Of a DNA stretch of 64,000 bases, positions 1 through 64,000 are shown one piece after another. Source of the stretch: Aplysia californica (taxonomy: Eukaryota); assembly GCF_000002075.1 (NCBI RefSeq), contig NW_004797359.1:326347-390346 (forward strand), written 5' to 3'. How positions within the stretch are numbered: position 1 is the first letter of the stretch; each line of letters opens with the position of its first letter. Position numbers and translations under genes: made by a program. The notes under the pieces were generated by a model that searched no databases, had not been told where the DNA came from, and saw only the letters and a program-made list of their open reading frames with translations.

Positions 1-470
1 GGGGGGGGGACTCAGCATTTGAAGTCCTGTCATTGTAAGAGAAATTTTGTGCTAAATGGTTTCGTGTTAAACAATGTCTGCTGTACTATACTACATGTGT
101 GTGTGTATACTGTATATTATTTTATGTCTAATTTCAAGTGTGATAAAAGCTTAGCCCTCACTCTCTCCACACAATACATTGTAGTATCTGCCACAGCAAA
201 TGGTTTGAGCAAAAACCTATATCTTAGCAGAACAGCCTTTTTATACACATTATACTGTACTTCGGACCAAAATAATAAATGTACAGTTAAAATTGTCCAA
301 GATGGCCACTCATTGTCAAAGAGAAAAATGGTTGTTGTAAACAGGTGGACTTCACAGAAAGCATCATCATAAAATACAAAAAAAAGTAATGAGGAAGTGG
401 GAAGTGATTGATTGTAAAGGTGATTGTCGTGGATAGGTGGCCGTTAAAGCAGGTTTGACTCTATTATTAC

Positions 471-568
471 CTGGCTGCCATTGACCGTGGCCATTCTTTG
501 TTGAGGATCTCAGCACAAGCATCAGTCAGGTGCTTGTCTTTGTGCAAGGCAAGAAGTTCAAAGGTCAT
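471..568 (-). CDS. NAA80: N-alpha-acetyltransferase 80 (actin N-terminal GNAT acetyltransferase), first recognisable coding exon; gene continues off the left edge
   Basis: Minus strand reads ...ctctttag|cacaATG (acceptor AG at 574-573) and translates MTFELLALHKDKHLTDACAEILNKEWPRSMAA(R), ending at gccag|gtaat (470). This resembles the recalled human NAA80/NAT6 segment LLDACADLINDQWPRSRTSR. Confidence 0.85.
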
Positions 569-1874
569 TGTGCTAAAGAGACAAAAAAAGACACAAGAAA
601 GAAAATGTATGACACATTTTATAATTTATGTTAATACAGCAAACCATAAACGTCCTCTCTCTCTCTCTCTCTCTCTCTCTGAGACATGACATAATACCAC
701 ATTCTCGTGGTGGACATGTAGGCCTACGCAGAAAATATCTACAAACTACAAATCTCACTTGCACACTCAAAGATTCAACCAACACACACACAAGCACACT
801 CACACAAACAGACTTATGTAAAAACAAACAAATACACACACAGACACACACACCCACACAAACAAATAAACAAAAGCATACACACACACACAAACATTAA
901 AAACTTAGCATACAAACATATCCATACACTCCTAAGCACATTCGCAAAGGCAAAAATTAAAATCTCAGTCATGATTTCCAAAAAATCAATACATCAGTGT
1001 TAGAAATACATACCCTGTACACACTGAACAAGTAATCATTAGTCTTTATTGTTTTGTTTTTTGGCAATTAATAAGAAATTTGATGTTGTATCATGCTCTT
1101 CAAGAAAGAAGCAAGGTCAGGTACTAAAGATTACTTGAGGTAATCATCAATGAGCCAAGAGTGCAGCCTGTTTTTACAAAAATTCATCTTTAAAAACAGC
1201 TGTTCACAGGAGTAAGGGCGATCCAGCATTGCAATCACATACTGGGCACAGGGAAATAATATGCCTACAGTAAGAAACTATGCTTTTGTTGCAACTGACA
1301 ATATAATAGAAGTCAGTGAGAACGGGAGAGAACTTGGAACTAATTTCTAAGCAGGTAGGCCTATGTGTAAACAAACTAGACACAACTATTTGCAATATGG
1401 GGAGATCTAGGTTGGTATGTTGGCATCTCATCATTAAATGATGCTAATGCTAACAATAACATTGGTCTCTGTTCGCCAGTCTAGGAGTGTCTTTTTGCAA
1501 TTATGAATGAAACAATACACGGTCAGTAAAAAAGCTCTCAGGCCAGATGATATTTACTAAGTAGAGGGACACTAGACTGGACAGTAACTCACATTAAGCC
1601 AGAACCAGCCTAAAGGCTGAAGGTAGCCGACCCTGGTATAGGCTAGGCAGGACTACTGAGTAGGCCTACTGATATTATTATCATTATTATTTTAGTGATT
1701 GTTGTTGACCACCTGCCAGTGCCAGCCAGTATTGAGTAGATCTGCAGTCTTCACAAAAAGTTATGAACCACTTGCAAAAGAGCACGCAAAATAAAAACCA
1801 GCAAATCAAATGATTCCTTCTTTGACATGACATTTCATTTATCAATCCATATGTGCAAAACAGATATTTCATCA

Positions 1875-3410
1875 CAGTCGAAACTAAAATGAGTAATTCC
1901 CAGAGTTCAAAAGGGACCCACCCTCAAAATCGAAAAACACAAAAGAAAGGGTCTCAAAAAGTCTCAGCAATATCTAAGAAAACGACCAGTTTAAGTTCAT
2001 GAATGTCAAAGGAGTTGTCAGAAGCGTGTGTGCCCAATATTTATGGCAAGGCAGTCAAGGTACCGCTAGTGCATAGAGTTGATGAGGTGTGCCAGAAAGG
2101 TCTGGGGAATGATGTTCCATTCTTGTTGCAGCCATCCAAGCAGCTGCTGTTGGTTGGTGGGCAAAGGGTGGTTCTCCCGAACTCTCCAACAAAGCTCAGC
2201 TCACAACTGTTCAATAGGATTGAGGTCTGGACTATTGGCTGACCAAACCATGCAGGTAATCCCCGCCTGCTGCATGAAGGCGTTGACTGCCCTGGACCTG
2301 TGCGACATGGCGTTCTCGTTCTGAAGGAAAAGAGAGGCGAAACCCAAATTGCCGTTTGCCCAGCCGCCATCATACTACCTTGAGGCCTCGCTCAGACGAC
2401 AGGACCACCAGCTTCTCTCCCAAATGAGAACTGTTGGAAAATCGCCCAAGCTGAGATCATATCTCCACAAAATTGCACCAGCAGACAACCCAGATCCATC
2501 CTGTCGAGCCTGCAAGGAAGACGAGACTATGGACCATGTGTTCCTGAGATGTCCCGTCAACTATCGTGCCGGAACTCGTCTGCTGAGACATTTCAGTAAC
2601 CTACTTTCAGCACTTCTCAAGGACCCTCAAGCAAGTGTTGAGTTCCTGCATGCTGTCGGCATCGCTGACCGTTTATTTTATGACGCCACAGCGCCAGAAG
2701 AGAGAGAGAGAGAGAGAAGGACAGCAGCAGGCCCAGTCTGCTGCAGCGCCGGGATGACCTGAGGTCGAAAGATCTCCTGCAGATACCACTGCCTTCTCAG
2801 GTTACCATCGAAATGGTAAATGGGGGTTCTGTGATGCCTGCTGATTCCCCCCCCCCCCACCAAACCATAATGATAAAGGAGCCGCCTCCAAACAGGACCA
2901 CTTCTTGAACTGTATTGGCAGCAAGCTGCTCCGGTGGATGCCTCCAGGTGCAAGTTCGGCCATCACTGGGTGTCAGACAAAGCTGAGATTCATCAGTGAA
3001 CAGGAGCTCTGTCCACTGGGCACACGTCCACCTCAGGTGTGCAGTGCACCAGATTTGACGGCTGGCTTGCTGGTTCTGGATTAGTTTAGGTTTCCTGACT
3101 GGACGACCCGCACAAAGGTTAACGTCATGAAGGCGATTACGTATTGTCTGCGAACAGACTGTGGTGTTGGTGGCAGCTCACAGACGTCGCCTGATGACAC
3201 TGGCAGAGCTAGTCCGCTGCTGTATGGCTTGGTGTTAGATGTAGCGATTCTCTCTTGCTGTCGTTTTCTTGAGACAACCCGAGCCACACTGTTCCTGGAC
3301 TCTTCCTGTCACTGCGAACCGCTGCCTCAGCTGTATGATGGTGGAGTGTGACATCTGAAGTCTGCCTGACACTTCGCGTACGCCAACTCCATCCTGCAGC
3401 CAGCAATTGC
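1875..3410 (-). mobile_element. Decayed Tc1-family transposon, split by a LINE fragment
   Basis: Minus-strand fragments GGISRHHRTPIYHFDGNL..YLQEI.RPQVIP, QNENA.SHRSRAV and SPDLNPIEQL (Tc1 DDE motifs), with stops and frameshifts; CAGTCG terminus near 1875. Confidence 0.8.
2329..2715 (+). mobile_element. 5'-truncated non-LTR retrotransposon 3' end inserted in the Tc1 remnant
   Basis: C-terminal zinc knuckle CRAC..ETMDHVFLRCP; (GA)n tail; GAAGGA duplicated at 2323-2328 and 2716-2721. Confidence 0.8.
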
Positions 3411-4226
3411 CCGGGTCGGTATTTTTTTACTTTGCCTCCCGTCTCACACTTAGCTACCAGTTGTCCATTTTCTACTAAATATTGAGGCGCTGAACACGAA
3501 TATCAACTTCATTTCCGTAGCAAATTAATAGTTTTTGAAATATTTGATTGTTCGTAATAGAGATAGATTAAGAAGTGCTTTGGACCAATTGGGGGGTTCC
3601 AGGGGGGCCTGCCCACTGGGGTAAAAGAAAATCTGGGGGGTTAAAGGGGATTCCCCCCTGTTTTAACCCATAATTTTAAATTTTACAGTCAGATTTGAAA
3701 TTTTCCAGAAAATAATTGATTTGCAACAGTTTTATTGGCTTTTTGTGTGATCTGCAGCAAACAGAACAGCAGTTTGACCCCCGAAGTAGTCCATCTGTGA
3801 GTGGGTGTGAAAGTAAAAATTTACCCCTGCGTCCTGTCAAAGTTGTTCAACTTTTGTCGTGGTCGCATGTGGCCTGGCGCTGTAATACTGTAAAACAGAG
3901 CTGAAACGGCGGTAAAACAATTGAGCACAGTTCATAGCCAGAGGTGCATTCTTCCACTTGCATCTCATTTTTGCCGTGCAGGAAGCTCCACATATCGCTC
4001 ACTGACGTTTGAAACTCGGTCCAGTTTTGCCGAAATTACAGATTTTCTCACGCGTCAAGCATGCCGCAAACGTACCACCCATACAGTGATAGTGAATCAC
4101 TATTGACCCCTTAGCCTTGCTCTCCAATTTTACTAGATAAATCTGATTACTTTTAAAAAAATGATTTTTTGAAAACAATACTTACCTGACTGGTCCCTAT
4201 TTGTACTGAGTATAGATTCTAGTAAC

Positions 4227-4591
4227 GAAGTGTATACAGACCCGGTAACCGGGAACAAAATCACAAAGTATACAGACCCGGTAGGGGAACTCTTTTGTTA
4301 TGTCGGAAAGTTTCNNNNNNNNNNNNNNNNNNNNNNNNNNNNNNNNNNNNNNNNNNNNNNNNNNNNNNNNNNNNNNNNNNNNNNNNNNNNNNNNNNNNNN
4401 NNNNNNNNNNNNNNNNNNNNNNNNNNNNNNNNNNNNNNNNNNNNNNNNNNNNNNNNNNNNNNNNNNCAAAATGCATATGACATGCCCCAGTTTACAGGAG
4501 GGAACGAGAGACAGATAGAGTGGGAAATAGGTGGGGAGAAAGAAAGACAGAGACAAACAAAGGAAAAGAGAATGTGAGCGATACACAGAGA

Positions 4592-4659
<68 letters not shown>

Positions 4660-4996
4660 AGAGAGAGAGACAGAGAGAGCGTGACTGCTCGATTGAAATT
4701 ATGACATTGTTCTTTTCTTCAAATTGTGATTCCTCCAACTCCAAAAAACGGAGGAAAAAACGATGGTTCATCGAAAAGACATTCGCAATTTTCATTTAAA
4801 TCTAGATATCTAGATCTAGATCTAGGCTAACCTCGAAACTAGATCAATGACTTATGTCTGACCTAGGCCATAGATCTAGAAGAACCTAAGTCTACCCTGA
4901 GCCAAGAGAGAACTTTCCGAAATCACAAATGAGTTCGCCTACCGGGTCTGTATACTTTGTGACTTTGTTCCCGGTTACCGGGTCTGTATACACTCC
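4227..4996. mobile_element. MITE with long (about 90 bp) terminal inverted repeats
   Basis: GTGTATACAGACCCGGTAACCGGGAACAAA... at 4230 is mirrored at about 4910-4996; the interior holds a gap and (GA)n. Confidence 0.75.
4586..4679. repeat. (GA)n microsatellite
   Basis: Seen directly; other (GA)n/(CT)n tracts at 654-680, 46490-46538, 46663-46690, 47349-47382 and 48844-48868. Confidence 0.95.
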
Positions 4997-5689
4997 CTTC
5001 TAGAATCTAGTAACTTACAAGTTACTAACAAACTTTTAACAAGGCAAGGAAACACCTGACAAACCAATACACACCTATGTCATTCCTTAACTGCACAAGC
5101 AACCAGATCTGTAAAAAAAAAAAAATCTATAGTGCGAGGGATCCCCAATCTTTAGACTTAGATCTAGTCAGTAACAAGTTTTAACAACAAGATAAAGTCA
5201 AAGATAAGGTATTTCCAAGGTAGACCCCTTATTAGGAAATAGTTGTTGTTTACACCGGTTACTTCAGTAAATGTCAAATTGTGCACCGTAGAAATGCACA
5301 AAATACACCAGTGTTGAAAATATCATATTTTTGTACTGTTCGATACCATTTGAAGACAAAACTATTTTTGATGAACTATTATTATTTATTTAGAGAAATA
5401 ATATATTCCTGGTATGAATGATACACTTAGTAGATCAAAATACTTTTAATTGTTTTGGGAACAGCTAGGACTTTTTTTGTAGATCATACAGAATTCTTAA
5501 AATCTGTCACTAAAAAAAAATAAAAAAAATAAACATAATTTCTTTTCCCCCTAAAACTCTTAAAGTAAATGCTCCTTTCAAACTGAAAAAAAATCTGTTT
5601 TTGAACCTTTATCTTTCCAAGTGAAGCCTTCAAACTAAACTTTCTTATAGGCCTAGTAATGCACTAAGAAAATTGACAGGATTTTAATT

Positions 5690-5792
5690 ATGCGAATTTT
5701 TATTTTCCATATTCCGGCGGTGTTCTCGTTGCATTTCGGATTTATATTTTTTCGCAACTTTCTAATTTGTCTTCAGTCTTCATTTCTCAAGC
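5690..5792 (+). promoter_or_regulatory. Putative TRMT6 core promoter / 5' UTR, possibly shared with divergent NAA80
   Basis: CpG cluster (ttccggcgg, tttcgga, ttcgcaa) directly upstream of ATG 5793. Confidence 0.4.
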
Positions 5793-5875
5793 ATGTCGTC
5801 AGGCATTCAGGAAGGGGACCATGTCCTTTTTAGAAGGGAAAGATCGTCTAGGGTCTTTCATATTCGTAAAAACAG
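5793..5875 (+). CDS. TRMT6: TRMT6 exon 1 (MSSGIQEGDHVLFRRERSSRVFHIRKN)
   Basis: ATG at 5793; donor AG|gtaaa; phase 2; resembles human IRDGDFVVLKRE. Confidence 0.85.
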
Positions 5876-8800
5876 GTAAACTAAATAATTTATTAGACTT
5901 TTCAAAAAATTAATTAAATGTCAACCAAGCCATTTCAGTCATCCAATGCCCCAACGTCAGTAGTTTCAGCAGACGAAGTCAAGAAAGCTAGATTCTAACT
6001 CAGTAGGCCTAGAATGTCTACAGCCTACATGCCAAAGCCAAACTATTATAAAAAATAGAATTAGAATCTAGATCTAGAATCTAGATCTAGAAAAATATAG
6101 ATTGTAGTTTTATATAATAAAATGGCCACCTCTATTCTCACCCGGAGTGAGAATAGTGCAGGCGAGTCTTGTGGCTATTCTCACCCGGTGCGCGTTCACC
6201 AAATTTTGCGTTCACCCTAAACCACAGAATTCTACACTGTCATAACAGAAAAATTGTAGAATTCTGTGCCGTGAACAAACGTTCCATTACAACTGTAGCC
6301 TACTAAAAGCGTACAATTTTGTCTGTGGGCAGTGGAGAGAGAGAGAGAAAGAGAGAGAGGAGTAGCGCGAGAATTTCCGGGCAAAACAAAATGGCGACCC
6401 GCGTAGTTCGGCTCGATTCGAAAAGTTAAATAGCCGTAGCATCTTTGTAGACAACCAAATTAATTTACTTTTGTGTTTTAACATCATTTTTAAACTTTGT
6501 TTTGGTCAATTTGATCGTCCACACCGATAGACAGTATTCAGAAAGAGACAGAGAGAGAGAAGAGGGGAAGAGTTGATCTTGCGAGAACTTCCGGGCGGGT
6601 GAGAATAGCCACTTTCAATAAAATAGACGGACGGATTTAACTTTGGTGGACCCACCGTGTCTACCTGTATTAATGCGCACTAGCCATAAACAACAGGGGG
6701 ATGTATCAGGTTTGGCTTGCGCCCCTGTTAGTGGGGGGTTTCACTTTCAGCGGGGCTTGTTTCCCTGGCAACAACAATAATTTTTAAAAACAAACATAGG
6801 CTAGGCCTAAATGCAAAACAATAATATAAGAGTGGAGCATTGTATGGCATTGCACAGCGAGGCTCAAAAGTAGTTCCGGCTTCGTTCAGTGTTGGAAGTG
6901 CCTTTTTGCAACACTGCGTTGCGATTAGCGCCAGTGCTAAAAATAAAGCACTGTGTGTTAAATGAAGTATTATGAAGCTTAATCTACCTTTCGTTGATGG
7001 AAGTTCTAATGGCCGAAGGCCGAACCATTATTTTATGAGCGTGGGTTCAAATCCGGTCCTGGAAGTTTTTTGGGGTTTTTTTGGGTCCTCTTCTTGACTG
7101 ACCTACAAATTGTTCCCATAAAATAATTATAACTTGTAGTTTTTTTTATCTAGTCATTATGGTTTGTCCCCAAGAGGAGCTCTGTACAAAGTGGGCCTTA
7201 GTATAGCCTATACTTTTCCAAAATTACCAATTTAGGCCTGGTTAAAGTTCAATAGTGGCTTTCCTTGGTCTGTTAGTCTAATTTTTTATTTTTTTTAAAT
7301 TTTAGGCTCAGGAGAAGAAAAAAAAGATATTCCGGGACCGGGATTCGATGCCACGCTTGGAAGCACTGAACGCTAGACTTAGAGAACGTAGACAGCTTGT
7401 ATACGTTCTCCAGACCTAACTTAAAGATATTTTTAGGTAGATCTATTGTATGACGACACTACGGACAGGAAATACTGACCGAGTTGCACCGTCTTGATAT
7501 TGTTATCCAAGCGTCTTTCGACTTACTTGCTCGAACTCAAACTCAAATGAATAAAGGATTATGAGACGTGAACAAGACTACACGTCTAGTCTACTTATTT
7601 GTGCAAATAATTTCAGAAACAATTGTTAAATCTAATCTAAATCTCTAGATCTAGTCTACCCAATATTGATCGGAATAAGACGACATAATAAAGAAGGAGT
7701 CAAATCCTAGGAGGTTTATAAAAAAACTGAGAAAGCTTCCACAATTCAGGCAGAACTACATTATTACATTAGAAACGGTGGCTACTAGATCTAGATCTAG
7801 TACTGGCGTTTCAAATAGCTTGGGAGCTATTCAGAAAGCGGCGTTTCAAATAGCACGGGAGCTATTCAGAATGCGGCATTGCAAATAGCACCTCTCCCTT
7901 CAGTGTTGGGTTCACCAAAGTTCAATCTTACCTTTTTCTTCATGCGTGGCAGCAATGGTCCGCTCGTTTTGCATTTAATTTACACGCAGTGACTATTTCT
8001 CCTTATGCTCGGGGAAATAAAGTTGACCTCTATTTCTCCGAATGGTTTCCGTTCTCGAGATTTTTTTGGTTATTTGAGACTATTTCGGCATCATCTTTCA
8101 TTCTGCAAGGACTGGGGGGAAGCATTTTTTTAATCGAATTTAATTTCTAGAGCTAGAGATTTTTAAATGTCTGAATATTCAGGTACTTCAATTGTGGTTA
8201 GGGCAACGTTCCCGGAAACTTCTTTTGAAAATGCCTTAAATAAAAGGTACTGCGAGAAAACAAGACTGCTCGACTTTGGCAGTAACCTATTTTGCATTTA
8301 GTCACCCTTAAAGCAAAAACTAAAATCCTTCAAACTTCATGTAAACAAAAAAAAAAGCCTTCACGCGCCCCCCCCCAACCCGTTCACACCTTACACACTC
8401 ACACACGGGCCCCTCCATTCGCAAATAGCCAACAAATCTCGAGAACATAAACCGTTCGGAGAAATAGAGTTCAAGTTCATTTTCCCGAGCGTGCAGAGAA
8501 ATAGAGCCAGCCTCTAATTTTATTTTATTTTTTAAATTAAATATTGTTGCCAGGACGAACTGTTGTAATTAGCGACCACCCCAACAAACACAATAAAGAA
8601 GATACCTTACGCTATTCCTCATGACCTGTTATTCTCACCCCCACCTCGGTGTGGACATGAGGCGAGGACTTCCCCCTGACTTCTCGCAAGCCACTAAAAT
8701 CACCATGGCCCTAGGTAGCTTACCCCATGTGGTTGGGAAATGACTCATGAGTGCTTGGAGCTTGTTTCCTCATGTAGGACTACAAATTGCCGTTACCACA

Positions 8801-11800
8801 GACTTAATTTTTTAAATAGATAATCTAATAGCTTTCTTAAAATTAGGCTATAATTGTGAGGACCGGTAGTTATAAGATGCATTCTACTCTTGATATTTCT
8901 CCTTGTGTAATCATCTAGATTCTAGTTCTAGTGTAGGTCGTTTTTGTTTGGGTTTTTTTTGTTTTTTTAGGTTGATTTTATTTTCCACACTTTTGCTGTT
9001 TATGGTGTGAAATTGCCTTCACCCAGTCCATTAAATAAACTACACCTGAAACTTATCTCTACAACTTATAAATTATTCTCTGTGCTGTTCTGTGTGCATC
9101 TGTCCTACTGTGTAGCACAGCTGAGGGGGGTGAGAATAGCAAGACTCAGGGGCTGTTTTTATTAAAAAGACAATCAGGCATTGTGACCATGCAAGAATAG
9201 CAAGTGATCATACAATGAAAAAAACCACTTTACTGATTGACTGGCCCTGCAAAGCTCATGTTCATGTCATACCCAAAAACGTAAAGTTTAAGTCTTCGTA
9301 TGTAGCATGTTGCCTTCCTTCTCAGCTTAACCTCTTTAGTCCCTTTCCTCTCATCTCAACCCACTAAAAGTAGGATAAAGCAGCTCAGAGAGTGTTTATT
9401 GCAAATACCTCAATCTGTGTTCTCGAGGACGTTTTTATTTTTAGATCATGGGTTCATAGATGTACAAATTATAAAGAAATCATTCAATATAGTCAAAGCA
9501 GGTTCTTATGTGATCTGGGGTCTTCAGAATGTTCTTGGGTAGAGACCACAATGTGAATATTTCATTCTGTTGAGTAGGGAGTTCTGAATTTATTGATGAA
9601 CTTATAATTGTTCAGATCGTCAAACTGATGCCTCACCTATGTAACCTTTGGGGGTTTTTTATTTTGCAGACAGGTGTATTTCGAAAAGACAAAGTTCAGT
9701 GTGGAGGAGTTGATTGGTCAACCGTATGGGTCAACATTTGAAATCGACAGAGGGAAGCTAATCAAAGTTGAAACAAACAGGAAATTGGAGCTTGAAACTG
9801 GAGAAGCAGGTTTGAATACAGGAAAAGGATGTGTTTAACAAGTTAAAACATAAAGTACACTCTGAATTTTTTAAATTATATTGTTGTCAGTGTGATGTTC
9901 ATTAATTTTCAGCTGCACTAAGATACACTGATATTTGTACTATTTTACATCGTTCAAAATTCAATGTTCTTTTTACATAGATATTTCATATATATGTGAT
10001 GGTTTATAGTTTACAGTATATATATATACAGTCAAACCTGCCCTGATGACCACCTCTATAAGACGGCCACCTGTACGAACGGCCACTTTCCATTTCCCCC
10101 CTTGCATTTTTTCTATATAATTTAACTGTGTAAAACGGGCACCTGTCCAACACGGCCGCGGCCACCATAATTTAATACACAACCCCTATCACACTAAGCA
10201 ATAACACCTGTCTTAGGCGGCCACCTTAGTGACTCCATTACATTTTGTCATAAATTGTGCATTGGCCCCTGGCGTTGTGGGCGAGCCTTCATAATTCAAT
10301 CACCTGTTGTTGTTGTTGTTAGGTTGCGTAGGCCCCTCCCACTGTTGACCAATAGCTACCAATTTTCAGCTGCTGGTGAGGTAAGCGTGTGATCCCTCAT
10401 AAACCCATAAGCCCCGTCCAGAACTCAAACACAAATCGTAAGTGAGATGAGTGGTCACTGTTTATCCAGTCTGTAACAAAGTAACATTGGATGTCAACAT
10501 GAACTTGTGACAGAAGCGTCGCTCATTCTCCGTGTGGTGGCGACCCTTGTGTTTGTTTTAACATTGCACTCGGTCTTCCTTGTCTGATACATTTCGTTTT
10601 ATTGTCACCCTTGTGCAAAATCAGCAACAAAATAAAAATTACAAACAAAATACACACCAACAACAACAACAACAAAACAACAACAACAGTGCGGCTACTT
10701 TCGATTAGGACCTCAGATGGGAATGGTTTGTTTTCTTCATCTGTATCAGTCCTGCTTAAGACGGCCACCTGTCTTATACGGCCACTTTTCTCCTTGACAA
10801 TGGGTGGCCGTCTTACACAGGTTTGACTGTATTTAAAAGGATACAATGGAATATTCAAACTTGCATTGTTTTCTGTTCTTATGTTGCCAATGTCATCATT
10901 TTCCATAACAAGCTGCCCCAAGTGCTGACAACCGGAATCTCCTTGACCTGGACAGCAATCAAAAGATGTCAAAAGATGACATCATGAAGTTAAAAGAAGA
11001 GGGAATCACAGGGAAAGTAAGTGATCATTATTTGTTAAATAATTAGAATAGTTTCAAATTTTGGTTTGATTTTTTTAAAACAAAGGAAAGAAATGAAGCA
11101 AAAATGTGTAAATACTGTCTTCACATAGGTGCAGTAAAGTATGCGTGACCAGAGACTCAAGTTTTGAAAATTTAGTTGGGTTGAGTGCTTCTGCTTGAGA
11201 ATTGTTATATATAAATGACATTTGTTGCATACAAAATCTCACTGTTCTGTTGCCAAAAGACTCTTAAAGATTATGAAAACAGCTGTATGTTAAGTGTCTG
11301 GTAACTCTTGAGTATGCAAAAGGTTATTCAACATAATTTGTACACAGCAATTTCTGTACTCGAATATTTTCATCCAATTTTCAATACATCCATCGTAAAT
11401 TTTCAGTGCTGGTCCACTTGATGGTCCACTGTTCTTCTTCTTCTTCCTTGTTCTCGATGACAGCAGCTAGACAGTCAGTCCGATGTCACGTACAAACTGT
11501 GTTGTTCGCTTCAACTCTGAAAGACTGCCATAGAGTTTTCTCTCAAGGGGAGCCACATTCTGCCACCTCTGTGCGCTAAGGGTGGTGTAGCGCGGGCAGT
11601 GCTGAAGGAAATGGTTGGCATCCTCTTGGTCATGTCCACATTCACAGATCGCTGTTTCTCCCACTTTTAATTTGGTGTGCATATGGTGTTTGAGTCTGTT
11701 GTGGCCACAACAGAGTGTAAAGATTGTGACCTGGTCTGCTCTATTTAGTATGTAGTAGGGGTCATGTCTGTTGTGCTTAGGGTGGGGCCTTTTCCATCTG

Positions 11801-14800
11801 TTTCTTAAAGCAGTTTTTATTAGTTTTTTTTACTCTCAGAGATCCATGCCATCTTCAATCTGGGTCATTTTGGCTCCTTCTTGGTTAAGTCATCTGCTTT
11901 TTCAGTTCCATGAATGCCACAGTGACCTGGTATCCACTGCAGAGTTGTGTTGGCTTGGGAGTTTAGATCACATAGGAGTGAAAGGAGTTGTCGTACTTGA
12001 GCTGTTTGTGGCTTTTGGAGAGCTTGTAGGACAGATTTTGCGTCTGTGAGGAAGACAGTGTTGGCTTTAGATTTTTGGTGATTCAAGAGAATGGTGGCTA
12101 CTGTTTCGAGTGCTGTTTCTGACATACCCAACATAGGCTCCACGTAAGACGGTGTGGTTTGCTCCCCAGTCTGACCCTGCCAACTTTCTAAGCAGTGCTG
12201 TTCTTCTGTTGCCTTTACTTCTGCACCTCTCTGTTTGGGCTTGCCATGTTAGTCTTGGATTAAACGTCACACCCAAATAGGTTGGATTTGACTCGTGTTG
12301 TAGAGTGTTTCCATCAAGATGCAAGTTTACCTTTCGGGGTTTTGGTGAGAGGCTGAATGTTGTGTACGTGGTCTTGTTCTTGTTGATCTTCTGTCCCCAC
12401 TCTTCTGTCCACTTCATCATGTTGTTAAGTGTGCTTAGGAATCGTACCTGGGCTGTTCCTACTGATTCTGCCGAGCATAAGAGAGCGATGTCATCTGCAC
12501 ACTCCGCTGCTGTCACTTTCTTGGTGATGGTGGTTGAGATGTCGTTGAGGAAAATCAGGAACAGGGTCGCTGATAAAACTCCCCCTTGTGGGACTCCATT
12601 ACTGATTGTCTCCATTTTGCTTCTTTTTCCTTGCAGTTTCACACAGGCTCTTCTTTGAGATAGGTATTGTGAGATCCATTTCAGCATGTTGTGAGAGATG
12701 TTCAGATTTTGACATTTCAGTATGAGTCCTTCTGTCCAAACTTTATCAAACGCCTTCTCCAGGTCAATCCAGACGGCTACAGTGTGTTCTTTTCTTTGGA
12801 AGCCATCCTCTACCATCTTAGCAATGTATGTAATCTGGTCTTCGGTTGATCGATGTTTCCTAAACCCAGCTTGGTTATCTGATAGAAGATGGTTTTTCTC
12901 TAGGAACTTGGAGAGTCTGTAGTTGAGGATCCTCTCTAGAAGCTTGCATAGACAGCTAGTGAGGCTGATTGGGCGGTAGCTTTCTGCACTGTTCTTGGGT
13001 TTTCCGTCTTTGAGGAGGGGTATCTGTATAGCAGTTTTCCAAGCTTTTGGTCCACTGTGATAATGCAGTCTCCCATAAGTCCTGTCTGATAATCTACCAC
13101 AATGATGCGTTCTGGTATGATGCCTTCACAGCGTTAATTTATACTATCACTCACACACTTCGATGCACTGCTTTCAATAAATTAGGGGGCCAGCCCCCAA
13201 CAATCTTCAACCACCTCAAGTTTCAAGAGAAATAACTGCTGCTATTATAGATTTTTTATTAAGGCTAAATCATCAGGCAATGTCATACTTCAACTCAACT
13301 GGCACACCATAAATTAAGAATTAAATAATCCTTGAATTGTTTTTTTAGTGGCATATTATTTTATTGTGCTTACTCATCGACAACACTACACTGACATTTA
13401 TATTTTATGAAATAAATAGAAAGACTGATCATATTCTGGTTTATCAATTGTTTGATTTGCTCATCACAAGTCTATATAAATAATAAATAATCTTTTAAAG
13501 ATTCTATTGCTATCCTTTATGCAGGCCCAAGTCTCTGGATAGTTTACACACATCAAGTCCCAAACAGTGCAAAATTTTATTTGTGACTTATCATTGATTT
13601 AAAGTCTAGACACAATTTGATGATGCAATATTTGATTTTTGTTTCAGAAAATCATTGAGGAACTAATTGAAAACAGTGAAACTTTCAGAAACAAGACAGA
13701 ATTTTCTCAGGCAAAATATGTCAAAAAGAAGAAGAAAAAGTAAGTACCCTCAGATTATCCCTCAGATTATGCATTTGTATTAGTGCTCTCTGTCTTGTAA
13801 TTATTTAGTGCTCTTTGGAAATGGATATTAATACTAACGGTTCATCCATATTAGAATAGTACTTTGCACAGAAGGTTCTGTATTTGCTCTTTGCCATTAA
13901 AATTGTTCAATTAAATGCTGTCCTTAAAAGTTGGGTGTTTTTTTAAAGTGCTTATGCATAAGTAGTATGGGATTGTAGCTTTAGTAAAGCTATGCCCTGC
14001 TTTCAAATCCATTAAGTTATATTTAGAATTATTTGTCTATTTAGGTCACCATATGTTTGATTTTTAACTAGATAGTTATATCCCTCTGGGGCGGTGCTAC
14101 TGACTGAAGTGTCTTTAGGCCATTCCCAAAGGGGGGACATTAACATGTTCTTATGCTCAGTAGTTATAAATGGGCTGATTCATCTATGTCATGCTCATAA
14201 CTGTGCCTTAGCTGCAATGGGGAACTGCTGCTTTTTCTTTCCTAAACCTTACCACTCTCATTTTTCCTCTACTTCTTTTGAATGTTTGTCACACTCTTGT
14301 GACCCGCTATTTCTGGGGTGCCTTGATAGTCAATGCAGACTTTGTGCTTAAACTGACTGAATAGTTATTTTTTCTACATATCTTTGTTTTTTCTCTGAAG
14401 AATCAAATGATCTGGACTGATTATATTCTTTCCTTTTTTATTTTTGTTGGAAATATTCATTTTGAAATACGATGCTGAGTTTTATGAGAAAGCGAAAGTA
14501 ACAAAAATTATGACATTTGTGTTTTGCAGGCATGTACAGGCTTTCACAGCCTTGCGTCCAACTCCGAGACTGGTTTTAGACATCTTTGCTAAAGAGCCAG
14601 GAAAAATCTGGTAAGGCTCTATTTGGACTTAGAGATAGTGCAGTACATCTATTGTTTCATCGCCTTTTTTTTTTTTCACAATGCCAAAATATTTACCAAA
14701 AATTTTGCAACTTTAATAGTAGACTAGTGCTGAACATGAACCTGATTGAAATTGTAGTTAGAAATATATTTCTTCCCTTCTTTGCTGACAGCATGCTCCG

Positions 14801-17800
14801 CTAAATGATGCTTATTATGAGGCAAATTTTAGATTGCATTTATTTGTTTTTTGACTTTAATTAATTTTGCCAGTTGTTTTACTCCTTTTAAAATTCTGTC
14901 TTGTTGTACTATTTCTTAAGTCTATTGAAGCTTTTGGAATGGTTCGTCTCTGAGTTCAGTTAGAGATAATAAATTTGGGGCTATCTATTGCAAATCATTT
15001 TGTTGTTGCAGATTTTGCAAAAAGACTATATATTGTTATAAATGTTTGAAATTCAACAAAAAAAACTTTCTTCTATTGTCAGCTATCTGCGTCCTGATAG
15101 TTTGTCACAGTTGTTAAACTACAGCAATGTCATGTGTGGAAGTCAAGTAGCTGTCGCAGAATCATGCCAAGGACTGGTCTTAGCTTGCGTGCTGCAGCGT
15201 TTGGGTGGTGAGTTACCTGGGTTGGGGTTTTTTTTGTTTGTTTGTTGTTGTTGTTTTTTTGGGAGTGGGGGAGAGATGGTTATTCACCCTTTGGTGCGGA
15301 GCAAGAACCAGAACTCCCCTTCTTCCTTTCACCGGCTACAATTTCTTCTGTCATCTCTTTGGGTTATACATTGGGGAGTTCTAATCCAGTGTGTTTTGCA
15401 GTCACATAATGACCTACGTTCATGCCTCACCGTGCTATGTTTACCCTTTTGTACACCATAAGGGTGCCTCAGCCTGCATTGGCGTAAAGTACAACAGTTG
15501 TCCCTGGGACTCTCAGTTGCACTAGTCCTGGAGGCTTCTGTAATTTAGGTAATAGATTACAGTAGAGGGAAGCCATTCTTCATAGGTGCAAGAAATTAAA
15601 TTTTCAAAGTAGCTGCACGACAAATTTATCTGTTCCATATAAAAGGCTTATGTGTCCTGAGCATTTTGATACCATCCTTTTACCTCTGTCAATTTTTAAG
15701 AAAATGTCAACCGTTTTGATATTTAAATAAAATATTGCAAAATTCACTAACTGGCTGCAACCCCCATGTTTGACAGATAATAAAACAGTGCCAAGTGTAC
15801 CGAACATCTACACATTGGCGGAGGAGAATCACAATAACTTAGATATTGAGCCTACTTTTTTAAAGACTGAGATCATCGCAGATCAGTATTTTATTGCCTC
15901 AAACGTTCAGATTTGGTGCTATTTCGACTAAAACACAGTCCAGTCCCAGCCAGCATCGCTTCGACCCGTGCGCCTAAGTGTTTGGCTCTATGCTGTAGTG
16001 TACTGAGTTTTCCCCAGGTTGAGGTGTTTACGCTACCTATTCTTTAGATTCTTTTTTAGGCGACTGTGTGCTTATGTTGCAAATTTAAAGTCGAATTATA
16101 GCTAATCAGAGATTTTTTTAGTCAAGTATTTTAGTGCTATAGTTTATATTTTGTAATGACCATGTGTCACACCGATGTGAAGTTGTTTTCTTAGCCATGT
16201 TTTTCTTTTGTTTGGTCGTGTGTAGTAAGGATATTGTGGCATAAACTTTGTCTTTTTCAACTTGAAAATGGATTTATATCTTTCTTCTGTTGCTTGTCCC
16301 AGGCAGTGGTAAACTGATCCAGCTTATTCCAAACAACAACAACACAGTATGCAGGTGAGTTTTTTAATACAGATGTGGTAGTTAGAGAATGGTTGAAACA
16401 GTAAAATCTTAAGCGAACTGGGCCTATATGCGGTAAGATGGAGGCTACTGTATAATGTCTCTCATTTCTGAGATATAGGTCTAGGGTTTTGTGTAATATT
16501 ATTTCTGTAGTAGAGAGTCAGAGATCGTATTAGCACCTGTGGAATAGATGAATATATATGCTGTCATAAATTTAGCAATATAAAATAGTTCGTTCGATAA
16601 GAAACGAGTCATGGCTCAAGCCATAGTTCTTTGTACAGGTTTTTCAGGTGTTGTACAATTCACTAATTTTATTGCTTTACTTGTGGCTTATCGTTAGTTT
16701 TCTATTTTTTATATGAAAGTGGTTATTCTCACCCTTGGTGAGAATAACCCTTGTCTCACTTTTCTCACCCCCTCGTTTTACCGGAAATGACTCTTGAAGG
16801 ATCAGGGCTGAGGTTAGCGGGCATGACAGGGCTGATGCTCCACAGCATCATGTTTGTCACTATTCGTGTCCGAATAGTCACAGTCAGGGTTGTCAGTTTG
16901 GAGCCAAATCCCAGAAATTTGGCTCTTTTAGATTGTGTCTGGCCCGTAGAATTTCATTTTGCTCTCTGGCTCTTTTTTGGCTCCAAACTGCAAATGTTCA
17001 AGAAGAAGGGGGAAAGAAGAGGCAAGAAAAAAAGAAAAAGAAAGAAAGAAAAAAGATGGAAGTGAAGAAAAGAGCTAGGACTGTTAAATTATTAAACTAG
17101 TTAACACGATTTAACGCCCTCACCAGTTTGGTCTGAATAATTTACCTTCGTGCAAGAGCATTTATTGTCTTGTGCTTGTGTCTCGTTACGTTTGTTCACA
17201 CTCTCTGTTCCTTGAACCATAATTTCTTGTGAGCAGGCAGAGAGTGAGAGGCCTGCCATCGTCAAGTGTGTAAACAACGAATGGTCCGGGCGGCAGCCGG
17301 TCCCACATTTCGCTCAGTATCGTCGGTAGCGAGCTTTTTTTTTTACCTGAGAGGCAAAAAATGTTTTTTACAGTATTATTATTCGTTCCCAACCACATGC
17401 GGTAAACCACAAAGGGCCTAGGTGATTTTATCGGCCTGCGAGAGGTCAGGGGGGAGTCCTCGCCTCATTCCCACACCGTGGGAGCTATTCTCACCGGGGG
17501 GGGGGGGGTGAGAATAGCGAGACATGGTTATAAAGGTGACCTTTTTATATAGATATTTCTTAGATGTGAAAATATTTTGTTTGAAGATTCGAGAAGCCTT
17601 TTTACTCCAATAATTTGTGATATTCTCTTTACTCAAATACCAAAAAAACATAGGCAAAAAAAAATATACGCACAAGGATTTCTCAAGACACACATATGTG
17701 TCACGACGTGATGGAATCAGGTGTCCGTCAATTTTGGGGCATATAGAGTTATTGATATCATCTTAAAACCTTTTAATTTGCCTTGCTTTTGATGGAAAGA

Positions 17801-20800
17801 ATATCCATTTATCATGGGTACAAGTCAAGATATTGGGCGATTGGAGGAGGTGGGCGTCGCATGGTTTTAAAGGTAAAACTAGCAAGAAAATGGCCGCCAA
17901 AGTTGCGTTATTTCCTTAGCTTGAGAGTCCGTAGAAACTGAAAATTTACGTCTTTTATGCCTTTAATCAACATTTTTCAGTAAAATCCACATAGAAGAGA
18001 GTTTTTAAATGGACCTTAAAGGTGTTGAGTGAAAAAAAAAAATTCTATAGAAATTGCCAAACGGACAGAAAAATGCCAGTTTCTTCAATTTCATTATTTT
18101 GATGAGCGCCTGGTTTCACCACACTGCCTCACATATAACGTTTGAATGAAGTGAACACCTTGATATGACAACCTCTTTCCCCTCCCCAGACTTACTTTTA
18201 CTCAAAGCAATTTCTGCTTGCAGTCTTGAAAGTCATCTTTATATTAAAATACTTTTTCAGCGATATAACTTAGGTATATTTTATTTTATTAAACAGACAG
18301 GTGATGAACTACTTCAGTTTTCCCAAAGATCATTGGGACTGTGTGTACTACTATCCGCTGGATTGTTTGTCAGCGTTAGAGCAAGGTGCTACTGAGCCAC
18401 AAACAGCGTTGTCTTCTGCTGCTGCTGAAGCCAAAGAGTCTGTGGAAGGGAGAGATATCTCCGAGTCTGTCTCGTCTGAGGCGGCCAATAATGCTCCAGA
18501 AGTAGAAGGGACCCCTGGATCTACCCCTTCGGAGGCAAACAGCACTCCAGTGATAAAAGGGACTTCAGAGTCCACCCCCATGGACGCAAATGACACTGTG
18601 GTGGAGAAATTAGCCGCTAAATCCACTGATTCGCCCCTGACCACTGGCCCAGTTGAAGAAGCTGGCGTGTCAGGTGATACAACAAAGGAAAGTGGTTGCC
18701 CTGGGGCAAAGGAGGAAGTGCAGGATGATGCAGGTCCTTCTGATGGGGAGAGTGGAGAGGCAGAAACTGCTGAGGTTGGAGAGAAACGCCCTGTGAGGTT
18801 TTTTTAGATAGATATATAAAGATTCTTTTAGGGGAGGGGGGCGAAAATTCTGTTTTTAAAGTACAGAATTACATTTTTAAAATTTAAGTGTTGTCGACTG
18901 GTTAGAAAAGGTTTTTAATTTAAGAATTGTTTGGTTTTTATTTGTATTGTTTTCGTGTGAATTGTTTGTAAAATATCATTACACTACTTTAGACTTCCTC
19001 AGGATTTCTTTTTTTATTAAAGGAATGCATTATGATGAATTTCAGTTTGTTAAGCTACTTCTTCATTATTGATGTCTTAGTTTGCAATTTTACAGTTTTC
19101 ATTTATTTTGCCAAAGTGTTGAAAGTTTGCTACTGATTAGATATTTTTTTTTTTTAAAGAATCTGCAGGGTCAAAGAGTATGTCTGAGATATATTGTTTT
19201 TTCTAGAATACAGGTATCCTTCTGTCAGGTTCATATGAGTTTCAATAAGTGTCATAAAGGCTACAGTAAAACATGACTATTGCGGCACCCGCTGCAACGG
19301 GACCATCCCTACAGCGGTAGCTGACTGGAATCCCCTTTTTTTTTCTATGTAAACTCAATTACTTATGCTTGCGTTTAATGGGGCAAGGAAAGTCCTGAAC
19401 TTTGATACAGCGGGAGAGATCGAGCGAGCTGTAGTTGGGGGAAAGGAGAGTGGGAGGCTGTAGGCGGGCTCCAAACAGGCAGTCAGCGGTGTGGTGTTGT
19501 GATTGGCCAGATGAGTGAGGTGGGGCAGGCGGCAGAGAGAGATGGTGCGTAGAGACGCGTTACGTGAGCCACTCAAAAAGTGATGTGGCCTAGGCTAGGC
19601 CAAAAAGACAGTAAAAGAAGAGGAGAGCGTGTAGTGTGTGATTTTCGGTAATTCCCCTTTGCAATCTTATTACGTGAACTTGTTTACAGAGGGATTTTTC
19701 TTCTGGAACTAAAAGTCCTGCTATAACCATATGCTACTGTATTATTTCAATTTTTTTTGTAACTCTCTGAAAGGATATAATCATGTTTATGATCTGTTCC
19801 TCCAGTTTGTGCCCAACAGGGAAATTCAGAGACAAGCTCGTGCCATACGTCAGAAAGAAGCAGGTGATGCTATTGCAGGCAAGCACTTGGACAGGTAAGA
19901 TATTGTCTTGTTTCGTTGTGTGCAGTCTAAAAGACACATGTGTGTCCGTCTTTTGATTGTGTGACCAGTATGCTGTGATGTAAATTCTCTTATCTTTACC
20001 CAAGCTATTGTTTCCTTGTATTGTACAAACAGTGGAACTCGGATTCAACTAAAGGAGATGGATTCCCCAGTTTATTTTTTTCTTTAAGGGGAGGAGCGAC
20101 CCTTGATTTTGCAGATTTTGGGTCAGGCTATGCACATTTTATATTGGCTGATTTTTTAAGATAAACCTGTTTTTTGTCTAAAAATAGCATGGATACAATT
20201 GAGAAAGACTTTATTCTCCAAGTAAATTGCCTTTAAAAACATGAGGATGGATTAGAATAGTGAATTTTCACAATTATTGTCGGTTTTCTCAAAATGTAAT
20301 TTTTGTGCAGTTTTTTCCCTACTCCTTCCTTAGTTTTTATCCTTTTGACATGAAACTTTCAGGAAACATAGTTAGCAAGACTACCATCAATGTGACAGAG
20401 ATATTTGCGGAAAAAAATGATATTTTTCCATTGGCAAGCAATTACGCAACCTAAATTTTTCAAAAGATTTTTATACTTTGGGAAAATTCTCATATTTATT
20501 TTTCTTTTGCACTTATTGAAAAAAACTTGCTGTTACTCTGATAGGGTCTGGTTCAGGTATACTCTCACCACATTTGGTCAAATTTGGTCTGTAAATAAGA
20601 AAGCCTAAAGGGTTTGAAATTCATTGTTTATTTTCAAGATGGCGGCCGTTTCCATAGCAACCGCTCTAGGTATGCCAAAATAAAATTGCGTTTCAAGAGA
20701 TTTTACTCTGTCTAACTTATATGTGTACTTGGATTTGATGTCGGGCAACAAACATAGAAAATGGTCCTCAAGGGTAGCTCCTCCCGTTAAAATCAATAAA

Positions 20801-23800
20801 AATAACGCGGATTCAACTAACACTTAAATCAGCAAGCTCAGATTCAACGAGGTCACTTCCAGGGTGAACATCCCCCGCAGACGTGGCTTCGCTCATTTTT
20901 CTCCCACTACGAACCTTATTTCTTCCCTGAAACCATCCATTGCACCTGCATTGTGAACCTTGATTCACTTAGACGATTGCTTGCTGCCCATCAGCGGCCT
21001 TTTTTTGGCACACGCACGTGACTACTCTAGCATGTGTCGGGGTCGGATGGGCAGCCTGCACATGTGTGACGGTGTGTGCGTGTCGGGGGGGGGGGGGGGG
21101 CACCAGCGGTCCGGGCGTGGAACATCACAAATACAAACGGTCCCCAGTTCTTCCCCCAGCCCCCCCCCCCCCCCCCCCGGCAACTGATCATTATTACAAT
21201 GATCAGCAAGTCTTGATGTAGATCTACATAATGAATTGTGGGCTGGTCTATGGAATCAAAAGTTTCCATATGCTAGCTTTACACAGCAACACAACTTTTT
21301 AACAATTGAGATGACACATGCGTGCATTTGAACGAATCCGCCTTCTTTTTTTTTGCACAGCTCATAATATGCATGCATTTCAGGCACCAATTGTTACTTC
21401 TCTTTATACGTTACTTGCTCAGACTCAGTGCCTGTAATTATCTACACAAAGCCTCATGTTTGCTAAAATGAACACTCGGATTCAACGAGATTTTAGGTAC
21501 AGCCCGGCGACCTTGTTGAATCCAAGTTCCACTGTAAATATATTGTGTTAATCATGTATGCTACATTTTTCTTTTAACTCGCTTGAGCCTATTCCCGTAT
21601 ATTTACGGGCCACGCCGCCACCCTGGTGGCCTAATCCCGTGTATTAACGGGATGTGCTTTATCATCGATATCCCCTGTGTTTTTCGGTTACAAGCAATGA
21701 CAAGCGGCCAAAAAGTAAAAGAAGAGGAGAGCGTGTAGTGTGTGATTCCTGATTCATTGAATTGTGATCGTTGATGCTCCAGCATATGCACGCATACACT
21801 TCTCCAGTTTTACAGTAGGCCTACTGGTACGATAGACAGCACAAGCAACAAACCAAGGAAAAGATGGCTTCCAACAAAGACAAAAGGAAATGCTTTTCAC
21901 TCGAATTAAAGGCCAAGATAATCCAGGAAGTTGACAACAAAAGGAAGACTAATCTAAAGTGCAAATTTTATTGATATGGAAGGGATGTAATCATGTGGAT
22001 TTTAAAGAACATTTTCGGTAATTTCCCCCTTTGCATTCATATAGCTGTCCCCGTCGGATTATACGATTGTGCGGCCATCAGGCTGCAATGGTTGTTGAGT
22101 GAAATAGCTTAGGCTCAAGTGAGTTAAGTCACACTTCTTCTATTTATATATATATATATATATATTTATAAGTAAAATAAAATGTGCTTTTACCTCCACA
22201 GTCTCATTATTGCTTGCAAGTTCAACCCAGTTCCAGTCTTGAAGAAAATGTTGAAGTTCATGCTCCCATCCAGACCAGTGGTGGTTTTTTGTCAGTTTAT
22301 TGATGTAAGTTCCCTTTCTTAGTGCCTCTACATATATGACATATATTGGGGGGGGGCTATAAAAAACACACACTTGAGTCAAAAACCACAAATTTGCTCT
22401 TTGTTTGTATTACAGAGCAGATACATTTGAGAATACTTTGGTCTTTACTTCATCTAAGTATTTCCAACGTTTAATTTTTCAAGATACATGGGGATGGACT
22501 AACAAGACAAAAAATGGCTTTATAGACAAGATAATGTCAGGGCAAAAAACGTTACCATTAGCATAAATAATTCACATTGCTGTCATCAGGCTCACTTTAC
22601 AGCTGAGTGAATGACACTTTGACTTTTTGTGTGCCAAGTTTTATCAACACATGGGCATATGGTGTAAAGAAAGACGGGTATGTTTATGCCTGAGGCACAA
22701 ACAGTTTAACGACTTCGCGGTCAAAGTGGCCTGTGTATCAAGTGATGGATATTTCTCTACTATTACTCTTTTGATCCTGAAGACAAGTTTTGCATACATA
22801 ATTGACAGCTCGTGTTATCAGCATCTGAAATTACTTGTATGATTTGCTTAGTTTATTATACATCATGTGCCTAGCATAATTAAGTACCTTTTAAAGGAAG
22901 TTTCTGACAGACTGCTTGTGAACTTTTCTCTCTCAGCCTCTCAAGGACTGCTACACTTACGTCAAAGAGGAGCACCTTGGGCTGCAGGTGCGGCTGACAG
23001 AGACCTGGTTCAGGGAGTATCAGGTATGTCTAGCTGTCTCTTTTCATTTTGTTTTTTTTGGGGGGAGGGGTTCGTTTTCCCTTAATTTTTTTTTTTTCTT
23101 ATCATTTTCTTCCCTTCCCTTTCCTTCTACCTCTTTCTCCTTCTGTTCTTCACCTTTTATCTTGCTTGATCTCATACTCTTCTATCCACAACACCACTTG
23201 TTTTTATTTATGTTCGTGTACTACTTTAATTCATATTAGCATGTAATGGCTTTTTTTTTTTAGATTCCCTTTTGCAGTTTTTGAAGGCACTGTAACTTGT
23301 ATATATATGGGGTCGTGGTGGTTTCTTCAGTTTTGGGTAAGGATGATTATTTGGGTTTTGGGGTTGTTGTTGTTGTTTTTTTTCAAACTGGTCTTTCGTG
23401 TTCTTGGTCTATGTCTGAGAATACAAGGTACTCGTTTATTAGTCATACCTGCACAAAGCTAAGATCAAACCAGATTCTTTTGCATAAGAGGCAAATTCTG
23501 ACCTTTTGACTTACTAGCCACCCTACCATTTAGTTTGAAAATGAGGAGACTTTGGGGAAAAGTGTACACACACAAACAGGTGCCTATTCTCAAATTTCCT
23601 TCTTTTCTTCCTCCAGTTATTTTCTTCCGTTCTTGCCTTGTGTCTTCTTTCTCTTACTCTTACTGAAGAAGTCTGAGTAGTTGACACTTGACAGCAATCA
23701 TGTTTATCTCAAGATACTGTCTAGAACTGGTTTTACGGCTTAACTCGCATGGAAGAAAGACCGCAAGAGAAATACTGTTCTTTTTATTAATTGTCACCTC

Positions 23801-25279
23801 CTTTTGGTATGCAGTTACCGTATTTCTACATACATTTCCTTCAATCTACACCGTGTCAAATGTGGTTTTGTTGCTTAGTCTTATTAATACATTTTGTACT
23901 GGTTGGCTGGATTTATATTACAATCTCAGGTTGACATTCTACGGAAAGAGAAACCTGTATAGATTATTAGTTGGATGCTGGGTCTGCAGTGTAGCCCTCT
24001 ATAAGATTGTAAGTGTAAGAGTTTAACCGCTTCACTGCTGCTTGGCGTATAATGTACGTCCATAAATCAGGTCCTCCTATGGGCTGTAGACGTACAGTGT
24101 ACACCCAGCATTATCGCTATTTTGTTTCATTTCCTGCTCAGCCGGTAATTGCAATTTAGTGTCGAGAGTGGGCTCCCCTGAAAGCTCTTTTCTTCCCGAG
24201 TTAGAGAAGCTTTAGATTGCCCTAGTTAGACCAACAATGACCGAAATAGCGTGAATTATAGCGTCACACCCTCTTCACAGTTCTAGCGTCTCACTCTAGC
24301 TCAGAGCTATGGCTGATCACTCGCAGTGTATGCTCACAACGTATCAAGCTATCGACTAAATTTTTGCTGATGATGATAGCGGTTCATTCATTTTCCTTTA
24401 AAATGATGTCGACATTGTTATGCATTTGATACATTACCACAGAGTAAATAGCACTTTGAAAGGATCACCCGTTTGAAGTTCTATTCCTGGAAACATGGTC
24501 AGCATAGGTTGGGGAATATAGGTCCGCAGTGAAGGAGTTAACGTCCCTTTCAACACAGTTAATTAACTCTTTATCCCAGCAGAGGGTTTCCCCTAGATGT
24601 CAGAGCCCCCTTTTGGTGCAAACTTCAAAGTGACATGTACTTCATTAAATGAGCTATTAAATCAAAACAAATTAACCTATTTCAACAGGCTTTCATCTAA
24701 AGAAAGAACTCCTGGTAAGAGTAAGAGAGACCTATTTTCGGTAATTGCAGAAAATTAATATATAATTTCCTTGTCACCGTTAAAGAATTTGACCAAGCCG
24801 ATGACAGCGGCTTACCGGAGATGAGTTAAGAGACAGGCCCTCCAAATTTCACATCCATCTCTGATAAGACTGAGCCAGTTAGCTTGAGAGCCTTGAAAAC
24901 TCCACAAAATAATAAATAACCTGAGTTCAGGAATGCTCTTTCGTGGATTCACACCAGGACTGTCCGCTCCATAGTCCAGCATGATACCAACTGAGCTAAC
25001 GGAGCCCTACTCTTCTAAAAATGATGTCAAATTATGAAAATGAGTTAGAACTATTGTCACTTAATATGTGTAATAAAAACTTCAAAACTGCAAAAGAAGT
25101 CAAAATTCTGGAACTAGATATTCTATCAAATGAATTGGACACTAACTACTGGATTCCTTTGTGTTTTTCTGCAGGTGCTGCCTCAAAGAACTCACCCAGA
25201 GATGAACATGAGTGGAACAGGAGGCTACTTGCTCACTTTTATGACTTCAAAACCATTCGAATCGGAGAAAAAGTCTTAA
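5793..25279 (+). CDS. TRMT6: tRNA (adenine-N1, m1A58)-methyltransferase non-catalytic subunit TRM6/Gcd10; 12 coding exons, 518 aa
   Basis: join(5793..5875,9670..9809,10913..11016,13648..13739,14530..14610,15083..15207,16303..16354,18297..18792,19806..19894,22202..22304,22937..23023,25175..25279). All introns are GT-AG, phases are consistent, total 1557 nt. Motifs DNRNL, LIENSETF..KTEFSQAKY.KKKKKK, PSRPVVVFC, RLTETWFREYQVLPQRTHP.M.MSGTGGYLL match TRMT6. Confidence 0.95.
6171..6612. mobile_element. MITE of the TATTCTCACC-TIR family
   Basis: Perfect 17-bp inverted repeat GTGGCTATTCTCACCCG / CGGGTGAGAATAGCCAC. Confidence 0.6.
7805..7890. repeat. 35-bp tandem repeat, about 2.5 copies
   Basis: Unit GGCGTTTCAAATAGC(TT/AC)GGGAGCTATTCAGAA(A/T)GC. 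Confidence 0.85.
7991..8507. mobile_element. MITE with about 90-bp imperfect TIRs
   Basis: CTATTTCTC...GCTCGGG.AAAT...CTCTATTTCTCCGAA.GGTTT..GTTCTCGAGATTT is mirrored at 8420-8504. Confidence 0.7.
9670..9809 (+). CDS. TRMT6: TRMT6 exon 2 (QVYFEKTKFSVEELIGQPYGSTFEI...)
   Basis: ttttgcag| acceptor, G|gtttga donor; IG.PYG.TFE motif. Confidence 0.9.
10029..10829. mobile_element. Tigger/pogo-type MITE family A (CAGTCAAACCTG TIR, TA TSD)
   Basis: ta|CAGTCAAACCTG ... CAGGTTTGACTG|ta with ACGGCCACC subterminal motifs; related copies at 36615-37459 (inverted), 284-460 and 31173-31333. Confidence 0.85.
10913..11016 (+). CDS. TRMT6: TRMT6 exon 3 (APSADNRNLLDLDSNQKMSKDDIMKLKEEGITGK)
   Basis: aag| acceptor, |gtaagt donor; DNRN...Q...DDI..LK..G..G motif. 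Confidence 0.9.
11433..13047 (-). mobile_element. 5'-truncated non-LTR retrotransposon (RT + RNase H + Zn knuckle; I-group, Nimb/Ingi-like)
   Basis: DLEKAFDKVW, GVPQGGVLS, degenerate ECADD; RNase H FLTDAKSVLQAL and LQWIPGHCGI.GTEKAD; CECG..EDANHFLQHCP; (GAA)n tail; 11-bp TSD TGGTCCACTGT at 11422-11432 and 13048-13058. Confidence 0.9.
13648..13739 (+). CDS. TRMT6: TRMT6 exon 4 (KIIEELIENSETFRNKTEFSQAKYVKKKKK)
   Basis: tttcag| acceptor and |gtaagt donor; highly conserved Gcd10 motif. Confidence 0.95.
14530..14610 (+). CDS. TRMT6: TRMT6 exon 5 (HVQAFTALRPTPRLVLDIFAKEPGKI)
   Basis: ttttgcag| acceptor and |gtaagg donor; EPGKI motif. Confidence 0.9.
15083..15207 (+). CDS. TRMT6: TRMT6 exon 6 (YLRPDSLSQLLNYSNV...ESCQGLVLACVLQRLG)
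   Basis: tgtcag| acceptor and |gtgagt donor; matches MRYDTLAQML...ETCAGLVLGAMMERMG. Confidence 0.92.
16303..16354 (+). CDS. TRMT6: TRMT6 exon 7 (GSGKLIQLIPNNNNTVC)
   Basis: tcccag| acceptor and |gtgagt donor; matches GFGSIIQLYP; phases fit both neighbours. Confidence 0.85.
16721..17524. mobile_element. MITE with palindromic TATTCTCACC...GGTGAGAATA ends
   Basis: Hairpins at 16721-16749 and 17484-17518; TGTCTCAC/GCGAGACA outer match. Confidence 0.6.
17697..18133. mobile_element. Non-autonomous DNA transposon; inverted second copy at 35738-36151
   Basis: TIR-like TGTGTCAC...GGAATCAGG.G..C.TCAA versus TTGATGAGCGCCTGGTTTCACC; clear reverse-complement match to 35738-36151. Confidence 0.7.
18297..18792 (+). 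CDS. TRMT6: TRMT6 exon 8 (QVMNYFSFPK... followed by an acidic low-complexity linker)
   Basis: aaacag| acceptor, CCT|gtgagg donor; F.FPK....Y..PL motif, then an S/T/E/A-rich region. Confidence 0.88.
19264..19739. mobile_element. Tigger/pogo-type MITE (CAGTA TIR, TA TSD)
   Basis: ta|CAGTAAAACATGACTATTGC ... GCTATAACCATATGCTACTG|ta; an internal segment is shared with 21710-21750. Confidence 0.55.
19806..19894 (+). CDS. TRMT6: TRMT6 exon 9 (FVPNREIQRQARAIRQKEAGDAIAGKHLD)
   Basis: cctccag| acceptor and AG|gtaaga donor; phases fit. Confidence 0.85.
20030..21534. mobile_element. Tigger/pogo-type MITE family B (CAGTGGAACTCGGATTCAAC TIR) carrying a nested TTAA element
   Basis: TIRs at 20030 and 21515-21534; inverted uninterrupted copy at 39288-40200. 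Confidence 0.85.
20088..20786. mobile_element. TTAA-inserting MITE (purine-start TIR, Kolobok-like) nested in family B
   Basis: TTAA|GGGGAGGAGCGACCCTTGA ... TCAAGGGTAGCTCCTCCCG|TTAA; the empty site is visible in the 39288-40200 copy. Confidence 0.8.
21864..21974 (+). pseudogene. Tigger/pogo transposase N-terminal remnant (CENP-B/psq-type HTH start)
   Basis: MASNKDKRKCFSLELKAKIIQEVDNKRK resembles the KRK..SLE.K..II..VD start of Tigger transposases; truncated by a stop codon. Confidence 0.6.
22202..22304 (+). CDS. TRMT6: TRMT6 exon 10 (LIIACKFNPVPVLKKMLKFMLPSRPVVVFCQFID)
   Basis: ccacag| acceptor and |gtaagt donor; matches GLIVASRFHP...PSRPFVVYCQY. Confidence 0.95.
22937..23023 (+). CDS. TRMT6: TRMT6 exon 11 (PLKDCYTYVKEEHLGLQVRLTETWFREYQ)
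   Basis: tctcag| acceptor and |gtatgt donor; RL.ETW.R.YQ motif. Confidence 0.95.
24027..24537. mobile_element. piggyBac-like MITE
   Basis: TTAA|CCGCTTCACTGC ... GCAGTGAAGGAG|TTAA. Confidence 0.7.
24567..24825. mobile_element. Second TTAA-flanked MITE (piggyBac-like)
   Basis: TTAA|CTCTTTATCCC ... GGAGATGAG|TTAA. Confidence 0.45.
25175..25279 (+). CDS. TRMT6: TRMT6 exon 12 (VLPQRTHPEMNMSGTGGYLLTFMTSKPFESEKKS*)
   Basis: ctgcag| acceptor; TAA at 25277-25279; VLP.R.HP...MSG.GGYLL motif. Confidence 0.95.
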   Translation: MLPQRTHPEMNMSGTGGYLLTFMTSKPFESEKKS

Positions 25280-25293
25280 GTTGAAAATGTAGA

Positions 25294-25299
25294 AATAAA
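25294..25299 (+). terminator. Polyadenylation signal of TRMT6 (AATAAA)
   Basis: AATAAA 15 nt after the stop codon, followed by a GT/T-rich tract at about 25320-25350. Confidence 0.6.
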
Positions 25300-26177
25300 A
25301 CATTCAAGAGCATTATCCTTGTGTTGTTTTTATTATTGTTAATTGTTAGTGTAATGTAATCATTTCTTTGAAATCGTTATATCATGTTACAAATGGTTGG
25401 GGAACAATTTGATGTAGCCTGATGGGAATATAAGGTTTGTTTCATAGAAAAGTGTGACTTAAAGAGAGACAGTGTACTGTCGAGCACGCACAAAGTAAAA
25501 TCAGCAGTACACGAAAATCTTTTTGTAATGGGCGAATTTTGCTATGTCTGTTTTAAAAACAAAGAATGTACATGTTTAAGAAACAATTTGGGACCTGAAA
25601 ATCTGTTCCTTGTGTGCATGCTAGACATGTGTGTGTGTGTGTGTGTGTGTGCCTAAAGAAAGGTACCAAAAGTCGCCACAGACCATTTTGAGCTGCAGGC
25701 TGATGATGACAAAAAAATCACTTTTGTGACCAAAATGAGTTTCCATTAAAAAAAATGATAGTTCCACCATTTTATAACAATGTGTTAAAAGAATTTTTAC
25801 TGATTTGACTTCCAAATATTTTATTTTGAGGGTATGGTATGTTTTAAAAAGGTAATGAAAACTGCTTTTAAAAGGTATTAAAATCTATTCTTGAAGCTGG
25901 TTTTCTCTTCCCTGCTATGTTTTACCATTGAATTCTAATCATGATATTTATTGATGTCAACTGAATACCGAATTGGAAATGAAATTTCCATGAATAAATA
26001 CACTGGAAACAATTGAATCATCGTTTTTTTCAAGTTTGTATGTGTTCTAAACTTAAAAGCTAATTTTCTCAAAACTAAATCTTTTACCCTATTTCGCAAA
26101 ATGTGCAATATCTAAAAAAAACTACTTGAGATATCTAAAAAATTCGAATACCACTGTGTTCAGCATTGTATGTCCTA

Positions 26178-27029
26178 CAGTGGAGTCCACTTATAACAAG
26201 TCCTGAAATAACAAGAAGTCTATTCTAAAGACACTATTCTAAAACCCCGTTTTTTCTCCTTCTTAAAATAAAAGCTGCTATAGCGCAATCAGACAAACAC
26301 GCGAGTCGGTTATAGCGGAATATTACTGCTGGTGTGCGCAGCGCAAATGCCCATTATACATAATGTAAAACCTCGCAAGTTGAGAAACTTGTTGGTGAAC
26401 TAGCAAAACAAAGAATGGGAGAGCCCACGTGTGTCAACAATGAAGGCCGGAACGAATGAGTGGGGAGGGTGTGGCATGCGCAGACAAGCAGAACGCCACG
26501 TGTGTCAACAATGAAGGCCGGAGCGATTGAGTTTGGAGGGTGTGGCATACGCAGACAAGCAGAACGCTTCGCATGATAGGTCAGCCTTGTCGAGATTATC
26601 TAGGTCTACCATGCCTCTCACTTCTCCGATGCAGGGACGGTGAGGTCACAGTGATTTGATGGATGGAGCGAATATGTGACGTGCTCTCGCAGACGGAACA
26701 GACCACATGGTGTGGTGGGGTGGGGACAACACCGCGGGCGAGTTAGCCCTGAGCCCTTTCTTTCTGATCGCCAACGCCAAGCTGTCAACATCGCTATCGC
26801 TAGAGAAAGAAACCTGATTCAAATTTTGATCAAGTATGACTTGGAGGTCATGTTGAAACAAAATCATCATCAGGGGAGATAACAAAAAGACATAAACAGA
26901 GCACCAAACTCATTGACTTGGCCTACTTTATTATTTCCATTTAATTTATTACTGGATTATAGCGAGAATACTGCTATAACGGACATTTCGCACCAGTCCC
27001 CTCCCTCTTGTTATAACAGGATTCCACTG
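26178..27029. mobile_element. Tigger/pogo-type MITE family C
   Basis: ta|CAGTGGAGTCCACTTATAACAAG ... CTTGTTATAACAGGATTCCACTG|ta; direct copy at 37464-38269; internal 71-bp tandem duplication at 26425-26566. Confidence 0.85.
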
Positions 27030-28729
27030 TATTAGGTACAACCCTCAACTCAAAATGGTTAAAATCCGACTTTTTCTACCTTTCTTTAGGCACACACACA
27101 TATTATTTTATATACTAGCTGGGCCCCCTCTCGATGAAAGGTGGTGCATTAACATCAACTGAATATCATTGGTCTATTATATTTACACTCTACTGGAATG
27201 GAGCAATAAATCTTGAGAGAAAAATGGCACATGTGTTTCCAAGTCGCCAAATTTCGTATAATAATAGATGTATAGATTGTTCTTTAGACAGAACACAACG
27301 TTTCGTGTTACTGTTGTATGTTGTACTGTATTGTAAAGCGCTCAGAGCCTGTGTACTTTATTCGGGGTTGAGCGCTATATAAATGTCATTTATTATTATT
27401 ATTATTCTCTTTCCCGCTTTCGTGGGTGTACTCTCAATAATTTCAAAGGTGTGGAATCTGCGCACAGTTAGTGAATGGAGGTCTCGCTTGTAGTCTTAAA
27501 CAGTGTACATGTATAATATATCATTGGATGACAAATTTGTATTTTTAGATGCTGGTAACAATTAGCTTCAGATCAAGTGAAAATAAACTTGTGTTTAATC
27601 TGCAGCTTTGCATCTGTGTTGAAAGAGAGTAAATTGTAAATCTATATTTCATTTCTTATTCTTCACCTACTAAACATCCGTAGGTAATATCAGAGAGTGC
27701 TTCAAATTCTGAGAGGAGGGGGGGGGGGGTATACCTCACTGATACCATACACTTAATTACAGTTGATTANNNNNNNNNNNNNNNNNNNNNNNNNNNNNNN
27801 NNNNNNNNNNNNNNNNNNNNNNNNNNNNNNNNNNNNNNNNNNNNNNNNNNNNNNNNNNNNNNNNNNNNNNNNNNNNNNNNNNNNNNNNNNNNNNNNNNNN
27901 TTTTGGCAATATTTCAATAATATAGGACAATCAGGTCATTGGTATTTTTCAGCTTGAATAGAATATACATTGTCCCCGTTGGATTCTGCGATACAAAACA
28001 ATGTAGTTTATGCCCGCCAAGAGACTAAAGGGAAGTAATAGGAGTAATAAGTCTCTTTTAAGTGACACAATTGGTTATTGCCCTTACTAGGGATTTTTAT
28101 TAATTGAGCATGTTCAATTTTTCAATACGTCAAAAGTTGTTCTCATGTCTGCTGATGTTTCATGTTTGACATGTGTCTCTGGTTTTAGTGTGGTGATCCA
28201 GCATCAGAGGTCCAGATGTCCTTTTTTTTAAGATTTGTAAAAATCATTTTTCTGCCCTCTATACAGCTGAAAGTTGAAAGTTACAGAGATTATATTTTTT
28301 GGTTCTTCTTTTTTCTGACTGATGTGTATCTTTCCAGATACACAAAAAACTACTGATACTGATATGTTCTGTTTTCAATTCTCCGGTACATATCTAAAAC
28401 GTGAATTTTTTTGGTGAAAAAGCGCAAAAGCATGTCGTGAATGGCGCTAGGGTAACTTGCATAATGTTTGCATAATTTTTAATTTGTCTTGCATAATTTG
28501 GCCTTCTAAATTTTCATAATTCTGCGGGGAGAGATACTACCTCCACAATATTTGTTAGAGATAGAGATTACCAGGCCTGTCAGGCAAGGTTGTTGGTGGA
28601 GTACACCCCAGTGAGTACACTCCAGATTAATAGAATTACTTTTAATCTCCTTGGGTACACCACAGACTCTGGGTACACTTGGACTTGGAACTCTTCTGTG
28701 AAAGGAGGCGTATCCATACGACAACAAAC

Positions 28730-39068
<10,339 letters not shown>

Positions 39069-39124
39069 AAAAAAACCAATTCTGTGAGAATCATGCTCTT
39101 TGCTCAGTATTAATATAAATTATA

Positions 39125-39130
39125 AATAAA
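39125..39130 (+). terminator. Candidate polyadenylation signal of EGLN1 (AATAAA)
   Basis: AATAAA 57 nt after the predicted stop codon. Confidence 0.45.
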
Positions 39131-39287
39131 ATAAGATTAAGAATATATGGAAAGTTGTTTTTTTAATCTTCTGGCAATTTTCAAAAAAGCAGCAGGAATG
39201 AGAGACTTGAGGTCCTCTAGAACGTTTTATTAACAATAAAATAACTTAGCACTCGTGGTGCACAACAGTTGCAGTTGCAGTACGGTA

Positions 39288-40200
39288 CAGTGGAACTCGG
39301 ATTCAACGAGGTCGCCGGGCCTGACCTAAAATCTCGTTGAATCCAAGTGTTTGTTATGGCAAACACGAGGTTTTGTGGAGTTAATTACAGGCACTGAGCA
39401 AATACATGTAGTGCATAAAGAGAAGTCACAAGTAGTGCCTGAAATGCCTGCGAGCTGTGTAAAAAAAAGACCGATTCGTTCAAATGCACACGCCTGTGTC
39501 ATCTCGATTGTTTACTAAAAAGTTGTGTTCCTGTGTAGAGCCTAGCATACGGCAACTTTTGATTTCATAGACCAGGGAACAATTCATTACGTAGATCTAC
39601 GTCAAGACTAGCTTATCATTGTAATAATGATCAGTTGCCACGGCGGGGGAGGGAGACTGTGACGCGTTTGTACCTGCGACGTTCAAAACCTGGACCGCTA
39701 GTGCCCCCTCCCCGACACGCACACACAGCCACACATGTGCAGGTCGCCCATCCGACCCCAACACAGGCCAGAGTAGACATGTGCGCGTGCCAACAACGCA
39801 TGTGTTGGTATGAAAAAGGGCCGCTGATTCATCGCATCCAATCAGCTAAATGAATAATGGTTCACAATGCAGGTGCAATGGATGGTTTTCCAGAATAGAT
39901 AAAGTTCGTTCTGGGAGAAAAATTAGCGAAACCCTGTCTGCGGGGGCTGTTCACACTGGAAGCGACCTCGTTGAATCCCAGCTCGCTAATTTAAGTGCTC
40001 GTTGAATTCGGGTTATTTTCTTTGATTTTAAAGAAGAAAAAAAAAACGGGGAATCTATCTCATCTCGTTGAATCCGAGCTCGCTGATATAAGTGCTCGTT
40101 GAATCCGAGTTATTTTTATTGATTTTAAAGAAGAAAAAAAAAACGGGGAATCTATCTCATCTCGTAGAATCCAAGTTCTCGTTGAATCCGAGTTCTACTG
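39288..40200. mobile_element. Tigger/pogo-type MITE family B, inverted copy with an internal duplication of about 97 bp
   Basis: ta|CAGTGGAACTCGGATTCAAC ... GTTGAATCCGAGTTCTACTG|ta. Confidence 0.85.
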
Positions 40201-40589
40201 TACTACTTACTTGTGTACGTCCAACTCACTTGTTAAATATTGTCAACAAATAACTGGAACTTGTTTTGATTTAATTTTTTACATTCAAATGGAATAGACT
40301 GATTGCAAATTTTTGTAAATGCTTTTTGCTAACATGTAATCAAATTTGATTAAATAAATAGAGGTGGGTTGCTTTGATGTCCTGCCTGTCAGGGCCAATC
40401 CAGAGTGAGTGGAATACAATATCCCTGCAGTCTGAAAGAGATTTTTATTGATTTTTTCCTATGATTTGTGTTAGTGTTTCTTATTCCTCGTTTTTTCATA
40501 TGATACCGCCATATCACATACAAGTCTGTCAAAGTGCCTATTATTTTCCAATAAAAGTTGTCTCAAAGGGGTCTGGCTCTGCTGACCAT

Positions 40590-40852
40590 ATGGCTGCTCT
40601 TGGTATGTCTTGTACTTTTGTATTGGGTATTCCTCAAGCATTTTCCCTCTACTTCTTTTGTATGTTTGTCACTCTCTTGTGACCCGCTATTTCTGGGGTG
40701 CCTTGATGGTCGAAGCAGACTTTGTGCTGTTGAAGCTAGAGAGGTGAGCAGAGTAAGCCTGATTCCCCATTCTTCTCTGTTCACATCCACCTCTTAGCAC
40801 TTATATGACCTTAAGTTTGCGAGCGCCGTAAAAACCTTACTAAAACTAACAA
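40590..40852 (+). mobile_element. Retroposon 3' end; related copies at 14255-14349, 41943-42085 (-) and 58020-58125
   Basis: TCTTGTGACCCGCTATTTCTGGGGTGCCTTGAT is shared with about 14295; tail ATATGACC...GCGAGCGCCGTAAAA. Confidence 0.65.
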
Positions 40853-42465
40853 AAGATCTAGTGTGTGATTGTACCACAATGATAATTAGTTCTTGTGTTA
40901 TTTAATTCATACCGAATCATGGTCTGTTCTTCCTGTGAATCTTCTTGGTGTTTATCAGCATTGTTATTGTTTTTACTATTTTCGAAAAGAAGAATAAAAT
41001 CATTGAAGTTACTTGTTGTTCTTTTCATTGTTAATTACAGTGGTAACTGATATAACAGGGAAGGTGGGACCAGAGAAAAATTCCTGTTAATGTGTTATAT
41101 CAGATCCCTGTTAAATCAGAAATGCAAGGTAAGTAAGCATTTGTGGACAGATCCAGCTGTATTTATTCATGGGTAGTGTGGCAGGCCTGCGCATGACACA
41201 TTACGCATTCATGTAGCTAGGCTTAGGACTAGATCGAAGTCTGCAGCACACCGTATTTAGCACTGGGGGAAAAACAAACAAGACAGACAACAGATATTAT
41301 ATTTTGTGTATTGAAGCTGAAGGAGAGAAAGGAGGTTTTCCATGTCAGTGGCGACCTAGCGTACCACACAAATCGATTAATTTTATTTCAATTCCTTTAA
41401 CCTTCAAAGAAATACAGAACACTGAATTTGTGTAGATTTTTTAGCTATTTTCTCTCTTTTGCCAGCGTCCATGAGAAGAGAAACCAGAGTGCAAACGCCG
41501 CAAAAGTAAAACCAATTTCATGAGGTTACACCGTAGAATCTCCTTTTCAGAGTAGTAAGGGGTAAAATACAATGGTTCATACACTGTATTACTATAGTAA
41601 ATTACTCGTGGTAAGTCATCCTCTACTTCTACTTGCACGGCGATGGAAGATTTGCCTCGCTGTGACCTGACAGTTGTCACAAACTTGCGGAGAACGTCCG
41701 TGTCCTCGCAGAGATGAATATATTATACTTATATTATACTCTGTCTAAGGTGGAATAACATGGGGTGGAAAATGTTGGTGGGTGGGGGGGGGGGGGGGGG
41801 GGGCATTGTTTTACGAGAATCGAAGAGGGAGGGAGACAGACAGACAGTTTTGTTGTTGTCTGATTTTGTTTTAATAAGCATTTTTTCGGCACTTGCAACA
41901 CATGAGGTATAATTGCCAAAGATTAGATCTCCAGGTGTTATTTGTTTTAGTAGAGGTTTTACGGCGCTCGCAACTGCATACGGTCATATGAGCCCCAATG
42001 GGTGGATGTCAACAGAGAAGTCCTTACAGTGAATCAGACTTACTACAGGTGTTACAAGAGAGTAAAAAACACAAAAAGGAGAGATACGCACGATCGATCT
42101 ACATGTATTTTAATATAATAAAGATGTTTTAGGAAAAAAGGAGCAAACCACATCAGAGCACCCGCCAACCAATCACAGAGAAAGAGAGAGAGAGGGGGGG
42201 GGGTAGAGTGGGATGATGTATTATTATTATATTTGGTGTCGGAGAAAGATAAAATAGAGACATATTCGACAGATGAACTTATAGACAGATGGGGGGGGGG
42301 GATAAGATGCCATTAAGATACTTTGAATGAGAGAAGAGAATAGTGTTGAGATCGTCACTTACGATGATTGAGTTTCGAAGTACGGAGGTAGCCTTCCCAG
42401 TAGCCTACGAGGGTGAAGGTCGAAGGGGTGAGTAAGGTATTTGTGTGTGAATGAATGAGTAGAAA

Positions 42466-42953
42466 CCCGCCTCACATAGAACGTGACCTTTCACGTGTCA
42501 CGTTTTATTACAGACATGCAATATTACACGCCTCACTACTTTATCTGATTGCATAGAATCTAGGTTTTGTCATCCATTAGTGTCCTGATTGTCTGTGCAT
42601 GCGTGTTTTCTTTTTTCTGCTTGCATGCTTTTTCGACAGTTTGCTACGGCTAGACTTAGCACACATCTACTGTTCCACTCAACGCAGGGGGGTGACAAGA
42701 TACGTCTCAAAAAGAATCAGCATGCACATACCTCCCCTCGCGTGAACACACGCTTTACAACGTGACTAGCGTGAGGCAACTGCTTACGCGAGGAGTGCCG
42801 TTAAAATTATACTCAACACTTTTGCTTACACTGGTGAACGTGTCTATTCACCCTCGTGACGTGTCGAGAGACGCTCTTTGTGGGGCTGGCCTAATGTTGC
42901 ATATGTCTGTAGAAAACGTGACGCGTGAAATGTCACGTTCTAAGTGAGGCGGG
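42466..42953. mobile_element. Harbinger-derived MITE (deletion derivative of the family of the adjacent element)
   Basis: TIR CCCGCCTCACATAGAACGTGAC / GTCACGTTCTAAGTGAGGCGGG; left part matches 42955-43035, right part matches 46078-46310. Confidence 0.75.
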
Positions 42954-43456
42954 CACGAGTCACGTTTAACTTCACGCATGCAAAACGACACACCTCACTT
43001 TATCTGATCACATAGAATCTAGGTTCTGTCATCCCCTCACGCCCTGCCAGGCGACGAAAATGGATACATGTACCTCTGATGAAGAGGCATTGTTGACAAT
43101 GGTAAAGCCGAGCAAATGGATCCGTGCCCATTTTCTCCCCAGACCACCAAGAGGCGAATTTCACAGAATTTATCCAAGTCTTAGATGGAGCCCAAGGATG
43201 AAACTTTGTTCTTCAACTATTTGCGCATGTCCTACCAAACTTATGATGAGTGAAACCACTCGTTTTGCAAAATTTTCAACCGATGGGTTGTAACTGGCGG
43301 GAGCCATGATATTGATAATACATCATGTATATATGCGGAGGAAAAATTAGTACATTATATGTAGGCCTACTAGCACTCATTGCAGGTACACAAAATTAAA
43401 TGTGTAATCCAATTATCATCATCACCCCCAACACCTACAACACCACCACTACCTTT

Positions 43457-43514
<58 letters not shown>

Positions 43515-43573
43515 CTACCAAAAACAACATCAACAACATCATCAAAACCAACGACAGCAACAACAACAACAAC
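43457..43573. repeat. (CAT)n / (CAA)n microsatellite
   Basis: Seen directly in the sequence. Confidence 0.95.
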
Positions 43574-43777
43574 AGCTGTTTCATCACACACCTTAATAAT
43601 CGAATGTCTTGTTTTAAGAACCTTTGTAATAAAGTTGAACATAATCAGTACACGTGTATCATAATGTAGGTCTATTTGCACAAAAGTACACTGCTGTTTT
43701 CTGTAATTCTGTTGGATCTAATTTACGTGTAGATTGATTGATAAATTCTGGAAATAGCCGTAGTTAGTTGATGTCTG

Positions 43778-44379
43778 CTATGAATCTGCAGAAGAATCTG
43801 ACTGCGCCGGGTATTCATACGTGTGTGGAAACCGACGAACATGTTTCTGCCTTTGGACGGCTTGAATAAAATCCATCTGTAAGTTCATGAACTGATCATC
43901 GTCGAATGAATCAATTATTGGCATCATTGATCTAAAAAAGTTCAGTCTTGGGGAGTCATCCAACTTTTCCACTTGTCTTTGCTTAACAAGCTTGATTAAG
44001 TAATTAGTGTCCTCATTATCTGTACATGCTTGTTTTCTTTTTTTCTTCTTGTGTGCTTTTTCGAATTTCTGTCTACCAGCATCGGGAAGATTTTCCAGAT
44101 GATTGTTGTCGCCATCTGGGGTATTGTCGACACCGGTATATGTCTGTGATTGAGGATTGTCTTGGCAATCATCAAAGTTGGTTTGCTCACTTGTCTCTGG
44201 CTTATAGCCTGAAGTGTAGCGTAGTTGTTTCACGGGCAGGAGGAACATCATATCTTTCTCGAACTTCCATTCTTTGTCATTGCCTGCTCTACTACCAGAT
44301 CGTTTGTCTTTTCTTTTGAGGGCATTCGAAAAGCTGCGAGTCATATTTTCCCAAGTATCTTTGGCGTGAGTGTTTGAAC
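43778..44379 (-). pseudogene. Harbinger ORF2 exon: C-terminal part of MADF/Myb-SANT plus BESS-like motif
   Basis: Acceptor ttttcatag| at 44381-44380; KDTWENMTRSF...SGS......WKFEKDMMFL, and LNFFRSMMPIIDSFDDDQFMNLQMDFIQAV. Confidence 0.75.
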
Positions 44380-45247
44380 CTATGAAAAGAAGAACATACT
44401 ATAATATATAATAGTACTTACAATGGAATTTGTATATATGTTTTGCGTGGCTTAGTATTAATTCATGTATTTATGTATGCATCATATTTTTTCAGGCATC
44501 TGAGTGTTCCCTTTAGGAGCATGTCTATGTTCCCCAGTCAAGTTGCATGCTACGTCATGTTAAAGTGACCAGTTGTAAAGCAGTGGTCAGACTGACCAGT
44601 GGACAAGCAATGGCCTGACTCGACAAGTGGTCAAGCAATGTCAATATGACTAGTGGTCAAGCAATTTATTGGTCGATCTGACAAGTGTTTAAGCGACTGC
44701 AGTCATATTTTGGCCTCAAACGCAGTTGCTTTCCTTCAACCAAAGCTTCTCTACTTACTGGGGGAACATGAGCTGACCCCTTCCTTTTCACATGGCAGCA
44801 AATTCAATTAGTAAACATGTATTTTTCTCGGCATGTTAACTGGAAAGTACTACAGACACTAGAATTGCCTATCCCACCAGCAGAACAATGGGAAAAAAAA
44901 CTTTGCAAAACGATATGGTGACTTGTGGGGGTTTTCTTTCGCCGTCGGTGCTTTGGATGGAAAACATATTAAGCTATAAAAAAAACCCCATAAACAGTGG
45001 ATGTCAGTTTCATCTGTAAGAAGTTCCCTAGTATTGTACTTTGGCACCGTGTGACGCTCATTCGTGTTTAATATCAGTGGACTGTGGTCAGTACGGTAAG
45101 GTCAGTGATACTGGTGTCTATATGATACTATATATGATGCTTCTCGCTTTCCTTTGTGCTTCTTGAAGAAAAACAATTGAAATTGAACATCCCTGAAATA
45201 AAATTCAAAATCTGTGAATTGAACATCGAGATTCTTTTGATGATGGT

Positions 45248-45248
45248 G

Positions 45249-45293
<45 letters not shown>
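45248..45293. repeat. (AAT)n microsatellite inside the Harbinger transposase remnant
   Basis: Seen directly in the sequence. Confidence 0.95.
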
Positions 45294-46486
45294 GGAGACG
45301 AAGCATTCACAATTAAACAATACCTGATGAAGCCCTTTTCAGCTAGAACACTAAATGAACAAAGGAGAGTCTATATAACTACAGGCATTCGCGTGCTCGA
45401 AGTTCAGTAGAGCGTGCCTTTTGGAATTTTAGCTTGTAAATTTGAAATTGCCTACAATGTATTTCAAAGGCCTGTGATAGTCGAACCAGAGAGTTGGTCG
45501 AACCCGACAAGGCCATTCTCATTACAAATGCAGCCGCGACTCTCCACAACTTCATTCCACGGCGAGATGGACATATGGTGGACAGGACATCTACACTTTC
45601 CCATGAGATCAGAGATCCAGTAACTGCAAATGGTCTACTCCCTCTTACAGCGAATGCCATCGGAGGTAGAATGTGCACTTTTTAAATTAACTCCAATGGG
45701 GCTGGAATGGCAAGGATGGCGTTGCTTTCAGAAACGTTCGTGCTTATAATGAGGCAAATGATAATTTCTGCTTTTTCTTGATTACGGGAGTTCATAACAT
45801 GATAACCGAATTAAATAGATGGATGGATGGATGAAAGGGTGGATGGATGGGTTTGAGTTAATGAATAAACTCACCAGCTGGTGGTTTCACTTGAGAATCA
45901 ATATCTTCCCACAGTTGTTTACGTTGGTCTCTGTTCTTGTAATCTTTATTGGTGGAGTCCCAAATGATGGGATGGCCCCTCACAAACTCTATAATAGATT
46001 TCTTATATTCATCCATTTTTAGCAGCACACTTGATAATGGGCAGGTCTATCTGTAGCCTATATCTACGCTTCAACAAGACAGTTTGCTAGCGCTCTTAGC
46101 ACAACTGTGCTCAACGCAGGGGCTGGCAAGACACGGCTCAAACAAAAAGAATCAGCATGCACATTCCTACCCTCACGTGAACACACGCTTTACAACGTGA
46201 CTAGCCTAGCGTGAGGCAACTGCGAGGAGTGCCGTAGGCTCAAATTATACTGAACACTTTTGCTTACACGCGTGACCCGTGTCTATTCACCCGCGTGACG
46301 TGTCGAATGACACCTCTCTGGTGACACTCTATGTGTGAGGCCGACCCAGAGTTATCTCCCTTTTGCCGACCTTAGAGTCGAGAAAAAAACCACACACACA
46401 CACAACCAGAGCAGGCGAGCGAGCGATTGAGATACAAAGATATAATATAGGGCCTAGAGTAGAGATAGACAGGCAGACAGACAGAT

Positions 46487-46540
<54 letters not shown>

Positions 46541-47348
46541 TATCGACAGAACGGGATGAACTGTTCGTTTATTAGATCCTGTATTCCCCTTTTAGTCAAC
46601 TACTCATGGGTGGATGGAGACGTAATATAGGAGCAACCCTTTGCCCACCACTGGGGTGGGACCAGAGAGAGAGATAGAGAGAGAGAGAGANNNNNNNNNN
46701 NNNNNNNNNNNNNNNNNNNNNNNNNNNNNNNNNNNNNNNNNNNNNNNNNNNNNNNNNNNNNNNNNNNNNNNNNNNNNNNNNNNNNNNNNNNNNNNNNNNN
46801 NNNNNNNNNNNNNNNNNNNNNNNNNNNNNNNNNNNNNNNNNNNNNNNNNNNNNNNNNNNNNNNNNNNNNNNNNNNNNNNNNNNNNNNNNNNNNNNNNNNN
46901 NNNNNNNNNNNNNNNNNNNNNNNNNNNNNNNNNNNNNNNNNNNNNNNNNNNNNNNNNNNNNNNNNNNNNNNNNNNNNNNNNNNNNNNNNNNNNNNNNNNN
47001 NNNNNNNNNNNNNNNNNNNNNNNNNNNNNNNNNNNNNNNNNNNNNNNNNNNNNNNNNNNNNNNNNNNNNNNNNNNNNNNNNNNNNNNNNNNNNNNNNNNN
47101 NNNNNNNNNNNNNNNNNNNNNNNNNNNNNNNNNNNNNNNNNNNNNNNNNNNNNNNNNNNNNNNNNNNNNNNNNNNNNNNNNNNNNNNNNNNNNNNNNNNN
47201 NNNNNNNNNNNNNNNNNNNNNNNNNNNNNNNNNNNNNNNNNNNNNNNNNNNNNNNNNNNNNNNNNNNNNNNNNNNNNNNNNNNNNNNNNNNNNNNNNNNN
47301 NNNNNNNNNNNNNNNNNNNNNNNNNNNNNNNNNNNNNNNNNNNNNNNN

Positions 47349-47386
<38 letters not shown>

Positions 47387-47569
47387 GGAGGGGGGGGTGG
47401 CAGATGTATAAAATACCGTACGGATAAATAGACTAGGCAGATAGAATAGATCTCACATTTTTACTCTCTAGGAAGTGAACGACTGTAGTGACCAGGCATT
47501 ACCTGGTGAGTAACGAATTTATTTCACCTGAAATCTTATTCTTCTCAAACGTCTAACCCATCCCTTCAT

Positions 47570-47750
47570 CGCAAAGCGCTCCTCTCTCTGCCGACCCATG
47601 TGAATGTGTGGGCCTCCTTGTTCGTGTCCCCTGCGGCGTGAAGCGCGGCGGAGTGTGCAAAGGCGGACGGGGCTGAACGGGATCGCTCAGGCGTCGCCAT
47701 TTTCGCCATCTTGGAAAAGTTACTCCTCTTTGATACACAGTACTACGGGT
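47570..47750 (+). promoter_or_regulatory. CpG-rich putative promoter / first non-coding exon of the FLYWCH-ZnF gene, with tandem YY1-type motifs
   Basis: Local CpG enrichment; CGCCATTTT (47695) directly followed by CGCCATCTT (47704); candidate donor cgg|gtattg at 47749. Confidence 0.5.
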
Positions 47751-48406
47751 ATTGTTTTGAAAATAATGTGTGTATTATATTGATTTAAAATGGTTACTGT
47801 TGACATCAAAAGTATGGTTACTCTGGCAGGCAGTAGAACTTTATGCTGTTTCGCTGCCAGTTTGGAGAAGTCGCTTCTGCACTGGCAGTGCACTGGGGCA
47901 TCAACCCAACCAGGCGAAAGCTAGCCCAGTTGTTATTATTTTATTGTTGTTATCATTTGCTTGTTTTTGTTTCCTTTTGTTGTCGAGTCCATGCTCTATT
48001 TAGACAGGTTGCAAGAGTAGGCCTAATGCTGGAACCATTGAAGTTTGCCTAGATTCTAGATCTATACTTGTATGGCAAGGCCTTGACAAAACCAGGCCCC
48101 TTGCAATCTATTTTATGCATCATCTGGACTCTCGATTTGTAGATTTCAAGAGACTCTCGAGTGTTTGCACTTTCGTCTTGACTGTAGGCCTAAATGACCT
48201 GCCTTCCAAAAATTTAAAATGAATGGCTTTGTTTTTCTAGAGTTTGTAGGCCTAGAAATCTAGATCTAGACTAAATCTAGTCACATACTTTGCGCAGTAG
48301 TGTAGTTGGCAGGCAACGTTCATGGCGCCCTGAATGCAGTTTGCAGGCACTAGTGAGGTTACGTTCTCATGGCACTTTAAAGCTTCATTTAGGGGGAGCT
48401 TCCACT

Positions 48407-48826
48407 GCCGGTTTTAGATCTTGTCAGTGACGACAGTGATGTTATTTATTTGGACTGCGTCAAGCAGTCCATCCCATGAGCCATGAGATGAAGGCAGGAA
48501 AACGAAGCAGTGATCCTTGACGGATGGATAGAGACCATTCGTCGTTTTCCCTTACACTGAGCTCTAGCTCAGAGCTCGCCGGTGTAAGGGAAATCGACGA
48601 ACTCTCAATTACGCAATTTATGTAACGCTTTTGGATATGACAAAAATGTGTACACCTACCGAGGTGTTTCAATTGTCTCGTGTCCGGATGAGACTTGGAC
48701 GTGACCTTGTGTTAGTGCGTGACGGCCTGTGATAATATAATATTACGAGTCAAAACAAACGTTCCAACACTCTCGAGTTGATGAAAGCATGCTATTTTGT
48801 CTGCGGGCAGTGTGTGTGTGTGTGTA

Positions 48827-48869
<43 letters not shown>

Positions 48870-49842
48870 AGNNNNNNNNNNNNNNNNNNNNNNNNNNNNN
48901 NNNNNNNNNNNNNNNNNNNNNNNNNNNNNNNNNNNNNNNNNNNNNNNNNNNNNNNNNNNNNNNNNNNNNNNNNNNNNNNNNNNNNNNNNNNNNNNNNNNN
49001 NNNNNNNNNNNNNNNNNNNNNNNNNNNNCAGAAAGAAAGAGAGAGAGGTGTTTGTAAAAGTTTGTTAAAAATATTATTATAATATTATTAATAAATGGCC
49101 GCAGCTATTCGGACTTGAGTCCGAATAACCTTCCGTGGCGAGGCCTCTTCGGACTCAAACTCCATTGCGTGTGCGCTATCACTAGGTCACACCGGATGTG
49201 AAGCAGGCAAGCAATTCCACCTTGGCCTTCCTCGGTTTCTGGCCAAGGAACTTACAACAAATGGACGCCGACCGTGGTGACCCAGTGCGAACTGTGGTCT
49301 TTTCTTTACAAAGGATAAAATATATGAAGTGGCTAGCCGTACTTGTAAATGTTTTCATCCCTTTGTAGTCGAGAAACGCAGTGTAATGGCCTACTAGTAG
49401 TTCAAAGTCCGAATAGCTACGGAAGACTATTCGGACTCGAGTATAGAAGAACTCGCTTACGGTACAACCGGTGATTGCGCACACGCACTGGAATTTGAGT
49501 CCGAATAACCCCCAGCGGCTTTTCGGACTCGAGTCTGAATAGCACTTCGAAGAATAATTGTTAATTCCCGTCATTTTTTCTCTGTGTCAGTTACCAGGCT
49601 GACCCTGTACGATACAGTCATACACATTTTATGACCTTTCCCATCTTCTGAATCCCACCTTCTGTTTCCCATCACTCATCTCTTGTTTCTCATGTTACCG
49701 TATCCAATTTTCCATATTATACCCCATATCCGATCCTGACTAATTCTGTTAGGGCGCTTCCTTTTTATTTCATCTCATAGGATGGAACACTTGAAGCTGG
49801 CCAAAGTTTTGTATGTCACTGTCGTCACTGACTAAAACCGGC
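48407..49842. mobile_element. TIR element containing a nested palindromic MITE
   Basis: GCCGGTTTTAG...TCAGTGACGACAGTGA is mirrored by TCACTGTCGTCACTGACTAAAACCGGC. Confidence 0.6.
49104..49543. mobile_element. MITE built from TTCGGACTCGAGTCCGAA palindromes
   Basis: Motif or half-motif at 49107, 49148, 49406, 49428, 49496 and 49522. Confidence 0.6.
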
Positions 49843-50115
49843 TGACTTTTTAACTCTTTCCGGACGTATCTCCGATTCGGTGCAAGTCCACACCCCTGGC
49901 AGACGTATCGGCTATGAAGCGGTGCCTTAGTTTTGTTTCGTTTTAACATGATGCATTATTTACTTTTTATTGTTATTGAAAACTTGGAAAGTGGGATTAG
50001 GAAACGAAAACATCTAGTTTCACGTTGTCAAAGCGTCAGTCTGGCGAAAAACGTGTGAATTAATTCTTACGGTCTTGCATCAACAAAATGATCTAAAAGG
50101 GACTCAGTATAAATA

Positions 50116-51628
50116 CAGGACTTGAAATAGACCGCGGCACCGCGGCAATTTGCCTGCCTTGGTGCCTTTGCAATTTGCCGTAATGCCCTAAAAATCAAAG
50201 GGTCAACTGCGGCAATTTTTGCCGTGCCCTTGTATTTTTGTTTTTAAAAAATGTGCCACCATGAAAATAAATCACTATTTGTCCTGTGCTGTCACTTGTG
50301 GAAAAAAAAAAAGAAAAGAACGTTGTAAAAGCGTCTTGTCGGGTTCGCCACCGTGGCAGGTCAGTGAACCTGCGCGTATCACAACTTAATCAAAAGATTC
50401 GGCATCGTGTGAGCACCGGTTGTTGGGGTAACCAAAGTTCATTCAAAGTCTGAACACCGCGAATTATGGGGCTCCTAAATGGGGGGAATTATTGATTTAA
50501 ACATTTTTTTTAAGATACACTCATGGGAGGGCGGGGTATGGAGAAATCCTGTTAGACTTGTCTGAAATCTCATCAAAGCTTCAGTCAGACACTGCTCAGC
50601 TTGACAATTGTGTCCATTTTGTCATGTCTAGTGCAAACACACTCACAGCAATGATAGCCAAACATCAGCAGTGTCTGAAAAAAAAAAGAAGACTGCATAT
50701 GTGAGAGATGTGGCAAGAGATGTATCCCACAAATAGACGTCCTGATAAAACAACACACTATTCTCTAAAATTATCATTATCTTGTGATACTTTTTAAAAT
50801 CCCCCCCCCCCCCCCCATAAGGGACAGTCAGTAAGCCAGTCTTTTTCTATATTGTCTGATCTAGTCATAAGTTATAAAATGACATGCTGATTGTTATGGT
50901 CTTTTTATATATAACATATGTGTATTTTAAAACTTTTATTTTCAAAACTTGTTTTCATTTATATCATAGTTAGAACCTCACTCTGTTTAACTGCTGGACA
51001 GCAGTTTTTAGTTATTCATTCTTTTTTTTTTTCATATATATATAAGTTCATACGTTGTTTTCACTCCTCATTTTTTTTTCATACAAGTTCATACGTTGTT
51101 TTTATTTTATCACTACACTGCCTGTAAATCACTCTGTTTAAATCTCAAAAGATTAATGGCTTACCTAATTCAGTAATTGGTCATGTTATTTACTGTTTTC
51201 TATCGTGCCCTATTATCAACAGTCATATATTCATTCATATTAATCCAATCAATAAGAGCTAGAATCTAGTCAAAAAGACCTTTAAAAGTCAGATGCAATT
51301 TTGTGATCATTATTTGATTTAAAACTGTGATTTTTAGTGATTTTGTATTGGTGTGATTTTACTGTGATTTACTTAGTTTTCATTCATGATTTAAAAAATT
51401 TTCCTTTAACTATACTTTTGTAGAGAGCAAGAATATAAATTATATTGTTTTTTATATAAATGTTGTGAAGCACGATCCAGTATTACCAACTTTAAACTTT
51501 AATCAACAAAACGATCACCTATAATTTTTGCCTTTGGTGCCCTCGCAAATTGCCTCGGTGCCCTCTGATTTTTAGGCGCCACCGAGGCAATTTTTGCCTG
51601 CCCTCCTGAACACCTAATTCAAGCCCTG
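50116..51628. mobile_element. hAT-like non-autonomous element
   Basis: CAGGACTTGAA ... TTCAAGCCCTG termini; GGCAATTT(T)GCC/GTGCC subterminal repeats at both ends; TAAATA on both flanks. Confidence 0.65.
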
Positions 51629-51901
51629 TAAATATCATAATTTAATTTTTTTTTAAATGGGAATATGGAGGTTATATATTATGTGGCAATAATTTTGTTG
51701 TCCTCCTTTTTCACACTCTGGAATGTTTAGATTTTCCCTCTGTAGAGTATATTTTAAAATGAAGAAAAAAAGCCACTGAAACTGAAAGACCATTATTTTC
51801 TCTTTTGCAGCTCCAGCTTGTGTGTACATTTTAAATTGAAAAGATGATTGGATGAATGATTTCTTCAATTCAACTATTTCTGTGACTGAGAAACCTGCAA
51901 G

Positions 51902-52672
51902 ATGGATTTTGAGATGGAAAGTGCAGAAAACTTGACAAGGGATAATAATGATGCGTCTGTTGATCTAGAGTGGCAGGTAGACTCCGAATGGATTGATTTG
52001 TCAACTTCAGCAGCCTCTTCAGGTGCCAAGAGCAAAAAAGGCAGAAAATCTGGTGCATCGAAAGTTGATAAAAATGTGCCTCAAAATTGTCATTTTATTC
52101 CTACCAGCCAAGGATCACGTTTCTTAGTTGTTGAAAATCAAACCCTAAGATTGAGTAGAAGAAGTCCGTCTGGATACTCGTATTGGGTTTGTAGTATACC
52201 ATGCTGCAATGCACGTTGTGTACTTGATCCTGCCGAGAAGATCACGAGATACTCTGGGGAACACAACCATGACGCAGATGTAAGTCGTGCTGAGTACAAG
52301 ATCTTCATAAATGCCTTAAAACTGGCAGTGAAGGAAAACCCACACGTGAAACCCAAGGTTTTGTACGATGCTGAATTAGAGCGTGCAAGGGAACGATGGA
52401 AGAAAAGCAATAAAAATTATGGCAATGAAGATGAGCCCTGCCTGCCTAGCTTCGACACCGTGAGGACGGCCATGTACAACACAAGAAACGCTGTCTTGTC
52501 CTCCTTCTCTCTGAAAGCGGCTGGGGATGAAACTGTCCCAGTGGAGGCAGGGAAGAAAAGTCAGGCAGGTCCGAGCAGGTCGACTCGATCAAGTAACACA
52601 AAAGGAGGAACCAAGAGGAAATCTACATCTGCAAAAGCAGGGTCTACCAACTCAACAGATTTAGAGGAGTTG
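51902..52672 (+). CDS. FLYWCH exon (FLYWCH zinc finger plus MULE-transposase-like helical segment)
   Basis: Acceptor ttttgcag| at 51810; open 257 codons; TTG|gtaagt donor. Confidence 0.85.
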
Positions 52673-55600
52673 GTAAGTGTTTTTGTTCACTCCCCTTTCC
52701 CCCTTTCCTTCTTCTAATTTTATTTACACTATTCCTAATAGTCTCCGACGTCAGCTTGTGTAGCATTTAATTGAGCTGGACAATAGTAATATTTCCATTA
52801 ATACGATTAAAACAAAAAAATTGAATGTAATCACTTAGTGAACATGGAATCAAATCTATGTTCAGAGTTCGTATTTTAGGTGCTGCATAAATTTTATAAG
52901 GACAACAGCCAGTGAAGAATCAGGCAAATAATGTCTCTTTGTGCATGAATCTAAAACCACCTTCTAAAGATGACTATCACTGCTATCAAGTTTTGTGAGC
53001 CTTAAATATTTTCAAAAAAAGGAGTCGTCAGTCCCCTCCCCACACCAAAAAGAATAAAATATAGTCAGGTGTTTGCTGCAAAATTTGGTGTTTTGGGGGC
53101 AATTCTGATTTTGTGACTTGTTCACTGACTGCTTCAGCTATTTGCAGTTATACTTTTGTTCTGTGTTGGTTGTCATGCTGAATATGAACTTCTAATGGAT
53201 CAGTTTTATTTCAGGTTTCTATTTATTTAATATCATCATGCATTTTAGTACTGCTGTAGATACTCTCAAGAAGAGTTTAAGGTCTCATATTGTATTGCTT
53301 TCTTCAGGAATTGTTCACATGACTTCACCAGCTGGAATCCTTTGAAGTACAATAATTCATTTCTTGATTTGCAGAATTACTTTAAAAAAGTTTTATAATT
53401 TACTTTCCAAGGCAGGCCATGTCTTTCTCTGAAGCCTTTGACATGGACTCGTTAAGTCTTATCATTATGATTCATTTTCCAAAACAGGCCATGTCATTCC
53501 CTGGTCTTTAACTTTGACTCACAAACATATTGGGCACTGAGTAAAAAAGATTTTAAATTTCATTGTCACATTCACAGTATGAACAAGCTTATAAATTTTA
53601 TGCGATCTTTGCTCTATCTCAACAGTTCTGGAAGGGATTTTGTGTCAAATGTTGAATAAAAGGGCTGTGCGTTAATGGTATGAAATCATTCTTTCAATGA
53701 AAGAAATGGTTTATAATTCAGAGTACAAAAAGTTTTATAATTTGCTTTTATGTTATTGTTGAACTGAGGGATTTTGTCATGAAGTTTCACCAGATGTGAT
53801 GTCTGATGTCCTAAGGAGCTTGGTTTCCCAAAATTCGAACTCAGAAACGTCTGTTTTCCTAGAGTTACCTGAAGGGGTGCAGAAAATCTTCACATCATAC
53901 TGTCATGTATCTCTATATTCTTTAAATTTTTCATTGTCAGACGCTGTTAAATTGTGCCGTTTAAAAAAATCGGTAATATTTCGAAAGCAATGTAAAAACT
54001 GACATTTTTACACAAATTTTGTCTCTCTGCTTTGTTCAGTGTTATTTCTCACAGATTGTTTTATGATAGAGGGTCTGAATTGCACAATTTTCTGTCTCTG
54101 CCGTTGTTATCATTGTTCATTGTTGGTACCTCTTTTACAATACTTATTGTTTGAAGTTTGATGCTTATGGAAACGAGCAGTTGGAGGGCTTTGCTGTTGG
54201 ATTTTACTTCTTTTCTTTCCCCCTGTTGTTTCTGTCTACCTGTCCTACTCTTTCCCTTCCCTAAATGACTGTTATTGTTTGATGTGCTTCTCTTCACTCG
54301 ATCAAACAAACAATTACAAGGTGCACATGGGATGGTATAAAATATCCATATTTTTTATTGTTTATTCTTCATTGTTTCTCTTTTTCACATTGCCTTGCTC
54401 TATGTTAGCATTTTTATTTTGTTGTTCTCATCAGTCAGGACAACATACAGACTCTCCGTGTTGTTACAGCTTCATGGTGCTTCTTGAGCATTGCTGAAGA
54501 TTTTAACTCAATCTGTTTTTTGATTATAAAGTAACAAAGTTTTTTTGTGTGGCTATTTTATTTCTTTTCATTTTATGGGTTTGCTTTAACAGTAAATTAT
54601 ATATCACAGCATCCAGACATATTTAAGTATTTAACGATATTACTTTTTTTTAAAAAGCTTTGTAGTTGGACATCTTGGGGATAGTCTTTGTGGTCTCTGT
54701 CCTTTTCAGTTGAGAATAGCAATGTTCTTTGTTTTCTGAGTGTACTTTACAAAATATATTTTGCTTTGTTTCTGTCCAGAAGCATACATCTATGCTTTCT
54801 TTCCAGTGTTCCTGACATCTTTATCAATATCAGTGATTTTTTCTTCTCTTTTTTTTTCTTGTTTAGAAAAACGTTTTCTGATTTCATTTCATCAAAACAC
54901 AGTGATGTTGATAAGGTGATGACCACATTGTCATTGATCCTACACATACTCAAAAACATGATTGTGTTACAGTTGTTGGAGCAGGTTGTCAGAGACTGGG
55001 TTCACAGTGTGCCTCAAGTGACACTCCATATGAATGAATCATTTAGAGTTAATCAGACTTCCATGTCAAATTAATGAAAATTCTTAACAATAGTTTCTAC
55101 TTTGCAGTTCCCATCATGAACATATTATTCACTTTTGTTTTGTTACTCCTGTTAATCTTATTTTTGTGTCATGCACCCTTTTCTGTTTGACAGATGCTGG
55201 GAAATTTTGTCTTTCGGGTTTTTTAGGAGTTTATATTTTGGCACACTTCTTATTCAGTTTGGTGTATACATGCTCAGACTAAAAGATCTTTCACAATCGA
55301 AGGATTCAAGACTATCTTTACTTTTGTTATTTGTTAATCCAGATGTAGTGGAGTCTGCTCAAGCCAGCATCTGCACCACTTCGTTTTCCTCGGATTAGCC
55401 CCGTTTTTTTTTTTTTAAAGCATATTGCTTGAAATAGAAAAAAAATGAGAATGGATTTATTTTTCTTTCGGTTTACAGCTATTTTGAGGATTAAACATGT
55501 CCGAATTAAGCGGACTCCACTGCATATAGTCATATAGTTTAAGATAGTAAAATAATGATGAAGAAATTAAGACTGCTTGCAGTACTTACACATAACATGA

Positions 55601-58600
55601 GTTAAGGTAGGGATATTAAGGACCTGTATGCTTTGAAAAAAATCAGACCTTCTGTTTCATAGCACTCACATTTGCTTTTTTTGTATGATGTAATAATTGA
55701 GAACATTGCATGACCTTTTTAGCCTTTTGAATGTATTGATTTCATTTATATATTGTGTTTTTAATGGTTTTCCACCCTTTTGTTTTGATCTCGATAGAAA
55801 AAGGGTCTCTTTCTCTTGAGATTTTCTTTGCAAATTGTTTACTCCCCTTCCTGGTCTTGGATTTTGGAGTGGCTGTTTTCTTTTTCAGTTCTTGTCAGAT
55901 TATCTTAAGTTGTCAGTGGATTTATATTCTTTTTAAATCTTGTGTCTTAAATAATGGGCATCTTATCTTAGCTCCAATCTCTATTGGAAAAAAAGTAAAA
56001 AGGAGAAAAGTTTAGCAGACCAAATCTTTAAAATAATACTGCACCACAGGTCTCTATAAAGTTGTAGATTTTAATCGGATGTCAAGATTTTGGCTCACAC
56101 TCACTACAGGAAGCTAAAATAAATTTCTGTATGCAGGTGGGAATTCGCATGACTAGTTTTGACCGAAATTAGTCCTGTAGGTTGTATCACAGTCTTTTAA
56201 TCATAAAAAGGGACTCAGTAATTTTAAGTTTAAAAAAACAAAAAAACCCACATAAAAACTTCACTTTCTAAGATCTCGCTGTTTGAGAGATGGATTTTTT
56301 TCTTGTCAATACTATGAAAAAGCATTTTCATTTTATTTCAAGGGCTTGGGGGAAAGTGAACACAGAAGTTTGAAATGGATAAAAAGGCCAAAAAAATGGC
56401 TTGAGTACACCCTGGCCTACTTTGAATGGAACAAGCTGTAGGAAAATTCATTGAAAATTTGCTTTTGAGAATTAAAGATTTGTACCAAAAAAAAAAAAGA
56501 CGTATCTGGCTCTGCCAGTCATACTAAGGGCTGGGTCCAGGTCAGAAGATTAAAGCCTTTTTTTTTCATAAAACGAGGCTCTATTCTAAGAACCAAAGAG
56601 GGAATTTATGCATGTATGATTTGGAGGTTATAATTTGCTTTGCTCTTGTGTTTTGTTTGGTTTTATGTTCCTTTTTATTTGGTAGCTGCTCCTGAGATTT
56701 GTCTTGGTTCTTTTCACATCATGTGTGAATTTAGTGTCAAATCTGCCTTTTGCATGTCTGGATTCAGAGTAATTTGTTTGCTCCTCTGTTAGTGGCTATG
56801 TTGTCTTGTGTCTGCTTTTGTGCTTGTTAATCAATGTGGGCATGCTCTTATGCACCTATAAATTGTATCAGATCAATATCGGCCGTACATATGTAAACTG
56901 TGTGGCGTGGGTGGTTTGAGGGTGTGATATGTTGTAGGCCTTTCGTCTTCCTTTTATATGCAATTATCTGTCTGTCGTCTTCTTTTTTTTCTAGCACTTA
57001 AAGACCCTCATTGTGTCAGAGTGCATGTCTTTTTACTAAAAATGAGGCGAAAAACTTTTTTTGTATACAATATTCATATTTGGATGACAGCTGGCCACAT
57101 CATAAACGAGATGTAATTTTTTTCCGTTAATTTGTCTTCATTTTTCTCTTTCGTTAAACTGCTACAGTTGAGGATTGAAGGTGGGTACCTTCGTCTGTGT
57201 GACATGTATTGTTGTCAGTCTTTTCATGTTGCAGAGCAAATTATTCCTCCAAAATCATGAGTACATGTTTAGTTATGTCAACTTTTTGTAAAGCTTCCAT
57301 TGCTTTCATGTATTTATTGTACTTTTCTTCCAATTATAGTCATAGGTAGGACGTACGATAGTTTTGATAGAGTGAAAGTCATAGATAGGATGTGCGATAA
57401 TTTTGTTGAATACTTTAGTTTAAGGACAGCATTGTATCTTGGAACTGAAAAAAGACACCTTAACAAATAATAAAGAGGTTTTAAATGGAAGTGTCTTTGA
57501 AATTGGTATTTTTAGATTTGTAATAACTCATTTCTAATTAAATTAGGTCTTGAAAGTGTCAGTGAGAGTGAAACTTACGATTTTCAGTGAAATTTTAGTT
57601 GCTGGCTCATATTTTTTTGTAAACCTCAAAGTGCTTTTTCTTGCTTCCTTGTTAATCATATAGGAGGAAGAATGGTGCAATGAACCACACAAAGATGCTA
57701 ATTTAAGTGACTTTGAGGAGTGGCTAGAGGACGATGTCAATGCCAACATATCGTCGGTTGTTACCCCGAAGATCAAAGCCATTGAGCCCCAAGAAGAGGC
57801 GAGAATCATCATGCCGCTGATTGTGTCTCCACGGAAACAAGGCAAGGACCAGGAGCAACCGGCTGCCAAGAAGGCCAAGGTTGCAAAGGAAATGAATCTT
57901 GTCACAACTACGAGCGAAAGTGATGAGGTAACTTTTTGTTTTTTGTGTGTGGATGGTTGGCGGGTGCTCAGGTATGGTTTGCTCCTTCTTTCCTATCAAA
58001 CATCTGTCGTCCTTATCTCCCCTCCTTCTTTTTTATGTTTGTTACTCTCTTGTAACACCTCTAATCTTCTGGCGCTCATATGACCTTGCAGTTGCGAGCG
58101 CCGTAAAACCTCTACTAAGACAAACAAGTTTTTTGTGTTGTGCAGTGGGCTTCCTTTGGCCTGCTCCTTGCATTGTTGATGTACAATGTATGTCCTAAAA
58201 GACAAGCTGCTCTATATCGTGTATTGACTTTTGCTATACATCCAACTCGACTCTTATTGCATGAATTTGACAGACTGTTGAAAGTTTAAGGTAATAAGAG
58301 TGACATTCCCTGAAAGAGTAATTATTTCGGTTGACTTTTCAATGTATGTTTGAGTGGGTTTTAAATAAGGAAGGCTGGTAAGTGCAAGTTAGCAGAAAAA
58401 TGTCCGGCTCGAGGCTGGGAAAATATCTCATCAAGGACAGGTCAATGATATAAAAAGTGGACTGTGATGAAATTACTTCCACTTACCATTTTGGAAAGAA
58501 GATTGACAAACAGGTTAGTTTTTATTGTGAAATGGAAATTTTTTAAGATCAAGTTGTGGAGAACAGATTAGAAGTAGGTAATAAAATAATAGATAGCATT

Positions 58601-60256
58601 TGTATAGCGCAAATCCCCGCTCAACAGCAGGCTCTATGCGCTTCACAATCTATACTATTACCCCAGCAGACCTGAGAGCATTCTGAAACAACCTCAACTT
58701 CCTGGGAAGCGTACAGTGCCAGCGGCCATTTATAGGCGCTAAAACACTAACATACTGACAAGATCTTTTGCTGTCTATGGCTGGGTACCCATTTCCACCT
58801 GGGTGAAGTGAGGAAAATTTGTGTAAAGTGCCTTTCCCAAGGACACAACGTCGGGCCCGCGGCTCAAACCCTCGACCCTGCAACCTCACAATTACGAGTC
58901 CGGTAGCCTAACCACTAGGTACTGTAACTATGTTGAAAGTGGCTTCATCTTGTGCCCCTTCTTAACTCTTAGAGATCACTCCCAGGGTCCTGATTTACAG
59001 CTAGGGATGCAGCAGTTTGAGATGTTGTGAAATGTTCTTGGGTAAAAATGGAAATAAAGGTATAAGTAAAGTGTTTTTTTTATTTGTACTCTTCATTATC
59101 TAATCAAATATGAACCCAAAGATTAGCAATCTTAACATAAAACAGTATTCACTGTTCAGTTCCCAAATCAAGAAATTTGTTTTATCAAGTGTCACAGTTC
59201 AGATTCTATATTCTTCCTGGGTTGGCCCTGACAGGCAGGTTGACTGCTACTCGAAAATGATCTGAATTGTGTCAGGGGGGTGTAATACATTTGTCTTCAC
59301 CCATGGACTGTCATGTTGAAATGTGATGAACTCTGTGAGTTGTATAGGATATAGTTTGTACATGCGGAGGAACTCCTAGTTTCATTTTTCGAGCTGGACA
59401 GATTATGTTTTTTTCTCCTGACTTGGAAAAATTGCCATTGTTCTTTTGCAGTTGAATATACTTACCCGTTTGTCATGATAGTAGTTAGAAATGTAGAAAG
59501 CAAATCACTAATGTGAGGTTGGTTGTTTTTTTTTTTCAGAGTTACTTAATGGATGGAAGCATGTCTGCGGATGGTGCCCCAAGACGTAAATATCGGAAGC
59601 GAGCAATCTCCTCCTCAGTGTTCACATGCACACACTGCCCATACAAGTCCAACCGGCACTTCAACGTCCAGCGGCATGAGAGGCTGGCCCACTCCACCAA
59701 GAAGCCAGAGTTCAGCTGCCAGGAGTGTGGCACCTCGTATTCGCTAGAGTACCGCCTCAAACTGCACATCAAGGCGGTGCACCAGGGTGAAGGCCACCAC
59801 TGCCACATCTGTAACCGTACGTTTGAGACAATGACGGGCCTCAAGTCCCACGTGGTCACCAAGCACAAGAACGAGGAGCACAAGGTGCAGCAGGAGCCAC
59901 CGCCAGAGCTCACCTGCAAGCTCTGCGGACGATTCTTCTCCACAAAGTCGCACCTCCAGAAGCACACCAGCACCCATGTGATGGTGCAGCCCTACCGGTG
60001 CTTTATGTGCAACGAGCCCTTCATGGAGGAGTGCAGCTGGCTGTCGCACCAGAACAACTGTTCGGCGCCGTTCAAGATCCAGTGCTGCCTGTGCAGTGCG
60101 GTGATACCCACGCCCCAGGAGCTGCTGGTTCACATGGACACAGTACACGGCCGGTCAGAGTACTCCTGTACCTGCGGCAAGACTTTCCCCTGGAAAAAGT
60201 CTCTGCTCACGCACCAGCAAAAGTGTTCACTGCGTGCGGCCGAAAGAAGTGCTTAA
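51902..60256 (+). CDS. FLYWCH-domain plus multi-C2H2 zinc-finger protein; 3 coding exons, 583 aa
   Basis: join(51902..52672,57664..57927,59540..60256); all GT-AG, phase 0. FLYWCH (F..TSQG.RFL...YWVC....C.AR...HNH) at aa 65-123; NLS-like PAAKKAK and PRRKYRKR; seven Cys/His fingers in the last exon. Confidence 0.8.
57664..57927 (+). CDS. Middle exon: acidic segment (EEEW..DFEEWLEDD) and NLS-like PAAKKAK
   Basis: catatag| acceptor, GAG|gtaact donor; 88 open codons; phase 0 at both ends. Confidence 0.75.
58581..58915 (-). mobile_element. CORE-type tRNA SINE with L2-like tail
   Basis: Minus strand: tRNA-like head, CCTTGGGAAAGGCACTT..CACCCAGGTGGAAATGGGTACC core, TGTGAAGCGCATAGAG...GCGCTATACAAAT tail; TAGGTA on both flanks. 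Confidence 0.85.
59540..60256 (+). CDS. Terminal exon with seven C2H2/C2HC zinc fingers
   Basis: Poly-T cag| acceptor. Fingers: CTHC..HERLAH, CQEC..HIKAVH, CHIC..HVVTKH, CKLC..HTSTH, CFMC..HQNNC, CCLC..HMDTVH, CTC..HQQKC. GC3-rich coding bias. Confidence 0.9.
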   Translation, partial: SYLMDGSMSADGAPRRKYRKRAISSSVFTCTHCPYKSNRHFNVQRHERLAHSTKKPEFSCQECGTSYSLEYRLKLHIKAVHQGEGHHCHICNRTFETMTGLKSHVVTKHKNEEHKVQQEPPPELTCKLCGRFFSTKSHLQKHTSTHVMVQPYRCFMCNEPFMEECSWLSHQNNCSAPFKIQCCLCSAVIPTPQELLVHMDTVHGRSEYSCTCGKTFPWKKSLLTHQQKCSLRAAERSA

Positions 60257-61938
60257 CACAAATCAATGTGTTCATATCACCCCTCTTTTATTGTCCTTAA
60301 GGGGTGGGGGGATCTAGGGCAACCTTCTCTGGGAGTTAGTTTGATTGAGTAACATTGAGTGACAGTAGCTGGTGTTTTATAGAATCTGCTTTATGCAATC
60401 ATATTTTCAGAAGATTTTTATATGCAGAAAAGAAAGTGTGTTGTGAAATTAGGGAAAACTGGTTCTTTTAAAAAATTGTTGGGCTCTCAATCTATTGTCT
60501 TCCTGATATAAGCATCATGTTGGAAAATTTTGTGACTTTCCTGTTAAGGTTTCTTGCAGAATTGTTTGTGTCTAATGTTCTGGTTTAGAATTTGTAGTAA
60601 GTATGCTAGTCCTATGGATCTGTTTTTCATTATAATTCTACGCAATCAGTTTTCTGTACCATTTGACCATCTTGAGCATTTTACATTAATTGTGAGGACA
60701 AAATACCCTTCATTGTATTCTCTCGATCAGATGTTTCAGGTATGGAAAATTGAAACCTAAAGTAAAAAAAAAAGAAATAATAAAAGATAGAAAGATATCT
60801 TTAAAATGGTACAAGGTATTCTTGTGAATCTGAGCATCTTGGCGGAGCCAGTGAGTGTGAAAATCGGTACTATTTATAGGAAGTTGTGTATCACATGCTC
60901 AAAGAGGAAGAGCAGAGATTATTCTTTAAAAAACTCAATTTTAGAAATGGTAAAATGTTTTCACCTGCAATGATAGTGGTAAAGTGGTTACATTTGTATT
61001 ATTGTGTACAGAGGACATTTATTGTAAGGGAGTGAGCCATAAAGATGCCTTTGAAGTTAGTGCTAAGTATTGATGATAGGTGGGGGTTGTTTTTTTTTAG
61101 GGGGGGGGGGGGAGGTTGTTTTGTGTGAGTGTTAGTGAGTGCTTTCCCCTTCCATTCTTCTTTGGGGTTAGCTCAGACAAAGAAGACTGCTTGAAGAGTG
61201 TTGTGACTTGCAGATACAAAGAAGTTCTTATTTAGCCATTATCCCTCATTTTGTTGTGGAGGACAGATTGGAAGCAGATACTATAACTATGTTGAAAGTG
61301 GCTTCATCTGTTTAAAAGAATGTACATTTTTATATCATTACATATGGCATATCAAATCATGCATATTTTTACACACAGTATTTTTGTGTACTTAAGTAAG
61401 ATCTTCCAACATATCGAAGTTGTGATCTCTGGATTTTCCCCACCTATTTTTCCATACACATAAATGTATGTGTATGAAATTTTATTCATTGAAAGTGCCT
61501 TACTGGGGTTGTGATTTATTTTTGGTCACTTTTTTTCTTGTGCCTCTTCTGGTATGCATAGAGGCTCGTTTTAAGAGCTTAGTGGATATAATTTTTATTA
61601 TCTCCTCTATGAAGCTGACATTTATATTTGCTGTTGTCATTACTCGAATGATTACATATTGTGTGTTCCTGGTTGTAATGTGAATGTGACATGTGAAGAA
61701 AGGCGTCGCCATTGCTTTGAGGTTGTAGTTTTAGTTTGCTGAACACTTAAGGAAATGGCTTATTCCTCCATGCCTTGCATGATGAAGCCAAAAGCTCTTC
61801 ACTGCATGTTTTTTTTTTACTTTTGCGTAAGTGGTCAAAGATATCTGTATCTGTTTTTAACTCTCTTTTCCAGCACACACACAGTGATTCACCATACTTA
61901 CCTCTGTAACTTGGACTTGAATGTATGCAGTAATACTA

Positions 61939-62608
61939 CAGTGAAACTCGCATATAACGAAGTCGTCGGGCCCAACTTCAAGTTTGTTTAATCTGAGTGT
62001 TCGCCATACGAGAAAGCTGTGACTAAAGTGAATGTTTTTTATCGATAATGATAGGGACATGCTCGCGCAAGATTCATTTTTTGTTCTTTGAAGTGTACTG
62101 CAGGAAAATTTGGAAATGCTTTATGAGCATCACCATGTTCAGGCTCTGGTGATTGTTGCCTCTTCAATGCAGGTCTATGTGTTTCTTGGTCCATGAGTGA
62201 TTTGATCATTTCTTTGTCTTTGAAAAAATGTTGACAGGTATCATGGTGCAGCGCATTTCTAACTTCAAAAGAAAGCTTGTGGCTATTCACATAAATGCAC
62301 ATGTGTCTCTGTTAAGTTGATTGCAGTGTGCGGTGTATATATGCAAATAAGTGTGTATTCATCCATGGTCAGAGCCACACCCTTGTCTACTCTATCTCAA
62401 GAGATCGGCGACTCTACACCATGGATGATTACGAAGCCACATCAGTGGGGGGCTGTTCATTCTGGAAGCGACTTCAATGAGTTTGATGAGTTTGCTCATT
62501 TAAATGTTCTTTCAATACAAGGAATTTACTGATTTTAATGAGTGAAAAAAAAATGGGGAATCATTTTCTTTTTGTTGAGTCCGGGTTTGTTTTATCCGAG
62601 TTCCACTG
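61939..62608. mobile_element. Tigger/pogo-type MITE
   Basis: ta|CAGTGAAACTCGCATA ... TATCCGAGTTCCACTG|ta. Confidence 0.7.
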
Positions 62609-62945
62609 TATTCTTTGATGCATGTTGTGCTTTACTACCATTATTGTATTAATGAGTATTTGAAATGTAGCTCGTGAATTAGTCTTAAGACATTCTTTTT
62701 TTGTTTGCACTTTTGTATGAGTTGCAGAGATGTACAGCATGTTTATTTTCTTTTCCTTTTATATTGTAATTGTTTTAGGACTGGGAAGCAGTTACTTCAG
62801 CTGGTACGCCAATTGACCACAGTCTAACTACCTATATTCAGTTCCCTCTGGTTTCTGAACCAAGGATATTTTACAAGAGTCATGGATAACATGAAAACAA
62901 AAAAACTTTCTATTTCTCCAGTTATAGCTAGATCTATACGTTATA

Positions 62946-63099
62946 CAGTGAGTCCCCTTATACTGAACACATATATTTCGGAAACAGCGGTAAACCAAAA
63001 GTAAATAGTAAAGATTTTTTCCTTTCTATTTGAACAACCTCGTCATACTGAAGAAAATCTGGCAGGTCTGCAGGTTTTGGTTTTTAATGGACCCCACAG
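62946..63099. mobile_element. Short degenerate Tigger-type MITE
   Basis: ta|CAGTGAGTCCCCTTA ... TAATGGACCCCACAG|ta. Confidence 0.45.
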
Positions 63100-64000
63100 T
63101 ATGTTGATCTTGTAGTCCTGACAATTCAGAAGCTTAGTGTGGAAGTGGTGTAATTAGGCACTTACTGTATTCATTTACTGGGTTTGTAGTAGGCATTGCT
63201 GCATGCTGTCATTAGTTTGTGAAAGGAATTTGTATTATTTTGTCTTATGAGTACTGGTAGCTCAGTTCCTTTGAATGTTTATGTTCTTGTATGTGATGTA
63301 GCCCCTGCCCTTTCTTCTTGGCTACAATTTTTATGTCTTTAATTTCAAGTCTTCTCCCTTCACATCACATGATTTGTGTATTTTAATGTGGAATTTTTAA
63401 ATTTTAGAAACTGCCTCGTGCATCGGGGAAAATAATGATTTTGCACTTAAGATTATTTTTTTTTAAGTTTGTTCTTTCATTGTGTCTTTGATGTTATTCT
63501 TTTCCTATTTCTGTTGTGTCTGTGCCTGTATCTGTTTTATCTTTTTTTGTTTTTGCTCCCTTTTTTTGCTATTTTTTTTTTTTTTTCATTTCTGTATAAG
63601 TTCAGTTGAATGTTTTTGGATTTTCCATGGTGGAAAGAAGGTATGCTGCACTACAGCACTATGGTTATAGCTGTGGCTCAGGCAATTGATGACTATCATA
63701 TGGTGAAATCAGGGCCCACAAATTATTTCTTTACCTACCTACTTTTTCTACGGCACATACTGCTTAATTTTAGACACATTCTCAATGTTCTGACACAACC
63801 ATGAAAATATTGTTGTTTTCCCTTATGTCTAATATTTTCTTAGCCGTTTTTACATGCATGTTTTAGTCTTATTTTGGCGCATTCACTGTCCTCAGCATGG
63901 TATAAGATTTGGAAGTGCTTTGTGCTTTGCCTTCTCAGATCTTTGTTATGCTCTGAATGCTCTCTGTGCATAGACAGTTAACAACCCAAGTTGAACTGGA

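Follow-up and report, generated by a model that had tools for sequence, protein, structure and literature searches.

The locus and its exons

We analyzed a window of 64,000 nucleotides from Aplysia californica (positions 326,347 to 390,346 of contig NW_004797359.1). By protein search, the gene at this locus is LOC101859393, and the window covers its 5' part (Table 1). A model that joins exons E1, E2, and E3 is open throughout, has phase-0 joins, and ends at its only stop codon. It encodes a protein of 583 amino acids, which we will call the finger form. The coding part of E1 (51902-52672, 771 nt) is open up to the donor GAGTTG/gtaagt, and its product is identical to amino acids 1-257 of the 1,584-amino-acid RefSeq protein XP_005094823. 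An earlier analysis (the sequence-only reading) had claimed an intact 257-codon exon with a FLYWCH finger at 52094-52270, and the reading frame and a Pfam match above the cutoff agree with this. It had the coding start right (51902), but the exon itself begins at 51811, downstream of a non-coding exon (E0). The RefSeq cDNA, as given in the supplement of PMC10027918, joins the end of E0 at 47748 to 51811. Judging by the CpG ratio of the window, E0 sits in a CpG-rich promoter region. Near its end are two CGCCATnTT motifs (47695 and 47704), which we take to be YY1-like.

The proportion of G or C at third codon positions (GC3) is 0.42 in E1, 0.55 in E2, and 0.76 in E3. The window contains a single A[AT]TAAA 3' of the finger-form stop, at 60779, which is a candidate poly(A) signal. 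A scan of 52673-64000 found no further candidates for phase-0 exons of at least 45 codons.

Table 1. Features of LOC101859393 within the window.
Feature	Position	Strand	Description or evidence
E0, non-coding first exon	47556..47748	+	RefSeq cDNA of XP_005094823 (PMC10027918 supplement); splice-site letters in the window
E1, first coding exon (likely shared)	51811..52672	+	ATG at 51902; 257 codons; phase-0 donor
Acidic-aromatic N-terminal motif W-Q-[VI]-D-S-[ED]-W, aa 20-35	51959..52006	+	Conservation in 9 sequences
FLYWCH zinc finger, aa 65-123	52094..52270	+	Pfam PF04500, E = 5e-8
Predicted three-helix domain, aa 124-200	52271..52501	+	MULE-transposase HMM; structure model
E2	57664..57927	+	264 nt, 88 codons, phase 0/0; tatag/GAG ... 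GAG/gtaac
E3, last coding exon of the finger form	59540..60256	+	717 nt; acceptor is poly-T CAG
Finger 1	59627	+	C2H2
Finger 2	59717	+	C2H2
Finger 3	59801	+	C2H2
Finger 4	59915	+	C2H2
Finger 5	59999	+	C2HC
Finger 6	60083	+	C2H2
Finger 7	60167	+	C2HC
Probable 3' UTR of the finger form	60257..60784	+	Contig of run X9 over 60139-60655; motif scan

E1 encodes a module related to Mutator-like transposases

With 33.4 bits against PF04500 (curated cutoff 23.6), the finger in E1 belongs to the FLYWCH zinc fingers, which are characterized by W-x-C...C...H-x-H ligands and a WRKY-type sheet. Its closest PDB entry by sequence, human FLYWCH1 (2rpr), is also its best fold match (Z = 8.3, rmsd 2.1, 75 amino acids aligned). 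Behind the finger, a structure model contains three helices (pLDDT 92.6). The sequence-only reading had claimed that this region resembles the one that follows FLYWCH in transposases of Mutator-like elements (MULEs), and our comparison supports it: against an HMM from 19 transposase regions, amino acids 131-200 score 33.2 bits, compared to a maximum of 6.3 in 2000 shuffles, although MULE scores are biased upward because the profile that picked the MULE set contained the helices. (We chose 52 matches out of the 150 listed, and 19 of these were above the Pfam MULE cutoff.) With an HMM of the helices only, 17 of the 19 transposases exceed the shuffle maximum of 8.2. In the proteins found, matches to our profile A1 extend across both the finger and the helices. 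These sequence comparisons show homology between the FLYWCH finger with its helices and the N-terminal part of animal MULE transposases.

The best transposase matches to the module are 25-31% identical. Among 73 matches of at least 280 amino acids, the helices are present in 19 of the 20 with a catalytic region, versus 8 of the 53 without one. The MULE module thereby gains a recurring component, the three helices, which Pfam left unreported. Because many catalytically empty proteins have the helices behind FLYWCH, the immediate donor of the module could be an older cellular gene. Fold searches with the helix domain gave best scores of Z = 6.5-6.8, all among generic helical bundles; helix-turn-helix proteins (Mu transposase, TnsB, CENP-B, and GT-1) scored within this background (Z = 4.8-5.4). 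Ahead of the finger, 7 of the 16 columns of amino acids 20-35 are invariant in nine sequences, and no other column of amino acids 1-62 is. This is likely a cofactor-binding motif.

The rest of a transposon is missing, as had been claimed. There is no match to the catalytic DDE domain (MULE, PF10551) in any of the six frames across the window, and Pfam's MULE domain was not found in the three exons nor in five orthologous proteins. The transposase HMM, run on the window and on five long-form proteins, aligns over only the first ~145 of its 461 positions. No long inverted repeat brackets E1 within 47500-64000: among the 25 longest of the 27 inverted pairs in this region, those that span E1 are short (26 nt at most) and AT-rich. 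Compared to an autonomous Phantom or Muta MULE, the locus has FLYWCH and the helices and has neither DDE nor terminal inverted repeats (TIRs).

The exons of the predicted finger form

E2 encodes a conserved acidic-hydrophobic stretch, LSDFEEWLEDD (57703-57735), which by its sequence is likely an activation-type motif. There is no in-frame ATG in E2 ahead of it. One gene model from Bradybaena has the motif as well, placed after E1 and before the FLYWCH array. The sequence-only reading described an acidic exon with a nuclear localization signal (NLS), followed by a GC3-rich exon with seven C2H2 fingers. The phase, the high GC3, and the number of fingers hold, but the basic patch of E2 is not conserved (0 of 60 columns invariant, amino acids 286-345), and only five of the fingers are C2H2, as fingers 5 and 7 end in cysteine. 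A conserved basic run, RRKYRKR, lies at the start of E3 (59582-59602; 7 of 11 columns invariant). The linkers between the fingers are not of the TGEKP type.

Neither the three exons nor five orthologous proteins have a Pfam match to a KRAB, BTB, ZAD, SCAN, or SET domain. The automatic names of some orthologs are misleading: one is 'KRAB and SCAN domains 7', and Pfam shows neither domain. Searching the Atlas with fingers 1-3 returned only generic C2H2 clusters.

A probable second end with a FLYWCH array

XP_005094823 consists of E1 plus 1,327 amino acids that are not encoded in the window. It carries seven FLYWCH repeats, and the module in E1 is the first of them. Among the long proteins searched, there was one match from Aplysia. 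In B. glabrata, a finger form and an array form begin with an identical stretch of 261 amino acids. A constant 5' coding exon with two DNA-binding ends is therefore predicted in both Aplysia (our model and RefSeq) and B. glabrata, and E1 is part of each form known so far. For B. pfeifferi, B. glabrata, and Bulinus, the accession of an array model that lacks E1 adjoins the accession of the finger model; we infer the position of the array exons in Aplysia, which are outside the window, from this order. Since gene models from Biomphalaria and Bulinus have both ends, in the same order, the two forms likely share E1 as their first coding exon and differ in their last exons. In Bradybaena, one model joins E1 to the array and another joins E1, E2, and the array.

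Orthologs and conservation

All nine of the finger-form proteins that we checked contain the FLYWCH finger, the E2 motif, and finger 1, so the proposed joining of a transposase-type module to a finger array is found in conserved orthologs. The finger-form orthologs are mostly gene-prediction models. Two are from transcript-sized contigs (1,948 and 2,027 nt). For one of these two, of 613 amino acids, a cluster mate continues into the intron at the end of E1.

We found one-to-one orthologs with conserved motifs in at least 10 named species from both Euopisthobranchia and Panpulmonata. The age of Tectipleura has been estimated at 230 +/- 50 million years (PMC7931591). Since the gene spans Tectipleura (~230 million years, by published clocks), it is not specific to Aplysia, and the lineage-specific novelty that had been proposed does not hold at that level. 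In quick trees, the Aplysia and panpulmonate copies of a given module group together, giving one clade for each of the six full modules (SH-aLRT 95-100). Support for one common origin of all the repeats is weak (69 and 79). The module tree left out 60 of 121 modules, from unclassified matches.

Identity to eight orthologs is 52-71% for the module, 76-94% for fingers 1-4, and 15-28% for the second part of E2. In seven of the eight, fingers 1-3 are 92-94% identical. Given this near-invariance and the lack of KRAB, BTB, ZAD, SCAN, or SET domains, the suggested analogy to KRAB-type silencing is unsupported. At the protein level, the locus has the intact, constrained orthologs expected of a domesticated gene (eight orthologs, and a clade for each module). 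Scans of metagenomes for orthologous DNA found none among 94 candidates; a second scan gave one hit among 67 candidates, an unrelated finger protein (29% identity).

RNA evidence

Of the two junctions in the finger-form model, 57927^59540 (GT..AG) is present in one contig of run X9, at a depth of 3.9; we presume that X9 derives from RNA. The other, 52672^57664, was not found in the Aplysia reads (it is absent from the 15 of 18 joints that were listed). An X9 contig (52413-52886) continues past the E1 donor, unspliced. Among the runs that our search listed as containing the sequence, none is recorded as RNA; this has no bearing on expression. Three raw-read poly(A) runs have almost zero depth on exons 1 and 3 and contain no exon junction; they are dominated by an intronic repeat (~57950-58900), which is deep, in contrast to the low depth over E1. 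Protein searches found no finger-form protein from Aplysia, and the E1-E2-E3 protein in this species is a predicted model.

What the gene probably encodes

We consider it probable that LOC101859393 has a MULE-head first coding exon with two alternative ends, one with seven zinc fingers and the other with six more FLYWCH repeats, which yield two predicted DNA-binding proteins. Because gene models from distant snails and slugs have the same two-ended layout, this is likely an old transcription factor in two versions. A single MULE DNA-binding module would have been domesticated before the radiation of Tectipleura, and would have lost its catalytic domain and been duplicated in tandem. E2 and E3 would lie in the intron behind repeat 1, so that the protein made would depend on whether the proximal last exon, with its poly(A) site, is used. 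The 583-amino-acid form may enter the nucleus via RRKYRKR and would read host DNA mostly with fingers 1-4, with the FLYWCH-helix module assisting. (In the part of PMC3169594 that discusses this, some FLYWCH domains are described as working via proteins instead of DNA.) The two conserved acidic-aromatic motifs may recruit cofactors, and their composition suggests that activation is more likely than silencing. Present targets would be conserved host promoters, not live transposons.

The sequence-only reading proposed instead that a MULE exon was captured by a host zinc-finger gene, and that the fusion might bind TIRs or MITEs of MULE origin to this day, either silencing them or using them as a regulatory network. 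The MULE homology and the lost DDE domain fit a capture. The finger module may also be old, since two more divergent proteins retain fingers 1-3 (60-78% identity). There are precedents for continued binding, as described in the portions of the literature available to us: human JRK continues to bind the Tigger elements from which it derives, and the Muta1 transposase binds its own TIR. But the start codon is in E1, and E1 is repeat 1 of the seven FLYWCH repeats in the second product. The capture may therefore have run the other way, with the finger exons added to a FLYWCH gene that had been domesticated before. The transposon in Cosby et al.'s worked example inserts into a host gene at an intron further downstream. 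Also, Pfam found no repressor domain, the best transposase matches are distant (25-31% identity), and fingers that stay near-invariant over ~230 million years would be expected more of a factor with stable host targets than of one in an arms race. We think that this explanation is unlikely.

Somewhat less likely still is that E2 and E3 form a separate, nested zinc-finger gene and that the E1-E2 join is rare or a prediction artifact in Aplysia. This would explain why the E1-E2 junction was not seen in Aplysia reads, why RefSeq, among the matches listed, gives only the array protein for the locus, and why two ENA gene calls hold the finger exon by itself. However, the join is present in nine orthologous proteins, two of them on transcript-sized contigs. 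Phase 0 is kept at both junctions, the Aplysia acceptor and donor are intact, and E2 offers no in-frame ATG before its conserved motif.

It is very improbable that E1 is a fragment of a recent multi-copy MULE that lies upstream of a zinc-finger exon by chance: only the similarity to transposases favors this, against the one-to-one orthologs in at least 10 named species, the absence of TIRs (47500-64000) and of any catalytic remnant (six frames of the window), and a read depth that is low over E1 but high over the intronic repeat.

To return to our preferred explanation, a gene with alternative DNA-binding ends, we offer one extension as speculation that is possible but less likely to be right than wrong. 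Heterobranchs might have independently built a BTB-free switch gene like lola or mod(mdg4) from a Mutator head, with the constant exon swapped between C2H2 and FLYWCH arrays in a tissue- or neuron-specific way. If so, a single promoter would lead to two distinct target programs.

Comparison to known systems

Mukherjee & Moroz 2023 (PMC10027918) already list the long form, as Ac_FLYWCH1 (XP_005094823/LOC101859393), among transposon-derived factors. Their row for it shows a FLYWCH-array protein with one domain, and includes neither a finger form nor the helical module nor a second end. The portion of that paper on its 59 Aplysia factors states that they lack homologs in Biomphalaria; in contrast, orthologs of LOC101859393, which is listed with the lineage-specific domestications, are clearly present in Biomphalaria. 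Both ingredients, domesticated FLYWCH genes and alternative DNA-binding ends, are already known. We found no description of the finger form or of the two-ended layout in the literature searched, which mostly falls outside the subscription journals. Our results add the predicted finger form that was missing from the Aplysia proteins found, and correct misleading KRAB/SCAN names elsewhere. They also define a candidate transcription factor that is common to the neurobiology models Aplysia and Lymnaea and to Biomphalaria and Bulinus.

The Phantom and Muta FLYWCH-MULE transposases, as described in the relevant parts of PMC3169594, PMC5499845, and PMC6446971, share the N-terminal FLYWCH and the same helical region. 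Unlike them, the Aplysia gene has no DDE domain and no TIRs of the kind that target site duplications (TSDs) of 8-9 bp would flank, is 25-31% identical, and is a spliced host gene with orthologs.

In our model of the Aplysia gene, as in the fusions of Cosby et al. (bioRxiv 10.1101/2020.05.07.082677), the transposase-derived and host domains are on separate exons, which would be joined by splicing, with an alternative transcript besides. Such fusions are born when a transposon enters an existing host gene, whose parental transcript lacks the transposase part; in the Aplysia gene, E1 is in both predicted forms. Those genes are from tetrapods and mostly combine KRAB with a transposase DNA-binding domain; the available text of the preprint does not mention Mutator, FLYWCH, or C2H2. 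With the Aplysia gene, the cases in which splicing fuses a transposase part into a transcription factor would come to include molluscs and the FLYWCH module of Mutator elements. Its geometry is unusual in comparison to what that text describes: the transposase part is the constant first exon, its partner is a second DNA-binding array, and both products were apparently retained for ~230 million years.

The plan of a constant front exon with alternative FLYWCH or C2H2 last exons is shared with mod(mdg4) and lola of Drosophila. As the sections consulted of PMC11426971 and PMC1702500 describe them, those genes encode a BTB domain at the N-terminus, use trans-splicing, and have 20-30 ends. In contrast, the Aplysia gene has no BTB and two known ends, its constant part is a FLYWCH module, and E2 and E3 are colinear on one strand.

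MULE-derived DNA-binding factors, as we propose the Aplysia gene to be, also include human FLYWCH1 and FAR1/FHY3 of plants. The match to FLYWCH1, whose DNA motif has been measured according to the part of the literature available, is restricted to the finger. FAR1/FHY3 keep the transposase body, which the Aplysia gene lacks.

The gastropod Littorina saxatilis also has both types of domain in one protein: XP_070180617 contains four FLYWCH-helix modules and a C2H2 array. We rejected it as an ortholog. Since its fingers are only ~26% identical and its modules group apart in the trees, it is likely an independent fusion, and gastropods may have fused a MULE head to C2H2 arrays more than once.

Exon structure and identity of the gene

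The three exons of the finger form lie exactly where the sequence-only reading placed them, and joining them in phase 0 throughout gives a protein of 583 amino acids (see table). The first coding exon, E1, contains the proposed FLYWCH domain (Pfam match at residues 65-123, with a score that exceeds Pfam's cut-off), and the last exon, E3, contains C2H2 fingers detected by Pfam. E3 was also described as GC3-rich, and GC3 does rise from 0.42 (E1) to 0.55 (E2) and 0.76 (E3). Of the seven C2H2 fingers proposed, five are of this type, while the other two terminate in cysteine.

Features of the gene and its neighborhood
Feature	Position	Strand	Comment
Tc1-like transposase fragment	2797-3177	-	by eye
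Broken non-LTR reverse transcriptase/RNase H-like frames	11467-13125	-	by eye
Coding-like open frames, another gene upstream of the hydroxylase	18274-18807, 25000-25284	+	
Prolyl hydroxylase exons (presumed EGLN/PHD type), upstream	28646-29776, ~31360-31460, ~33600-33700	+	
206-codon ORF	43778-44398	-	weak MADF match, E 0.015, under cut-off
E0-E1 junction	47748 spliced to 51811	+	XP_005094823 cDNA, PMC10027918 supplement (part)
MITE-like element, first intron	49099-49534		~430 nt; inverted arms, nested (35 nt, 91%; 27 nt, 85%)
E1, coding part	51902-52672	+	257 open codons, GTAAGT donor
E2	57664-57927	+	88 codons
E3	59540-60256	+	238 codons + stop

A search with residues 55-205 returned a 100% match to a 1,584-residue protein from Aplysia californica (XP_005094823 / LOC101859393). 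Its residues 1-257 are exactly E1, and the other 1,327 residues, which are not encoded within the window, contain six more FLYWCH repeats: five with helices and a last one with the finger only. In the portion of the PMC10027918 supplement that we drew on, this protein is listed as Ac_FLYWCH1, a transposon-derived factor, and its cDNA begins at window position 47556. What was already known of LOC101859393 is therefore its long form.

Probable alternative ends in Aplysia and related gastropods

The same search found long forms in Lymnaea, Physella, and Biomphalaria glabrata, and FLYWCH-plus-finger forms of 524-589 residues in Bulinus, B. pfeifferi, Elysia chlorotica, and one 1,948-nt Logan contig. 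Later searches added relatives from Candidula, E. marginata, Plakobranchus, and B. glabrata, as well as a 613-residue protein on a 2,027-nt contig. Because a cluster mate of this last protein enters the intron at the end of E1, the 613-residue protein is a spliced product. All nine of the finger-form proteins that we checked contain FLYWCH, the E2 motif, and finger 1.

In B. glabrata, the first 261 residues are identical between the finger form and the array form. Array models that lack E1 occur in B. pfeifferi, B. glabrata, and Bulinus, each with an accession adjoining that of the finger model, and models from Bradybaena join E1 to the array either directly or via E2. The simplest reading is that the non-coding exon E0 and E1 are followed either by E2 and E3 or by a jump to array exons past base 64000, which is where we infer that those of Aplysia lie. 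We consider it probable that the gene encodes a conserved host transcription factor with two isoforms.

Origin of the FLYWCH-helix module

E1 encodes a module of the FLYWCH finger and three predicted helices (residues 124-200). A seven-module profile matched 1,968 representatives at E ≤ 0.001, many of which aligned across both finger and helices. We scanned 52 of the 150 listed matches, picked by length and coverage; 19 passed Pfam's MULE cut-off and 2 more fell below it. With a helices-only HMM, 17 of these 19 scored above the best of 950 shuffles. Among 73 matches of at least 280 residues, the helices were present in 19/20 with the catalytic region versus 8/53 without it. The resemblance of residues 124-197 to MULE transposases was a test set beforehand, and it was borne out: an HMM of only the post-FLYWCH regions of transposases gave E1 residues 131-200 33.2 bits (maximum 6.3 in 2000 shuffles), even though helix scores lean upward because the profile that selected the transposases includes the helices. 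Identity to transposases is at best 25-31%.

A structure model of the module has six strands and three helices (pLDDT 92.6). In a fold search, its finger matched human FLYWCH1 (Z 8.3), and its helices had no clear solved relative. As previously claimed, searches at the locus found no MULE catalytic remnant and no TIR, and the gene is not an autonomous MULE.

A quick tree built on 61 modules places each of the six full repeats in a separate clade of Aplysia and panpulmonate sequences (support 95-100). A branch with weak support (69; 79 in a reduced set) has every repeat of the locus on the same side, and the four Littorina modules group apart from them in the quick trees. The Tectipleura radiation is dated to 230 ± 50 My (PMC7931591, in the part available). 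Given these clades and this date, the array and the fusion are older than the Aplysia/panpulmonate split, and the fusion is not specific to Aplysia. In two ENA proteins, fingers 1-3 are kept at 60-78% identity, with divergence afterwards. Since E1 has the start codon and is one of seven serial repeats, we lean toward a domesticated FLYWCH gene that gained the finger exons, rather than a zinc-finger gene that acquired a transposase.

Likely function

Across nine sequences, conservation peaks in fingers 1-4. In fingers 1-3, 58/85 columns are invariant, as are 25/77 in the helices and 19/61 in FLYWCH. Other peaks are a basic run before finger 1 and acidic-aromatic motifs at residues 20-35 and 258-285; the linkers are poorly conserved. 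Helix positions -1, 3, and 6 of finger 1 are R, N, and R, which are typical base-contacting residues. By sequence, the acidic motifs, with their hydrophobic-x-x-hydrophobic-hydrophobic core, resemble activation domains. Pfam identified no repressor domain, and the suggested analogy to KRAB-transposase fusions is not supported.

The Muta1 transposase, with FLYWCH at its N-terminus, binds its own TIR (PMC5499845), and human FLYWCH1 gives a DNA motif (bioRxiv 2024.11.11.622097), according to the sections consulted. By analogy, these make it plausible that the module binds DNA. Certain FLYWCH domains of Mod(mdg4) work via other proteins instead (PMC3169594, in part). We consider it unlikely that this gene is a captured transposase exon that binds TIRs.

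RNA evidence

Of the two predicted junctions, 57927^59540 was found with GT..AG ends in one contig of sequencing run X9 (we are guessing that X9 is RNA), and 52672^57664 was absent among the joints listed (15 of 18). One contig reads through the E1 donor. In three raw poly(A) runs, the exons were hardly covered, and most mapped reads were drawn by repeated elements in the E2-E3 intron. This intron contains highly repeated, abundantly transcribed elements at ~57950-58130 and 58580-58900. The absent junction would fit a separate finger gene nested within the locus, but with FLYWCH and finger 1 together in every finger-form protein checked, this is quite unlikely. That an exon with MULE similarity and gastropod orthologs is just a transposon fragment is very improbable.

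Neighboring genes

The upstream hydroxylase gene includes a MYND finger (Pfam, E = 2e-9) and has catalytic motifs at 31370, 31403, and 33642; from its motifs, we take it to belong to the EGLN/PHD family. Frame 18274-18807 (+) had no credible Pfam match. The 206-codon ORF, near the promoter, is possibly a Harbinger-related MADF gene.

Comparison to known systems

The finger form and the alternative ends were undescribed in the literature that we searched, which included one part of the PMC10027918 table and term searches of five supplementary files. The Aplysia gene is real, old, and MULE-derived, and its structure is richer than the sequence-only reading had it. As far as the parts of these sources that we saw indicate, it would work like the host-transposase fusions of Cosby et al. 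and has a layout like that of mod(mdg4) or lola (PMC11426971, PMC1702500); Pfam found neither a KRAB nor a BTB domain.

The combination of FLYWCH and C2H2 fingers is not unique to this gene. A case from Lottia is listed in the PMC10027918 supplement (seen in part). In Littorina saxatilis, XP_070180617 has four FLYWCH-helix modules and then a Kruppel-type C2H2 array, and is likely a fusion of the same domain types that arose independently of the Aplysia gene. Four insect and barnacle proteins have repeated FLYWCH(-helix) units without the catalytic domain. Tandem arrays of the MULE module seem to have arisen several times.
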